DNA of 64,000 nucleotides, taken from positions 128,001-192,000 of the forward strand of contig CAWCKJ010000003.1 of the NCBI GenBank assembly GCA_963796105.1, read 5' to 3'. This document shows positions 1-64,000 of the stretch, piece by piece (the stretch's first letter is position 1; every line of letters begins with the position of its first letter). The position numbers and the translations under genes were made by a program. The notes under the pieces were generated by a model, which made no database searches, was not told the origin of the DNA, and worked only from the letters and a program-made list of their open reading frames with translations. Origin of the DNA: a candidate division FCPU426 bacterium (GTDB lineage Bacteria > Oederibacteriota > Muellerivitia > Muellerivitales > Muellerivitaceae).

Positions 1-1149
1 GCCATTCTTTGGTTTTCCCCGCTCCTGTTCCTGGGATTGGAATGGGCCTATGAAAAGGCGGGGAAGTTCCGTTTTTGGGCGACAGCCCTTGTGGCCTTGC
101 AGGTCCTCATCGGCGCCGGCATCACCTTCGGCGAGAAGGATTCCTCCAGGAATCTCGCGGTGGAGGACGTCGGGAGGGATATTTTCAGGCAGATGCCGAG
201 ACGGTCTGTTCTCTACAGCGAGGGCGACGCCGTGACCTTTTCCCTGGCTTATTTAAACCTGGTCTTGGGCCTCAGGCCCGACCTGGATCTTTTCGACCGG
301 ACGGGGGGGCTTTTCAAGGATCTGTACCAGCTTCTGGATTACCGGGGGAGTCCAAGCGTCACTTTGGATTACCTGGTCGGCAAGGAAAGGGCTTACGAGT
401 CGATTCGGCAACCCGTGGACATCTATTACAGCGAATCCACCTATTCACCAGGCAGGGCCCTGACGATGACCGGTTTGCTTTTCAAGGTCACGGAGGGGAA
501 TATGGGTTTGGGCCCGATGGACCTTTGGAACGGCTTCCGGCCTCCCCGGATAGAAAGGCGCCATGATTATTTCTCGAGGGAAACAGGGGCAAGGTACTTT
601 CTTTTCAAAGCATCCTGGGACCTGGACCAGGCCAAGAACCAGGCTTATTATCAGGCGGACATGGACCGGCTCGGGGAACTGACCTTCGATAATTACAGGC
701 TTCTCGTGAACGAGGGATTAGTCGAGAGCGGCCACGGTAGGACGGACCAGGCGGTGCTGGACTATGAGAAGGCCATCGAGATCACGCCGGATGCCTCCCT
801 GGCCTGGGTTGACCTGGGCATTGTCGCACACAAACAGGGGCGCGTCGCGGATGCGGTGAGGTACTACCGAAAAGCCGTGGCCCTGGAGCCCTATAACGCT
901 GTCTACCACATCCACTTGGGTTACGAGTATTACCAAAACGGACAAGCCCAGGAGGCCATCGGGGAATGGGAAACAACCAGGAGGATTGATCCCTCGAACC
1001 CCGAGGCCTATCACAACCTGGGCCTCATTTACATGAAGACCAATCCGGAATACGCCGCCCAGATGATCCGGCAATTCCTGGGTATATATCCGGGTGCGGG
1101 GGACCGACCTGCACTTGAGAAATGGCTCGCGGCTCAGCCCGCCCAGTAG
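1..1149 (+). CDS. 5'-truncated DUF2723/TMEM260-like (GT-C) membrane protein with C-terminal TPR repeats
   Basis: Frame is open from base 1. Motif 'SVLYSEGDAVTFSLAYLNLVLGLRPDL' resembles the DUF2723-family GDNDTFPLWY...RPD segment. C-terminal TPRs (AWVDLGIV...YRKAVALEP; AYHNLGLIY). Confidence 0.65.
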   Translation, partial: AILWFSPLLFLGLEWAYEKAGKFRFWATALVALQVLIGAGITFGEKDSSRNLAVEDVGRDIFRQMPRRSVLYSEGDAVTFSLAYLNLVLGLRPDLDLFDRTGGLFKDLYQLLDYRGSPSVTLDYLVGKERAYESIRQPVDIYYSESTYSPGRALTMTGLLFKVTEGNMGLGPMDLWNGFRPPRIERRHDYFSRETGARYFLFKASWDLDQAKNQAYYQADMDRLGELTFDNYRLLVNEGLVESGHGRTDQAVLDYEKAIEITPDASLAWVDLGIVAHKQGRVADAVRYYRKAVALEPYNAVYHIHLGYEYYQNGQAQEAIGEWETTRRIDPSNPEAYHNLGLIYMKTNPEYAAQMIRQFLGIYPGAGDRPALEKWLAAQPAQ

Positions 1150-1295
1150 CTCATCGACCCCGGCGGATGCCGCGCTTAACCCCAGCGATTCCACCTGAAT
1201 CCGCTTTTCATAAGGCGCCATTGATTTCCGGCAATGGCCGCTTTAATCCTTGTTCTGTGTTAAAATAACCGCCTTCATCACAATTAAGGAACGAC

Positions 1296-2234
1296 ATGGC
1301 CCGGATCGCAGCGGTTTTCCCCAATGAAGGATCTCAATACGTGGGCATGGGCAAGGATTTTTACGCGAAATCCCTGACCGTGCGCAAATACTACGACGAC
1401 ACGGAGAAACTCCTGAGCTCGAAGATTGCGAAGGTTTGCTTCCTGGGGCCCAAGGAGGAACAGGACAAGATCCTGAACGCCCACCTGGCCACCTTCGTGA
1501 ATGAAGTGGCTTTTTTTGAGCCTATCGTGCAAAACCGCAGGAAACCCGAGCTTTTAACCGGTGTGGGCGTGGGGGAAGTGGCGGGCCTGGTTCTGGGGGA
1601 ATGCCTGCCCTTCATTAATGCCCTTCAGTTTGTGGTCAAGAGGATCCCGCTTTTGGAGGTTTTCGCTGCGAAACACGGCGGCGGCTCCATTTCCATCATG
1701 GGAATCACCCTGGAACAGCTCCAACCTCTTTTGGCCCGGGAGGAGGGGGAAATCACCATCACGCATTATCTCGCCCCGGATACTTTCATCGTATGGGGGC
1801 CCAAGGATGCCGTAGGCTCCCTCCAGGCTGAATTGCAGGGGGTAAAGGGTCTCAAGACCAATCCACAGCCTTCCAGGGGTCCGCTCTTTACCCCTCTTGC
1901 CTCTGAGCTTGAAGCCGGCTTGGGGAAACTGCTGGAGGAGTGCCTGGGTGACGTGAAGCTGAAGAATCCCAAAATCGCCTTCGTGTCCTGCGGGGACGGG
2001 GAAAGGATCGGAACCCCGGAAAACGTAAGGGATGTCCTGGTCAAGCAATATTCAAGGCCGGTCCAATGGGTCCAAACGGTAAAAGCCGTCATTTTCCAAG
2101 GGTTTCGGAGCTGGGTGGAGGTGGGCCCGGGCCGGACCTATGTCTCCATGGTGAAGAAAATCGACGTGGATACCCGCATCACCAACGTGGAGGATATGAA
2201 GAGCCTATCCCTCATGGTGAAGTTGACGGGATAA
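1296..2234 (+). CDS. FabD (malonyl-CoA:ACP transacylase)-like protein with degenerate catalytic residues
   Basis: FPNEGSQYVGMG, KQYSRPVQW and WVEVGPG match the FabD fold. GHSLGE is replaced by GVGVGE and the PxHS His by PLFT. Confidence 0.85.
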   Translation: MARIAAVFPNEGSQYVGMGKDFYAKSLTVRKYYDDTEKLLSSKIAKVCFLGPKEEQDKILNAHLATFVNEVAFFEPIVQNRRKPELLTGVGVGEVAGLVLGECLPFINALQFVVKRIPLLEVFAAKHGGGSISIMGITLEQLQPLLAREEGEITITHYLAPDTFIVWGPKDAVGSLQAELQGVKGLKTNPQPSRGPLFTPLASELEAGLGKLLEECLGDVKLKNPKIAFVSCGDGERIGTPENVRDVLVKQYSRPVQWVQTVKAVIFQGFRSWVEVGPGRTYVSMVKKIDVDTRITNVEDMKSLSLMVKLTG

Positions 2235-2239
2235 CGAAA

Positions 2240-2716
2240 ATGAAATTATTAGCGGGACTCATCCTACTCTTCTCCTCCGCCCTCGCGGTTTACGGGAAAG
2301 ACAACACTGACCTGGCCGCCCAGAACCAAATGGGAAACCAGATCAACCTTCCCTCGATGATTACCAGCCCGACGGAAACGCCCACTCCGGTGGTTCATAG
2401 GACTCCCGTGGTCACGAAACCCGGAATCAGCGTCATTCCTAACCCCGCCCGAGGAAAAAAATTGTCTTTCCGGATCATGGCCCCTTCCCTGAGCAAGGCC
2501 TATATCCGCGTTTACGACCGCAATTTCGACCCCGTGACTGTTTTGGTGCAGGAAGGGGAGCAGCTTTTCGACGTGATGTGGAACCTCCAAAAGGTGCCGG
2601 AAGGCCCCTACTATTACCAGGCCCAGCTGGATGAGAAGCGCGGCGGCAAGGTCACCAAATTCCAGATGCAAAAATTCGCCGTGATCAAAGACGAGGATCC
2701 GGAGGAAAAACCATGA
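2240..2716 (+). CDS. Small secreted protein: signal peptide, Pro/Thr linker, T9SS-type-A/FlgD-like C-terminal beta domain
   Basis: ATG at 2240 (MKLLAGLILLFSSALAVYG) lies 5 nt after the upstream stop; PTETPTP linker; VIPNP...IRVYD...WN...GPYYY pattern. The ORF-track start at 2066 overlaps the upstream gene and was rejected. Confidence 0.65.
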   Translation: MKLLAGLILLFSSALAVYGKDNTDLAAQNQMGNQINLPSMITSPTETPTPVVHRTPVVTKPGISVIPNPARGKKLSFRIMAPSLSKAYIRVYDRNFDPVTVLVQEGEQLFDVMWNLQKVPEGPYYYQAQLDEKRGGKVTKFQMQKFAVIKDEDPEEKP

Positions 2717-4143
2717 CCCTTCCCGAGGTCCTGATCGTTGGACGGCCCAATGTTGGAAAATCCACCCTTTTCAACCGTTTGATCGGCAGAAACATCGCCC
2801 TGGTGGACGGACAGCCCGGGTCCACCCGCGACCTGAAGAGCATGGAGGCTGAGTGGAACGGTACGTCCTTCCTTTTGACCGATTCCGGAGGTTGGGTCCC
2901 GGGAGAGAAGGAATCCATCGCGGCGAAAGTGGGGGCCATGCTGGAGATTAAAATCCGCCAGGCCACGGCCCTCTTGCTGGTGGTGGACGGCTCGGAGGGA
3001 TTGACCCAGCCGGATGAAATCATCGTGCGGCACCTGAGAGAACTCAACCTTCCGACATGGCTGCTGGTCAATAAGGCCGACCAATTCGAGAAGTGGGACG
3101 AGACCCTTTCGGATTTCAGGCGTTTGGGATTCGAGAATTGTTTCCCCCTTTCCGCTTCCCATGGTATTGGACTCGACGATTTCCTTGACAGCCTGGTGGA
3201 TTTCCTGAAACGGGAAAATTTACCTGAAAAGGACGAAAAGGAAGAGAAAAAGCCCCTCAAACTCGCCTTCCTAGGGAAACCCAATGTCGGCAAATCCTCC
3301 CTGGTGAACGCACTCTTGGGTGAGAATAAACTGCTCGTGGACGACCTGCCAGGAACGACCCATGACGCGATTCCCCTCATCCTGGAAGTCGGGAACGACC
3401 CCCTGGTCCTAGTGGATACCGCGGGAATCAGGGCCACCCAAAGGCAGGACAGCCGCATCGAGGAACTCAGCGTCCAACAGACGCTTTATGAGCTTCAAAC
3501 CTGCCAGGTGGCGCTGTTTCTCCTGGATGGGGAAAAGGGGATCACCCACCAGGACGTCTCCATCGCCCGGATCCTCCAGCAGGCTTTCCGCCCCGTGGTC
3601 ATCCTGATCAACAAATGGGACATCCACCCCAAGGGAGCGGAACAGGCCAGGGCCGAGAGAATCACCCACAGGGAGCTGAGGACGATCCAATTCGCCCCCA
3701 TCCTTTTCATCTCGGCGAAAAACGGACAAGGATTGGACAGGATCCTGCCCTTGGCCTCCGCCGTATATGAGGAAAGCCTCAAGAAAGTACCCACGGCCCA
3801 GGTCAACAACGCCTTCCAGGACGCGGTGGCCAAGCAACAGCCGCCCTTCAAGAAGGGAAACCAGGTGAGGTTCTTTTACGGGTACCAGCGCCAGGGACAT
3901 CCCCCAGCTTTCGAGGTTTTCGTGAGCCATCCGGAGAGTATCACTCCCTCCTACCTCCGCTATCTGGAGGTGGAACTGCGCAAGTCGGTGGGAATGGAAT
4001 CGACTCCCTTGCAGATCGTTTTGAAGGCGAAAAGCGACAAGCACGGTTTCAAGAAACCTTCCTACAAAAGGAATTTCGACCCGAATGTCTCCCGCAGGAA
4101 AAAAAGGCTCGCGGGAGAAAGGAAAAAAAAGGAAAAACGATGA
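2713..4143 (+). CDS. der: Ribosome biogenesis GTPase Der (EngA)
   Basis: Two GTPase domains (GRPNVGKS/DSGG/NKAD and GKPNVGKS/DTAG/NKWD) plus C-terminal KH-like domain (SYLRYLE). Confidence 0.97.
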   Translation: MTLPEVLIVGRPNVGKSTLFNRLIGRNIALVDGQPGSTRDLKSMEAEWNGTSFLLTDSGGWVPGEKESIAAKVGAMLEIKIRQATALLLVVDGSEGLTQPDEIIVRHLRELNLPTWLLVNKADQFEKWDETLSDFRRLGFENCFPLSASHGIGLDDFLDSLVDFLKRENLPEKDEKEEKKPLKLAFLGKPNVGKSSLVNALLGENKLLVDDLPGTTHDAIPLILEVGNDPLVLVDTAGIRATQRQDSRIEELSVQQTLYELQTCQVALFLLDGEKGITHQDVSIARILQQAFRPVVILINKWDIHPKGAEQARAERITHRELRTIQFAPILFISAKNGQGLDRILPLASAVYEESLKKVPTAQVNNAFQDAVAKQQPPFKKGNQVRFFYGYQRQGHPPAFEVFVSHPESITPSYLRYLEVELRKSVGMESTPLQIVLKAKSDKHGFKKPSYKRNFDPNVSRRKKRLAGERKKKEKR

Positions 4144-4748
4144 GTTTACTTCTTTCCTTATTTGGCTCCTATTTGTTGGGTTCCATTCCGTTCGGTTTCT
4201 TGGCGGTGAAACTCGCCAAGGGCATCGACGTCCGGACCCAGGGGAGCGGGAACATCGGAATGACCAACGTATGGAGAGTGGCTGGCGCGCCTTGGGGAAT
4301 CTTGACCCTGCTCCTGGACGCCTCCAAGGGAGTACTGGCAGTCTGGCTGGGGCGTCATTTCATCCCCCAAAGCGAAATGGGTGGCGTCCTTTGCGGCCTA
4401 TTAGCGTTGGTTGGAAATGTTTTCAGCCTATTCATGAAATTTAAAGGCGGTAAAGGGGTCGGGGTGAGCGTCGGTGTTTTTTTCAGCCTACTGCCCCTGG
4501 AAAGCGCCTTCGGCACGGCTGTATTCCTGTTGGCGCTTTTAATCTGGAGGATGATTTCAGCCGGAAGCCTCCTGGGGTTCACCGCAATGACCCTTTTGAC
4601 TTTTTATTTTCAAAGGGGTTTGACTTGGTTGTCCGGATTGGCTTTGACCGGAGCTTTGGTTGTTTGGTGGTCCCACCGCCAAAATATACGCCGCCTTTTA
4701 AACGGTACCGAGAGTAAAATAAGCGGAAAACATAAGGGGAGAACTTGA
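4140..4748 (+). CDS. plsY: Glycerol-3-phosphate acyltransferase PlsY
   Basis: YLLGSIPFG, GSGNIGMTNVWR, FKGGKGV, HRQNIRRL motifs; der-plsY-gpsA order. Confidence 0.96.
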   Translation: MSLLLSLFGSYLLGSIPFGFLAVKLAKGIDVRTQGSGNIGMTNVWRVAGAPWGILTLLLDASKGVLAVWLGRHFIPQSEMGGVLCGLLALVGNVFSLFMKFKGGKGVGVSVGVFFSLLPLESAFGTAVFLLALLIWRMISAGSLLGFTAMTLLTFYFQRGLTWLSGLALTGALVVWWSHRQNIRRLLNGTESKISGKHKGRT

Positions 4749-4752
4749 CCCA

Positions 4753-5748
4753 ATGAGAATAGGCATATTAGGAAGCGGAAGCTGGGGAACGGCATTGGCT
4801 TCGCTCCTGCAAAAATCCGGTCATGAGGTGAACCTCTGGGCCTTCGATCCCCGGGAGTTCCAAACCCTCATTGATACAAGGGAAAATCCGCTCCTCCCTG
4901 GCGTGCTTTTGAGCCCGCGAATCAACATTACTCATCATCTCATGGATGCTTTAAAGGGCCGGGAGGGAATTGTCGTAGCAGTGCCTTCCCACGCCGTCCG
5001 GGCGACGGCTGTTCAGGCGGCCTTGAATTGGCCTCATTCGGGTTGGGCGGTTTGCGTGAGCAAAGGCCTCGAAATGGATTCCAGGTTGACGTTAAGCCAG
5101 GTTCTTCGCCAGTCCCTTCCGCCTGGAACGCCCATCGGAGTTTTATCCGGACCAAGCCACGCTGAGGAGGTTTCCGTTGAAATGCCGACGACCGTCGTGA
5201 CAGCCTCACCTGACCCCCGGCTTGCCGAGAAGATACAACAAGCCTTCCACACGGATTATTTCCGGGTCTATACCTCCCAGGATATCCTCGGCGTGGAATT
5301 GGGCGGTTCCCTCAAGAACGTCATCGCGATCGCGGCCGGAGTCCTGGATGGGATGGGATTGGGAGACAACACCAAGGCGGCCCTGATGACTAGGGGCCTT
5401 TATGAAATTACCAAGGTCGGGGTCGCGCTGGGCGCCAAGGCCCAGACTTTCGCGGGCCTCGCCGGTATGGGGGATTTAATTGTCACCTGCATCAGTCGGC
5501 ACAGCCGTAACCGATTCTTGGGAGAGAAAATCGGGAAGGGAATTCCCCCAACCCAGGCCATGCGGGAGATGACGATGGTCGCGGAGGGCGTCAATACCTC
5601 CAAGGCCGCCTTGGAAATCGCGCGGGAATTGGAAGTGGAAGTCCCCATTACTCGGGAGGTATACCAGGTCCTTTTCGAGGATAAACCGGTCCGCGAGGCC
5701 ATCTCCAGCCTCCTGACGAGGTCGGCCAAGCCGGAGAGCCTGATTTAA
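4753..5748 (+). CDS. gpsA: NAD(P)H-dependent glycerol-3-phosphate dehydrogenase
   Basis: GSGSWGTALA, LSGPSHA, LKNVIAIAAG, GDLIVTC..SRN motifs. Confidence 0.97.
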   Translation: MRIGILGSGSWGTALASLLQKSGHEVNLWAFDPREFQTLIDTRENPLLPGVLLSPRINITHHLMDALKGREGIVVAVPSHAVRATAVQAALNWPHSGWAVCVSKGLEMDSRLTLSQVLRQSLPPGTPIGVLSGPSHAEEVSVEMPTTVVTASPDPRLAEKIQQAFHTDYFRVYTSQDILGVELGGSLKNVIAIAAGVLDGMGLGDNTKAALMTRGLYEITKVGVALGAKAQTFAGLAGMGDLIVTCISRHSRNRFLGEKIGKGIPPTQAMREMTMVAEGVNTSKAALEIARELEVEVPITREVYQVLFEDKPVREAISSLLTRSAKPESLI

Positions 5749-5756
5749 GGAAAAAC

Positions 5757-6047
5757 ATGAAACGCAAAGATATCCTGAAGCAGCTGACCCGCTTGGGTTT
5801 GACCAAACACCAAGCCCAAAAGGCCGTCGATGGTTTTTTCCGGTCCATCACGGACGCCTTGCGGGAGGGGAAAAAAGTTTCTATAGTGGGTTTAGGCAGC
5901 TGGGAATGGAAAAGACGGCCGGCCCGGCCGGCCCGAAATCCCAGGACTGGAAAGGTAGTCCAGCTCAAGGAACGTAAAACGCTTGTTTTCAAGCCCAGTC
6001 AATTGATCAAGAATAAGTTGAACGCCCGTCCAGAACCGCGAAAATAA
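5757..6047 (+). CDS. HU/IHF-family DNA-binding protein (IHF alpha by context)
   Basis: V.IVGLGSW, ARNPRTG and FKPS motifs; followed by merR and tRNA-Pro as in ihfA loci. Confidence 0.9.
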
Positions 6048-6063
6048 ACCCGGAGGATCCTGC

Positions 6064-6555
6064 TTGGACGAAAAGCTTTTTTATACCATCGGGGAAGTTT
6101 CCAAATACGTTGACGTCAAGCCCTATGTCCTCCGCTATTGGGAAACGGAATTCCGGAAGCTGAACCCCCAAAAATCGGTCACGGGCCAGAGGACCTATCG
6201 AAAAAAAGACATCCAGATGGCCCTGACTATCCGGCGGCTGCTTTACGAGGAAAAATACACCATTGCGGGAGCTATTCAAAAACTCGAGGAGCTTGAAAAT
6301 GAGGGTTTGGATTCCTTTATCCCCCCCGTGGATGAAACGCGCCAAGTTGAAGAGGCTGGCTCCGAGGCGGCCGGGGTTTCAGTGGAAGAAAAAACCATTC
6401 CGGGGGAAGCCGAAAAAGCGGGAATAACACTTGAAGAAGCCAAAGGCGAAGCGGTAAAACCGCGTGGGTCCGCCCGGCCTCCGGAAAAAATAAGGGAACT
6501 ATTCACGCTGATCGCCGAGACGAAAAGCATCCTGGAAAAATATCCGGCGCTCTGA
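6064..6555 (+). CDS. MerR-family HTH regulator with acidic C-terminal tail
   Basis: [44 protein letters not shown] start after GGAGG. Confidence 0.92.
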
Positions 6556-6582
6556 GTTTTCCTGCGAATAACACCCTTTTTC

Positions 6583-6611
6583 TTGAAGAAGGTTATTTTT
6601 GGGCCTATAGT
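6583..6611 (+). promoter_or_regulatory. Sigma-70 promoter for the tRNA-Pro pair
   Basis: TTGAAG(6583)-17 nt-TATAGT(6606). Confidence 0.55.
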
Positions 6612-6718
6612 ATGCATCCCATCGGGGGTAGTGGTTTCTTTTCCCTTTTTGGGCTAAAAATCCGCCGTTTTGGGGTTAGGGACCAAGAAGATGTGTTCGT
6701 CCCGGGGGTATCTTTGGG

Positions 6719-6795
<77 letters not shown>

Positions 6796-6839
6796 GGATA
6801 TCGAGGTTAGTTCACTCTAAAAGATTTTTGGTCGGTTAT

Positions 6840-6916
6840 CGGGGCGTGGCGCAGCTCGGTAGCGCAGTTGCATGGGGTGCAAAAGGTCGCAGGTTCAAAT
6901 CCTGCCGCCCCGACCA
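6840..6916 (+). tRNA. tRNA-Pro (anticodon GGG)
   Basis: CGGGGCG/CGCCCCG acceptor stem, loop ATGGGGT, GCAGG-TTCAAAT-CCTGC T arm, encoded CCA. Confidence 0.96.
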
Positions 6917-7081
6917 TTTTTTTCAAGTGAGTTTTATTCATTTTTTTAGTCGTCCCTAGTATTCAATTCTTCTCCAAAACCGCAATTCCGGCCATTTATT
7001 CTTAATGAGTCAAAAATAATCCATCCCCGTTCAAAAAACTGACAAAACAAGCTCGCTTTTTGCATTCAAAGGAGTCGATTC

Positions 7082-7357
7082 ATGGTGAAAGGACTTTCGG
7101 CGATCGCCCATGGAAGGGTCCAGGGGGTTGGTTTCCGTTATTTCGTGAAAACAATGGCGGATAAGCTCGGTTTAATGGGATGGGTTCGTAATTCAGTGAA
7201 TGGGACGGTTGAGGTCCTAGTGGTTGGAAACCCGCCTGATTTGGAACGTTTTTTGCATGAAATAGAAAGGGGGCCTGTGGGTAGTTGGGTGGAAAAGGTG
7301 GATTATCAATGGATTGTGGAACCCCCGATTTTAAGGAGTTTTAACATTAAGGATTGA
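7082..7357 (+). CDS. acyP: Acylphosphatase
   Basis: GRVQGVGFR and GWVRN..GTVEV signatures. Confidence 0.96.
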
Positions 7358-7359
7358 AA

Positions 7360-8331
7360 ATGGCTAAAAAAAATAAATTAAAACTCAACCTCAAATCCAA
7401 TTCCCGGAAAATTCGTAATTCCCCCCTAGTCCCAGCCGCTGAAAGATCCATCAAAAAACAAGCCCTGGTTTTCAAGAGCGAGAGAGTCACCACCGACAGC
7501 CTCAAACTCTATTTCCGGGAAATATCCAAAGTCCCCCTGTTGAATGCGAGCGAGGAAGTGTTTCTCGCCAAACGCATTGAAAAGGGCGACATGAAAGCCA
7601 AACAGAAACTTATCGCCTCGAATTTGCGCCTAGTTATCAACGTGGCCAAAAGGTACATGAACCAAGGGCTGGCTTTCCAGGATCTCATCGAGGAGGGAAA
7701 CCTGGGCTTGATCAAGGCCAGCGAGAAATTTTCCTGGCGGCGGGGATTCAAGTTCAGCACCTACGCGACCTGGTGGATCCGTCAGGCTATCACCCGCGCC
7801 CTTTCCAACCACTCCAGGACCGTCCGGGTCCCGGTCCACGTATCCGAGGACATCAATCGTTTCAGCCGAATCTCAAGGGATCTCATCCGTAAATTGGGAA
7901 GGGACCCCAGCCTCCTGGAACTCTCCAAAGCCGCCAAGCTTAAATTCGACAAGATCCATAAACTGCAGACAATGGGTTTAAGGGACATATCACTTGATGT
8001 CCCGGTGGGGGATGAGTCCAATTCCAAGTCTGTCGGTGATTTCATTGAGGATCGGTCCAACAACAGTCCTGCCCAGAACGTCTTCGACCAGCTTCGGAGC
8101 GAGAAACTAAAGAGGCTGATCCAGACCCTCAATGAAAAGGAACAAATGGTTATCCTGATGCGTTTCGGCTTTGACCGGGACCAGCCGAAAACGCTGGAGG
8201 AAACCGGGAATATCCTTGGGGTCACCCGGGAACGCATCCGTCAAATAGAGGAAAAAGCCCTGCAAAAAATCCGTGTTCTGATGAAATCCCAAAACCAAGA
8301 ATATCGTGAACTTTTGGACGAATTTGTGTAA
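7360..8331 (+). CDS. Sigma-70 family factor lacking region 1.1 (group 2, RpoS-like)
   Basis: Region 1.2 [10 protein letters not shown], region 2 [27 protein letters not shown], region 4 [17 protein letters not shown]. Start 7354 (TTG) or 7360 (ATG). Confidence 0.9.
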
Positions 8332-8401
8332 TATTGGTCCCCGGTTAGCCTTTCCCGCCTTAAAATCATAAATAAATTAAAAACTTAGGAAAAGGTGTGT
8401 T

Positions 8402-8914
8402 ATGGAACTGAAGAATTTTATCCGGGATATCCCTGATTACCCCAAGAAGGGGATCGTGTTCAAGGACATTACTCCCTTGCTGGGCGATCCCAAAGCGTTC
8501 CAATATTCCATCGAACAAATGGCAGAGCGTTATCAGGGAGCCGATATCAAGACAGTCGTAGCCATGGAATCGAGGGGATTCATTTTCGGAGGCGCCTTGG
8601 CGGACAAGCTGGGGGCGGGATTCGTGCCGGTCCGCAAGCCTAAGAAACTTCCCTGGAAGACCTACCAGGAAACCTATCAATTGGAATATGGGACGGACAC
8701 CCTGGAAATGCACCAGGACGCCGTTTCCGCCGGGGACAGGGTCTTAATCACGGATGACGTCCTTGCGACCGGAGGGACCGCGGCCGCAGCCATTCGGCTT
8801 GTGGAAAAAGCCGGGGGAAAGGTGGTAGAGGCCTGTTTTCTCATCCACCTGGGTTTCCTAAACGGACAGCAAAAATTGAAAAGCATACCCTTCTTTTCTA
8901 TAATCCAGTACTGA
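8402..8914 (+). CDS. apt: Adenine phosphoribosyltransferase
   Basis: FKDITPLL, ESRGF, RKPKKLP, LEYG, DDVLATGGT. Confidence 0.97.
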   Translation: MELKNFIRDIPDYPKKGIVFKDITPLLGDPKAFQYSIEQMAERYQGADIKTVVAMESRGFIFGGALADKLGAGFVPVRKPKKLPWKTYQETYQLEYGTDTLEMHQDAVSAGDRVLITDDVLATGGTAAAAIRLVEKAGGKVVEACFLIHLGFLNGQQKLKSIPFFSIIQY

Positions 8915-8948
8915 TCCCGTTTTTCCTCCCCTAGGGGTAGAGGCGGAC

Positions 8949-9025
8949 GCCCTCGTAGCTCAGTTGGATAGAGCGACCCTTTCCTAAAGGGTAGGTCACG
9001 CGTTCGATTCGCGTCGAGGGTACCA
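8949..9025 (+). tRNA. tRNA-Arg (anticodon CCT)
   Basis: GCCCTCG/CGAGGGT acceptor stem, ACCCT-TTCCTAA-AGGGT anticodon arm, ACGCG-TTCGATT-CGCGT T arm, CCA. Confidence 0.96.
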
Positions 9026-9031
9026 TCGGAT

Positions 9032-9064
9032 GAGGCCTTCCCGGAAGGGAAGGCTTCGTTTTTT
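9032..9064 (+). terminator. Rho-independent terminator after tRNA-Arg
   Basis: GAGGCCTTCCC-GGAA-GGGAAGGCTTC followed by GTTTTTT. Confidence 0.8.
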
Positions 9065-9090
9065 ACATCATTTCATTTGAAAGGCGATTT

Positions 9091-9786
9091 ATGACAAGCC
9101 CGCTGCAATCCTTGCCCGATTTACCATCGGAAAAACCGTCTGCAAAATGGCTGACCTGGGCCAAAAACCACCAGGAAATAGTCGCCGTCATCGGAATCCT
9201 GATTATCCTCCTGTGTGTGGGGATTCCCTATTACCTCCACAGCGTCGAGCAGGGAGAAAAAGACGCGATCTCTGCCTTGAATCTCGGCCAATACTATCTT
9301 CACTCACCCATTGATCCGAAAAACGGCCCATTCAAAACCAATCAGGAAAAGGACCAACAGGCCCTTCAGGCTTTCCAAAGAATCACGACGGATTATTCGG
9401 GGACAAGGGCCGCGAAGATTGCCCGGTTTTACGTGGCAAAGTGCCAATTCTTCCTTGGCCAATTCAATCTAGCTTACGCCAGTTTCGACTTGGCGGCTCA
9501 GGAACTCAAGGACTCCCCCTTGGGAGAGGAATCCTATCTCGGTAAGGTCCTTTGCCTGGAATCTCAGAATCAATGGACGCAGGCCATCACCCTTCTGGAA
9601 ACCCGCCTCAAGATCAAGCCCGACAGTTTTCTCGTTCCAGAGCTGCGGTTAAGCCTGGCCAGGTCCTACCTCAAGACCCAAAACAGGCAAAAAGCGGAAG
9701 AGATCCTCAGCCAAACAGCGGAGAACTTCAAGGACTCCGATTGGGGAAAAGAGGCCGCGAGGCAGTTGGAGGCCTTGAAATCTTGA
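9091..9786 (+). CDS. YfgM-like single-pass membrane TPR protein
   Basis: W.KNH followed by one TM helix, then TPR-like helices (ALQAFQRITTDYSGT; LSLARSYLK). Confidence 0.7.
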   Translation: MTSPLQSLPDLPSEKPSAKWLTWAKNHQEIVAVIGILIILLCVGIPYYLHSVEQGEKDAISALNLGQYYLHSPIDPKNGPFKTNQEKDQQALQAFQRITTDYSGTRAAKIARFYVAKCQFFLGQFNLAYASFDLAAQELKDSPLGEESYLGKVLCLESQNQWTQAITLLETRLKIKPDSFLVPELRLSLARSYLKTQNRQKAEEILSQTAENFKDSDWGKEAARQLEALKS

Positions 9787-9809
9787 CGGGGATTTCGAGA
9801 ATCGCTTCA

Positions 9810-10979
9810 TCACCCCTGGATGCTGGATAGAAAATGGATCAGCCTTTTGATTCCCTCCTCGAAAATTTCCTTTTCGGGCAAGAGGCTGATGACCAGGAAA
9901 AATCCAGATGAGAAATCGTAAAAACCCCCAGGCTGAACCAGGACTCTTTCCTTCTCCAGCAATTGAACGATGAAATCCTCTTCGCTGAGGGGACAATTTT
10001 TTAATTCCACCAGGGAGTACCATCCCCCTTCCGAAGGCCAAAGCGTAGATGTGGTTTCTTGGCCTTTTAGGCTACTCACCAAGTGGGATCGGTTTTTTAA
10101 AACACGGTCTAAAAGCTGTTTTTGAAACGAAGGGCCTATTTCCAATAGTTTTTTCAGCCCACATTGAACAGGCGTATTGACCGAAAGATATGTGTCCGCG
10201 ATGAGTTCAAGCCTGTTCCGGCATTCCCGCAATAGGTCCTCGGGCCCCTGGAGGGTGATCCAGGAGAGTTTCAGTTGAGGCAGACCCAAACTTTTCGATA
10301 GGCCGCCAAGCCTAAAGATGAGCGTATCGGAATTGTCGGGTTTGAAGGGCGGAGCCAGGGTGTAGCCATATTCGGAAAAAACCTCGTCCAGAAGAAGGGG
10401 AATTCGTCTTCTTTGGCATAAACCGGATAAGAATTGATAATCACCGGGCTTGAGAAAACTTCCGGTGGGATTATGCGGGTTCACGAATGTGACCAACCTG
10501 GTATTGGTTTGAACAGCCGCTTCCAAGGCCCCTCGATCTAGGGGCCAGCCTGATTTCGGAAGGAGGGGATAGGGAACCGCCAGTAGCCCATCCATACGGG
10601 TCAAGTGTTCCATCAAGGGATAACCGGGGTGTGGGATTAGGATATTATCGCCCGGGTCAGCCAGAAGTTTAAAAAGGTAGGAATAAGCCTCGCTGGTGCA
10701 GGAAGTTAAAAGGATATTTTCTGGCTTAGCTTTTTCTCCGCGTGCATTGAGGTAGGCCGCTAAATCCTCCCGGGCCCTTAAAAGACCGAAGGGATGGGGC
10801 TCATAAACCATCCCGGACGGATCCTGAAGAGCTTTCAAAATGTCGTTCGGAAAACTCAATCCGCATTGGGTGGGGTTGGATTGGGTCAAATCCAGGAAGC
10901 CCGTCAGGCTCATTTTTTCCGTATGAGCGGCGATTTTGTTTTTGGATAAATCCTCAGGCGTACGGTTTGAAAAAAACAT
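9810..10979 (-). CDS. PLP-dependent aminotransferase class I/II
   Basis: VNPHNPTG, LLDEVF, GGLSKSLGLPQLK (PLP lysine), VQPG. Confidence 0.92.
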   Translation of the reverse strand: MFFSNRTPEDLSKNKIAAHTEKMSLTGFLDLTQSNPTQCGLSFPNDILKALQDPSGMVYEPHPFGLLRAREDLAAYLNARGEKAKPENILLTSCTSEAYSYLFKLLADPGDNILIPHPGYPLMEHLTRMDGLLAVPYPLLPKSGWPLDRGALEAAVQTNTRLVTFVNPHNPTGSFLKPGDYQFLSGLCQRRRIPLLLDEVFSEYGYTLAPPFKPDNSDTLIFRLGGLSKSLGLPQLKLSWITLQGPEDLLRECRNRLELIADTYLSVNTPVQCGLKKLLEIGPSFQKQLLDRVLKNRSHLVSSLKGQETTSTLWPSEGGWYSLVELKNCPLSEEDFIVQLLEKERVLVQPGGFYDFSSGFFLVISLLPEKEIFEEGIKRLIHFLSSIQG

Positions 10980-11126
10980 TCACCCACCCTGGAATTGTGG
11001 TTTAGGATGCTGGTTAAAGGTTCCTGAAAGCCGCTTCAAAAATGGATTGGGCACCGGGCATCGGCCCGCTTATGCATGAGTTTCCTGACAAAAAAAGATA
11101 TTTCGGTGTTGAATCGGAATTATTTC

Positions 11127-11753
11127 TTAACGAGCCTTTGGATATATGGAATAAGTGTAATTCAACTTGGCCTTGGCCAGGGTGATATTGTTGATGGCGT
11201 TAATCACGTCCTGCGCGATGAAATTTCCCTCTACCGGACATCGTTTTTCCTTGAGCGCGAAGAGTGTAATGGTGTAATGGTGCAGCCTCTCGTCATTCCA
11301 TGCCGGTCCGGGTCCGTCATAGCCGAAGTAATTTCCCTCCATGTTCGCATTGCCTTTGAACCAGTTCGTGTAATCGTTCAATCCCTGGCGCGTTCCCCGG
11401 GGCCCCCCGGGTCCCGGCTTGCCTTTAACCGTCACTTCCTTGCTGAATTCCCCCGATTGGATAGGTGAGCCCTTAATGGGGATATCTACCAAAACCCAAT
11501 GGAAAAAGTTGACGCGTGGAAAATCAAATGGGATGGTTTTATCGGTTTTATTCACAAATTCCTTACTTGCTGGGGCGTCAAGATCCTGGACGATTAAAAC
11601 CAGGGTTTTTGTCTCAGGGGGAAGATCTCCCCAGGCAAGGTGGGGGTTTCGGTTTTTCGACAAAGCGGCGTGCTGGGTGGAATGGGGCATCAAAAAAGTG
11701 AAATCCGGACGAATTTGGGAACCCTCGCTAAAACTATCGCTCCAAAGTTTCAT
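11127..11753 (-). CDS. YbhB/YbcL (PEBP/Raf kinase inhibitor-like) protein
   Basis: NRNPHLAW, DLDAP, FFHWVLVDIP, YDGPGPAWNDERLHHY. Confidence 0.92.
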   Translation of the reverse strand: MKLWSDSFSEGSQIRPDFTFLMPHSTQHAALSKNRNPHLAWGDLPPETKTLVLIVQDLDAPASKEFVNKTDKTIPFDFPRVNFFHWVLVDIPIKGSPIQSGEFSKEVTVKGKPGPGGPRGTRQGLNDYTNWFKGNANMEGNYFGYDGPGPAWNDERLHHYTITLFALKEKRCPVEGNFIAQDVINAINNITLAKAKLNYTYSIYPKAR

Positions 11754-11928
11754 AAGTCCTCCAAGACTTTACTCGATAAAATTAACAAGCTTTTTATAAA
11801 TACAGCCTGAAAACAAAAGGCCGATGAAATGCGACGATGGATTTTAACATCAAAGGCCCTTCTTTCTCATAAATGAATTGAAGCGGAATTTGATTCTAAA
11901 GGCATTATTCGTGAAGGACTATCTAATA

Positions 11929-13572
11929 CCTGAATTTTGCGCCTAATAAAAAAACCATCTAGGAAACCATTATAGGATAAGGGTTGCGAAGCCAACTCAT
12001 CCTAAAAGAGGGTCCCCCAGATGGTGAAACGTCAAGATACGCCTCAGAAATCAAACCCGCAAGTCCAGAAAAAAGCCAATCGAAACGGGAGAATCGCGCC
12101 CAAGATTACGGCCAATACTCCCGTAGGTATTTGCGAAGACCGCCTAACAGCTTTTGGCGGATTGTTGGCATTGGCGAAGATGTTCGACCTTCTTGATTTT
12201 GAGCGGGAATTCAAAAAACACTATGCCGCACCTAAACGCCTTCCGAATTTGGGCCACTACCGGATGGTAAGCGGCATCCTAATGCTTCTTTTCATCGGGT
12301 TCCAAAGACTTGGCCATTTTGCCTACCTGCGGGGTGAGGTCATGCTGTGCGGTTTACTGCGGGTTCCCTTGTTGCCGGTAGTGACAACTTTTTGGAGATA
12401 CCTGAGGTCGCTGGGGATCGGGCAGTCGGCATCGTTGCTGAATCTGAGTGGGGCGTTACGGGCCAAGGTTTGGGGACAGGTGAAATATGCCCCCAAGAAG
12501 GTGGAGATCAACATCGATACCACCACCGCAACGGTCTACGGAAATATCGAGGGAAGCCGAAAAGGATACAACCCCAAGCACCGGGGCAAGAAGGGACTGA
12601 GGCCCATTCTGTGTTTTCTCCAGGAAACCCGGGAATATTTGTGCGGAACCCAAAGACGCGGAACCACCCTTAGTTCTGAGGAAGTGGCCCGCCAAATTAG
12701 ACAATTCCGGCGACTCTTGCCGTCCTGTGTCCGGACGATTCTGGTGCGCGGTGACGGTGAAATGATCGGCTGGGAAAGCGTGAAAGCCTGTGAAAAAGAA
12801 GGGTTTTCTTTCATCTTCGGGAACAAGCGGCATGACCCGCCTTTCACGAAAAAGGGTTGGTACCGCCATGGAGAACACGAATACAACGAATGTGTCCATC
12901 AACCCATAGGCTGGCAACAACCAGTCCGGTTTGTGGCGATGAGGACGCTGGATGAAAAAGCGCGGGAGAAACAATTGAGCCTTCCTGAAATGGAAGGATA
13001 TGTCTACCGAATCTTCGCGACCAACTGTCTGGGAGCACCCCATCGGGTGGTTGAGGAATACGACCTGCGCGCGGATGTGGAAAACCTGATTGGTGAGGCG
13101 CAACGGGAGGGGTTATTAGCAATTCCCTCTAAGAGTTTCCAAAGCCACCATGCTTTTTTCCAGATCGTGATGCTGGCTTACAACCTCTGGAGGTGGATGA
13201 AACTAATGGTGGGCCATTGTGGAAAAGAAAAGCGACCGGGAAAGAAGCCACAGGAGAAGGAACAGATCACCATGCCGGACCATACCCTTCGGATCGCACG
13301 TTTGAAGATGCTCTTTGTAGCCGCCCGAATCCAGTATCACGGCCATCGGGATGTGGTGAGGTATTCAATCCATGATGATAGGACAGCGGGCCTATTGGGT
13401 TTCCTCAAATACCTTGATCGAAAACGATTGGAAAGACCCAGGGCGGCCTAGAAGTGGCTTGGTGCAAAAAATTCTTTGCACATAAGTTCACTTCTGATGA
13501 AAATGGCCACTGTCGGGTCCCGATTCAGGCCGATCTGGCCACGGAATCGGTAAACTCGGTGCAAAATTCAGG
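11929..13572 (+). mobile_element. Complete IS1380-family insertion sequence (1644 bp)
   Basis: IRL CCTGAATTTTGCGCC (11929-11943) and IRR GGTGCAAAATTCAGG (13558-13572) match 14/15. 5-bp target duplication TAATA at 11924-11928 and 13573-13577. Confidence 0.93.
12021..13451 (+). CDS. IS1380-family DDE transposase
   Basis: LTAFGGL N-terminal motif, IDTT..VYG..EG..GYN, VRGDG, Y..RADVENLIGE, LAYNL. Confidence 0.92.
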   Translation: MVKRQDTPQKSNPQVQKKANRNGRIAPKITANTPVGICEDRLTAFGGLLALAKMFDLLDFEREFKKHYAAPKRLPNLGHYRMVSGILMLLFIGFQRLGHFAYLRGEVMLCGLLRVPLLPVVTTFWRYLRSLGIGQSASLLNLSGALRAKVWGQVKYAPKKVEINIDTTTATVYGNIEGSRKGYNPKHRGKKGLRPILCFLQETREYLCGTQRRGTTLSSEEVARQIRQFRRLLPSCVRTILVRGDGEMIGWESVKACEKEGFSFIFGNKRHDPPFTKKGWYRHGEHEYNECVHQPIGWQQPVRFVAMRTLDEKAREKQLSLPEMEGYVYRIFATNCLGAPHRVVEEYDLRADVENLIGEAQREGLLAIPSKSFQSHHAFFQIVMLAYNLWRWMKLMVGHCGKEKRPGKKPQEKEQITMPDHTLRIARLKMLFVAARIQYHGHRDVVRYSIHDDRTAGLLGFLKYLDRKRLERPRAA

Positions 13573-13790
13573 TAATATAAAGGGAAAAAAGCTAGAGGCG
13601 GCTAAACCTCCAGAAGGGATTCAAAGTCAATTCGGCTTTTGGATAAGATGCGAGGGATTGATTATACTTTCACCATGGGGTGGGTAGGTCATCCCGTTGT
13701 TTGCCATTGACCCGAACTTTATTTGAATCCGGCGGTACGGCTTGTCCCACTCCGGCCTCGAATCGGAGATACTTTGAAAAGAAGGCTTTA

Positions 13791-15701
13791 ATGCTTCGTG
13801 TAAAACTACTGCTGACTATTTTTACACTTATTGCCCTTGCCGCGTTAGGATTCGGCGCCATCCATGCCGAGGAAAATGGATCTCAAAAAAAATCCTACGC
13901 GAAGTCAGCGCCGGGCCATCCGAATTTCGCACCTGGGTTGGTGGTTTTGGAACTGAACAAGGGAGCGGATTTGATGGCGGCTCAACATGAAGTGGAATCC
14001 CTTGGCTACAAGGTCAAGCGCGCCTCCAAATGGAGCGGGACCCTGGTGGTTCAGGTTCAAGCCGGAGAGGAACTTCAATTTGTTGATTATTTCAAGAATC
14101 ATTTCCTTTTTAGGAGGGTCTTGCCGGACTATCTCGGCGTTCCGGATGTGACAAATTACGTACCGTTCTCCTACCCGAATGATCCCGCCTATTCGGCGAA
14201 TGCCAGCAGTTCTTCAGGTCAAAACGATTGGTATTTGAACCAAGTGGGAATAGACGAAGCATGGAACGATCCTGATCCCTGGATGTCCAATGCGTCCAAG
14301 GGTCGATCTAGCGCCGTCATTGCCATTGTTGATACCGGTATCAATCTCGTCCATGAGGATGTAACTTCTCATTTATGGAGGGATCCCGGTAGCGGGAATC
14401 TCGGCCACAACTTTGTTGATGCATCAACGAGCATTTCAGATGTGTCTGGGCACGGCACTTATGTCACGGGAGTGGCTTCTGCTAATACCGACAATGCCCT
14501 AGGAGGGGCCGGCTTTTGCGTCAACTGCACGGTGATGGTTTTAAGGGCCAGCTCGGACGAGACCGCAAGCGATTCAGTGCCGTTTGCCGACGCCATCAAT
14601 TACGCTGTGCAAAACAAAGTCATGGCCATTAATCTGAGCTGGTCTTTTCCGCCCGGCACATTTCAAACCTACTGCGCCGACGCTTGGAAGGCGGGAAGCC
14701 TTGTGGTGTCCAGCATGGGAAATTCGGGCGACAACACCCAATACAGTCCCGCTGGGGACACGAACGCGTTGGGGATCGGCGCTACCGAGCCCGCCGGGAA
14801 CCTGTCTCCCTATTCTTCATTTGGGGCCTGGGTCGGAATGTGCGCGCCGGTAGGCCAAATCGCCAATGGGGACGGGGTGTTTACGGATGGGGTCACCTGC
14901 GGTTCAAACCCATGCGGGGATCCTTGCACAAGTTGTTATGTGGTCGCGGACGGAACGAGTTTTGCCGCTGCGCAAGTCAGCGCCATGGTCGCCATCCTGG
15001 CGGATTTGGGTCTGTCCAACGACGACATCGTTAACCGCCTCTATAAGACAGCTGAACATCTGGGCGCTTCCTATCCCAATACCCTGACCGGCTGGGGAAA
15101 TTTGAACGCCTACCGCTGCTTGGCTTCTTGCAGGCCGCCATCGTCCCTGACCGCTGTGGTTTCCTCAACCGGGGTGAGTCTTGCGTGGAATCCCCCCAGG
15201 ACCATCGCTTTCGCGACCAGCGAATATATTATTCTGCGTTCAACTGTCCCGGGAGGGCCTTACATTCAAGTGGGTCAAACGTCCAATGGGAACACCACTT
15301 CCTTCATCGACCTGAGCGCGATGACAGGGAAGAGTTATTATTACGTTGTCAAAGCCGTGGATAGCCAGCAATTGCAGACTCTTCCCTCGAATGATGTGTT
15401 ACTCATCGACGACGGGCCGTCTTATCCATTCTGCCCGGTTCTTTTTCCCAACCCACTCAAAGAAGCCTCTCCCTCGTGGATTTATCTGTCGGGCAAGAGT
15501 TCTGGGTCCATTCAGGTTCAAATATACACAACTGCATTTCGAAAAGTGAACGAGGTTTCTCTTTCAATCGGGGAGTCGGGTAACTACGGGCCATTAGAGC
15601 CGAAGGATTGGTGGAACAAACCATTGGCTAATGGTCTTTATTATCTGCTTATTACAGGAGAGGGAAAACATTCGCTCCGGAAATGGCTTATCATTAAATA
15701 A
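13791..15701 (+). CDS. Secreted S8 (subtilisin-like) serine protease with Fn3 and T9SS-type/FlgD-like C-terminal domain
   Basis: Signal peptide from ATG 13791; triad IVDTG, GHGT, GTSFA; oxyanion GN; Fn3 (VSLAWNPP...SYYYVVKAVD); terminal LFPNP...IYTTAFRKV...LANGLYY. Confidence 0.92.
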   Translation: MLRVKLLLTIFTLIALAALGFGAIHAEENGSQKKSYAKSAPGHPNFAPGLVVLELNKGADLMAAQHEVESLGYKVKRASKWSGTLVVQVQAGEELQFVDYFKNHFLFRRVLPDYLGVPDVTNYVPFSYPNDPAYSANASSSSGQNDWYLNQVGIDEAWNDPDPWMSNASKGRSSAVIAIVDTGINLVHEDVTSHLWRDPGSGNLGHNFVDASTSISDVSGHGTYVTGVASANTDNALGGAGFCVNCTVMVLRASSDETASDSVPFADAINYAVQNKVMAINLSWSFPPGTFQTYCADAWKAGSLVVSSMGNSGDNTQYSPAGDTNALGIGATEPAGNLSPYSSFGAWVGMCAPVGQIANGDGVFTDGVTCGSNPCGDPCTSCYVVADGTSFAAAQVSAMVAILADLGLSNDDIVNRLYKTAEHLGASYPNTLTGWGNLNAYRCLASCRPPSSLTAVVSSTGVSLAWNPPRTIAFATSEYIILRSTVPGGPYIQVGQTSNGNTTSFIDLSAMTGKSYYYVVKAVDSQQLQTLPSNDVLLIDDGPSYPFCPVLFPNPLKEASPSWIYLSGKSSGSIQVQIYTTAFRKVNEVSLSIGESGNYGPLEPKDWWNKPLANGLYYLLITGEGKHSLRKWLIIK

Positions 15702-15876
15702 AGACGTTTAAAGCTGTTTGCATTGAGATTCTCAAAGGAAAGTTTTAGAAAGGGAATAGAGAGGGAAATGGAGAGATTGGAAAAAAGCTTAAGCATTTGA
15801 CACAAGTCGTTGAAACTCACCTGGAATTATCAAGGAATGAGAGAGAAAAAAACAAACTAGAAAGGAAAAAAACGAT

Positions 15877-16101
15877 TTAAATTCCTTCGAAAAGTTTGTT
15901 AATCGGGCAACCCAAGGCTTTGTGGATCTTGACAACGTTCTTGAGCGTAATGCTTCTTTCGCCGCGCTCCACAAAACCAATAAAGTTCGCCGCCAAACCA
16001 GCCTTGTCGCCCAAATTTTCCTGGGACCAACCATGCATTTTACGGTTTTTGCGGACGTTCTCCCCGAATTTAAGAATGATTTGCTTATCTGTTTTCTTCA
16101 T
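15877..16101 (-). CDS. XRE/Cro-C1 HTH protein resembling restriction-modification controller (C) proteins
   Basis: FGENVRKNR..GWSQENLG..AGL...FIG.VERGERSITL....IHKALG. Confidence 0.9.
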   Translation of the reverse strand: MKKTDKQIILKFGENVRKNRKMHGWSQENLGDKAGLAANFIGFVERGERSITLKNVVKIHKALGCPINKLFEGI

Positions 16102-16115
16102 GTGTAAATGCTAAG

Positions 16116-16149
16116 ACTTCCCACCGAGTGATATCAACTACCTAGAAGT
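16116..16149. promoter_or_regulatory. Symmetric operator-like site upstream of the XRE gene
   Basis: ACTTC-N8-TGATATCA-N8-GAAGT, ending 14 nt upstream of the XRE ATG. Confidence 0.5.
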
Positions 16150-16411
16150 ATTATTTAAAAATTAAACCCGCGAATTTTTACCTTATCTGAGTAATTTAAA
16201 AACCCATAGTCCGATGAATACTAGTTTCATAAACAAGTCGCTTTTTGTAACCTGTTAAACTAGATTCATTAAGAATATGAAAAAAACATTTTGGCTTCAT
16301 TTGATTTTTTACCTTCCTAAAATCATTTTCCGGAGTTTTCCGCGCCTAGAGGTCTACTGGATTTTAGACCTCATCCTGTAGTGTTTTAAATCGTTGAAAT
16401 AAGATGTTGCT

Positions 16412-16429
16412 TGATAGGTTGACCTATCA
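16412..16429. promoter_or_regulatory. Perfect palindrome, probable transcription factor site
   Basis: TGATAGGT-TG-ACCTATCA, about 65 nt upstream of the ORF at 16493. Confidence 0.5.
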
Positions 16430-16492
16430 GGTGCAAGATACCTTTACCTGCCATTTCCTTTAACGGACTGGCATGTGAAGGAGTAAAGCCAT

Positions 16493-16765
16493 ATGAAATC
16501 CGTTAGATATCCAGAAACTATTTTCTGCGAGGAGTGCAACGGGCATACTCGAATGGTGGACTGTCGGGTTTTGAGCCGGAAATCCAAGGGAAAAACACAA
16601 GTCGAATTTGATTGTGTTTGCGTGGATTGCGGCCACCGTGAATCAGTCGCTAGGGACGCTGAGTATCTCCATTTCAGCGAAAGGGAATTTTGCGCCGCCA
16701 AGGGCCTGCCTGATTTCAAGAACAGGGCCAAGGGTGCTGGAGTTGTTTTTATCCTTCATAAATAA
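16493..16765 (+). CDS. Small Cys-rich (CxxC...CxxC) zinc-ribbon-like hypothetical protein
   Basis: GAAGGAG RBS; CEEC and CVDCGH pairs; 90 aa. Confidence 0.6.
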   Translation: MKSVRYPETIFCEECNGHTRMVDCRVLSRKSKGKTQVEFDCVCVDCGHRESVARDAEYLHFSEREFCAAKGLPDFKNRAKGAGVVFILHK

Positions 16766-16929
16766 TATTTTCTGCGTCACCTGAGAAAGACCCCTGCCTT
16801 CTTGTGAACACGTATCAAGAATCCCGGATGTAGAAACTTGTTCGCTATCACGCTCCCGATGGACAGTGGGACATGGGGAGGAGGGCAAACGAAGGCGCAC
16901 TCCTCGGTGGAAGTCCTTGGGATAGTGCC

Positions 16930-17670
16930 ATGAATTCCTACGGAGAAGCTTTTTCGGCGTTTTATGACGACCAATTCGGGAATTACTCTGAAAAGGCCGC
17001 GCCGATTCTTCTGCGTTTTTTCTCAAACCTGATACTCTCTAAAACAATTCCCGAGATCTTGGACCTGGGCTGTGGAACCGGACGGATCGCTTTTCATTTC
17101 CTGGAGGCGGGTTATTCCTTCACGGGCCTTGATCTCTCCTCGGATATGCTTGACCTTGCGCGCGCGCGTTGCTCGCACTTGTTGGCGGGCCGGAACGCGA
17201 CATTCCTTCAACAAGACATTTCGGGATTCTATCTAACAGACAGTTTCGGGTTAGTCCTTTCTACTTATAACGCCGTCAACCATTTGGAGGGTGCGAGGAA
17301 TCTTCAGGAGTGTTTCCAATCAGTTAGACCATGCCTGGTTAAAGGTGGTTGGTTTATTTTTGATTATCACACGATAAAAGGGCTCGAGCAATGGAGCGTT
17401 TCTGAAACCTCCCATTTTGACAAAGGAGAGTTGAAAACATCAGGAATCTTCTACGCAGAAAAAGGGTTGGCGCTTTTGAACCTCAAGGGTTCCTACGGAG
17501 GTTCGAGCATTGATGAAACTTTCCAAAACTTTTCGATTCCCTTAATAGAGCTGAATGATCTTCTGAAAAGTGGGGGCTTTAACAGGATAGTTTATTCCAA
17601 GATGGATGACCTGGGCGCAGTTGTCGAGGAACCAGTCTGCGAAAACCGAATCGTAGTAATGGCCTCCTAG
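16930..17670 (+). CDS. Class I SAM-dependent methyltransferase
   Basis: ILDLGCGTG, GLDLSSDML, YNAVNHL, L..GGWFIFD. Start moved to ATG 16930 (MNSYGEAFSAFYD). Confidence 0.9.
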   Translation: MNSYGEAFSAFYDDQFGNYSEKAAPILLRFFSNLILSKTIPEILDLGCGTGRIAFHFLEAGYSFTGLDLSSDMLDLARARCSHLLAGRNATFLQQDISGFYLTDSFGLVLSTYNAVNHLEGARNLQECFQSVRPCLVKGGWFIFDYHTIKGLEQWSVSETSHFDKGELKTSGIFYAEKGLALLNLKGSYGGSSIDETFQNFSIPLIELNDLLKSGGFNRIVYSKMDDLGAVVEEPVCENRIVVMAS

Positions 17671-17782
17671 AATCGGAAATATTCCGGGAGTTAAATGAAT
17701 TTTTCTCATTATTTTTCGATTAAAATAACATCTTCTCCATTTAGTCGGAAAGGAAATGATTATTTATCTGGGAAGCCAAAAA

Positions 17783-18697
17783 ATGTCGAAACCCCTCTCG
17801 GGATTCGGCGGTTATATTCAACTCTTGACCCGCGCTGTTGGTTTGGCCTTAAGGCATTCTGCCGGCCGGCCCCGGGCCTATAAGAGGCTGATCGCGAGCT
17901 CGCTCGCGTTCAAATCGGTGCTCGCCCTAGTGCCAGTTCTCGCCATCCTCATGGCGGTTCTCGCGGGAGAGGCCTTCACCGAAAAACGAGAGGCTATCCT
18001 CGACCGGATCGTGGATGTGATTTATCCCGTCGATAACCTCGATAACGACAAGACCTTGGACCCGTCGGAAAAGCAAAACCTAAGGGAAATGAACCAGGTG
18101 GGGAAGAGGCAGATTCGACGCTCTATCAAGAAATTTGCTGAACATTCGAAAAAGGTCGGCTGGACCGGTTTGTTGGCTTTCGCGGTGGTGGTGTTTCTTT
18201 TGCTGCGAGACGTTGAAACGTCCTTTAATTTTCTTTGGGGGGTGAGCCGTGGAAGACCTCTTCCTTCTCAGTTCGTAAGGCATACCCTATTGTTTCTGGT
18301 TGGTCCGTTGATGCTGATCTCCGTCATGACAATGAAAGATTGGTTCCATGGCTGGGGGATCGTCAAGCCCTTCTGGAATGGGTGGTTCCTTTCTGTCGGA
18401 GTGCCATTCGTCTTTCTCTGGGCAGGATGCGCGGCCATGTACGCCTGGATTCCCAACGCCAAGGTCGGCCGAAAAGCGGCATTGTCCGCGGGGTTCCTAG
18501 CGGCTTTTCTCCTGGAGGTCGGACGGCGGGGGATGAACTATTACACGGTTCATGTGATGGATCATTCGAAGGCCTACGGGGCCCTTTGGACTTTTCCGGT
18601 CATTCTCCTATGGCTTTATGTTTCCTGGACACTGATTCTCTTCGGCGCCGAGGTGTCGTTTTACCTCCAAAATCCACCCTCGCCTGGGAATCATTAA
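17783..18697 (+). CDS. YihY/BrkB family membrane protein
   Basis: ASSLAFKSVLALVP, VETSFNFLWGV, YGALWTFPVILLWLYVSWTLILFGAE. Start 17756 or 17783. Confidence 0.9.
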   Translation: MSKPLSGFGGYIQLLTRAVGLALRHSAGRPRAYKRLIASSLAFKSVLALVPVLAILMAVLAGEAFTEKREAILDRIVDVIYPVDNLDNDKTLDPSEKQNLREMNQVGKRQIRRSIKKFAEHSKKVGWTGLLAFAVVVFLLLRDVETSFNFLWGVSRGRPLPSQFVRHTLLFLVGPLMLISVMTMKDWFHGWGIVKPFWNGWFLSVGVPFVFLWAGCAAMYAWIPNAKVGRKAALSAGFLAAFLLEVGRRGMNYYTVHVMDHSKAYGALWTFPVILLWLYVSWTLILFGAEVSFYLQNPPSPGNH

Positions 18698-18729
18698 ATT
18701 GCAGGGTATCTATATTTCGGGGTAACCAT

Positions 18730-19629
18730 TTGCGGAAAATCACAATTTTTATCTTTTTTGCGGTGCTTTATGTACTTCAGTCTGCTGGGGCCGCCCAGGA
18801 GGAGGTACGATACCTTGTTTCATGCTCACTGAATGTATCAGCCGACAGTGTCTTAAATATTTACCTGAACAACCATCTTGTGGACCGGGTTTCCCATATG
18901 AGTGTTTTAACCGGACCTCAAACCATCATCAGCCGTCCCTCCAGCCTCTGCTTTTTCCAGCATGAGAATATCCTGGCGTTTGAACTGGCGGGCCCGGCTT
19001 TCCGACCGGCTCTGGCATATGAAACCTATGGGTTCGCCTATTCGATGGATTTGGTATTCTCTGACGGCAGCCGCAGGGTTCTCACCAGCAGTGAAAGGAA
19101 CCAGCATTTAAGTCTGTATCTCCAGGACAAATTGATAGGAAATCCCCGCGACTGGGAAACCCTTGAATTCAACGAATCTGGATGGCAGATTCCCTATACA
19201 TCCGCTTCCATTCCGGGGCTGCCTGAAGTATGGAACCAGCAATCTGGCATTCCTGCAGGTTATCTTTCGGCATCCAAGAAAGTTCCCTTGGGAGAGGGCG
19301 GTGGTGACCGCCAACTTTTTCGCAGGAAATTCCTGCTGGAAATGGCCCCGGCGCCGCAATGCGGGGAATCCAAAACCGCCGCTAATCTTTTTATTTCTTT
19401 CGAGGAAGGGCCTGGAATTTACAAGGTTGAGATCCTGGACATGGAGGGCAGGCACATCAAGACGCCTTTTCAAAAGAAAGTGGTCAGAAAAACAAACGCT
19501 TGGGTTCCCTGGGATGGAAAAAACGAGAAGGGGGAACCGGCTTCCTCTGGAACCTACCAAGCCGTTTACACCAAGGACGGATCCCCCTTGAGAACCACCG
19601 ATTTTACCATCGACATGACGAATCCCTGA
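18730..19629 (+). CDS. Secreted protein: galactose-binding-like beta-sandwich plus FlgD-Ig C-terminal domain
   Basis: Probable TTG start with signal peptide; SADS...IYLN...WETLEFNESGW...FRRKF; C-terminal ILDMEGRHIK...WDGKNEKGEPASSGTY. Confidence 0.6.
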   Translation: MRKITIFIFFAVLYVLQSAGAAQEEVRYLVSCSLNVSADSVLNIYLNNHLVDRVSHMSVLTGPQTIISRPSSLCFFQHENILAFELAGPAFRPALAYETYGFAYSMDLVFSDGSRRVLTSSERNQHLSLYLQDKLIGNPRDWETLEFNESGWQIPYTSASIPGLPEVWNQQSGIPAGYLSASKKVPLGEGGGDRQLFRRKFLLEMAPAPQCGESKTAANLFISFEEGPGIYKVEILDMEGRHIKTPFQKKVVRKTNAWVPWDGKNEKGEPASSGTYQAVYTKDGSPLRTTDFTIDMTNP

Positions 19630-19666
19630 AGGATGAGTTGGCGGGAGAGGCCTCTGGGTGAACGAC

Positions 19667-20956
19667 TTATTGGGAATCTTTGCGCAGGGACAGCGCTAGA
19701 AAACCCGCGATAAGAAGTGTCAGGGCCAGGACTAGCATTCCGTTTTCGAAGCGGTGGGTGGCTTCCCTGACGATTCCAATGATGTTGGGCCCGACGAATC
19801 CGCCGATATTTCCCACGGAATTAATCAAGGCGATACCGCCCGCTGCCGCCCTGCCGCTTAAGAATACCGTGGGCAGGCTCCAAAAGGGTCCCAATGTGCT
19901 CCAGATTCCCGTGGCTGTCAGGCAAAGGGTGAGGAAGGCCAGCAGGGGATGGTTTTGCTGGAATAGGGCGCCCAGCAGGAGCCCCAGGCAGGCGCTGAAG
20001 CATGAAACTGCCACGTGCCAACGGCGTTCCCCCGATTGATCCGAATGATAGGCGACCCAGACCATTCCCGCAGAGGCGCAAAGGTAAGGGATGGCGGACA
20101 AAAGGGCTGCGGTTGTGTTATCGAGCCCCGAGAAATTCTTCAAGATTTGGGGCAGCCAGAAGGCTACTCCGTAAAAACTGATGATGATTGAAAAATAAAG
20201 AAGGCACAACTTCCAGACCCTAGGGTGCGCCAGGGCCTCTCCCAGTTTCAAAGGATGCCGGTTTTGAAGCTCCCGGCGCTCCCGATCCATGGTTTCCTCC
20301 AGCCATTTTCTTTCATTCTGGGACAACCATGAAGCGTTTTTCGGCCTGTCGGTCAGGTAAAAATAAGTCACGAAGCCCAAGATGAAAGAGGGAAGTCCTT
20401 CCAGAAGAAAAAGCCATTGCCAGCCCTGCAGGCTCCATGCACCCCTCAAGCTTAAAAGGAACGCGGAGAGAGGACCCCCAACAACACCTGCTAGGGCAGT
20501 GGAAGTCAGGAAAAGCACGAAGGCCCTGGCCCTTTCACGGGCCGGAATCCAGAAGGTAAGGTAGTAGAGGATACCTGGAAGGAAGCCGGCCTCCGCGGCT
20601 CCCAAAAGAAACCGGAGGGTATAAAAAACCGAGGGGTTTTTCACCCACAACATGCTACAGGAGAGAATTCCCCAGGTCACCATAATGCGGGTGATCCAGA
20701 GACGGGCACCGACTTTTTCCAATATTAGGTTGCTGGGGATCTCGAAAATCACATAGCCAATAAAAAAAACACCGGCCCCGAATCCATAAACCGCGTCGCT
20801 GAACCCCAGGTCCGTCTTCATATCCAGCGCCGCGTAGCTGATGTTGAAACGGTCCAGGTAATTCAGGATATAACAGAGAAATAGAAAGGGAATAAAACGC
20901 CGCTGAACTTTCGACGGGATGTTTGATAATATATTCGATGGACTTTGGTTTTGCAC
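19667..20956 (-). CDS. MFS transporter, anion:cation symporter (tartrate/phthalate permease-like)
   Basis: YLDRFNI, FEIPSN, GARLWITRIM, RFLLGAAEAG, GWQWLFLLEG, GIALINSVGNIGGF. Confidence 0.93.
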   Translation of the reverse strand: MQNQSPSNILSNIPSKVQRRFIPFLFLCYILNYLDRFNISYAALDMKTDLGFSDAVYGFGAGVFFIGYVIFEIPSNLILEKVGARLWITRIMVTWGILSCSMLWVKNPSVFYTLRFLLGAAEAGFLPGILYYLTFWIPARERARAFVLFLTSTALAGVVGGPLSAFLLSLRGAWSLQGWQWLFLLEGLPSFILGFVTYFYLTDRPKNASWLSQNERKWLEETMDRERRELQNRHPLKLGEALAHPRVWKLCLLYFSIIISFYGVAFWLPQILKNFSGLDNTTAALLSAIPYLCASAGMVWVAYHSDQSGERRWHVAVSCFSACLGLLLGALFQQNHPLLAFLTLCLTATGIWSTLGPFWSLPTVFLSGRAAAGGIALINSVGNIGGFVGPNIIGIVREATHRFENGMLVLALTLLIAGFLALSLRKDSQ

Positions 20957-21056
20957 AATTCCCCGAAACCTTTGACTGACTAGAGGATAGCCCCCATTTT
21001 AGCAACCCCCGCCGCGAGGCGGTAATTCGGCAGGCGATGGAAAAACGATAACTTTC

Positions 21057-22571
21057 ATGAAGAAACCATTATCTTATGTGTCACGAAACCCCAATTACAA
21101 TCCAGATAAACTGTATCTTCTGTTTTGGCTCCTATTCGTGCTCGGGTGTTTGGCTTTAACATCCGTCGAATTCATTCCTCTCTTCCAACGCCTTATCTGC
21201 CCTTTCCAGGTGAATCAAGGAGAGGCCATTAATGTGGAGTTTTCCAGGGTATTATCCAGGGGGGAGGGCTTATATCATGACCCTAATATCAGCCCTTACT
21301 TGCACGCCGCCTATCCTCCGGTTTTTCCGATCCTTGAAGACTGGCTTTCCAAGGGTCTACCGGGTACATGGTTTCCTGGAAGATTGCTGGCGTTTTCCGG
21401 CTATCTGGGCTGCGCCCTGGCGTTGCTGGTGTGGGGATGGAGCAAGGGACCCATCGCTCCAGCTGCGGGATTGGCGGTCTTGTTTCTTCTTTCCCCTACC
21501 TGGGCCGCTTGGGGAACTATGGTCCGGGTGGATTGTTTCGTAACCGCCATTGTTTTTATTTCATTCCTGCTTTTGAAAAAAGCGGATCGGTTAAAACTTG
21601 AAAACTGGAAAAAATTATTTCTTCTGATCACTGCGGGTTTTCTTACTGCGCTGGCTGTCTTTTGCAAACAACCCGCAATCACTCTTGTGATCGCCTTTGG
21701 TTTGACCTGCCTCCTTGAAAAAAAGTGGAAGGATTTTTTATGGTTTGGGGCAGCCTTCGGAATTCCTTCTCTCTCGTTGGTTTTCTATCTTCAGGACAGA
21801 TCACAAGGATTTTTTTGGAAGCAAACTGTCCTTTGGGTTTCCAATTATGGCTTCCAGCCTGACCTTCTGGTTTATTACTTGAAAAACAGCTTCATGCCTG
21901 AATGCGGGTGGCTTCTGGCAGGTGTGATCCTGACTTTTTTGTTTAAAAAAACATCCCTCTTCACCGAACTACAAACGCTGATGGCCCTCTTGACTGTTTT
22001 AGGTTTAGCCCATAAAGCCAGCGCGGAAAATTATTACATGGGATTTATTTTGTTCGGTCTATTTTTCATAGGAGAAGGGTGGCTGGGTTGGGAAAAGGGT
22101 GTTCCTCGGGATTTGGAGGGGAAATTGCGGAAAGAGGATGAATCGCCGATTAGGATTTCTTTATACACAGGTTTTCTTTTCCCTATGATCCTCATTGCGG
22201 GACTTATTTCCTTCAATCTCGGTCCGTGGCCTCGTGTTCCATCTGCTTATGAAACTCAGTCCAAGGAAGAGGTTTTGACCCTCTACCGCCAACCTGGGGA
22301 GTATTTGGCCTTGGATTTGGACCTTTTGGTGATGGCGGGAAAGCGGATTTTGGTCCAGCCGGCTGAATATACAGGTTTGGTGGAAAAAGGATTATGGAGT
22401 TCCGCTCCGCTGGTTCGGGATATCCGGGCTAAAAAATTTGCGACCATTGAATTGTACGACATCCCGAGGCAATACTTGCTTCCGAATGAAGTGACGGATG
22501 AAATCAATCTTTCCTATCGGGTGTTTTTAACTAAGTTCGGCCGTAAGTGGTATATCCCCAAAAAAGATTAA
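21057..22571 (+). CDS. GT-C (ArnT/PMT-like) multi-pass membrane glycosyltransferase
   Basis: GE..N, LY..P...YPP, GRLLA, RVD, A.FCKQ pattern; many TM helices. Confidence 0.65.
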   Translation: MKKPLSYVSRNPNYNPDKLYLLFWLLFVLGCLALTSVEFIPLFQRLICPFQVNQGEAINVEFSRVLSRGEGLYHDPNISPYLHAAYPPVFPILEDWLSKGLPGTWFPGRLLAFSGYLGCALALLVWGWSKGPIAPAAGLAVLFLLSPTWAAWGTMVRVDCFVTAIVFISFLLLKKADRLKLENWKKLFLLITAGFLTALAVFCKQPAITLVIAFGLTCLLEKKWKDFLWFGAAFGIPSLSLVFYLQDRSQGFFWKQTVLWVSNYGFQPDLLVYYLKNSFMPECGWLLAGVILTFLFKKTSLFTELQTLMALLTVLGLAHKASAENYYMGFILFGLFFIGEGWLGWEKGVPRDLEGKLRKEDESPIRISLYTGFLFPMILIAGLISFNLGPWPRVPSAYETQSKEEVLTLYRQPGEYLALDLDLLVMAGKRILVQPAEYTGLVEKGLWSSAPLVRDIRAKKFATIELYDIPRQYLLPNEVTDEINLSYRVFLTKFGRKWYIPKKD

Positions 22572-22716
22572 GGGTATTTTCAACCTGACAAGTGAAGAGT
22601 TTGGATCGGTTTTTCTTATTTAGATTTTCATCTTTTCTTGGATACTACATTTCCAAATCATTTTGAATGAGTTTGAAAAGAAAATTTATAACTTTAAAGC
22701 CCGTTTTCAATGGGAT

Positions 22717-22725
22717 TGTTATAAT
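22717..22725 (+). promoter_or_regulatory. Extended -10 promoter for GH57-glgB
   Basis: TGTTATAAT about 50 nt upstream of the ATG. Confidence 0.5.
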
Positions 22726-22776
22726 CTTGGCTCATCCTTTGGTTAACAACGACAAATAAAGGAGTTTTGAGGGATC

Positions 22777-25230
22777 ATGCCAACTGCGCTCGTTATTCAT
22801 GGACATTTTTACCAGCCGCCCCGAGAAAACCCCTGGACAGGGGTGGTCGACGACCAGCCCAGCGCCCAACCCTTTCCCAATTGGAATGACCGTGTTTACT
22901 ATGAATGCTATAGGCCCAACGCATTCGCCCGGGTATTTGACTCCAAGTCGAATCGAATCGAAAGCATCGTCAATAGCTACGAGTCCCTCAATTTCAACAT
23001 CGGGCCGACGCTCCTTTCATGGATGGAGAAATACCATCCCCAAACCTACCTGCGCATCCTTGAGGCGGACCGTAACAGCCTGAAGCGCAACGGGGGACAC
23101 GGCAACGCCATCGCCCAGGCCTATAACCACGCCATCCTTCCCCTTTGCAACGAGGCGGACCGGGTAACGCAAGTGAAATGGGGGATCGCTGATTTCAAAT
23201 TCCGTTTCCGCAGGGAACCGGAGTCCTTGTGGCTATCCGAGACAGCCTGCGACGATGCCACCCTTTCAGTCCTGATTGATAACGGTCTTAAATACGTTAT
23301 TCTTTCACCGGAACAAGCCCAAAGGGTCCGGCCACTGCCGGGCGGAGATTGGCACGACGTTTCCCGAAACGATTTCGATACGGGCGTGGCTTACCGCTAC
23401 TTTCACAGGGATGGGTCCAGGCGTTTCATCGACCTATTCTTTTACGACCCGGAAATCTCCCGCGGAATTGCTTTCGAGGGTGCTCTGGTAACCAGCCAGG
23501 CTCTTGTGGACCGCATCGCGCGGACGTCCAAAGGCGATGGAAGGATTGTCCACGCCGCCACCGATGGGGAATCCTACGGCCACCATACCAAATTCGGCGA
23601 TTTAAGCCTAGCTTACGCCCTCAAGGTGGAAGCAGCAAACCGCGACTATTGGGTCACCAATTACGGAGCTTACCTGGAGAAATATCCGCCAGTTCAGGAG
23701 GTGGAGATTAAAAGAGGCGAGGATGGCCTAGGCACCTCCTGGAGCTGCGCCCATGGGGTGGGCCGATGGTTCCGTGATTGTGGCTGCCAGACCGGGGGCA
23801 AGGAAGGCTGGAACCAGGTTTGGAGAGGCCCCTTAAGGAAAGCCTTCAACCATATCCGGGACAAAGTGAGCGGTTATTTCGAGGCGGAGCGCGGGAAGCT
23901 TTTCCTGGATCCCTGGGCGGCCCGCAACGATTACATCCAATTGGTCCTGAATCCCCTGGCATCCCGGGAGGAATTCCTGGAAAAACACGCGGGGAGGAGC
24001 CTTTCCTCCATGGAGCAGGTGAAGGCCTTGGCGCAATTGGAAATCCAGCGCAACTCCATGTTGATGTATACAAGTTGTGGGTGGTTTTTCTCAGAGATTT
24101 CCGGTATTGAGGGTGTCCAGGTCATGAAATACGCCGCCCGGATTTTCGACCTTATGAAGATCCTTGACGAGATTTCCCCTGAAAACGAATTTTTGGCCAT
24201 CCTGGGACAAGCCAAAAGCAATTTTCTGGAATTCGGTACAGGCGCTGACGTTTACCACCGCTTCGCCGAGTCTAGCCGCGTGACTCCCCAGGGCGTGGTT
24301 GCCCATTTGGCTCTTTCTTCGCTGGTCACTCCGGTGCCTGATGAGGGGGAAGCCGGGGGTTACTTATACGAGATAACGAACCCGGTCCGGGAACAAAGGG
24401 GCAGGTATACGCTCATGGCGGGCCAGGTCCGCCTCAAGGAAGCCATGGTCCATCAAGAGTTCGGCTTCGCTTTCGCGGGAATCCACTTGGGGGGCATCGA
24501 TTTTTACGGTGCAATCAAGCCTTTCTTGCCCCCAGATCTATTCCGGAAATCCTCCCGTAAATTGGTGGATATGTTCAATATCTTATCCCTCCCGAAACTT
24601 CTTCGCCTGCTTCAAGAAGAGTTCGGGCCAGAAGAATTTGGGGTTGAGCAGATCCTGCCGGAGGCCCGAAAGAAAGTCTTCCAGGAGGTGTTTGGAAGCC
24701 TGGTGGACCGGTTTTCCGAGCAATATGTCCGCTTGTATGAGGAAAACCGCCGGAACCTGGAAATGCTCCAATCCGTCGGGTTCGAGCTTCCCAAGGAAAT
24801 CCAAGCGGCGGCAGAATTCACCTTTGGAAAGCTTTTTGAGGAGGAAATCCAGAAACGGGAATGGTTCAAGGACCCGGAGGCCTACCGAAGCCTGATCGAA
24901 CTCGCGGACGAGGTCACCCAGCACGGTTACCGCATTGACCGGTTCGTACCCCAGCACACGTTCCGTAACCTTTTAACGGAAATCGTGGACAACGCTGTGA
25001 CCGAGCCGAATGAGGATAACGTAAAAGCCGCCCTCGCGGTAGTGCAGATAACGAAAAAACTGGGACTGGATTATAATCTTTACCTCGCCCAGGAGGCGGT
25101 ATTTGAGGCAGCGGAAAAATCCCTGGAATTCGAGAAACTTATGGAGATTTCAGATTTATTGAATCTTCGAACAGATCTTCTTTTGGAAAAAAACACGAGG
25201 ATCAAAGAAACACTTCGCCCCACGGCTTAA
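22777..25230 (+). CDS. Glycoside hydrolase family 57 with DUF3536
   Basis: HGHFYQPPRENPW, LWLSET, ATDGESYGHH, SWSCAHGVGRW, MYTSCGWFF. Confidence 0.93.
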   Translation: MPTALVIHGHFYQPPRENPWTGVVDDQPSAQPFPNWNDRVYYECYRPNAFARVFDSKSNRIESIVNSYESLNFNIGPTLLSWMEKYHPQTYLRILEADRNSLKRNGGHGNAIAQAYNHAILPLCNEADRVTQVKWGIADFKFRFRREPESLWLSETACDDATLSVLIDNGLKYVILSPEQAQRVRPLPGGDWHDVSRNDFDTGVAYRYFHRDGSRRFIDLFFYDPEISRGIAFEGALVTSQALVDRIARTSKGDGRIVHAATDGESYGHHTKFGDLSLAYALKVEAANRDYWVTNYGAYLEKYPPVQEVEIKRGEDGLGTSWSCAHGVGRWFRDCGCQTGGKEGWNQVWRGPLRKAFNHIRDKVSGYFEAERGKLFLDPWAARNDYIQLVLNPLASREEFLEKHAGRSLSSMEQVKALAQLEIQRNSMLMYTSCGWFFSEISGIEGVQVMKYAARIFDLMKILDEISPENEFLAILGQAKSNFLEFGTGADVYHRFAESSRVTPQGVVAHLALSSLVTPVPDEGEAGGYLYEITNPVREQRGRYTLMAGQVRLKEAMVHQEFGFAFAGIHLGGIDFYGAIKPFLPPDLFRKSSRKLVDMFNILSLPKLLRLLQEEFGPEEFGVEQILPEARKKVFQEVFGSLVDRFSEQYVRLYEENRRNLEMLQSVGFELPKEIQAAAEFTFGKLFEEEIQKREWFKDPEAYRSLIELADEVTQHGYRIDRFVPQHTFRNLLTEIVDNAVTEPNEDNVKAALAVVQITKKLGLDYNLYLAQEAVFEAAEKSLEFEKLMEISDLLNLRTDLLLEKNTRIKETLRPTA

Positions 25231-25245
25231 TAGAAAGAGGAAAAA

Positions 25246-27465
25246 TTGCCCCCGCGAAAAAAGAAAAACCAAATTGAAACAAAAAATACCAAATCTTCAA
25301 GTTCCGACTTGGAGCGTTTAGTCAACCTATCCCACCGCGACCCTCACTCCATTCTTGGCATTCATCCCGTTCCAGAAGGGGTTTTCATCCGGGTTTTCCG
25401 GCCTGAGGCCAAGTCCATTTCCGTTTTGCTGGGTAAGAGGGAAATCCAGCTCCAACCCATTGAACCCAAAGGATTGTTTGAGACGCTGTTGCCCGGGGAA
25501 AAAGAATTTCCTCCCTATCGTGTCAGGGCGGAATATCTTGGCGGAAATGTTTTCGAATATTGGGACCCCTACGCTTTCTGGCCCACCTTGGGTGAATTGG
25601 ATTTGTTCCTTTTGGGCGAGGGAAATCACGAGAGACTTTATGAAAAAATGGGAGCGCACCCCACACGTTGGCAGGATGTCGAGGGGGTATCTTTCGCGGT
25701 CTGGGCGCCCGGCGGAAAAAGCGTCAGTGTGGTTGGGGATTTCAACGGCTGGGACGGTCGTCTGCATATGATGCGGTGTCTGGGAGTGTCGGGCATTTGG
25801 GAAATTTTCATACCAGAACTTCCGGCAGGCACCATGTACAAATACGAGATCCGCACGCCTTCGGGCGACATCCGCATGAAAGCTGACCCTTACGCCTTCG
25901 CAACGGAAGTGCCGCCCAAGACGGCCTCGGTCGTGCACAAGACTGCCTTCCATTTTAATGATACTGTATGGATGGAGAAACGGAAGAAGAGCGACGCCCT
26001 CCGGGAACCTATGTCCATCTACGAGTTACACCCGGAATCCTGGAGGAAAGTTCCCGAGGAGGGCAACCGTTCCCTGACCTATCGAGAAATGGCTTTCCAG
26101 TTGGCCGATTACATGAAGGAAATGGGTTTTACCCACGTTCAACTCATGCCGGTTATGGAGCATCCATTTGGGGGGTCCTGGGGTTACCAGGTGACCTCCT
26201 ATTTCGCGCCCACCTCACGGTTTGGAGATCCGGACGATTTCAAGTTTCTGGTGGACCACCTGCACCAAAACGGCATAGGGGTTCTCTTGGACTGGGTTCC
26301 AGCTCATTTCCCCAAGGACGATTTCGCCTTGGGCCGATTTGATGGCACCGCCCTTTATGAGCACATTGACCCCCGCCAGGGGGAGCATCCGGATTGGGGT
26401 ACTTATGTCTTCAATTTTGGGCGAAACGAGGTCCGCAACTTTTTGCTGTCCAGCGCTCTTTATTGGCTTTCCGAGTACCACGTGGACGGCTTGAGACTGG
26501 ACGCCGTGGCCTCTATGCTTTACCTGGATTACAGCCGCCAGGATGGGGAGTGGGTCGCCAACAAGTATGGAGGAAACGAAAATCTGGAAGCCATCTCCTT
26601 CCTCAAGCGCCTCAACGAATTGGCCCATGCCCAATTTCCGGGGGTGCTGATGATCGCCGAGGAATCCACGGCCTTTACGGGTGTGAGCAAGCCGACCTAT
26701 ACGGGCGGTCTGGGATTCGGATTCAAGTGGAACATGGGATGGATGCATGACACCCTTTTCTATTTCAGCCGGGACCCCATTTACCGCAGGTATAACCACA
26801 ACAATCTCACCTTCGGTTTCCTCTACGCTTGGAGCGAGAATTTCATTCTGCCTCTGTCTCATGACGAAGTTGTTCATGGAAAATGTTCCCTCATCGACAA
26901 GATGCCGGGGGACCGATGGCAAAAATTTTCGGGTCTCAGGTCGCTTTTCGGTTATATGTGGGCGCACCCAGGCAAGAAGCTCCTATTCATGGGGGGCGAG
27001 TTCGCCCAGTTCTATGAGTGGAACCATGAACAAAGCCTGGATTGGCATTTGACCCAATGGGCGGACCATTGGCGTATGCAGGACTATATGAAGGATTTGA
27101 ACCGCATCTACAAGGAAAACCCGGCCCTCTGGGAGGCGGATACGGACCCCTCCGGATTCCAATGGGTGGATGTCCACAACGCCAACGAAAATGTAGTGGC
27201 ATTTTTAAGGAAATCCCCTAAAACCGGGAGACAGTTACTCTGCATCGGAAATTTCTCGCCGGTTCTCCGTCATGGTTACCGAGTGGGCTTGCCGAAGTGG
27301 GGGTATTACAAGGAAATCCTGAATTCTGATTCCGCTCACTATGGCGGAAGCAATTTCGGCAATGGGGGAGGGGTGCAATCCGAGGATATTTCCTACCAAG
27401 GGATGCCCCATTCCGCCATTGTGTTCCTCCCCCCCTTGTCGATCTTGTGGTTTGAGGCGCCCTGA
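25246..27465 (+). CDS. glgB: 1,4-alpha-glucan branching enzyme (GH13)
   Basis: [47 protein letters not shown]. Confidence 0.97.
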
Positions 27466-27514
27466 TCAGGTGTTTGAATTTGACCTTAATTCAGTTCATC
27501 CATTGGAGCAAAAA

Positions 27515-28120
27515 ATGAAAAACAAAATATTAATTTGTTTATTGTTTTCAATTCTTTTCATTGCGATCGCAGGACTATCCCCGTCAGAAAACGACTCGCG
27601 TATTATCGTCAAGCTTGGGCATAACTCGGCAAACGAGGAACAAAGAACAGCTTCCCTGTACCTGGTTTTCAAAGGGGACAAAAGCGACAGCATGATCGCT
27701 GTTGATTTAGAAAGAGAAACCCGTTTCTATGCCGAGGTTTGGGATGATTTGTATCTGCAAGTCACAACCGAGTCAAGTGACGATGGCATTGAAGCCTACC
27801 ATTTCGCTTTTTCAAAGGATGAGGCGGGCAATGAACCGGCAGCATTAAAAGACTCGAAGGATAAAGGGACATTGAGAGTGCTAGCTGCAGCGGATTTTAG
27901 GACGGTGGAAAATTCCTCAGCTCGCGTCTTGAAACCGGGTCCTGGAACCCCTGATGACCCCGGGGCCTTTCGATTGATTCATTATGGCGGTTTTGACGCC
28001 GAAATCAGAGTTCTTGAATTCAATATTGCCGGTGCGATTCCCAAAAAGAAACCCTATTTTAAATCACTATCTTGCATAGTCGGGATTACCGAGAATAATC
28101 AAAAAACATTGGTTAAATGA
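27515..28120 (+). CDS. Hypothetical exported protein
   Basis: GGAG RBS then MKNKILICLLFSILFIAIAG signal/TM segment; no recognisable domain. Confidence 0.6.
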   Translation: MKNKILICLLFSILFIAIAGLSPSENDSRIIVKLGHNSANEEQRTASLYLVFKGDKSDSMIAVDLERETRFYAEVWDDLYLQVTTESSDDGIEAYHFAFSKDEAGNEPAALKDSKDKGTLRVLAAADFRTVENSSARVLKPGPGTPDDPGAFRLIHYGGFDAEIRVLEFNIAGAIPKKKPYFKSLSCIVGITENNQKTLVK

Positions 28121-28211
28121 TATTCCTTTATGTGTGTGGGTTATAAAGCCATTCCATTTGAATCTTATATATAATGATCCGTTTTAAATCCGAATTAAGA
28201 AGGTTGACACT

Positions 28212-29321
28212 ATGAAACACAATTCCTCCATGAATTCTGAAAAACAAAAAAATACAAGCAATAAAGGAACCGCGGAAAAAACGATCCTTCAACGGGAATT
28301 GGACATGTTCCACAGGATCATCGAGGGCATGAGGGAGGAGCTTTCCTACGTGGATCTCCTGAAACTCACAGTCACCTGCGTCTGCAAGGGATTGGGCTAT
28401 GACCGGGCCGGAATTTTCTTGGTGGAACCAGGTGGGAAGAGTATCGCGAGGGCCATCGGAGTTGACGCCAAAGGCCGGTTCGAGGTCGGGCATGACCATG
28501 TGGATCCTCTTTTAAATAAAAAGGGTTTCAGCACTTTTTCGGATTTGGTTTACGGCTATAAAAAGTATTTCTATACCGCCAACCTGCTCAAGCTTTATCC
28601 CGATGCCAAGGGTGTCGAGAAAGGCGTGACCTGCAACGCGAATGTTCCGATTTCGATGGGAAAGAAACGAATCATAGGTGTTCTGGCCGTGGATAACCTA
28701 TTCACCCAACGTCAACTGACCCTCAAGGATATCGGCTCCCTCATGAATTTCGCGACCCAGGCGGGGATGGCCATTGAGACTATCCGACTTCATGAGCAGG
28801 TTCGCGAGCTTTCGGTTACCGACGGTTTGACAAGGATTCACAATCGGAGGTATTTCGAGAGGTTCCTGGAAGATGAGGCCGCGAGAAGCAAGCGGTATAA
28901 CCGCGCCTTCAGTCTTCTTTACCTGGATGTGGACCATTTCAAAAAAATCAACGACCATTACGGCCATCCAGCCGGCGATGAAGTGCTAAAATTCATCGCA
29001 TTATTTTTGCGCGCTGACCTTCGAACCATTGATGTGGTAGCCAGATTAGGAGGGGACGAATTCGGCATCATTCTTCCCGAAATACATCCGGAGGGGGCCA
29101 TGACGGTAGCCCAGCGGCTTCATCGGAAGATTGCAGAAGTCCACCTGCCAGTGGAAGCGATGGTGAAAGACCGGAAAAAGATCACACTCAGTATTGGATT
29201 AGCCACTTTTCCGGAGAATGCCTCTAGCGCCGAGGAATTGGTCAAGATGGCGGATAAGAGCCTCTACAAAGCCAAGACCTCCGGCCGAAATCGTGTTGGA
29301 CCTTTTATTAGGAAATCCTGA
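28212..29321 (+). CDS. GAF-GGDEF diguanylate cyclase
   Basis: GAF (GYDRAGIFL...IIGVLAVDN...FATQAGMAI), TDGLT, DVDHFK, RTID I-site, intact GGDEF. Confidence 0.95.
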   Translation: MKHNSSMNSEKQKNTSNKGTAEKTILQRELDMFHRIIEGMREELSYVDLLKLTVTCVCKGLGYDRAGIFLVEPGGKSIARAIGVDAKGRFEVGHDHVDPLLNKKGFSTFSDLVYGYKKYFYTANLLKLYPDAKGVEKGVTCNANVPISMGKKRIIGVLAVDNLFTQRQLTLKDIGSLMNFATQAGMAIETIRLHEQVRELSVTDGLTRIHNRRYFERFLEDEAARSKRYNRAFSLLYLDVDHFKKINDHYGHPAGDEVLKFIALFLRADLRTIDVVARLGGDEFGIILPEIHPEGAMTVAQRLHRKIAEVHLPVEAMVKDRKKITLSIGLATFPENASSAEELVKMADKSLYKAKTSGRNRVGPFIRKS

Positions 29322-29407
29322 GAACCCACTGATCCTTTTTGGCCGGCTTACTTGTCGGCAATTACCCGCTTTACTCGATGGCAGAGGTCCCTTGGCTTAG
29401 TAGCAGG

Positions 29408-29436
29408 TTGCGGGGTGGGTGGGTGGCCCCTATAAT
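29408..29436 (+). promoter_or_regulatory. Sigma-70 promoter for accA
   Basis: TTGCGG-17 nt-TATAAT. Confidence 0.55.
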
Positions 29437-29465
29437 GATGCCGTTTATTAAAATTTCTAACCAAG

Positions 29466-30323
29466 GTGAATATGAAAGTTAAGCATCTGAAGAGTGTTAA
29501 GAAAACAATTTTAAAGAAGGAATCCAAATCGGCTTGGGAAAGGGTTCAATTGGCCCGGAATTCCCAACGCCCCTTTACGGGAGACTATATTCCGCGTATT
29601 TTCACGGATTTTACCGCCATCCATGGGGATCGGGCCTTTGGGGATGATCTTGCTATCATCGGCGGTTTCGCTTACCTGGAAAGCCAACCGGTGGTGGTTT
29701 TGGGCCACCAAAAAGGCCATGACACAAAAGAAAATCTCCGCCGGAATTTCGGGATGCCTCATCCTGAAGGATACCGAAAGGCCCTCCGAATCATGAAATT
29801 GGGTGAGAAGTTCAAAAAGCCCATCATTTCATTCATTGATACGGCTGGGGCATACCCTGGCATTGGTGCTGAGGAACGTGGACAAGCCGAAGCTATCGCC
29901 CGTAATCTATTTGAAATGGCCAAACTCAAGGTTCCCGTGATCTCGGTCGTTCTGGGAGAAGGGGGAAGCGGGGGAGCCATCGGAATCGGGGTGGCTAACC
30001 GGGTTCTCATGATGGAAAACGCCTGGTATTCGGTCATCTCCCCGGAAGGTTGCGCGGCCATCCTTTGGGATGATCGGGAGAAAATTCAGCAAGCCGCCGA
30101 AGTGTTGAGGCTGACCGGAATGGATCTTCTTGATTTGAAAGTAATCGATGAGATCATTCCTGAACCCCATGGAGGAGCGCAGAACAATTTTGACGAAGCG
30201 GCGTACCAATTGAAAAAATCCCTTCTGAAGCACTTGTCAGTTCTCACGAAAATGTCACCGACGGAACTAGAGGCTCAAAGGTACCAGAAATTCCGGGCAA
30301 TCGGTGTTTTCAAGGAAAAATAG
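29466..30323 (+). CDS. accA: Acetyl-CoA carboxylase carboxyltransferase alpha subunit
   Basis: [47 protein letters not shown]. Confidence 0.97.
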
Positions 30324-30363
30324 AAATTTAAAAAACTACCCACTTTAAAGGTTTCGGCGTTTC

Positions 30364-31089
30364 ATGATCCCCAGCCTTAAATCATTTTTTGTGTTTTTTT
30401 TAATGTTCGCATTATTCTGCCTTAACCCATTAACCTCTTGGTCTAAACCCCGGATTGTCCTCTTCGCCGCGCACGGCGGGTCGGAAGCAGGTGTGAAATC
30501 CGGTTCGGAATTGGAAAAAGACTGGAACTTAAAGATGGCTCTAACCCTTCAAAAATCCTTCGAAACAGCAGGGTTTGAGGTGGTGATGATCCGAAAAGGG
30601 GATCAAACTATTCCCCCTGAAAGATGGGTCAACCAAATTAATACTTCCCAGGCTTCCTTGGCCATCATCATTCATGCCGAAAGGGAATGGACGGGTAAAA
30701 TCACAGGCCCACTTCTGGTGGTGGAGCCGCCATCACGTTCTGATGCCGGCGAGGAGGGCGTCCAGAAATGGGGAGCGGTCAATATGACCCAATTCAGATC
30801 AAGCCTTAAACTAGCGAGGGCCATCGGACAAAAATTAGGTGTGAATTTGGCACTCAATAACCTTTCCGATACCAGGACCCTGGCTGGCGAAGCCGTCTCT
30901 CCGGAGGGAAGAATTTTCTGTGTGCCCCATCAAAGTTTGAGATGGCTGACTATTCCCTCGGTGGTATTGACACCTTTATTTTTAACATCCTCCCAAGATA
31001 TTAGAATGATGAGCCTTCAAAGTGGCGTGCAGTCTTTTGCAACGAATACGGTTTCTGGGACTATGGATTTTCTCCGGATTAACCCGTGA
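30364..31089 (+). CDS. Amidase_3 (N-acetylmuramoyl-L-alanine amidase)-like exported protein lacking the catalytic Glu
   Basis: AAHGG, EKDWNL and IIIHA zinc ligands present; PAVLVE is replaced by PSVVLT. Confidence 0.75.
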   Translation: MIPSLKSFFVFFLMFALFCLNPLTSWSKPRIVLFAAHGGSEAGVKSGSELEKDWNLKMALTLQKSFETAGFEVVMIRKGDQTIPPERWVNQINTSQASLAIIIHAEREWTGKITGPLLVVEPPSRSDAGEEGVQKWGAVNMTQFRSSLKLARAIGQKLGVNLALNNLSDTRTLAGEAVSPEGRIFCVPHQSLRWLTIPSVVLTPLFLTSSQDIRMMSLQSGVQSFATNTVSGTMDFLRINP

Positions 31090-31784
31090 CAAGACCCCCG
31101 AAATCAAAGGACCAGTTAAAACTATTCCGCAACGACACCGGCAATATGGGCGGCCTTAATCAAGAAAGACTTGGTATGGACGTTGAAAAAACCAACTCGA
31201 ATTTTAAAATCATCTACTTCGCGTTTCTGTTTTTGGTTTTTATTCTCGGATCATGGATTATTGTTCATTACGCAAAACGTTCGGACGTGAAAGAAACTAT
31301 TGCCAGTCCGGCGCATGACAATAAACTCTATGAACCGCAGGATAAACTTTGGTCTATCTTGGTCAAGGAAGTGGATACGGAAAACGGAAAGGCCTCTAAT
31401 TTGCCCGTGACCATCCGGCGGAGTAAAACCCGGTATAGCCAGATGAAACAGGCTGTGTTGGCTTTTATCCATGGACCTAGGTCCGGAAAATTCCAGGTGC
31501 CGGTTCCGGAAGGCGTTGATATAAACGAGTTTTATGTAACCCGTGAGGAAATCGCGGTGGTGGATTTAACCTTGTCGAATGTTAAAAAGGAAGAATTCGG
31601 CTTTTACGAGGAGACCCTATTTGTCCGGGGCCTGATTGAGACTTTGAGCAGGAACTTTTACGAGATCAAACAAGTGAAAATTTTAGTGGATGGTCAAGAC
31701 GCCCCGACCCTTTGCGGGCATTATGCATTGGGAACCGCTGATAGCGCTTCGGCGTCTTTCACCGCCGGAAAAGCGGCTCGCTAA
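31086..31784 (+). CDS. GerMN domain membrane-anchored protein
   Basis: One TM helix, then GP....PVPEG...AVVDL...E...LIETL..NF..IKQVKILVDG...TLCGH. Confidence 0.85.
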   Translation: MTRPPKSKDQLKLFRNDTGNMGGLNQERLGMDVEKTNSNFKIIYFAFLFLVFILGSWIIVHYAKRSDVKETIASPAHDNKLYEPQDKLWSILVKEVDTENGKASNLPVTIRRSKTRYSQMKQAVLAFIHGPRSGKFQVPVPEGVDINEFYVTREEIAVVDLTLSNVKKEEFGFYEETLFVRGLIETLSRNFYEIKQVKILVDGQDAPTLCGHYALGTADSASASFTAGKAAR

Positions 31785-31849
31785 AATATTGTTTCCGCCG
31801 TTATGTTACGGCGCTTTAATCTAAACCCGAGATCAGGTAATGAGGAAAA

Positions 31850-34522
31850 ATGGATATGGAACAGGAAAATGAAAATAATTTACCGTCGGCTTATAACCCC
31901 GCGGAGGTGGAAAACCGTTGGTACTCCCTGTGGGAAAGCTCCGGCGATTTCACGGCATCCACCACTTCCGAGAAACCAGCCTTTTGTTTGGTGATTCCTC
32001 CTCCCAACGTGACGGGAAGCCTTCACATGGGGCACGCTTTGAATGAAACCCTTCAGGACCTGATCGCGCGTTTCAAACGCATGAATGGTTTTAACGTTCT
32101 TTGGCTTCCTGGGTGCGACCACGCGGGAATTGCAACCCAGAATGTCGTGGAAAAGGAATTGAAAAAAGAGGGCAAGACTCGACACGACCTTGGCCGTGAG
32201 GCCTTCGTGAAACGTGTATGGGATTGGAAAGCGAAATACGGCGCGACCATCATGCGCCAATTAAGAAAACTCGGCTCATCCTGCGACTGGACCCGGGAGC
32301 GTTTTACGATGGATGAGGGCCTCTCAAAGGCCGTGCGAAAAGTATTCATATCCCTTTTTAACGAAAAGTTAATTTACCAGGACTATTACCTGATTAATTG
32401 GTGCCCCAGGTGCCAAACGGCTCTTTCCGATATCGAGGTGGAACACAAAACCACTCAAGGCAATTTTTACCATATCCGTTATCCCCTTGTTCAGAATCCT
32501 AGCGAGGGATTGGAAGTGGCCACCACCAGGCCCGAGACCCTTCTGGGCGATACGGCGGTGGCGGTTCATCCTGAGGATGAGCGTTACTTAGAATTGGCGG
32601 GTCAATTCGTCATTCTTCCGCTGGTCAAACGCCAGATACCCATTATCAAGGACGCCTATGTTGACAGGGAATTCGGAACCGGTGTGGTTAAAATCACTCC
32701 CGCGCACGACTTCAACGATTTTCAGGTAGGAAATCGCCATAAGCTCGAGCGGATCAATATCCTGAATCCGGATGGAACTTTGAGCAAAGCCGCCGGCGCC
32801 TACCAGGGTTTGGATCGGTTTGAGGCCCGAAAAATGGTATTGAAGGATTTGGAAACTCAAGGCCTTCTTCTGAAAACCGTGCCCCATGAACATAACGTGG
32901 GCCATTGCTACCGATGCGGAACGGTGGTGGAACCCTATTACTCCAAGCAATGGTTTGTCCGGATGAAGCCATTGGCCGAGAAGGCGCTGGAGGCAGTGGC
33001 AGAGGGCAAAACCAAGTTTGTACCTGAGATATGGCGCGTCGAATATGAGCGATGGCTGGGACAGATTCATGATTGGTGCATCAGCCGCCAGATCTGGTGG
33101 GGCCACCGAATCCCGGTTTATACCTGCAAGCAATGCAATACCCAGGTCGCCGCGGAAGAAACCCCAAATAACTGTCCAAGAGGTCATGCCGGGCCCATGG
33201 AACAGGATCCGGATGTCTTGGACACTTGGTTCTCATCCGGCCTTTGGCCCTTTTCCGCTTTGGGCTGGCCTGAAAAAACCAAGGATTTGGAAATTTTTTA
33301 TCCCACTTCGGTTTTGGTGACTTCCTGGGACATCCTGACCTTCTGGGTGGCCAGAATGATGATGATGGGCTTGAAATTTATGGGAGATGTGCCCTTCCGG
33401 GAGGTTTATATCTACTCCCTCGTGGCGGACGCTGAAGGCAAGAAGATGAGCAAATCCACGGGAAACGTGGTGGACCCGCTTGGCTTGATCGAGCAGTACG
33501 GCACCGACGCCCTGCGTTTTACTTTGACCAGTATCGAGACGAAGCAGAGGTATGTTTCCTTGACCCCTCAAAAACTCGAATCATCCAGGAATTTCGCCAA
33601 CAAACTTTACAACGCCGCTCGCTTTGTCCTGATGGGATTGGCGGACGGCACAGAAGTAAAATCTTTAACAAGAGAGGATTTTCAGAATTTGAAATTAGAG
33701 GACAAGTGGATTTTGACGCGCTTGGCCCAGGTCATTCGGGAAGTAAGCGGGGATTACGAAAAATACCGGGTGGCCGAGCTTTCTCAGACACTTTACCGTT
33801 TTCTCTGGAACGAGGTTTGCGATTGGTACCTGGAAGCAGTGAAACCCAGGCTTTATCTTGATCCCAAGTCGGAGGAGAAGAAGTTAGCCGCCTCGGTGAC
33901 GGTCACGGTTTTGGACGCGGTTCTCCGGCTTTTACATCCGATCATGCCTTTTGTGACCGAGGAATTGTGGCACAAGCTCCCAGGGAAGACCCGAAGTATC
34001 ATGAAGGCATCCTGGCCCGTAGCCTCCGACTATCACGAGAACGAAACGGCCGTCAAGGATTTCGAATTCCTTCAGGAAGTGATCACGGTAATCAGAACCA
34101 GCCGAAGCGAATTAAATATTCCTCCGGGGGCGATGGTGAAGGTGGATGTCCTGGGGAATAAAGAAATCCAAGAAAAAATCATTTCCGGGTTATCACTCAT
34201 TAAATTTTTAGCCCGGGTTGGGGAAATTGGCCCAACTTCAAACCGGCCGATTGTTCCCGCCGCGGTCGCCAAAATTAAAGATTGTGAAATTTTTGTCCTG
34301 CTTGAAAGTTATGTGGATTTGAACAAGGAGATTTCAAAGATAAAAAATGAGATTGAAAAACAATCGAACTACATCAAGTCTATTGAGGCTAAACTCTCCA
34401 ACGAGCAGTTCGTTAAAAAAGCGCCAGCGGGGATGGTGGAGGCCGAAAAAAACAAGATCGACTTGGCCCGAACAAGGATTGAACATTTTGAGGTGAATCT
34501 GCGGCAGATAAACGGGGCATAA
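31850..34522 (+). CDS. valS: Valine--tRNA ligase
   Basis: PPPNVTGSLHMGH, DWCISRQIWWGH, DVLDTWFSS, KMSKS, C-terminal coiled coil. Confidence 0.98.
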   Translation: MDMEQENENNLPSAYNPAEVENRWYSLWESSGDFTASTTSEKPAFCLVIPPPNVTGSLHMGHALNETLQDLIARFKRMNGFNVLWLPGCDHAGIATQNVVEKELKKEGKTRHDLGREAFVKRVWDWKAKYGATIMRQLRKLGSSCDWTRERFTMDEGLSKAVRKVFISLFNEKLIYQDYYLINWCPRCQTALSDIEVEHKTTQGNFYHIRYPLVQNPSEGLEVATTRPETLLGDTAVAVHPEDERYLELAGQFVILPLVKRQIPIIKDAYVDREFGTGVVKITPAHDFNDFQVGNRHKLERINILNPDGTLSKAAGAYQGLDRFEARKMVLKDLETQGLLLKTVPHEHNVGHCYRCGTVVEPYYSKQWFVRMKPLAEKALEAVAEGKTKFVPEIWRVEYERWLGQIHDWCISRQIWWGHRIPVYTCKQCNTQVAAEETPNNCPRGHAGPMEQDPDVLDTWFSSGLWPFSALGWPEKTKDLEIFYPTSVLVTSWDILTFWVARMMMMGLKFMGDVPFREVYIYSLVADAEGKKMSKSTGNVVDPLGLIEQYGTDALRFTLTSIETKQRYVSLTPQKLESSRNFANKLYNAARFVLMGLADGTEVKSLTREDFQNLKLEDKWILTRLAQVIREVSGDYEKYRVAELSQTLYRFLWNEVCDWYLEAVKPRLYLDPKSEEKKLAASVTVTVLDAVLRLLHPIMPFVTEELWHKLPGKTRSIMKASWPVASDYHENETAVKDFEFLQEVITVIRTSRSELNIPPGAMVKVDVLGNKEIQEKIISGLSLIKFLARVGEIGPTSNRPIVPAAVAKIKDCEIFVLLESYVDLNKEISKIKNEIEKQSNYIKSIEAKLSNEQFVKKAPAGMVEAEKNKIDLARTRIEHFEVNLRQINGA

Positions 34523-34523
34523 T

Positions 34524-35387
34524 TTGATCAATGAAAAAATCAAAAAACCGATTGCCTTGGATTTGAAATCCGTTAGAAACCTCCTGCTGGACACCCTGCG
34601 TGAGGATGGGGCTTGGAATGATCGGACGACCAAAGCCGTTATTCCCCAGAGCCTCAGGGCTAAAGGAGAGGTCCTGGCCAAGGAATCAGGAATCCTAGCG
34701 GGACTTCCGATCATGGCGGAAATTTACAGGATCCTGGATAAAAGGTGCCGGTTGAAACCTCTTTGCCAGGAAGGGACAAGGTTCCGGCGAGGACAAAAGG
34801 TGGCCATTCTCAAGGGCCCGGCATGCTCCCTCCTTTCAGGGGAGAGGAGCGGGCTGAATCTTTTAAGCCGCTTATCGGGCGTGGCGACTTTGACCAGGAA
34901 GATGAGGGGAATCCTGGGCGTCGACAAGCTTTTTGATACCCGCAAAACCACGCCTCTTTGGAGAGTGCTGGAACGCTACGCCGTGAGTGTGGGTGGCGGA
35001 AACAACCACCGGTTCAACCTAGCGGGCCATGTTCTTTTGAAGGATAACCACTTGAGGCTTGGAGGGGGTGTTTACAACTGCGTCAAAAGCGCCCGGAAAA
35101 AGTACGGCCCCAAGGAATTCATCGAGGTGGAAGTGGAGGATTTTGAAGGCGCAGCGGAAGCCTTGAGGGCGGGAGCCGACATCATCCTAGTGGATAACTC
35201 TTCCCTGGCCCTTCTTAAAAAAATACAAGTGTTGGTCAAGGCAAAGATGGAAATCGAAGTGTCAGGCGGTTTGCGCAGGGACAATATCTTCCGATATAAA
35301 TTTTTGAAAGTGGACCGGTTTTCCTCGGGAGCCTTGACCCATTCAGCAAAAGCGGTCGATTTTTCAATCGAGCTTTATCCCCTTTGA
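34524..35387 (+). CDS. nadC: Nicotinate-nucleotide diphosphorylase (carboxylating)
   Basis: GER..LN, DTRKTTP, NHR, KDNH, EVEV, EVSGG, GALTHS. Confidence 0.95.
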   Translation: MINEKIKKPIALDLKSVRNLLLDTLREDGAWNDRTTKAVIPQSLRAKGEVLAKESGILAGLPIMAEIYRILDKRCRLKPLCQEGTRFRRGQKVAILKGPACSLLSGERSGLNLLSRLSGVATLTRKMRGILGVDKLFDTRKTTPLWRVLERYAVSVGGGNNHRFNLAGHVLLKDNHLRLGGGVYNCVKSARKKYGPKEFIEVEVEDFEGAAEALRAGADIILVDNSSLALLKKIQVLVKAKMEIEVSGGLRRDNIFRYKFLKVDRFSSGALTHSAKAVDFSIELYPL

Positions 35388-36208
35388 GATCCCCGAAAGG
35401 AAAGCCTGCTTCATTGACCCCCGAAGCACTCCGGAGGGGCTTGAAGACCGCCTCTTTCGGCAAGATCCTTTTCTGCTTTGACAAGCTGTCTTCTACGAAC
35501 GATCTGGCGCTGGAATTGGCGCGGGGAGGCGCCGAGGAGGGAACCCTCATCGTCGCGGAGGCCCAGACCAAGGGGAGGGGCCGCCAAGGCAGGAAGTGGG
35601 TTTCCACGCCGGGAAAGTCCATCACATTTTCCCTCATTTTGAGGCCGAACCTCCTGGCGGATGAGATGCCTGAAATCACTCTGGCCGCGGCCGTGGCCGT
35701 CGCGAGAACCCTTGAGAAGTGGAATTTCAAACCAACCATCAAATGGCCTAATGATATTCAAATCGCGGGCCGGAAAGTCTGCGGCATTTTGACCGAAATG
35801 GGATCGAAAAAAGATAAAATGGGCCTTGCCGCGGTGCTTGGAATCGGTTTGAACCTGAATCAAACACCCGATGATTTTCCCGAGGAGATCCGGCGGACCG
35901 GCGCAAGCCTCCTGGGCCTGAAGGGCAGGAACATTCCGAGAGTCCGATTTTTCCAGGACCTTCTTTTGCGGCTCGAGGAAGCCTATGCCTGGGTGAGGGA
36001 AAGAAGATTCACCAAAGTTCTTTTTGAATGGAGGAAAAGGGCGTCCACCCTCGGTAAACAGGTCAAAGTTCATCAAGCGCACCGTGTTTTCTACGGCCAG
36101 GTCCTTGATGTTGACGAAAAAGGCGCATTGCTGGTCAGGAACGATTTGGGAATGCTGGAAAGGGTCACATCCGGCGACGTGGAAATCCTGTCGTTGAGGA
36201 AAAGATAG
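35384..36208 (+). CDS. birA: Biotin--protein ligase without N-terminal HTH
   Basis: SSTND, QTKGRGRQGRKW, KWPND, KVCGIL, GIGLN. Confidence 0.95.
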   Translation: MRSPKGKPASLTPEALRRGLKTASFGKILFCFDKLSSTNDLALELARGGAEEGTLIVAEAQTKGRGRQGRKWVSTPGKSITFSLILRPNLLADEMPEITLAAAVAVARTLEKWNFKPTIKWPNDIQIAGRKVCGILTEMGSKKDKMGLAAVLGIGLNLNQTPDDFPEEIRRTGASLLGLKGRNIPRVRFFQDLLLRLEEAYAWVRERRFTKVLFEWRKRASTLGKQVKVHQAHRVFYGQVLDVDEKGALLVRNDLGMLERVTSGDVEILSLRKR

Positions 36209-36216
36209 GAGATTTT

Positions 36217-36969
36217 ATGTTCTGGTCCGTGGACATCGGGAACAGCCGCGCCGTGTCCGGCTATATGAGGGGCATTCATCCGGTCCGAAAAACCTTTGTC
36301 GAAACCAGCCGCCTTCGGACCCTTTCTGGAGCCCTCCGGTGGGCTAAAGGGCTTCAAAAAAAAGGGCCGGGAGAGGGCTTTATCATCGCGAGTGTGGTTC
36401 CGGCCGTTGATGGAATGGTCCGCATGGCCGTTGAAAAGGCATCGGGCCAAGCCCCGTTTTTCGTGAATCCCCTTAGGAATCCCGGAATATCTATTCATTA
36501 CCGGAAACCCAGGGAGGTTGGTGCCGATCGAATCGTCAACAGCATAGCCGCCAAGAAAATCTTCGGTGCGCCAGTGATTGTCGTGGATTACGGGACCGCT
36601 ACGACTTTCGATGTCGTGGACGGCGGGGGAGCCTATCGGGGGGGCGTCATATGGCCAGGAATAGGCATGTCATTGAAAGCTCTCCACCAGCAAACCGCGA
36701 AACTGCCCCTTGTGACCTTCGCCAAGACCCGAAGCGCGGTTGGGACGACAACTAAGGATGGAATCAGGTCCGGACTATATTTAGGGACTTTAGGAGCGAC
36801 TCGGGAAATTTTATCCAGAATACGGAAACAACTCGGATCGACTGCTCCTGCAGTCGCCACAGGCGGTTTTTGCCGATTGTTCGAGGGAACCGGATTATAT
36901 TCCAGGATTGAGCCGGATTTGACTTTGAAGGGTCTAGCCATGATTTGGAATGAAAGATTCGGGGTTTAG
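36217..36969 (+). CDS. coaX: Type III pantothenate kinase
   Basis: VDIGNS, ASVVP, VGADR, VDYGTATT, GG.I.PG, ATGG. Confidence 0.95.
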   Translation: MFWSVDIGNSRAVSGYMRGIHPVRKTFVETSRLRTLSGALRWAKGLQKKGPGEGFIIASVVPAVDGMVRMAVEKASGQAPFFVNPLRNPGISIHYRKPREVGADRIVNSIAAKKIFGAPVIVVDYGTATTFDVVDGGGAYRGGVIWPGIGMSLKALHQQTAKLPLVTFAKTRSAVGTTTKDGIRSGLYLGTLGATREILSRIRKQLGSTAPAVATGGFCRLFEGTGLYSRIEPDLTLKGLAMIWNERFGV

Positions 36970-37020
36970 AAGCCTGCATCCTTAATGAGAGAGAAGAACT
37001 TTAGGCATAAATTGTAAGCA

Positions 37021-37053
37021 CTGAAAAAGTCTGCGATATACCGACTTTTTCAG
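37021..37053. terminator. 11-bp perfect inverted repeat after coaX (terminator or protein-binding site)
   Basis: CTGAAAAAGTC-N11-GACTTTTTCAG. Confidence 0.45.
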
Positions 37054-37254
37054 AAATCATTGAAAATAATCTCATGATTTTCTGTCCAACTTGGTTTGAA
37101 ATCTGATAAAGATAACTGGGCGAGAAAATCCTGGGATCAAAACCTCTCTTGGAAGCTTTATTTTAGTTTTTCAGAGGTTTTAAGTTTATGTGTCGGCCGT
37201 CTAAAAAAAGAAAACTTAGGGGCATACAAGCCGTCCCCGAATCGAGCGTGATTC

Positions 37255-39615
37255 GTGCCAAGTATCGAGGAAGTCGCGGCGGAGGAAGAATTACGCCTGA
37301 GGGAGGAATCCCTCGAAAGACGGCGGAAATTTTCCATTTTCGCAGGAACGTTTTTATTGTTCGGCGGCTGGTTCTACTTCGCAAAAGGCTGGATGAACAG
37401 GGGAAGTTTTTTAATCCTAATTTCCTACCTTTTCTTGCTTCATGCGATGGGGCTAAAAAAATATTTCGAGAAATGGTCCCGTGGAAATTTGCTGTCCGCC
37501 GCTCCGGTTGCGGCTGGCCTGCTCGCACTCTATGAAACAACCCATATCTCACGTTTTTATTGGGGGAAAGACCCATCCTTTTGGCTCGCCGTCCACGCTG
37601 GCGCCGTGGGCGATCCCTTTTGGTCCCCTTTGCCGGTCCTTTTCGGCCAAGCCCTTTGTTTCCTGTTTCCGACCCGGACATTCACGCTTCTTCCCGTCGC
37701 GTCCGCCTTAGTTCTTTCTCTCGCCTCGATCATGGCCCTTGGGGAGTTATTCTGGCAATTGAAATCGCAAAGCATGATCAACAAGGTGATCGCAAGCCTC
37801 CTTTGCATGGCCGTCGGATTCAGCCGCCCATGGTGGGACGCGGGAACAATCGGATCTGGGATGGTCGCGTCCCTGGGGCTTGTTCTTTTCCTGACCCAAA
37901 GGAATCTTCTCAACACGGAGGAAAAACCATGGGACTGCCTTTGGATGATCCTGGGGTTACTTTTCAGCGTGCATCCCCTTTGGGGCTTGTTGGGTCTTTT
38001 CAACCACCTGATCCAGGTGGACCTTCAGGCGAAGGACTTTAAAGTCTCTTGGAGCCCCTTGGCCCTGGGACTCACTCCCTACCTTTGGGTGTATTTCCGC
38101 GCCGGAACCTTTTTCCCGTCCTGGGGCGGAAATCACCCGTTTTATTATTTCGTTAAGGAATGGCGGAGTCTTTGGGATTGGCACCGAGGCACGGATTGGG
38201 ATCCCCTGAACGCGGCCGCGAGTTTCGGTGTAACCCTGGGCGTCTTATTCCTTTTTTTGGTCATTTTATGGATTTTAAACCTCCTGAAATGGAAAGTTGG
38301 CAACCCCAAAATGATCAGAGCCTCAGAGGTATGGATGTGTATTTTCGCCGCCATTTTGTCCTGGATTTCCTCATCCTCCTCCTCGGCGCAAGCGGGGCCC
38401 ACCGCCGTTTGGCTGCCAATGGGATTGGGATGCCTCCTGCTTTCATTCATCGAAAAAGGGATGGAGAGGAAACAAACGTCTTTTCTTTCCGGGACCCGCT
38501 TAGCCGCCGCGAGCGCTCTGATCCTGCTTTTATCCATCGGCCTAGCCTTTCTTCCCGGCCAGTATTTTTTTCGGTCGCAAATGACTTTTGCCGAGCAGCA
38601 CGCGCTGAATCTCCTGAGGGCTTTGAATGAGAAATCCATCCTTGTTTTCCAGGATCCCTTTGAGGCGGCGGCCTGCCGGGAGACGCGCCTCATGGATCCT
38701 CTACAGACCAAGGCCGTTTTTTTGGATGAACGATACTTGGACCGGCGTTGGTACATGGCCCAATGCATTAAAAGCCATCCGGAAGTGATTTTCTCCTCCA
38801 TTCAAGGTTCCCCTGAGGAGGTCGTGAAAAACCTGGCGGAAAATAACCTTCCGGAATGGGACATCCAATGGTCCCGTTCCAGGATGCCGGATGGTTGGAA
38901 GGGCCCGGGAACTTTCCCCACAGTATTAACCCAGGAGTTCACCGGAACGGATCTTGGCACCCAACCCCCCGGGAATATCCAATTTCGCTATGACCTGACC
39001 TCGCTTCCGGACCTGGAAAACAGGTTTTCCGATCCCGCTAACCGGTACATTAGAAGATACTCGGAGGGTTTCAATGAGCTGGGCTTGGCAATGATGGTTT
39101 TGGGGCAGTACTCAGCCGCCATACGTTCCTTTGAAAGGTCGGCCCATTTGAACCCGGGCGACCCGGAACCCCGGAAATCCCTTTTCGGAATATTCGCCCA
39201 GCAAAACATCATGGAGGCTGCCCGCCTGGATTTCGAGAAAACCATCAAGGAGCATCCGGCCCGGATCGAGGGTTTGATGCGCCAATTGGAACAAACGAAG
39301 AACAACCAGGATGAGGTTCAAACTGTCCTCTTGCTCGATCAAATGATCAAGCTGAACCAGGAACTATCCGACGCGCAATTCCATTTGGCGATGATCTATG
39401 AAAAACAAGGCAACATATCCGAGTCGAAATCTCTCTTGGAATCCTCCGTGAAATTAAACCCACAACGATTGGATGCCCAGTTGACTCTTGGACATTTAAT
39501 GGCCAAGTTGGGGAACCGCATCAAGGCAGAGGAGGCTTTTAGGTCCGTTCTCGGCTTGGATCCACAGAATAAAGAGGCCCAAAAGGAACTTTGGAAACTC
39601 TTGAACCAACCGTAA
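37255..39615 (+). CDS. Divergent DUF2723/TMEM260-like multi-pass membrane protein with C-terminal TPRs
   Basis: Many TM helices; GLTPYLWVYFRA...SWG segment typical of DUF2723; C-terminal TPRs (AQFHLAMIYEKQG; AQLTLGHL...LDPQN). Confidence 0.6.
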   Translation: MPSIEEVAAEEELRLREESLERRRKFSIFAGTFLLFGGWFYFAKGWMNRGSFLILISYLFLLHAMGLKKYFEKWSRGNLLSAAPVAAGLLALYETTHISRFYWGKDPSFWLAVHAGAVGDPFWSPLPVLFGQALCFLFPTRTFTLLPVASALVLSLASIMALGELFWQLKSQSMINKVIASLLCMAVGFSRPWWDAGTIGSGMVASLGLVLFLTQRNLLNTEEKPWDCLWMILGLLFSVHPLWGLLGLFNHLIQVDLQAKDFKVSWSPLALGLTPYLWVYFRAGTFFPSWGGNHPFYYFVKEWRSLWDWHRGTDWDPLNAAASFGVTLGVLFLFLVILWILNLLKWKVGNPKMIRASEVWMCIFAAILSWISSSSSSAQAGPTAVWLPMGLGCLLLSFIEKGMERKQTSFLSGTRLAAASALILLLSIGLAFLPGQYFFRSQMTFAEQHALNLLRALNEKSILVFQDPFEAAACRETRLMDPLQTKAVFLDERYLDRRWYMAQCIKSHPEVIFSSIQGSPEEVVKNLAENNLPEWDIQWSRSRMPDGWKGPGTFPTVLTQEFTGTDLGTQPPGNIQFRYDLTSLPDLENRFSDPANRYIRRYSEGFNELGLAMMVLGQYSAAIRSFERSAHLNPGDPEPRKSLFGIFAQQNIMEAARLDFEKTIKEHPARIEGLMRQLEQTKNNQDEVQTVLLLDQMIKLNQELSDAQFHLAMIYEKQGNISESKSLLESSVKLNPQRLDAQLTLGHLMAKLGNRIKAEEAFRSVLGLDPQNKEAQKELWKLLNQP

Positions 39616-39736
39616 CGCAAATTGAGTCCAAAGAACGCCCGAACAATGTACTTTTCCCCCCGCTTGAGTTGAACAGCCGCCTCGGCTGGTCATTGCCTTT
39701 TTCATGGATTTTTTACCGGGCCGGAAAAACGTTAAA

Positions 39737-39771
39737 ATATTGGGCTTTTCCAATATGAGTATTGCTATAAT
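39737..39771 (+). promoter_or_regulatory. Extended -10 promoter with palindrome over the -35 region, upstream of pilT-TPR
   Basis: ATATTGG-N6-CCAATAT (39737-39756) and TGCTATAAT (39763-39771). Confidence 0.5.
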
Positions 39772-39811
39772 AGTTTCACTTAACGCTTGGTTGTTTTAAA
39801 CGGGAGCTGGA

Positions 39812-42115
39812 ATGGATCTGCAAGAAATCCTTAATTCCATGGTGAATAAAAAGGCTTCAGACGTCCATTTGAAGGCGGGCGCCCCCCCTCTTTTCCGCAT
39901 TGACGGCGATTTAATCCCCCAAAGTGAAACCATTCTTTCCGCGCAGGAATTGGCGGAAGTCGCGTCTTATTTGATGGATGAGAAGCAGCAAAAACTGTTT
40001 TTCGAGGACCACCACGAGGTCGACCTGGCTTACGCCGTGGAGGGTTTGGCCCGTTTCAGGACGAACGCCATGTGGCAGAGGGGTCTTCCGGAAATCATCA
40101 TGCGGGTTATTCCCCAGATCGTCCCGCGGATTGAGGACATCAACATGCCGACCTCGGTGTTGAAGCAAATCGCCATGGAACCCCGAGGGTTGGTCCTGGT
40201 CACGGGAATAACGGGTTCAGGGAAATCAACCACCCTCGCGGCCCTCATCCACGAGATCAACGTGAACCGCTCCGCCCATATCGTGACCGTTGAAGATCCC
40301 ATCGAGTTTGTCCACCAGGACGCCAAATCCAGCATGACTCAAAGGGAGGTGGGACTAGACACTGAAAACTTTAAAACGGCCTTGAAATTCGTGTTGCGGC
40401 AGGACCCCGATGTCATACTTATCGGGGAAATGCGCGACGTGGAGACGGTCCAGGCCGCCATTACGGCCGCAGAAACCGGCCATTTGGTGTTTTCCACCCT
40501 GCATACTATGGATACCATTCAAACGATAGAGAGAATTTTGGACTTTTTCCCGCCCGATCAGCAAAACCAAATGAGGATCCAGTTATCCAATACCTTGCGA
40601 GCCGTTATCTCTCAACGCTTGGTTTCTAAGGCCGACGGCGCCGGTGTCGTTCCAGCCTGTGAAATCATGGTCGTGACACCCACCATCAAATCCCTTATCG
40701 CCGATGATAAAATCAGCTCGATTCGCGGTTATATCGCGGAGGGTCATAGCCAATATGGAATGCAGACTTTCGACCAATCCTTGATCGAACTGGTTCGAAA
40801 GGGCTTCATTACCCGGGAAAGCGCCATGGAACAGGCCACGTCCCCCAGCGAAATTGATCTTGGGTTGAAGGGGATTTCATCCTCCAAGGCCTCCGCCCAG
40901 TCCTTGATTTCACAAATGGAGACTTCTCAACAAAAAGAGCGGGTTTCCGGCTGGCTAAAGCGGGCGCAGGATCTTTATGAAAGAAGGCGCAATGACGAGG
41001 CAAAAGCGGAGCTAAAACGCATTCTGCAGGAAATGCCGGAACATAAGGAGGCGAACGCGCTGATGGCCCGTTTGCGTGAAATGGAGGACAAAACCGACAA
41101 GAAAAAAGACGCCTCATCCTCGGTTAAAACCGCTCTTCAATTGTACCGGGAAGGCAAGTTCCAGGCCGCTATCCTGGAATTTCAAAAAGCCTTGGAAATA
41201 GACCCGGGAAACAAGCAGGCCGAAGCTTATATCCGCTCCATTCAAACCGAAATGGACAACCGCGTTCGCGCGAGGGAGTTTGTCCAGGCTGGGATGCAGA
41301 AACAACAGCAAAATGACATGGTGTCCGCCCTGAGCCAATTGGAACAAGCGCTCATTTTGGATCCTGATAATGAGCAGGCGCAGGTGCTGCAAAAGGACAT
41401 TAAAAACACTCTTCAAAAGGACCAAGCCAGGGAAAAAGCCAAGGAACAAAACCAAATCGCCATTGATTTATACAAGGCGGGTGATTTACTGGGCGCTCTA
41501 GTCGCATGGAATAAGGCCTATGAGCTGAATTCCGAGCTGGAAGAAGTCTCGCGCTATTTGCAGCAGGGGATCGCCAAACTTCTGTCCTTCGGGGTGGAAG
41601 GGCTTGAGGGAAATCCGGAAACCCAGAACATCCTAGCGCTCTTTGAGCAGGGAGTTCGGAGTTACGTGCGAAGCGATTTCCAGACCGCGATTGAGTTTTT
41701 TAAAAAAGCCCTCGCCAAGGCCGACGGCAACGCCTATTTAAACGCCTACCTGCAAAAGTCCCTGCAGATGGAGGAACAGCAAGTCGAAGAATTGTTCCAT
41801 GAGGGTTTAAAGGCCCAGGAGTCGGGCGACTTGGCCGCGGCGCTAAAAGAGTACAATAAGATCTTGAGGCTCTCGCCGGGGCACCCGGAAACCGTGAAAC
41901 AACTCGGCGTCTTAAAAGCGACGATTCAGCAGAAAACCGAGGCTTTGTACACCGAGGGTAAAGTTTATTTCGACCAGAATGACATGGATAAGGCCGTTCG
42001 TATTTGGGAAAAAATACTTTACCTCGATCCTTCCAATGAACGCGCTAAAAAGAAAATTGAAGAAGCAAAAATCAAAAAAAGCACCTTATCCGGTATCTTT
42101 TCAAAGATAAACTAG
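39812..42115 (+). CDS. PilT/PilU-family type IV pilus ATPase fused to a C-terminal TPR array
   Basis: ASDVHL, GITGSGKST, TVEDPIE, DPDVILIGEMRD, TGHLVFSTLH, GMQTFDQ; then about 400 aa of TPRs (FQKALEIDPGN; EQALILDPDN; WEKILYLDPSN). Confidence 0.93.
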   Translation: MDLQEILNSMVNKKASDVHLKAGAPPLFRIDGDLIPQSETILSAQELAEVASYLMDEKQQKLFFEDHHEVDLAYAVEGLARFRTNAMWQRGLPEIIMRVIPQIVPRIEDINMPTSVLKQIAMEPRGLVLVTGITGSGKSTTLAALIHEINVNRSAHIVTVEDPIEFVHQDAKSSMTQREVGLDTENFKTALKFVLRQDPDVILIGEMRDVETVQAAITAAETGHLVFSTLHTMDTIQTIERILDFFPPDQQNQMRIQLSNTLRAVISQRLVSKADGAGVVPACEIMVVTPTIKSLIADDKISSIRGYIAEGHSQYGMQTFDQSLIELVRKGFITRESAMEQATSPSEIDLGLKGISSSKASAQSLISQMETSQQKERVSGWLKRAQDLYERRRNDEAKAELKRILQEMPEHKEANALMARLREMEDKTDKKKDASSSVKTALQLYREGKFQAAILEFQKALEIDPGNKQAEAYIRSIQTEMDNRVRAREFVQAGMQKQQQNDMVSALSQLEQALILDPDNEQAQVLQKDIKNTLQKDQAREKAKEQNQIAIDLYKAGDLLGALVAWNKAYELNSELEEVSRYLQQGIAKLLSFGVEGLEGNPETQNILALFEQGVRSYVRSDFQTAIEFFKKALAKADGNAYLNAYLQKSLQMEEQQVEELFHEGLKAQESGDLAAALKEYNKILRLSPGHPETVKQLGVLKATIQQKTEALYTEGKVYFDQNDMDKAVRIWEKILYLDPSNERAKKKIEEAKIKKSTLSGIFSKIN

Positions 42116-42225
42116 ATTCCCTTTTTTGCTTGACGTTTTTGCCACAAACAGTTGTTTTCTTTTCAAGCGTCCATTAAGTTACTGGTGACGCGCAAGCTAC
42201 AAGAGGGGAATTAAAAGGAATTAAA

Positions 42226-42624
42226 ATGAAAAAATTGATCATAGGCATCTTGATATTAATCGGCTTCTTTTTTATGGCCCTTAATACATCCATGCTCGCT
42301 GACCAGGCGTTGAAATGGGTGCAGGAAAATCCCAAGGATCCGCATGCTCCTAAAGTCCTATATGAAGCTGCCCGTTGGTGCGACATCATGGGCGACAATA
42401 AAAAAGCTTTGGAGGTTTATTGGGATCTTTACCAACAATATCCCGGCAGTTCCTCCCTCTGCGCCGCGTCTCTCTATTACAGCGCTCAAATCCAGGTGGA
42501 TACGAGTGTTTCGAAAAAACTCGCGGATCCTTTTTTGAAGATTATATTAGACCAGTATTTTAGCGAGACTGAGTGGGTGGAAAAAGCCAGAAAGTTACAG
42601 GACGAGGTGAATTATGTTCGCTGA
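42226..42624 (+). CDS. Small membrane-anchored TPR-like protein
   Basis: N-terminal hydrophobic helix; P..P.APKVLY, ALEVY..LYQQYPGS, IILDQY. Confidence 0.6.
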   Translation: MKKLIIGILILIGFFFMALNTSMLADQALKWVQENPKDPHAPKVLYEAARWCDIMGDNKKALEVYWDLYQQYPGSSSLCAASLYYSAQIQVDTSVSKKLADPFLKIILDQYFSETEWVEKARKLQDEVNYVR

Positions 42625-43588
42625 AAAGAATAAATATATTGGTTTGGCCGGTTTGGTCTGCCTGATAAGCATGGGTTTGGCTTCATCAGGGATTTGTAAA
42701 ACCACCGAGGGGGAGGATGAAAATGACCACCTATCCCCGCCCCCTACCCCTATATCCGCTGATCGATACCGAAAAATGAATCAGGCGGATCAAGAAAAAT
42801 CCGTTAAAACGCTGAAAACCGCCAAGAAGGAAAAATCGGAAGTTTCATCCGCAACCTCCCCCGCCGCCCAGGTAAGGGCGGGGGATAATATAAGCGTCTA
42901 TTATTTCACGAAAGCTGGTTTTGTAATAACACAGCCATCCCAATTACCTTCATTGGGTAAAGTGGTTGGGGACCTTAGCGAGACGAACGCCTCCGGCCCG
43001 GGCGTTTTAAGTTACAGCCAAGCGAAAAAACCTTATATTGAATATTCCTCCAAGGCTGAGTTAAATATAGACGATTTACTGGTTGTTTATTCGATTTCTC
43101 CGGAAAATATTAATGAACCCGAATCGAATTTTTCCGGTTTTCTGGTTGAAAACAGGGCTATCGTAAAGGTGATTTCTGTCCAAAAGAAGTATTGCCAAGT
43201 GGAGATCGTTAAATCCTTCGTTGCTTTTCACGCGGGAGACCGTGTCCGGCCATACAGCGATGAGCTTCAAAGATGGACAAAGGCTCAAACTAAAAAACCA
43301 CTTCCCTCAAATGAAATCCATTGTTATGTATGCGGTGGAGAGGTTCAAAAAACAGCTTATTCCCAGTCGGATTTCATCATCTTGACCGCCGGCACGAACA
43401 AGGGTGTGGTTGAGGGACAAGTATTTCATCTAAAACAATTAGTTAAGAACGTGGAATTGAGGGAGGATCTTCATGCCTTCCGGGGTTCGGCGCGCGTATT
43501 TTTCGCGGGATCCAATTACTCCATGGCCCAAATTCTTTCCAGCAACGAATCCATCCAAAAAGGGTTTGAGGCGGTTTACAATCCCTGA
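42614..43588 (+). CDS. Exported protein with TsaP/FlgT-C-like beta domains
   Basis: Signal peptide, low-complexity linker, IVKSF..FHAGDRV, DFIILTAGTNKGVVEGQVF, SMAQILSS.E.I.KG. Confidence 0.45.
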   Translation: MFAEKNKYIGLAGLVCLISMGLASSGICKTTEGEDENDHLSPPPTPISADRYRKMNQADQEKSVKTLKTAKKEKSEVSSATSPAAQVRAGDNISVYYFTKAGFVITQPSQLPSLGKVVGDLSETNASGPGVLSYSQAKKPYIEYSSKAELNIDDLLVVYSISPENINEPESNFSGFLVENRAIVKVISVQKKYCQVEIVKSFVAFHAGDRVRPYSDELQRWTKAQTKKPLPSNEIHCYVCGGEVQKTAYSQSDFIILTAGTNKGVVEGQVFHLKQLVKNVELREDLHAFRGSARVFFAGSNYSMAQILSSNESIQKGFEAVYNP

Positions 43589-43611
43589 ATCGGAGCCGGA
43601 TTAAGGTTTAA

Positions 43612-44469
43612 ATGGATTCCTTGAAAAACAAAACAGTTGAAGAAGACCCCTTTTTTTTAAAGATTCTTGAACATGTATTGGCCGAAAAAGGATTCGACGG
43701 CACGCATTACAAAATCAATTATATCAAGAGAAGGGTGGCAGTCCGAATGCGGGCATCCGGAACCCGCGATTACTTGGAATATTATCAGGCGTTAAAAAAA
43801 AACCGGGATGAAGTATCACTGCTGTTTGACCGTTTTACCATTCATGTGACGGATTTTTTCAGGGATGCCGAAGTTTACAATTCCATGAAGTTAAAAGTAC
43901 TTCCTGAAATTTTTCGGCAACCGGGATCCAGCCTTAAGATTTGGTGCGCCGGATGCAGCACGGGGCAAGAGCCTTATTCCATCGCCATCACTTTGAGGGA
44001 AAACAGCCCCAAGTACGCGGAGAAGAATATTAAAATCATCGCCACCGATATTGACGATGCCAGCATTCGTTTTGCCGAGCGGGGGACCTATCCCATTGCT
44101 TCACTGAAAAAACTCTCGAGCCAACAAATGAGCAAGTGGTTTTTGAACGAGGGGGAAAAAGCGCGCATATCCCAGGAATTGAGGGACTCGGTAAGGTTCA
44201 AAACGCATGATTTACTTGGACGTTGGGATTCGGATTTTTCGGATTTTAACCTTATATTATGTAGGAATCTCCTTATTTACCTTTCGGCGGTCCGCCAGCA
44301 AAAACTTTATCAAGGGTTTCACAAAGCATTGCGTCCGGATGGGTATTTGATTCTTGGTTTGACGGAAACATTAATGGGCGGGGCTCGTGAATTATTCCGC
44401 TGCGTTGACGTGAAGAACCGAATCTACAAAGTTTGCGGTTCAAAAACGCCTTCTGACAGAGGGGCTTGA
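43612..44469 (+). CDS. cheR: Chemotaxis methyltransferase CheR
   Basis: TIHVTDFFRD, IWCAGCSTGQEPYS, ATDID, ILCRNLLIY, LILG.TE. Confidence 0.96.
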   Translation: MDSLKNKTVEEDPFFLKILEHVLAEKGFDGTHYKINYIKRRVAVRMRASGTRDYLEYYQALKKNRDEVSLLFDRFTIHVTDFFRDAEVYNSMKLKVLPEIFRQPGSSLKIWCAGCSTGQEPYSIAITLRENSPKYAEKNIKIIATDIDDASIRFAERGTYPIASLKKLSSQQMSKWFLNEGEKARISQELRDSVRFKTHDLLGRWDSDFSDFNLILCRNLLIYLSAVRQQKLYQGFHKALRPDGYLILGLTETLMGGARELFRCVDVKNRIYKVCGSKTPSDRGA

Positions 44470-44475
44470 GGGAAA

Positions 44476-45657
44476 ATGGATAAGGCACAGGATCATATTA
44501 ATCTCGGAACCGCTTTCACTCTTTCTAAACGGTATGACGACGCGATTGTGGAGTTTAAAAAAGCGCTGGTCTTGAGCCCATCGGATGGTGAAATCCTTTT
44601 TCAATTGGGGGGATTATGCACCAATATCGGGAATTACGAGGAAGCTGAGAATTATTACCACGACGCGCTATCCATCAACCCGATGAATTTAAACGCGCAT
44701 TGCAAATTGGGTTTGTTATTGGAAGTCCAGGGCAAGTACCAGGAATCCATACAAGAATTTCAAAAAGCCACTGAATTGAATCCGACTGACGCGGGCCTTT
44801 ACAACAACCTGGGAAATGTCTATTCGAAAATGGGCAGGTATCAGGAAGCCATTGATCAGTTTAAAAAATACACTGGCATCAATCCGAGCAACGCGGAAAT
44901 TTTCTTCAAAATGGGTTTTTCATTTGAACAGTTGGGCAGGCTTGATGAGGCCATCAACTCCTATGAACGAGCTCTAGTCCTAAATCCCCGACACGCGGCT
45001 GTTTACTCCATCCTGGGAAACGCTTACGCGAAAAAAGGGGATTATCAGGAGGCCATATCGCTTTATCAACAGGCCCTTCGATTAAATCCTCAAGAGCCGG
45101 AAGTCCATTTAAAATTGGGGGTGGCCTTCATGTCGCTCGGCCAATACGACAAGGCCTTGTCTGTTTTGGAGGAGGCGCGTCAAAAAAACCCGCAGAATGC
45201 CGAGGTTTATTTGAAGTTTGGGATGATTTACGCGGGCCGCGGCCAGCATGAGGAGGCCATTCAAATGTACCGAAAGGTCATGGAGATTAATCCCCATGAC
45301 GCAAGCGTCCATAATGTCTTGGGTTACATTTATGACCGGCAGGGAGACGCGGAAAAAGCCATGGAGGAATACCGCGCCGCCAAACTCATCAACCCCAATG
45401 ACATATTAATCTTGGATAATCTCGGGAACTTGAATTATAAACAAGGCCATTTTGATGAGGCGGCCCAGGATTTCGAGAGCTTGCTTCAATTGAATCCGCT
45501 GCATAGTGATGCCCACGCGAAGCTGGGAAATGTTTATTTAAAGAAAGGCGAAAAGAACAAGGCCGTCACCCACTGGGAAAAAGCCTTGGAACTTGATCCG
45601 TCCAATGAGATCCTCAAGAACAATTTAAGAATTGTCAAAGGAAGTCCCACGGCATGA
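44476..45657 (+). CDS. All-TPR cytoplasmic protein (about 11 repeats)
   Basis: Continuous 34-aa repeats (NNLGNVY, A..LNP); no signal peptide. Confidence 0.92.
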   Translation: MDKAQDHINLGTAFTLSKRYDDAIVEFKKALVLSPSDGEILFQLGGLCTNIGNYEEAENYYHDALSINPMNLNAHCKLGLLLEVQGKYQESIQEFQKATELNPTDAGLYNNLGNVYSKMGRYQEAIDQFKKYTGINPSNAEIFFKMGFSFEQLGRLDEAINSYERALVLNPRHAAVYSILGNAYAKKGDYQEAISLYQQALRLNPQEPEVHLKLGVAFMSLGQYDKALSVLEEARQKNPQNAEVYLKFGMIYAGRGQHEEAIQMYRKVMEINPHDASVHNVLGYIYDRQGDAEKAMEEYRAAKLINPNDILILDNLGNLNYKQGHFDEAAQDFESLLQLNPLHSDAHAKLGNVYLKKGEKNKAVTHWEKALELDPSNEILKNNLRIVKGSPTA

Positions 45658-46292
45658 TGAAGACCCAGGAAAAATCCCTCGGTGAATTATTGCGTCAGGC
45701 TGGGAAAATCACCTCCCGCCAAATTCAAGTGGCGTTATCGGAACAAAAAATAACCCATGAACCCATTGGGAAAATTCTTGTTTCACTTGGTTTTGTGGAG
45801 GAGAGGGATATTTTGCAGGTCATGGAAGGCATGGTGGTATTGACGTTCCGCATGGATAAAGAGCTGTTCGGGGTGGAAACTTTCCGCGCGCGAGAGGTCT
45901 TGAAATACACTGTATTAAAACCATTTGAAAATAAAGTTGGAAATTGGGAAGGGCATCTTGCCCTTCGCGGTGAGGAAATCCCAGTTTTGTCATTCAGGAA
46001 ATTCCTTGAGGTTCCCGCGACGGGTCCCGTGGAACGGAGCTGGTTCATTATCCTTGAGAAAAAGGGGAGGCCTTTCGCCCTTTGGGTGGACGAGGTCAGG
46101 GAAGTAACCCGCTTTAAAATCGATCAAATCGAGCCGGTTCCGCTTTATCTTTTGGGAAAAAAAACAGAATTGTATTATTGTTTAGGTAAAATAAAAGATG
46201 ACCTTTACTCGATCATCAATCCGGATAATTTAGTGGAAGATGTTCCCGAAAAGCCGCCGTTAATTGGAAAAAACCATGCCAGCTCAACCTGA
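45654..46292 (+). CDS. CheW with N-terminal MshEN-like domain
   Basis: SLGELLRQAGKITSRQIQVALSEQ + PIGKILVSLGFVEERDI; then CheW (LFGVE...REV, GHLALRGEEIPV, ALWVDEV). Confidence 0.8.
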   Translation: MMKTQEKSLGELLRQAGKITSRQIQVALSEQKITHEPIGKILVSLGFVEERDILQVMEGMVVLTFRMDKELFGVETFRAREVLKYTVLKPFENKVGNWEGHLALRGEEIPVLSFRKFLEVPATGPVERSWFIILEKKGRPFALWVDEVREVTRFKIDQIEPVPLYLLGKKTELYYCLGKIKDDLYSIINPDNLVEDVPEKPPLIGKNHASST

Positions 46293-48486
46293 AACAAAAA
46301 CCATCCGTGAATTAGCCCACGGAAGCGATCAAGGCGACGCGTCCACCCACAATAATTTGGGGGTTTTTTATTATTCCAAGGGCATGTACGCGGAAGCTAT
46401 CAAGGAATTTAAAACTGCGCTTGAGATCGATCCCGAGAACACCCAAGCATTGGAGAATCTGAAGGCCGTCAACCGGCACACGGGCCTTTACGACCGTTCG
46501 ATTGAAGCCTACAAAAAATCGACCCAAATGTTTCCATCGGATTCCGAGGCTAGTTATAACCTCGCCAATTCCTACCGGTATACGGGTCAATATGAAAAAG
46601 CAATCGTTGAATACCAGAAAACCATCGCCTTAAATCCAGAACATCCTTTCGCTAGAAACTACCTTGGTATCACTTACAAGTGCACGGGCCAGTTGGAGGA
46701 GGCCATTAAGGAATTCAAGAAAGCCATCGATGACAACCCCTATTACGCTGATCTTCATAACAATTTAGGCGAGGTTTATTACAAAAAAGCCATGTTGAAT
46801 GAGGCTCTCGTTGAGTTTAAAAAGGCCATTTCTCTTAACCCTGACTATGCCATCGCGCACTACAACTTGAGCTTCGTTTATGGCGATAAGAACATGCTGG
46901 AAGAGGCCGAGAGGGAGTTCAAGAAAGCGGTGGATTTGAACCCTAATTTCGGGCAGGGAGCGCAGGCGCTTTTGTCGATTGAGCGCGCGAAAAGCATGGA
47001 GGAGAAAGTCGCCGAGAAAATCGCTTCCGCCCCCCCCGCTCCCTCCGTGGAAACATACCTTAGTTTAGCGTCCGCTTACAGCGGGAAAGGACTCCTGGAT
47101 GAGGCCATCAGGGAATATAAAAGAGCCATTGAGGCCATGCCGAATGAGGAAAAATCCTACCGGGCTTTGGGTGAAATCTACCTACAGAAGGGCCTGATCG
47201 AGGACGCGTTAATGTCGTTCCAGAAGGCTATCGATATTTCACCCACCGACATCGAGAACTATATACAGCGGGGGATAGCCCTTCGGGAATTGAACCGTTG
47301 CGACGAATCGGTGAGCGAGTTTAAAAAAGCCATAGAATTAACGCAGAATTCCAGCAAGGCTCATTTTGAGATGGGAGTCACCTACTTCAAAATGGGTGAA
47401 ACTGAAAATGCCACGAGGGAAATTAGAAAAGCCCTGGAAATAGACCCTGAGAACGCTGAGGCGCATTATTATCTTGGCGTTTACTATTACAAAGTCAATC
47501 TTTACGACGAGGCCATCCGGGAGATCACCCAGGCCGTGGAGTTGGACGTCTCCATCGCCTCAAGCGCTGAGGCCCTTATTTATTTGGGATTGGCCCTGGC
47601 TGACAAAGGCCGTTTTGAGGAAGCCATCGCAGAGTATAAGAAGGCGATGGAATTGGACCCTAAAAACCCGATTATCCATAATAGTTTGGGAGTGGCCTAT
47701 AAAAACGCCGGAATGATCGATGATGCCATCCAGCATTATCAGAAGGCCATTTCCATCAACCCTCAATACGCCAAGGCCTATAATAATTTGGGAGTTGTTT
47801 ATTTTAAAATGAGCCAATATGAGAAAGCGATCGAAACATTCAAAAAAGCTGTCGAAATAGAGCCGGAATATAAAACGGCTCAAAATAACCTTTCAGTGGC
47901 CATGAAAAAGCGGATCGTTCTTTCCGAGGCATCGGAGGTTTTGATTAAGCAAATTATGGCTGACCCGGAAAATTATGCCTTGCATCAAAACCTCGGCATG
48001 CTTTACAAAAATACGGGGCAACACTCGGAAGCCGTACGCGAGTTCCAGGAAACCATACGCTTGAATCCGAAAAACCGGGAAGCTTTAACCCAACTCGGCG
48101 ACACTCATCTCCTGCTGGGGCATTTGGATGAAGCTGTCAAGGTGCTGGCTAAGGCAATTTCCTGCGACCCTACCCATCCGGACGCGCATATGCAATTGGG
48201 CAAGGTTTATATCCAACGCCAATGGTGGGATGAGGCTTTGGTTGAGTTCAAAAAGAGCCTGGAAGGAAATAAGAATTCCCCGGAGGTATATTATTATCTC
48301 GGCCAAGTCTACCGGTTCAAAGGCTGGTGGGACGACGCCATCCAAAAAATGCAAATGTACCTGGATTCAGCCAATACCGAGGAGGACAAGGTCATACAGG
48401 CCATCGATATCATCCAGCAAATCCAAGTTTGGCGAAAAGAACTCCAAGTTTCCCCGAGCGGGGACAAGGCGAAATATATAAAATAG
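46276..48486 (+). CDS. Large all-TPR cytoplasmic protein
   Basis: Roughly 18-19 TPR repeats (HNNLGVFYY, AYNNLGVVY, A..LNP). ATG 46276 preferred over TTG 46264. Confidence 0.92.
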   Translation: MPAQPETKTIRELAHGSDQGDASTHNNLGVFYYSKGMYAEAIKEFKTALEIDPENTQALENLKAVNRHTGLYDRSIEAYKKSTQMFPSDSEASYNLANSYRYTGQYEKAIVEYQKTIALNPEHPFARNYLGITYKCTGQLEEAIKEFKKAIDDNPYYADLHNNLGEVYYKKAMLNEALVEFKKAISLNPDYAIAHYNLSFVYGDKNMLEEAEREFKKAVDLNPNFGQGAQALLSIERAKSMEEKVAEKIASAPPAPSVETYLSLASAYSGKGLLDEAIREYKRAIEAMPNEEKSYRALGEIYLQKGLIEDALMSFQKAIDISPTDIENYIQRGIALRELNRCDESVSEFKKAIELTQNSSKAHFEMGVTYFKMGETENATREIRKALEIDPENAEAHYYLGVYYYKVNLYDEAIREITQAVELDVSIASSAEALIYLGLALADKGRFEEAIAEYKKAMELDPKNPIIHNSLGVAYKNAGMIDDAIQHYQKAISINPQYAKAYNNLGVVYFKMSQYEKAIETFKKAVEIEPEYKTAQNNLSVAMKKRIVLSEASEVLIKQIMADPENYALHQNLGMLYKNTGQHSEAVREFQETIRLNPKNREALTQLGDTHLLLGHLDEAVKVLAKAISCDPTHPDAHMQLGKVYIQRQWWDEALVEFKKSLEGNKNSPEVYYYLGQVYRFKGWWDDAIQKMQMYLDSANTEEDKVIQAIDIIQQIQVWRKELQVSPSGDKAKYIK

Positions 48487-48493
48487 GGGCACA

Positions 48494-48832
48494 ATGAAAC
48501 TACTTCTTTGCATCATTCCTCCCAAAAAGATCGAGCAAGTCAAAAAAGCATTGTGGGAAGCGGGAGTCAGGGGTGTTACGCTATCGGAAGGGTCGGGCTA
48601 TGGATATCAAAAGGTCCAAGTCGATTCAGTCCGCGGGACGGATTATAAAGTACAGTATCAGGAACGTATCCGTTTGGAAATTGTTTTGCCGGATGAGGAT
48701 GTTGAAAAGGTCATTGAGCTGCTGCTTGAAAACATCCGGACTGGGAGGATCGGCGACGGAAAAATTTTTGTTATTCCGGTCGAGGAAGTTGTGCGGGTGC
48801 GGACTGGCGAAAGAGGGGAAAGCGGTTTGTAA
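48494..48832 (+). CDS. P-II family signal transduction protein (divergent GlnB/GlnK)
   Basis: 112 aa, ungapped to GlnB: G.G.QK, RG..Y51, TGRIGDGKIF, RVRTGE. Confidence 0.95.
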   Translation: MKLLLCIIPPKKIEQVKKALWEAGVRGVTLSEGSGYGYQKVQVDSVRGTDYKVQYQERIRLEIVLPDEDVEKVIELLLENIRTGRIGDGKIFVIPVEEVVRVRTGERGESGL

Positions 48833-48912
48833 ACCGGGTTGAACCGGCCGGATTCGCGGGCATTTGCCTCAATTGATGATCGAAAATGTGATTTCCTTAA
48901 GAGGAGGATAGA

Positions 48913-49275
48913 GTGGCCCAACGTGTTTTAATCGTGGATGACGCCTCGTTCATGCGGATGATGCTGAAAAATATCTTAGCCGGTGCGGGTTATGAGATAG
49001 CCGGAGAGGCTGAAAACGGCGCGAAAGCGATTGAGCAGTATATGGCCTTGAAGCCGGATTTAATCATCATGGACATCATCATGCCTGAAATGGGGGGCAT
49101 CGACGCGGTCCGGCAAATCATCAAGAACGTACCGAACGCGAAGATCCTTATTTGCAGTTCCATGGGCCAGCAATCCTTAGTGGTTGAGGCCATCCAAGCC
49201 GGGGCAAAAGACTATATTGTGAAACCATTCCAACCCTCTAATGTGCTGGAAGCGGTTAAAAAAGCGTTGGCCTGA
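48913..49275 (+). CDS. cheY: CheY response regulator
   Basis: VDDASFMR, MDIIMP, SSMGQ, KPF; Bacillus/Thermotoga-type CheY; GAGGAGG RBS with GTG start. Confidence 0.93.
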   Translation: MAQRVLIVDDASFMRMMLKNILAGAGYEIAGEAENGAKAIEQYMALKPDLIIMDIIMPEMGGIDAVRQIIKNVPNAKILICSSMGQQSLVVEAIQAGAKDYIVKPFQPSNVLEAVKKALA

Positions 49276-49331
49276 TAAAGGGTTTTTTGATCCAGTCTGA
49301 ATGAAAAACTCCGGAATAAGGGGTAAACCTT

Positions 49332-49967
49332 ATGGGCAAGGAATTCGAGTCGTTCTCGGAACTTCAACTTGACGCTTTGAGGGAAATTGGAAACGTGGGA
49401 GCGGGTAACGCCGCGACGGCCCTTTCGCAAATGGTCGGCCAGCCCATTGAAATGTCTGTGACGAGAGTCAAGGTCCTGCCCACGGAAGAAATAGCGAAAT
49501 TCCTGGGCGGCATGGAAAAAAACGTGGCCGCTGTGTACTTGCCCATATACGGTGATATCTCAGGCGTGGTACTTATCTTTTTTCCCATCGAGATCCTTCC
49601 GGGCCTAGCGGTATTTTTACTTCAAAAAGAAATCACGAGTTCCGATCTTAACGAGTTGGACCGCTCGGCCATCAAGGAATTGGGCAGTATCCTGACGGGC
49701 GCCTATTTGAGCGCCCTGTTCCGTTTTATCCAGGTCCAAATGATCCATGGCGTCCCGACCCTCGTGGTGGATATGGCCCAAGCCATCCTGGACACGGTCT
49801 TGGTGGATCTGGAGCAAAAAGAGGAGATTGCGATAGTGATTGAAACGGAGTTTTTGGAAAAGGAAAGGAAAATAACAGGCAGCTTTTTTCTTTTACCCGA
49901 AACCGGCGCCTTGGAAAGGTTTTTTGCCTCATTTTCCAAATCCTTTGGATCTTCCGGTAATGCATGA
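49332..49967 (+). CDS. cheC: CheC phosphatase
   Basis: DALREIGNVGAGNAATALSQ; second site SAIKELGS. Confidence 0.93.
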   Translation: MGKEFESFSELQLDALREIGNVGAGNAATALSQMVGQPIEMSVTRVKVLPTEEIAKFLGGMEKNVAAVYLPIYGDISGVVLIFFPIEILPGLAVFLLQKEITSSDLNELDRSAIKELGSILTGAYLSALFRFIQVQMIHGVPTLVVDMAQAILDTVLVDLEQKEEIAIVIETEFLEKERKITGSFFLLPETGALERFFASFSKSFGSSGNA

Positions 49968-50445
49968 AACCGATTGGGTTGTAGGAATCGCCGAAATCAG
50001 GACGGCTAAAAGCCCGGACCGGCTTGTGGCCTATGGCTTAGGCTCCTGTGTCGGTATCGCGTTATATGATCCCCTCCTCAAACTGGGAGGTTTGGCGCAC
50101 CCCATGCTGCCCTCGAGCCGGTTTCATCCATTGTCAAAATCCAAGGGAAAATTCGTGGACTCGGCACTTGAGGAGCTTATTCATCAAATGGTGGGGGAGG
50201 GAGGTGAAATAAGCCGATTTCAAGCCAAACTGATCGGTGGCGCGAACATGTTTAACTCTATCATAAAAACACCTCTCACCATTGGTGTCCGCAACGCGAT
50301 GGCGGCCAGGGAGGTACTGGGAAACCGCCAAATATCGATCGTCGGGGAGGAAGTAGGCGGAACCCAAGGCCGGACCGTTTATTTCTCATTGTCTGATGGG
50401 ATGGCGCAAATCCGGAAGTTTAACCAAGAGGATGTGCGTATTTAA
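49960..50445 (+). CDS. cheD: Chemoreceptor glutamine deamidase CheD
   Basis: GLGSCVGI, AHPMLP, KFVD, AKLIGGANMF, IGVRN, GG..GRT. ATG 49960. Confidence 0.95.
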   Translation: MHETDWVVGIAEIRTAKSPDRLVAYGLGSCVGIALYDPLLKLGGLAHPMLPSSRFHPLSKSKGKFVDSALEELIHQMVGEGGEISRFQAKLIGGANMFNSIIKTPLTIGVRNAMAAREVLGNRQISIVGEEVGGTQGRTVYFSLSDGMAQIRKFNQEDVRI

Positions 50446-50582
50446 TTCAAGCGACTGTTAAGGGAAAACCTTTTTTCGGCTGTAGGGTTTGCGGGGGATC
50501 AAAACCCATTTGAACTTTTGTTGATTTTTCGTTTATTCGAATAAACTTTGCCGCTCAACCAGGATTATTGGGGAAAAATCAA

Positions 50583-51089
50583 ATGACGATGGACAATTCA
50601 AGCGAAACACAAACGTTAGACTTGGCCGCTGGACAAAATCAAGTGATTGTTTTTGAGCTTTCGGGATGTTTGTTCGGATTGGATATCCTGCAGGTTCTTG
50701 AAATTATCCGTTTGGTAGAGATGACATTAGTCCCCAAGACGCCAGCGTTCTTAGAGGGGATCATTCACTTGAGGGGAAAAATCATTCCGGTCATGGATTT
50801 GAAAAAACGCTTTGGTTTGCCGCTTGCTGATTATTGCCAGGAAAGCCGGATTCTTATCGTGCAATGGCAAGATCAAACGATGGGTTTTTTAGTGGACAAG
50901 GTATTGGAGGCAGGCCGTGTTTTTTCGAAGTCGGTCATTCCGGTGAAGGAGCCCATTCTCGACATAAACCCTATTTATCTGGAGGGCCTCATAAGCTGGA
51001 AGGGAAAAACGGTTTTGATGATCAAGCTGGAAAAAGTTTTTTGGGCTGAAAAGTGGAAGGGAAATTCTGAATACGAAATGAATATTTAG
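50583..51089 (+). CDS. cheW: CheW adaptor
   Basis: VIVFEL, FGLDI..V.EI, VPKTP.FLEGIIHLRGKIIPVMDL, GFLVDKV. Start uncertain (50568/50583/50589). Confidence 0.93.
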   Translation: MTMDNSSETQTLDLAAGQNQVIVFELSGCLFGLDILQVLEIIRLVEMTLVPKTPAFLEGIIHLRGKIIPVMDLKKRFGLPLADYCQESRILIVQWQDQTMGFLVDKVLEAGRVFSKSVIPVKEPILDINPIYLEGLISWKGKTVLMIKLEKVFWAEKWKGNSEYEMNI

Positions 51090-51102
51090 GAGGAGTGGAC
51101 CT

Positions 51103-51465
51103 TTGACCTACCGCGTCTTATTTGTCGACGATTCGTCTTTCATGCGCACCATATTGAAAGGTATCATCCTGAAGGAACCTTATGTTCTGGCGGGGGAAGC
51201 CTCAAACGGAAAAGAGGCCTTGGAAATTTTTAAGCGTGAGAATCCGGATCTCATCACGATGGATATTGTTATGCCGGAGATGGATGGCATTGAAACCGTG
51301 CGTCAAATACGGGAAATTAAACCTGACGCTAAAATTATTATGGTGAGCGCCATGGGCCAGCAGAGCATGGTCATTGAGGCCATTCAGGCGGGAGCGAGAG
51401 ATTTCATCATCAAGCCCTTCCAGCCGCCGCGCGTCCAAGAAGCCTTGAAAAGAGTCATGGGTTAA
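51103..51465 (+). CDS. cheY: CheY response regulator (second copy)
   Basis: VDDSSFMR, TMDIVMP, SAMGQ, KPF; AGGAGG RBS with TTG start. Confidence 0.93.
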   Translation: MTYRVLFVDDSSFMRTILKGIILKEPYVLAGEASNGKEALEIFKRENPDLITMDIVMPEMDGIETVRQIREIKPDAKIIMVSAMGQQSMVIEAIQAGARDFIIKPFQPPRVQEALKRVMG

Positions 51466-51500
51466 GATTCTGGAACACATAATAATTTTAAAGGAATCTC

Positions 51501-52610
51501 ATGCCCAGTGAATTGATTCCGCCGGTACGAGTTCTTGTCGTGGACGACTCGTTTTTTATCAGGAAAATGTTATCTGAAATTCTCGGGGCGGCTGGAAACA
51601 ATATTATAGTGGTGGATACGGCTCAAGATGGGATCGAGGCCATCCATAAACTGAAAACACTCAAACCGGACGTGATTACGCTTGATGTGGAGATGCCCAA
51701 ATTAAACGGCATTGATACGCTGGAACGGATCATGAGTGAGAATCCGACTCCGGTAATTATGCTTTCGAGCCACACCGGAAAAGGAATGGAAATCACGCTT
51801 CGCGCCCTTGAAATCGGGGCGGTCGATTGCGTTTTAAAACCATCGGCAAAGCCGATGGTGGATTTAAGGGGCATCGAGCGTGAATTGATCGAAAAAATAA
51901 GAATGGCCGCCCTTTGCCGTCCCCGCCACGGTTTATTGTCTTTTGGGGGAATAGCGGCCGACGTTTTAAGGCCTGTGCCGGAGAAATCATCGCTCCCCAA
52001 TATGAGTAAAGCCGTTGCCGAGCGGCCCGCGAAGTTTTTAGTCGCCGTCGCCTCGTCGACGGGCGGTCCGAGGGCCTTGAATGAGCTTTTTTCGAAGATC
52101 GAACCGGAGCCCGCCACTTCCTTTCTCATTGTCCAGCATATACCGGTCGGGTTTACAAAGGCTTTGGCGAAAAGGCTTCAGGAAATCAGCGCCATGAAAA
52201 TCACCGAGGCGGCAAACGGTGAGATGATTCTAGCGGGTCACGCATATGTGGCGCCAGCCGGGAATCATTTAACGGTTGAGGGGAACCCCGGCCATTTCAG
52301 GTTTATCTTGAATGATTTACCCCCGCATTTGGGGGTAAAACCTTCCGCGGATATCCTCATGATTTCCGTGGCGCGAGCGTCGGGTAACCAGTGCGCGGGT
52401 GTGGTTTTAACCGGGATGGGCCATGATGGCACCGCGGGATTAAGGGAGATCCGTTCCGCGGGAGGCAAAACTTTCGCCCAGGACGCCGACAGTTGCGTGG
52501 TTTACGGCATGCCGAAATCCGCTTATGAATCGGGGGTCGTGGATCGCCAATTGACTTTGGACCGCATGGCGATAGAGTTGAACGCCTTAGCCGGGGGATT
52601 AAAAGATTGA
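51501..52610 (+). CDS. cheB: Chemotaxis methylesterase CheB (REC + esterase)
   Basis: TLDVEMP receiver; SSTGGP, VQHIP, LTGMGHDG, VYGMP. Confidence 0.97.
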   Translation: MPSELIPPVRVLVVDDSFFIRKMLSEILGAAGNNIIVVDTAQDGIEAIHKLKTLKPDVITLDVEMPKLNGIDTLERIMSENPTPVIMLSSHTGKGMEITLRALEIGAVDCVLKPSAKPMVDLRGIERELIEKIRMAALCRPRHGLLSFGGIAADVLRPVPEKSSLPNMSKAVAERPAKFLVAVASSTGGPRALNELFSKIEPEPATSFLIVQHIPVGFTKALAKRLQEISAMKITEAANGEMILAGHAYVAPAGNHLTVEGNPGHFRFILNDLPPHLGVKPSADILMISVARASGNQCAGVVLTGMGHDGTAGLREIRSAGGKTFAQDADSCVVYGMPKSAYESGVVDRQLTLDRMAIELNALAGGLKD

Positions 52611-52717
52611 CACCTTCAATTGACCGGCTGATTTCAGACCCCGGCCAAGCGGCGACCTGAAGGGTCGTCCCGTAACCGGAGGGTTTATTTGTATTTAAGC
52701 TTTTTGGAGGATGGGCC

Positions 52718-54799
52718 GTGAAAGAAATGGAATATAAAGAAATCTTTCTTAATGAGGCGAGGGAATATTTGTCCAATCTCAATAACTCCCTCGTGATTTT
52801 AGAGAAGGATCCGAGCCAACAAGAGGCTATCCGGGAAATATTCCGTGTCGCCCATACCTTGAAAAGCATGTCCGCGACCATGGGCTACGAGCCCATGTCT
52901 AGGCTCACGCACCAAATAGAATCCGTCATGGAACCCATCCGTTCGGGCTTGAAACCCCTTTCCCCCAAATTGGTTGACGCTCTTTTTATCTGTTTGGACC
53001 AACTTGAGGCTTGGGTCAAGGCCCTCGAGACCCAGGATGAGATTATTGAGGAGGGCTTGGAAGAAAAAATCAAAATGCTCGCGGATAACGGCGGGGAAAA
53101 CCCCGTTGACTTTTTCCCGGCAACCGAGGAAACGCGCCCCCTTAAGGAAACTGATCTTTTCAAATTAACAGAGTCCGAGGAGGAAGTTATCTCCCAAGCG
53201 CGGATGAGCGGTTTTTACGTTTACCAGATTAAAATCGAGCTGGACCCGGAATGCGTTTTTAAGGAAGCGAGGGCCTTTCTGGTGCTTCGGAATGTCAATG
53301 AACTCGGCGAAATTGTCAAATCCAGCCCCTCGTCGAAGGACTTGGAAAAAGCCAAATTTGACAGGGAGTTTTATTTGATTGTGGTTTCGGAGAAGACCCA
53401 GGAAATAATGAAAAGCGCGATCATGGGAATTTCTGAAATTCGGCAAGTGTTTGTTGGGGAATACCATCCCGGGTTGAAAACCGAGAGGGGGGATTCGCTT
53501 CACGATGCGGAGTTATCCCGCAAAGATATCAAGCGTGATGACGCCCATTTGCCTGAGGAAAAATCGTTCAATCTTCCCACTGTCAGGGTCCACACGTCAA
53601 AATTGGACAAACTCATGGCTCTCGTCCAGGAACTCATGATCTCGAAAAGCCGTTTTGAGCAAATTATCCATACACGGGATTTGAAAGAACTCAATGACCC
53701 CCTCTCCAGGTTAAGCTTTGTCACCGATGAGCTGCAGGATGAAATCATGAAAGTGAGGCTCATCCCGGTGAAACATATTTTTGAGAGGTTTCCCCGCATG
53801 GTCCGGGACCTGTCGAAAACCCTCGACAAAAAAATAAACCTGGAAATCGAGGGCGCGGAAGTGGAGCTGGACCGCTCCGTCATCGACGAAATCAGCGAAC
53901 CCATCGTTCACTTGCTTCGTAACGCCATCGACCATGGCATCGAGAATTCTGAGGTGCGAATCAAGGAAAGGAAAGAGGCTTTTGGCACTATCCGTCTTCA
54001 AGCCAAGCGGGACCGGTCTTATGTGGTCATTTCCGTGACCGATGATGGAAGAGGGATCGATCCGGAAAAGGTGCGCCTGACCTCTATCGCCAAGGGGCTG
54101 GTCTCGGCGGAAGAGGCCGGCAAAATGACCGACGAGGAGGCCCTGCGGTTGATCTGTCTCCCGGGCTTTTCCACGGTGGAAAATCCCACGGAGATCTCGG
54201 GGCGCGGAGTCGGGGTGGAAGTCGCCAAAACCAGGGTGGAGGCGATGGGAGGGAGTTTCAAGATCATCAGCCGGAAAAACCAGGGAACCACAATGATTCT
54301 CCGCTTCCCGTTGACTTTAGCTATCATCAAGGTCCTATTCGTGAAATGCCTCGAGGAAACATTCGCGATCCCGGTCGCGAGCGTAGTGGAAACGATTGAT
54401 TTGACCCAGGCGGAAATTAAGGTCGTGCAGCAGCAGGAAACATTTGTCCTGAGGGACGAAGTCATCCCTATATACCAGCTTTACGAATTGCTGGATTTGG
54501 ACGGGAAATCCGCCGCCAAAGAGCCGGCTGAATATGAGTCCCTTATAGTCGTGGAGGTGGGAGACTCAAGAATCGGCATTAAGGTTGACCTTGTTTTGGG
54601 CCAGCAAGAAGTTGCTATAAAATCGCTGGATAAGACTTTAAAGGGCATCAGGGGATATTCCGGGGCGACTATTTTAGGGAATGGGAGAATCGCCCTCGTT
54701 TTAGACGTGAACGGGTTAGTGGAAGACCTTAAGGATCGGCGGCTCAGGCTGGAATTCCCATTGCTTAAGAAAGGAGACTCCCATGCTGCCCAATCTTGA
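52718..54799 (+). CDS. cheA: Chemotaxis histidine kinase CheA (P1-P2-P3-P4-P5)
   Basis: FRVAHTLKSM, P2 domain, RMVRDL, HLLRNAIDHG, DDGRG, PGFST, SGRGVG, GATILGNG. Confidence 0.97.
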   Translation: MKEMEYKEIFLNEAREYLSNLNNSLVILEKDPSQQEAIREIFRVAHTLKSMSATMGYEPMSRLTHQIESVMEPIRSGLKPLSPKLVDALFICLDQLEAWVKALETQDEIIEEGLEEKIKMLADNGGENPVDFFPATEETRPLKETDLFKLTESEEEVISQARMSGFYVYQIKIELDPECVFKEARAFLVLRNVNELGEIVKSSPSSKDLEKAKFDREFYLIVVSEKTQEIMKSAIMGISEIRQVFVGEYHPGLKTERGDSLHDAELSRKDIKRDDAHLPEEKSFNLPTVRVHTSKLDKLMALVQELMISKSRFEQIIHTRDLKELNDPLSRLSFVTDELQDEIMKVRLIPVKHIFERFPRMVRDLSKTLDKKINLEIEGAEVELDRSVIDEISEPIVHLLRNAIDHGIENSEVRIKERKEAFGTIRLQAKRDRSYVVISVTDDGRGIDPEKVRLTSIAKGLVSAEEAGKMTDEEALRLICLPGFSTVENPTEISGRGVGVEVAKTRVEAMGGSFKIISRKNQGTTMILRFPLTLAIIKVLFVKCLEETFAIPVASVVETIDLTQAEIKVVQQQETFVLRDEVIPIYQLYELLDLDGKSAAKEPAEYESLIVVEVGDSRIGIKVDLVLGQQEVAIKSLDKTLKGIRGYSGATILGNGRIALVLDVNGLVEDLKDRRLRLEFPLLKKGDSHAAQS

Positions 54800-55397
54800 T
54801 GACTTGACTTTGGCCCAGCTGGACGCGTTGAAGGAAGTCGGCAATATAGGCGCGGGCCATGGAGCGACAGCCCTATCCCAGCTCCTGCGTAAAAAAATAT
54901 TGATTACGGTCCCCAAGGCGAATGTCCTGCCGATCGAGGATGTGCCGAAATTAATGGGGGATCCCAATACCCTGGTGGCCGGCTTGATCTTGAATATTCT
55001 CGGCGACGCGACCGGTAAGATCATTCTTTTGTTCCCCCGGGACTCGGCCCTGCATTTGGCGGATTTGCTGTTAAAACAGGAAATCGGGACAAGCATGATC
55101 CTGACCGAAATGGGGCACTCCGCCATCAAGGAGGCCGGGAATATCCTTACGGGGGCTTACTTAAGCGCGTTAAACGAGTTTTTGGGAATGCTCTTGTTGA
55201 TTTCCGTTCCCACCCTGGTGTTTGACATGGCTGGGGCTCTTTTGAGAACCATCACCCAGGGGATGGAAGATGTCACGAAAGTCATTTGCATAGAAACCCA
55301 ATTTATTGACGCGAACGAGGTGGTGGCGGGATATTTTATTTTGGCCCCGGACGCGACATCCTTGAGGGCCATATTCCAGGCCATAAAGCTGAAATAA
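54783..55397 (+). CDS. cheC: CheC phosphatase (second copy)
   Basis: DALKEVGNIGAG and SAIKEAGNILTG. Confidence 0.93.
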   Translation: MLPNLDDLTLAQLDALKEVGNIGAGHGATALSQLLRKKILITVPKANVLPIEDVPKLMGDPNTLVAGLILNILGDATGKIILLFPRDSALHLADLLLKQEIGTSMILTEMGHSAIKEAGNILTGAYLSALNEFLGMLLLISVPTLVFDMAGALLRTITQGMEDVTKVICIETQFIDANEVVAGYFILAPDATSLRAIFQAIKLK

Positions 55398-55623
55398 ACT
55401 TTTTTCACGGTATTCCTAAAAATTTATTCTTAGACTGATGGAAATAAAGGGTTTATGAATGTTTTATATATTCAATCATCTTGAGCCATTTCAATTTCAC
55501 GCTTTTTAAATTAAACTCAAATTCAATAAACGAAAACACGATTCACCGGTAATTCATTGTTATGATTTTAAAAATATTTCGCGCGCGATCAAGCATTCAG
55601 GATCAATAAACCAGAAGGCATTC

Positions 55624-56706
55624 ATGATCTCCAACCAAATCATAGCGGCAAAAATCCAAATGTCCTTGAATCAATCAAAGTTGAATAGGACCCATTTAGT
55701 ATCCTGCTGCAGGGAAATTCTTGATAATTTCAAGTTCGACAGTGTTTTTCTTTGCCACTCCCCTTCGCCTGAGGCCGAATTGAAAAAAATCGCTTTTGAG
55801 GGCAAGGAAGAGATCATGGACGCCTGTATTTACCGCCTGGGAGTGGAAGAAAGGCTGGCCTTGACGAGGCTTTCGTATAAGACCTACACGGATATTACCG
55901 GAAAGCCCCTGTTCAATAAATCGGGGTCATTGAGGATTCAAAAACCCAACAGCGGGATTTACTTGGTCCATTTTCAGCCCAATAAGGATTTTTTAATATT
56001 CGGCTGCGCTCACCAGGAGCCGAGGACTTATGACTCATCCATCCTGAACGACTTGATCAGCGTTTGGAACTCGACAAAAGAAGGTTTGTGCGACGCGGCG
56101 CGGAAGGTACAAGGCTTGCCGGCGGACAATATAAAAAACTCGAGTCCGAATCCCCCGGCCCAAACTACGCAGACGAATTTGGATTTGAAATTGCCTGCTC
56201 CGCCATCAAGCCCCTTGAAAAACAAGCACCGTAAACCAGCGCTTCTGGTGGATGAGGTCACTAAACTGTTCAACAAGGATTATTTTGAGGATTGCCTGGC
56301 CATCGAGGTGGAAAGGGCGAAAAGGTACTCCAGGAATCTCAGCCTTTTGTTTTTAAGCGTGACGCCTTTGAGTCAAACGGCCCAAAACGAGAATGAAATA
56401 GCCCTTCAAATTTCGGAGATCCTTTCCCTGAGCCTGCGCCGGGTGGACGTGATTTGCAGGCTGGAAAAAAACAAATACGCCTTGATATTGCCTGATACCT
56501 CCACCAGTACCTATGGGACCATCGCGAAGCGTATTTTCAAGCATTTCAAGGAGGTGATGGGGGCAACCCCTCCCGTGTTCATCAACGTCAGCGCGTCGTC
56601 CTACCCGAAACACGCCGATAATCACCTCTCCTTGCTGCAAAATACCGAAAAACTTTTAACTCAGGCTAGAACCGCGGGCCCGAATAAGGCGGTCCTGCCG
56701 GAATAA
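55624..56706 (+). CDS. Degenerate GGDEF-domain protein with intact RxxD I-site
   Basis: DEVTKLFN...EVERAKRY..LSLL; RRVD followed five residues later by EKNKY in place of GGDEF; DxDxFK absent. Confidence 0.85.
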   Translation: MISNQIIAAKIQMSLNQSKLNRTHLVSCCREILDNFKFDSVFLCHSPSPEAELKKIAFEGKEEIMDACIYRLGVEERLALTRLSYKTYTDITGKPLFNKSGSLRIQKPNSGIYLVHFQPNKDFLIFGCAHQEPRTYDSSILNDLISVWNSTKEGLCDAARKVQGLPADNIKNSSPNPPAQTTQTNLDLKLPAPPSSPLKNKHRKPALLVDEVTKLFNKDYFEDCLAIEVERAKRYSRNLSLLFLSVTPLSQTAQNENEIALQISEILSLSLRRVDVICRLEKNKYALILPDTSTSTYGTIAKRIFKHFKEVMGATPPVFINVSASSYPKHADNHLSLLQNTEKLLTQARTAGPNKAVLPE

Positions 56707-56740
56707 CGGGTTTTATGGAAAAATCCAAGGATTTTAGGAT

Positions 56741-57853
56741 ATGGATCATCGTCAAGTTCTTCTCGCGCTTCACCTGACTGGGGTTGTGGGTCCCAGAAGG
56801 TTGCGCTCCTTAAAAGAATCCTTCGAGAATCTCGAGGACGTATTCGGGGTCTCCGAGGAAAAACTCTTATCCCTCCAGGATTGGATCCCCTCCGCCGCGA
56901 AAAAACTCCTGAGCTTAAAAAACCCGGAAGAACGGGTGGAGCGGGAATTAAAAGAGGCGGATGAAAATCAAGTGGATGTGGTTGTGGAAGGGGAGGATGA
57001 TTTTCCCAAAACATACGAGAATCTTTATGATCCCCCTTTTGTTTTATGGAGGAAGGGCCGGTACCAGCCGGAGGACGTGAACGCGGTCGGGGTGGTGGGA
57101 TGCCGGAAACCCTCGCCCTATGGAAGACACGCGGCTCTTCATCTTTCTGAGGGCATCGCGCGGGCCGGTTACACGGTGGTTTCAGGCTTGGCGAGGGGCA
57201 TCGACTCCTTCTCGCATATCGGGGCCTTGAGATACCCAAGGGGAAGAACGATCGCCTTCTTGGGGAGCGGCCTTTTGAACCTATATCCACCTGAGAACGA
57301 CAAGCTGGCCTCGGAAATCATTGAACGCGGGGCCCTATTCAGCGAATACCCCCTGCGCTCAAAACCGCTCGCGCTTCATTTCCCACAGCGAAACCGACTC
57401 ATCAGCGGGGCCTCCCGGGGGGTTGTGGTGGTGGAGGCAAAGAAGGACAGCGGGACTTTCATCACCGTGGACCATGCCATTGACCAGGGAAGGCCTGTTT
57501 TCGCTGTGCCCGGCCCCATTGATCATCCCCAATCCGAGGGGACCCATTCCTTGATCCAGCAGGGCGCGAAACTCGTCACCTGCGTCGAGGATATTTTGCA
57601 CGAGTTCCAGGACCGCAAGGCTGAGGCGCTTTACCGGTCGCGAAAAACGAGTGAAACCCCGCAAGCCTCGTTGAATGACCTGGCCGGGGATGAGAAGTTA
57701 GTTTTGGAAAAAATCTCGCACAATCCAACGCATGTCGATTCATTGGCGAGGGAATCACAGCTCCCTTTAAGAAAACTGAATGAACTGCTTTTAATGTTGG
57801 AAATGAAGGGTTTTATTCAACAAACCCCCGGTCATTGTTATTTCAGAATTTAA
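56741..57853 (+). CDS. dprA: DNA-processing protein DprA
   Basis: VVGCR, VSGLARGID, FPQRNRLISG, VVEA..SG, AVPG, C-terminal winged helix. Confidence 0.96.
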   Translation: MDHRQVLLALHLTGVVGPRRLRSLKESFENLEDVFGVSEEKLLSLQDWIPSAAKKLLSLKNPEERVERELKEADENQVDVVVEGEDDFPKTYENLYDPPFVLWRKGRYQPEDVNAVGVVGCRKPSPYGRHAALHLSEGIARAGYTVVSGLARGIDSFSHIGALRYPRGRTIAFLGSGLLNLYPPENDKLASEIIERGALFSEYPLRSKPLALHFPQRNRLISGASRGVVVVEAKKDSGTFITVDHAIDQGRPVFAVPGPIDHPQSEGTHSLIQQGAKLVTCVEDILHEFQDRKAEALYRSRKTSETPQASLNDLAGDEKLVLEKISHNPTHVDSLARESQLPLRKLNELLLMLEMKGFIQQTPGHCYFRI

Positions 57854-57914
57854 AAAATATATTTACCCCGGATATAAATTTCATTCCAGTCTGACCCTCC
57901 TTTTTCCCGGAAAC

Positions 57915-57943
57915 TTGACAAAATCTTGACCAGTGCCTATTCT
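57915..57943 (+). promoter_or_regulatory. Sigma-70 promoter for topA
   Basis: TTGACA-17 nt-TATTCT. Confidence 0.6.
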
Positions 57944-58003
57944 TGCCCTTCAAAAGGGACCCCGGAAAATCCCCGCTAATAAATAAAAATTCAGGAACAC
58001 TTC

Positions 58004-60349
58004 GTGACAAAAGCGAAAAAAGTAAAAAAAGTCTCAATGAAAAAATTGGTGATTGTCGAGTCGCCTTCCAAGGCCAAGACCATCAATAAGTATCTCGGGT
58101 CCGATTTTTTAGTTTTAGCGTCCAAGGGCCACTTGATTGACCTTCCTAAAAGCAAGCTGGGCGTCGATTTGGAAAATAATTTCGAGCCCCTTTACATCAA
58201 CATCCGCGGTAAAGCCCCCATTATCAATGAGCTCAAAAAAGCCTCCCAAAAAGCCTCTGTCGTCTATCTCGCGACGGACCCCGACCGGGAGGGGGAAGCC
58301 ATTGGATGGCACATCAAGAACTTTTTATCCGCGTTAGCCATCACGCCCCCCATGTACAGGCTCCGCTTGAATGAGATCACCAAGAACGCCATCGAGGCCG
58401 CGATCGAGAAACCTGATGAGATGAACATGAATATGGTCAACGCCCAGCAAGCCAGGCGGGTGTTGGACCGGTTGGTGGGTTACGGCATTTCTCCCATACT
58501 TCAAAGCACTATCCGCAGAGGCCTTTCAGCCGGCCGCGTCCAATCCGTCGCCCTTCGGCTTATCTACGAGCGGGAAAAGGAGATCGAGGGTTTCAAGCCT
58601 GTCGAGTATTGGAGCCTGGAAGCCGATTTCTTGACAGACGATGGAAGACTCATCCGGACCAAGCTTTCCAAGGTGAACGGTGAAAAGCCGGACTTGAAGA
58701 CGCAGGAGGAAACCCTCAACCTGATCAAGCGTTTGGAGGGGGTTGATTTCAAGGTTTCTGCTGTTCTTCACCGGGAGAAATCAAAAAAACCGCCCATGCC
58801 TTTCACGACCTCCAAACTCCAGCAAGAGTCCTATAAAAGGCTTCATTTTGGAGCCCGAAAAACCATGTCAATCGCCCAGGGTTTGTATGAGGGTGTGGAA
58901 ATAGGGGAATCGGGGCCTGTTGGCCTTATCACTTATATGAGGACGGACTCCCGCCGGCTCTCGCCTGAATTCAAGGCGGAAACATCAAAATATATAGGCG
59001 AAACCTACGGCGAGAAATACCTGGGACCCGGCGACCGGGATACCTCCAGCAAGGGAAAGATCCAGGACGCCCATGAGGCCATACGGCCCACGTCCATCTA
59101 TAGAAGCCCGGATAAAATGAAGCCATTCCTGACCCCGGAACAATTCAAGCTTTACCAGCTGATTTGGGAGGATTGTTTGGCTAGCCAGATGGCTAACGCG
59201 CTTTACCGGGAAACCACTATTGAAATAAGCGGCGGGGAAGCCCTTTTCCGGGCGACCGGCACCGAGACTCTTTTTGAGGGTTTCACCAAGGTTTATGAGG
59301 AAGCCGCCGATGAGGATAAGAAGCCTGAGAATTCGGAGGCTGATGAGACTGAAGAGGTAAACCCAAACAAGCTATCGGGAATTGAGGAAGGGCAGGATAT
59401 GGAGTGGAAAGAACCCATACCTCAACAGCATTTCACCCAGCCTCCCCCCAGGTTTACTGACGCCTCCATGGTGAAAACTTTGGAAGAGCTGGGGATCGGA
59501 AGGCCTTCCACCTACGCCCCCACGCTTGAAACCATCCAAGCCCGGCACTACGTTAAAAAAGATGGCGGAAGGTTTTTCCTGGAGGAATTGGGAAACCTGG
59601 TATTGGGCCTTTTGCTGAAAAATTTCCCTCAAATTTTGGAATACGCCTTTACCGCCAAAATGGAATCGGAATTGGACCAGGTGGAATCGGGCGACAAGGA
59701 ATGGCGGAAAATCATCGGGGAATTTTACGAGCCCTTCAAGGGAACCTTGGCTGAGGCCGAGAAATTAATGGGCGAGGAGAAATCGAAAATCGAGCAGGTG
59801 ACGGATATCCCCTGCGAAAAATGCGGCCAACCCATGATCGTGAAGTGGGGGCGGCACGGCAAATTCCTCGCTTGCTCAAAATATCCCGAGTGCCAGTCCA
59901 CCAAAAGCCTGAAGGAGACCTCCGATGGCTCCATTCAAGTGGATACGGACGTTATAACTAACGAGAAATGCCCGAAATGCGAAAGCCCTATGGTCGTCAA
60001 AATGGGACGGTTCGGGAAGTTCCTGGCTTGCTCGAAGTACCCGGAATGCAAGACGGCCAAGCCCATCTCCCTCAATATCCCGTGCCCGCTGGGCTGCGGG
60101 GGGGAAGTGGTGACCCGGCGCGCGTTCAGGGGCACGGTATTTTACGGTTGCAACAAATACCCCGCCTGCCAATTCCGCTCCTGGAACAAGCCGGTCCTTC
60201 GGCCTTGCCCGCAATGCAACAACCCTTTTCTGGTGGAAAAATACACAAAGACACTAGGGGCCCATATTTCCTGCCCGAACAAGGAATGCGAATATAAGGA
60301 ATTTCCGAAAACAGAGGAAGGCCCTGTCGCCCAGCCCACCGCTACGTAA
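58004..60349 (+). CDS. topA: DNA topoisomerase I with C-terminal zinc ribbons
   Basis: IVESPSKAKTI, ATDPDREGE, SAGRVQS, ITYMRTDS, AHEAIRP, GIGRPST, repeated C..C zinc ribbons. Start 58004 (GTG) or 58037 (ATG). Confidence 0.98.
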   Translation: MTKAKKVKKVSMKKLVIVESPSKAKTINKYLGSDFLVLASKGHLIDLPKSKLGVDLENNFEPLYINIRGKAPIINELKKASQKASVVYLATDPDREGEAIGWHIKNFLSALAITPPMYRLRLNEITKNAIEAAIEKPDEMNMNMVNAQQARRVLDRLVGYGISPILQSTIRRGLSAGRVQSVALRLIYEREKEIEGFKPVEYWSLEADFLTDDGRLIRTKLSKVNGEKPDLKTQEETLNLIKRLEGVDFKVSAVLHREKSKKPPMPFTTSKLQQESYKRLHFGARKTMSIAQGLYEGVEIGESGPVGLITYMRTDSRRLSPEFKAETSKYIGETYGEKYLGPGDRDTSSKGKIQDAHEAIRPTSIYRSPDKMKPFLTPEQFKLYQLIWEDCLASQMANALYRETTIEISGGEALFRATGTETLFEGFTKVYEEAADEDKKPENSEADETEEVNPNKLSGIEEGQDMEWKEPIPQQHFTQPPPRFTDASMVKTLEELGIGRPSTYAPTLETIQARHYVKKDGGRFFLEELGNLVLGLLLKNFPQILEYAFTAKMESELDQVESGDKEWRKIIGEFYEPFKGTLAEAEKLMGEEKSKIEQVTDIPCEKCGQPMIVKWGRHGKFLACSKYPECQSTKSLKETSDGSIQVDTDVITNEKCPKCESPMVVKMGRFGKFLACSKYPECKTAKPISLNIPCPLGCGGEVVTRRAFRGTVFYGCNKYPACQFRSWNKPVLRPCPQCNNPFLVEKYTKTLGAHISCPNKECEYKEFPKTEEGPVAQPTAT

Positions 60350-60457
60350 CTGATTTAACAGCGGTTTCAGTGATCCGTTTAATGGATCGGTAAAAAACAA
60401 GAGTTAGATACATCAAGTGAAGAAGAAAAACCTTCGAGAACAAAGGTATTTTTGCCT

Positions 60458-60607
60458 GTCATTGCGAACCGCGAACTTTGCGGTGAAGCAACCTAAGTTC
60501 ATGGATGGTTTAAAGCTGTGGATTTTGCCAAGGGTAATAATTTTTTTTAAACTGGGGTTGCTTCGTCATAATCACCCCGCTATTCGCGGGGCATTTCTCG
60601 CAATGAC
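60458..60607. repeat. REP/RPE-like nested palindromic element
   Basis: GTCATTGCGA...GAAGCAACC...GGTTGCTTC...CCCCGC-TATTC-GCGGGG...TCGCAATGAC. Confidence 0.75.
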
Positions 60608-60715
60608 GAAATAGTCGATACCCATGGGTTTTGAATTTCATCTAATTTTGAAGATGGTCCAAAATTTTAAGATATCTAGTTTTTACAAATAATTTTCGTT
60701 TTTTAAAGGCATGAC

Positions 60716-61579
60716 ATGAAAGACTCCATCCGGAAAGCCCAAATACTGGTTGAGGCTTTTCCTTACATCCGCCAATGGTTCGGGGCCACCGTGGTCGTAA
60801 AATACGGGGGCAGCACCCGCGCTGGGGCTGAGGAATTAAAGACAACCCTTCAAGACATTATTTTGATGAAGTTCGTCGGGATGAGGCCGGTCGTGGTCCA
60901 TGGGGGTGGAAAGGACATTACGCGCCTAACTGAAAAATTGGGAATCCATTCCCAATTCGTGGACGGACTGCGTGTTACTGATTTGCCGACCATGGAAGTG
61001 GTCGAGATGGTGCTCGGCGGAAAAATCAATAAAGAGTTGGTCAGCATGATCCACCATCTTGGCGGGCAAGCGGTCGGGCTGTCGGGGAAAGACGGCGCCA
61101 TGCTGGAGGCTTCCAGGGTGACCTCCAAAACCGGGAAAGATATCGGCTTTGTGGGAAAAGTCTCTAAGGTGAATACGGCCATATTAGAGATCCTGGATAA
61201 GGAGCAATTCATTCCCGTTATCGCACCCTTAGGGTTGGGAAAAGACGGCAACACTTATAACATCAACGCGGATGAGGCCGCAGGCGCAATCGCCGGGGCT
61301 TTGAAAGCCGCGAAACTAGTTTTTTTAACCGATGTTCCCGGCATCTGCAAGAATAAAGAAAACCCCAAAAGCCTCCTTTCAACCGTGAAAGTGAAGGATG
61401 TGGTAAAGCTCATCAAGTCGGGGGTGATTGAGGGGGGAATGATTCCGAAAGTAGAGGCTTGCCTTTCGGCCCTGAAGTCGGGGGTGAAGAAAACCCACAT
61501 TATCAACGGAACTCTTTCACACGCTTTATTATTGGAAATTTTCACCCCTGAGGGTGTTGGAACCGAAATAATACCGTAA
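60716..61579 (+). CDS. argB: Acetylglutamate kinase
   Basis: VVKYGG, VVVHGGG, GLRVTD, NINAD, LTDVPG, GGMIPK. Confidence 0.97.
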   Translation: MKDSIRKAQILVEAFPYIRQWFGATVVVKYGGSTRAGAEELKTTLQDIILMKFVGMRPVVVHGGGKDITRLTEKLGIHSQFVDGLRVTDLPTMEVVEMVLGGKINKELVSMIHHLGGQAVGLSGKDGAMLEASRVTSKTGKDIGFVGKVSKVNTAILEILDKEQFIPVIAPLGLGKDGNTYNINADEAAGAIAGALKAAKLVFLTDVPGICKNKENPKSLLSTVKVKDVVKLIKSGVIEGGMIPKVEACLSALKSGVKKTHIINGTLSHALLLEIFTPEGVGTEIIP

Positions 61580-61640
61580 CATTCCCGCAATCCCGGATTT
61601 ATTCAACCGCTTGATAGTTACCCGCCCTAAATTCTACCTG

Positions 61641-61649
61641 TGGTATAAT
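61641..61649 (+). promoter_or_regulatory. Extended -10 promoter for nrdR
   Basis: TGGTATAAT about 40 nt upstream of the ATG. Confidence 0.5.
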
Positions 61650-61690
61650 CACGCTCGTGGCAAAATCTACAACAGGTTGAGGTTCAAAAC

Positions 61691-62149
61691 ATGAAGTGCC
61701 CTTTCTGCGGACATCAAGAAGATAAAGTGATGGATTCAAGGCCCAGCAAAGGCGGGTCAGCGATCCGACGTAGGCGTGAATGCCTTAAATGCGAGAAACG
61801 CTTCACGACTTACGAGCAAATCGAGGAAATCCTTCCCATGGTCGTCAAGAGAGACGGCCGCCGTGAGCCTTTTGACCGTTTGAAGATCGTCGCCGGTATC
61901 AGAAAAGCGGTAGAGAAGCGGCCTGTTTCGTCCGAAAGGATCGAAGCTTTGGTTGATGATATCGAGAATAATCTCATGGAGAGGACAGCCAAGGAAATCA
62001 ATTCCACGGAAGTTGGCGAAATGGTGATCCGAAGACTGCAAGACCTGGATGACGTGGCCTACGTCCGCTTTGCCAGCGTTTACCGCCAATTCAAGGATAT
62101 CAACGCCTTTATGGACGAAGTCAAGAAACTCTTGGCACGACGATCCTGA
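61691..62149 (+). CDS. nrdR: Transcriptional repressor NrdR
   Basis: MKCPFC, IRRRREC..C..RFTTYE, ATP cone, [10 protein letters not shown]. Confidence 0.98.
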
Positions 62150-62283
62150 GTTATTCCCGCAATTTCAATTCTGTTTTTTTGATTACCTTAAAGGCACTAT
62201 CAATATTCATTGTCTTAACCGTGTGGCGCTTGCGCCCAATTAAGTTGCCGCTGGTTTTAAATTGTTAAACTATGTAGTTTCCC

Positions 62284-62328
62284 CTACAGGGTTTTTGTGG
62301 CTCCAAAGGAACCTGTGGTAATTTTTTT
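62284..62328 (+). terminator. Hairpin plus T tract between nrdR and DUF1015
   Basis: CTACAGG..TTTTTG / CAAAGG..CCTGTGG followed by TAATTTTTTT. Confidence 0.4.
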
Positions 62329-62389
62329 ATTTATTAGTAGTTCTTATTCCGTTTAAATCTCATTTAAAACAAAATGAAAGGTTGATTCT

Positions 62390-63700
62390 ATGGCGAATGT
62401 TTTTCCATTTCGGGGACAGCGTTACCAGTTAAATTCCTTTTCTAACTTGGGAAAGGTTCTAGCCCCGCCTTACGATGTGATCACACCTTCCCAGAAAAAA
62501 GAACTCCAGGCTTCCAGTCCCTATAACGTCATCCGGCTCATTCTTGGAAACCCCAGCCATGAAACCCATAAGAACGCTGATTATTCAGGCTCAGGAAAAA
62601 CTTATTCCGCCTGGAAAAAATCAGGCATCCTGAAAAGAGATGGGGAACCATCCATTTATATTTACCAACAGTCTTTTCTCATCAACAAGCGGTTGTTCAA
62701 AAGAACCGGATTTATCGGTTTGTCGAAGTTGACCCCCTTCGGGCAAAAAAAAGGCGGCATACTGGCTCATGAGCATACATTGAGCGGGCCCAAGGCAGAC
62801 CGCTTGCGCCTTATGAAAGCCGCCCACGCGAATTTCAGTTGTATCTTTTCACTCTATCCGGACAAAAACGGGGTTGGTAAACTTCTTGCGAATATGACAG
62901 CCCATAAACCTGATACCATCGTTGAATTTCCGAAGGGAGTGAATAACTGGGTCTGGAAAGTTTCAGATGCCAAGTGGATCAACGAATTGCGGAAAAAAAT
63001 TAAAAACCAGACTTTATTCATCGCCGATGGTCACCATCGCTATGAAACGGCGCTCAATTACCAAAGTTTCAGGTCCGTGGGCAGGAAGTATAAAATCGGA
63101 ACTGAACCCTTTGATTTCGTCATGATGATGTTCGTTGCGATGGAAGATCCTGGTTTGGTAATTCTGCCGACCCACCGGATGCTTCCGAAAGAACTGGTGA
63201 AATCCCCAGCTTCACTGCTGAGTTATATTTCCTCCATTGGGGAAGTGACCCAATACAAGGGTAACCTGACCGGATTGGGCCCTTGGAATTGGATGAAAAG
63301 CTTGGGGAAAAAGAAAATCACTTTGGGTCTTTCCTTTGACGGGAAAAAACTTTATGCCATCCAATTCAATGAAAGGATATTGCAATCACCCTTGTTGAAA
63401 GATGCTTCCGCCGCCCAAAAAAAATTGGATGTCACTTTTCTGCACAGCCTGATCCTCGAACCTTTTTATGGCATCACCCGGGAAAAGGTTGAAAAGGAAT
63501 TGTCTTTTACCAGTAAGGCTGAAGAGGCGGTGGAACAGCTGAGGAAAAAGAAATTCGGGTCGGTTTTTTTCTTGAATCCGACCCGGATCGAGCAACTGAG
63601 GGAAGTGGCAATGAATAGGGAGCGTATGCCCCAAAAATCCACGTACTTTTATCCCAAACTCGTCACAGGCCTGGTTTTTAATGATTTGGATTCGTTTTGA
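62390..63700 (+). CDS. DUF1015 family protein
   Basis: APPYDVI, HEHT, IADGHHRYETA, ILPTHR, MPQKSTYFYPK. Confidence 0.93.
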   Translation: MANVFPFRGQRYQLNSFSNLGKVLAPPYDVITPSQKKELQASSPYNVIRLILGNPSHETHKNADYSGSGKTYSAWKKSGILKRDGEPSIYIYQQSFLINKRLFKRTGFIGLSKLTPFGQKKGGILAHEHTLSGPKADRLRLMKAAHANFSCIFSLYPDKNGVGKLLANMTAHKPDTIVEFPKGVNNWVWKVSDAKWINELRKKIKNQTLFIADGHHRYETALNYQSFRSVGRKYKIGTEPFDFVMMMFVAMEDPGLVILPTHRMLPKELVKSPASLLSYISSIGEVTQYKGNLTGLGPWNWMKSLGKKKITLGLSFDGKKLYAIQFNERILQSPLLKDASAAQKKLDVTFLHSLILEPFYGITREKVEKELSFTSKAEEAVEQLRKKKFGSVFFLNPTRIEQLREVAMNRERMPQKSTYFYPKLVTGLVFNDLDSF

Positions 63701-63834
63701 AAGGCTGTTGAAAAGGCACGGCCTGTCCCCTGAAGTTGCTTGTCTATCGAAGCTTTAGCGAAGGTAGATAACGGAAGGGGATCAACCCCTCCTATATCAA
63801 ATATAATCTTTTTAAAATTGTTGGAGCATAAGTC

Positions 63835-64000
63835 GTGAGGTTTAAGAATTTAAGCCGTAAAAATATTCCTAAAGAGCTTTGGTATTCATTGGCAGCCGGT
63901 ATGAATTTGAATTCTGTTCTTCCTGGATCTATAAACGATAGTTATATGTATGGGCCTTACAATAAGTTGAGTGTTCGAATAAATCCCGAGCGAAACAAAC
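63835..64000 (+). CDS. Possible 3'-truncated AT-rich hypothetical ORF
   Basis: GGAG RBS, GTG at 63835, open to the window end (MRFKNLSRKNIPKELWYSLAAG...). Confidence 0.35.
   Translation, partial: MRFKNLSRKNIPKELWYSLAAGMNLNSVLPGSINDSYMYGPYNKLSVRINPERNK

Follow-up and report, generated by a model that had tools for sequence, protein, structure and literature searches.

Can c-di-GMP enter a chemosensory pathway at CheW, the protein that couples the kinase CheA? The question is raised by a single gene in the window, which is the whole stretch of 64,000 nucleotides analyzed here from a candidate division FCPU426 bacterium (contig CAWCKJ010000003.1, positions 128,001 to 192,000). The original prediction, made from the sequence alone, read this gene as two tandem MshEN motifs fused to a divergent CheW, and suggested that c-di-GMP could gate CheA without a receptor. 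The fusion proved to be real and widespread. The reading that we tentatively prefer, although we put it slightly below an even chance, is a dispensable second CheW that carries an MshEN-type pocket and docks on 44H receptors, where c-di-GMP would tune the receptor-kinase array.

The fusion gene and its fold

The gene and its two domains are located as follows.
45654..46292, + strand: MshEN_N-CheW fusion gene, 212 aa (Pfam, NCBIfam, AF2 model, orthologues)
45675..45833, + strand: MshEN_N four-helix module, residues 8-60 (NF053729, alignment to 5HTL and PilF, conservation counts)
45837..46241, + strand: CheW domain, residues 62-196 (Pfam; receptor-contact residues E81, V82, R105, V148 and V151 conserved)

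The fusion gene and the TPR gene before it overlap start-to-stop in ATGA, and an AGGAAG-type site lies 9 nt upstream of the start. The two motif peptides quoted in the original prediction were located at residues 7-31 and 36-57, and both halves of the proposed fusion were recovered by profiles. NF053729, the NCBIfam model for an MshE-related c-di-GMP motif, matched residues 9-58 with 57.7 bits (cut-off 38), and Pfam CheW (PF01584) matched residues 62-196 with 76.4 bits (cut-off 23.5). The HMM scan that had been suggested as a check was thus positive for these two models and negative for the Pfam T2SSE_N/MshEN model, which gave no match to the fusion at E<=0.01. Sequence matches were to PilF, MshE (5HTL) and CheW structures, and an Atlas search with residues 1-62 gave no usable match.

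In the AF2 model (pLDDT 84.4, pTM 0.76), helices are predicted at residues 9-15, 21-34, 38-44 and 50-58, with CheW strand 1 directly after them at 60-67, and MshEN_N is joined to CheW without a linker. Overlaid on the V. cholerae MshEN structure (5HTL), the model deviates by 0.9 A across 52 columns, with a Foldseek probability of 1.00 but an E of 0.02; its CheW part matches TtCheW (2QDL) at 2.0 A. Profile and superposition together place the tandem 24-residue motifs in a 53-residue four-helix bundle. As a check on chance, the motif regex was run against the 16,031 ORFs of the genome and matched three, one of them a spurious off-frame ORF, while the HMM matched only the fusion gene and two PilB genes in the whole genome. 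A chimera or assembly artefact is ruled out by the presence of the fusion in 65 genomes. The MshEN-type fusion and its fold are therefore confirmed.

Gene neighbourhood and distribution

The fusion lies within a cassette of chemosensory genes, all on the same strand.
39812..42624, + strand: pilT/U-TPR fusion and small TPR protein, co-directional upstream, also in cassette-less relatives
42614..43588, + strand: TsaP homologue, no LysM domain detected, flanking the cassette on the left (profile against PDB, fold match)
43612..44469, + strand: cheR methyltransferase, first che gene of the cassette
44476..45657, + strand: TPR393, all-TPR protein of 393 aa, directly upstream of the fusion
46264..48486, + strand: TPR740, all-TPR protein of 740 aa
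48494..48832, + strand: PII protein, conserved member of the cluster
48913..50445, + strand: cheY1, cheC1, cheD
50568..51089, + strand: plain cheW, receptor and CheA faces both conserved
51103..55397, + strand: cheY2, cheB, cheA (Hpt-P2-dimer-ATPase-P5), cheC2
55624..56706, + strand: degenerate GGDEF protein with EKNKY replacing GGDEF and RxxD at canonical spacing, last cassette gene in the window's family

TsaP is a type IV pilus secretin-associated protein, and the homologue at the left flank matched the TsaP of 3JC8 by profile (E 1.1e-27) and 6VE2 by fold (E 6e-6). A promoter and terminator scan stayed at chance level (19 vs 18.5 and 22 vs 26.9). Gene order was compared in 40 of the 64 other fusion loci and is conserved as cheR-TPR393-fusion-TPR740-PII-cheY-cheC-cheD-[receptor]-cheW-cheY-cheB-cheA-cheC. 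TPR393 is directly upstream of the fusion in 40/40 of these loci, and TPR740 does not adjoin it in six. Where the operon splits, cheR-TPR393-fusion remain together; in families f8 and f9 cheA-cheC is found elsewhere, a few genes after pilQ-aroC-aroK (6/6 loci examined). A complex prediction for CheR, TPR393 and c-di-GMP with the fusion as partner scored 0.00, which is uninformative either way.

Full-length or near-full-length fusions are present in 65 of 99 genomes of one uncultured phylum and in 15 of its 23 families, the relatives being labelled Candidatus Goldiibacteriota or candidate division FCPU426. The profile behind this tally was built from 40 homologues, the counted rows start at profile positions 1-3 with E<=2.5e-28, and the tally includes one genome (G060) in which the fusion gene is broken at an assembly gap. 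In a quick tree, a branch with support 93 separates the fused CheW domains from the plain CheW proteins of the same clusters, which is consistent with one origin of the fused domains. Among the matches listed (150 of 25,656 and 120 of 194, both lists biased to this family), none is a fusion from outside the phylum, and independent fusions may exist there.

The pattern of loss separates the fusion from the rest of the cluster. In genus g31 the cluster is intact except for the fusion gene in 3/3 genomes (84-99% complete), and TPR393, TPR740, cheR and PII all persist. Since g31 has deleted the fusion alone, the fusion is accessory and the plain CheW belongs to the core; the latter (50568..51089) is likely the core coupling protein. 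TPR393 as an obligate partner of the fusion is weakened by its retention in the same genus. The whole cassette is absent from two relatives within the window's family, where the tsaP-like gene joins dprA directly; they belong to genus g2, in which the fusion is found in 0/3 genomes and the sensor-less receptor is missing along with the cassette in 3/3. Among the 40 aligned loci there is no case in which CheW was kept and the module dropped. With 18 candidates scored per genome, the pilT-TPR gene was ruled out as a co-varying partner: it is present in five cassette-less genomes (G044, G046, G074, G041 and G042), and among the 15 f8/f9 genomes, of which 11 carry the fusion, it turned up in just one.

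The putative ligand pocket

Residue numbers in the module equal those of V. cholerae MshE minus 1, and conservation was assessed in 177 collected homologues, of which 170 are full-length, with some positions counted in 140 representatives. L9, G10, I24, L28, Q31, I38, G39, I53 and M57 are kept in the module, and R9, R38 and Q61 of MshE are replaced by S8, P37 and M60. The first two replacements agree with the original prediction, which had noted Ser or Pro for the signature Arg; it overlooked that the second motif also lacks its terminal Gln, at Met60, the first residue of CheW strand 1. The equivalents of MshE Gly11 and Gly40 (G10 and G39) occur in 170/170 sequences, as do L28 and K/R40, and Q31 (MshE Gln32, the terminal Gln of motif I) occurs in 169/170. 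The turn glycines are less fixed, with G17 in 160/170 and G46 in 157/170. The MshE triads L10/L54/L58 and L25/L29/L39 become L9/I53/M57 and I24/L28/I38, respectively, and are hydrophobic in all representatives listed.

The altered positions are just as uniform. At motif I position 1 (MshE Arg9), Ser or Thr is found in 168/170 sequences, and R, K or L in 0/140 representatives. Pro occupies motif II position 1 (MshE Arg38) in 132/140 representatives, with no R, K or L in the fusion, and the terminal position of motif II (MshE Gln61) is M, L, I or V in 140/140 and Gln in none. Three of the motif's ligand contacts are thus altered in nearly all members. A further signature precedes the module.
45666..45674, + strand: N-terminal Q5-x-K7 family signature (Q5 in 169/170, K/R7 in 169/170)
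Q5 and K7 are candidate stand-ins for the lost Gln61 and Arg contacts, as judged from their conservation. The module as a whole is more conserved than the CheW domain, with a mean pairwise identity of 0.54 vs 0.31 in 25 representatives.

Mutational data on related domains allow these changes to be weighed. According to PMC5013675, MshE G11L abolishes c-di-GMP binding, G40I costs 72-fold and Q61A 11.8-fold, and the non-binding XpsE retains the MshEN fold with the glycines and binding residues gone. Since XpsE keeps the fold without Gly11 and Gly40, the fold alone has no need of these glycines. As described in PMC11731258, PilF GSPII-B binds c-di-GMP at 6 nM without the arginines (460 nM as Q218E), and GSPII-C is a binder with Pro at the start of motif II. 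PMC12002112 describes a rebuilt PilF GSPII-A in which Ser replacing the motif-II Arg abolished binding, and N-cap motifs able to hinder c-di-GMP binding. S8-x-x-E11 of the fusion fits a helix N-cap box, which could occupy the guanine-reading backbone NH groups. PilB-type domains in 12 of 30 phylum loci start motif II with E/D-P-L/I-G and retain the final Gln, and domains of this type are the likely donor of the module; the two PilBs of the window genome have Glu at the Gly40 position. Physiologically relevant c-di-GMP binding by the fusion is plausible on this sequence evidence, with the chances about even. We regard the protein as resembling an MshEN receptor grafted on CheW; with three defining residues changed, we stop short of classing it among proven MshEN c-di-GMP receptors.

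A supply of ligand is plausible across the phylum. The window genome has 11 strong GGDEF matches, and at least one GGDEF match is found in 98/99 phylum genomes, so that GGDEF presence does not discriminate and permits, but does not favour, a c-di-GMP input. In both relatives' loci that were inspected, the gene before cheR encodes an HD-GYP protein, and the degenerate GGDEF protein at the end of the cassette is, through its RxxD, a possible c-di-GMP receptor. In GGDEF enzymes that make cGAMP, the Hypr signature is marked by a Ser; this residue was found in 0/12 GGDEF domains inspected from the window genome.

The alternative that survives best is that the module does not bind nucleotide and instead keeps a conserved protein-contact surface, likely recruiting CheR/TPR, PII or a pilus component to receptor tips. 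Although possible, we consider it rather unlikely. It would account for the lineage-wide loss of the stacking residues and Gln61 together with the fixation of a new Q-x-K-S N-terminal signature, and for a fusion set between two all-TPR genes and kept with CheR and TPR393 on operon splits; non-binding MshEN-type domains are also known (XpsE and PilF GSPII-A). However, the turn glycines vary more than do the glycines that read guanine and the Gln that binds phosphate, and both TPR genes, cheR and PII outlast deletion of the fusion, so none of them depends on it. A remodelling of the pocket for 3'3'-cGAMP, pGpG or another guanine nucleotide appears improbable. The asymmetric changes, with one Gln kept, one lost and a new invariant Gln, would fit such a shift, and MshEN binds cGAMP weakly according to PMC5013675, but both guanine-reading Gly-X backbone sites are kept and the genome's GGDEF domains lack the Hypr-type Ser.

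Receptor and kinase faces of the CheW domain

The receptor-contact and CheA interface-1 positions of E. coli CheW, as published in PMC13098124, were mapped onto the fusion via alignment. Column identity in each set was compared with the domain mean, and the plain CheW from the same genomes served as internal control. In 16 fusions of the window's clade the receptor-contact set had a column identity of 0.72 against a domain mean of 0.56; this set was above the mean in all four sequence groups, and the equivalents of E38, I39, R62, V105 and V108 are conserved, whereas on this face the V87 and G99 equivalents have become Trp and Ile/Val/Ala, respectively, in the window's clade. The kinase side behaved differently.
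45909..45956, + strand: beta3-beta4 region (residues 86-101), corresponding to the CheA-P5 interface-1 face, which is eroded within the window's clade
In the same 16 fusions, the interface-1 set had a column identity of 0.28 vs 0.56 and was the least conserved part of the fusion's CheW. Across about 100 close homologues, the residues at the canonical LP..P..I.G and G.I.P positions are scattered. The BLOSUM score of this face to plain CheW, a sequence-level comparison, was 0.23 vs 3.4-4.2, and a shuffle of the interface-1 set gave 0/10,000, which is overstated given that the positions are partly contiguous and the sequences related. In comparison, the set equalled the domain mean in 33 other fusions (0.41 vs 0.41), and in the plain CheW no surface is better kept (0.66-0.72 vs a mean of 0.49-0.54). 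The CheA-docking face of the fusion thus appears to be mostly lost in the window's clade; since the erosion is clade-specific, a lack of kinase coupling may not hold phylum-wide. E. coli CheW Ser15 cross-links to receptor tips (PMC13098124) and aligns with Glu58, the last residue of the module, so the pocket would face the receptor.

The window genome encodes four chemoreceptors, none of them inside the window's cluster. In 20/40 relatives' loci the cluster does contain a receptor; it has two TM helices, lacks a periplasmic domain and is of 44H length. The window genome's best-hit counterpart of these receptors is a sensor-less protein of 422 aa (G000:C3:272353-273621) that shows the same three features, the 44H class being judged from an arm length of about 154 residues. 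Best hits and co-loss are the basis of this pairing, and a quick receptor tree leaves an open fork between this receptor and the in-cluster ones. The cluster also retains the receptor-acting proteins CheR, CheB and CheD.

These results bear on two further alternatives. The first, which is very unlikely, is a redundant CheW whose module serves as a structural or vestigial add-on and brings in no regulatory signal. The fusion is dispensable in g31 and part of its CheW surface is decaying in the window's clade, but across 15 families no other part of the protein is as well conserved as the module, which was dropped from a retained CheW in 0/40 aligned loci. Least probable of all is the original proposal of a receptor-independent gate, with the fusion acting on CheA by direct binding, which could draw on the receptor-less cluster of the window and on the seemingly more canonical CheA face of fusions outside its clade, but is contradicted by the conserved receptor contacts and eroded CheA face within the clade, by a cognate 44H receptor that accompanies the cluster (elsewhere in this genome, inside it in 20 relatives' loci) and by the retention of the receptor-acting CheR, CheB and CheD. 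Of the predicted gating of CheA by c-di-GMP, what stands is a possible c-di-GMP input, from the profile, the fold and the pocket conservation.

Likely output of the pathway

The window genome has a basal-body, motor and hook cluster, and no match to Flagellin_N or Flagellin_C. Among 60 good-quality genomes, 47 have the fusion, and flagellin is found in only 8 of these and in none of the other 39; flagellin absence alone is a weak marker for the lack of a flagellum, as FliG-positive genomes, the window's included, are also without it. Five fusion genomes (96-100% complete) lack FliG and FlhA and retain the orthologous CheA and 1-7 receptors. The absence of FliG and FlhA, together with the rarity of flagellin, makes filament-driven swimming unlikely as the shared output. 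By analogy with the Myxococcus Dif system, the remaining guess is a pilus or surface/biofilm behaviour. The pilT-TPR and tsaP neighbours fit a pilus output, but pilT-TPR does not co-vary with the cluster, so the pilus link may be positional, and the contact with a pilus platform that the original prediction offered as its fallback if ligand binding is lost is no more than a possibility. The F1 chemosensory class is characterized by CheA with P2, CheC and CheD, and 44H receptors, all of which are present here; the best class models were CheA_Halo and CheC/CheD Thermotogales, all below cut-off.

A proposed mechanism

In the preferred reading, c-di-GMP tuning by a receptor-docked second CheW, the fusion would occupy CheW sites on the tips of 44H receptors while the plain CheW couples CheA. 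The pocket would bind c-di-GMP with probably micromolar, not nanomolar, affinity, with Q5, K7 and K40 or a partner protein replacing the lost Arg and Gln contacts. As the pocket ends at CheW strand 1, beside the Ser15 position, ligand binding could change receptor docking. Presumably unable to take the kinase-coupling slot, the fusion of the window's clade would compete with plain CheW for receptor sites or cap CheW rings. The activity or cooperativity of CheA would be altered indirectly, through how many CheW sites are productive or how far the rings extend. Given a receptor lacking an outer sensor, signals from inside the cell (the MshEN module, PII and the RxxD protein) may set the state of the pathway, which in a Dif-like system would control surface or pilus/biofilm behaviour and not filament-driven swimming.

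A more specific version of this mechanism seems to us unlikely in its full form, but worth stating. Here a CheW without kinase coupling would act as a c-di-GMP-switched cap, with the ligand held at the junction of module and receptor tip, the receptor or Q5/K7 supplying the missing contacts, and array size and cooperativity set in a non-swimming, Dif-like system with PII input. If true, it would make this cap the first CheW-level effector of c-di-GMP. The fusion is small and soluble and has a natural control in the plain CheW of the same operon, so it can be tested in vitro despite its uncultured hosts. Binding of c-di-GMP without the stacking residues or Gln61 would call for a broader motif in the prediction of c-di-GMP receptors, and a lack of binding would point to a conserved second use of the pocket.

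Comparison with known systems

In agreement with the original prediction, which knew of no characterized example, we found no description of an MshEN-CheW fusion among the open-access papers listed on MshEN, c-di-GMP and CheW/chemotaxis. PMC12943098 does not mention CheW. The table in Wang et al, 2016 (PMC5013675) holds no stand-alone MshEN_N-CheW, CheW appearing there once, inside a CheA architecture. New here are the erosion of the kinase face, the loss of this one gene in g31 and the cassette's boundary between tsaP and dprA.

With MshE (5HTL, PMC5013675) and PilF GSPII-B and -C (8PDK, PMC11731258), the fusion module can be compared residue by residue. It shares with those domains the two 24-residue motifs with a 5-residue spacer and a four-helix fold that superposes at 0.9-1.1 A over 52 columns; the two glycines, the two hydrophobic triads and Gln32 are also common to them. 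Unlike them, it has Ser and Pro at the stacking positions, no Gln61, no MshEN_C subdomain and a new invariant Q5, and is fused to CheW and not to an ATPase. Closer in context are two architectures from Wang et al, 2016, an Aeromonas veronii CheA with an internal MshEN_N and a Geobacter lovleyi (MshEN_N)2-CheX. These also place MshEN_N inside a chemosensory pathway, but on a kinase and a phosphatase, whereas the fusion described here is a CheW adaptor.

At the level of the whole system, the cluster would resemble Myxococcus Dif (DifA/C/E/D/G), by analogy of its parts: a two-TM 44H receptor of about 415-420 aa (413 aa for Myxococcus xanthus DifA, according to PMC3945109), CheW, CheA, CheY and CheC. 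Dif is linked to type IV pili and to the MshEN-bearing PilB, which acts upstream of it in Myxococcus (PMC5544727), and the cluster here has a neighbourhood of pilus genes. It differs from Dif in carrying MshEN on a second CheW and in adding CheR, CheB, CheD, PII and two TPR proteins; CheR-TPR fusions are reported from non-motility pathways.

Finally, c-di-GMP inputs to chemosensory pathways have been described for MapZ-CheR1 of P. aeruginosa (PMC6370697), the PilZ-bearing receptor Cbp1 (PMC6454048) and PlzC-CheX of V. cholerae (PMC12799141). Like the fusion as read here, these are second-messenger adaptors on a chemosensory pathway, but they place PilZ domains on a methyltransferase, a receptor or a phosphatase, and none of the three is at the CheW layer. 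Whereas the known inputs reach receptors, CheR and phosphatases via PilZ, one at CheW would target the lattice of the array itself.

Boundaries and members of the che cassette

The features considered here are as follows, with positions in the window unless a contig (C2, C3) of its own genome, G000, is named.

12021-13451, IS1380-like transposase (match just below the cut-off)
28212-29321, intact GGDEF diguanylate cyclase gene
39812-42115, PilT/PilU ATPase whose C-terminal ~400 aa consist of TPR repeats
42614-43588, TsaP homologue, a previously unannotated gene
55624-56706, degenerate GGDEF protein carrying an RxxD site
G000:C2:264250-270251, second che cluster (CheX-like, CheA, CheW, a shorter receptor and CheY)
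G000:C3:408576-450425, flagellar basal body, motor, export, hook and FlgK genes

The che cassette is situated between the gene for the TsaP homologue, in which no LysM domain was detected, and dprA; in cassette-less relatives these two genes directly adjoin. The PII gene (window 48494-48832) is a near-fixed member, present in the che cluster in 35 of the 40 loci compared, and its nucleotide motifs of the B-loop and C-loop are intact. The degenerate GGDEF gene and the cassette are missing together in two relatives of the same family (G044 and G046). In many families (loci L100-L105, L060 and L068), cheC2 is followed by an FtsA-like gene whose product, ~700 aa in length, is extended far at the C-terminus; in the window's family the degenerate GGDEF gene takes this place. 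At the other end, an HD-GYP phosphodiesterase gene lies immediately 5' of cheR in two relatives' loci (L084:13883-15265 and L073:13897-15324), and similar-sized ORFs occupy this place in many loci of families f15-f23.

Other che and flagellar genes

The second che cluster has a patchy distribution and is adjoined by an IS1380-like transposase. No match to flagellin or FlgL was detectable anywhere in G000, despite its flagellar gene cluster. Among 60 good genomes of the phylum, FliG was matched in 49 and Flagellin_C in only 10; absence of detectable flagellin beside flagellar structural genes is a phylum-wide pattern. In the C3 cluster, flgE is followed by an ORF of 1051 aa for which Pfam gave no match.

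Pilus ATPases

The PilT/PilU-TPR gene is common across the phylum, independently of the che cassette. In both PilB ATPases of G000 (C10:87008-88762 and C4:1523891-1525660), glutamate replaces the motif-II glycine (RLE), which corresponds to the pocket residue Gly40 of MshE, and both may therefore bind c-di-GMP poorly.
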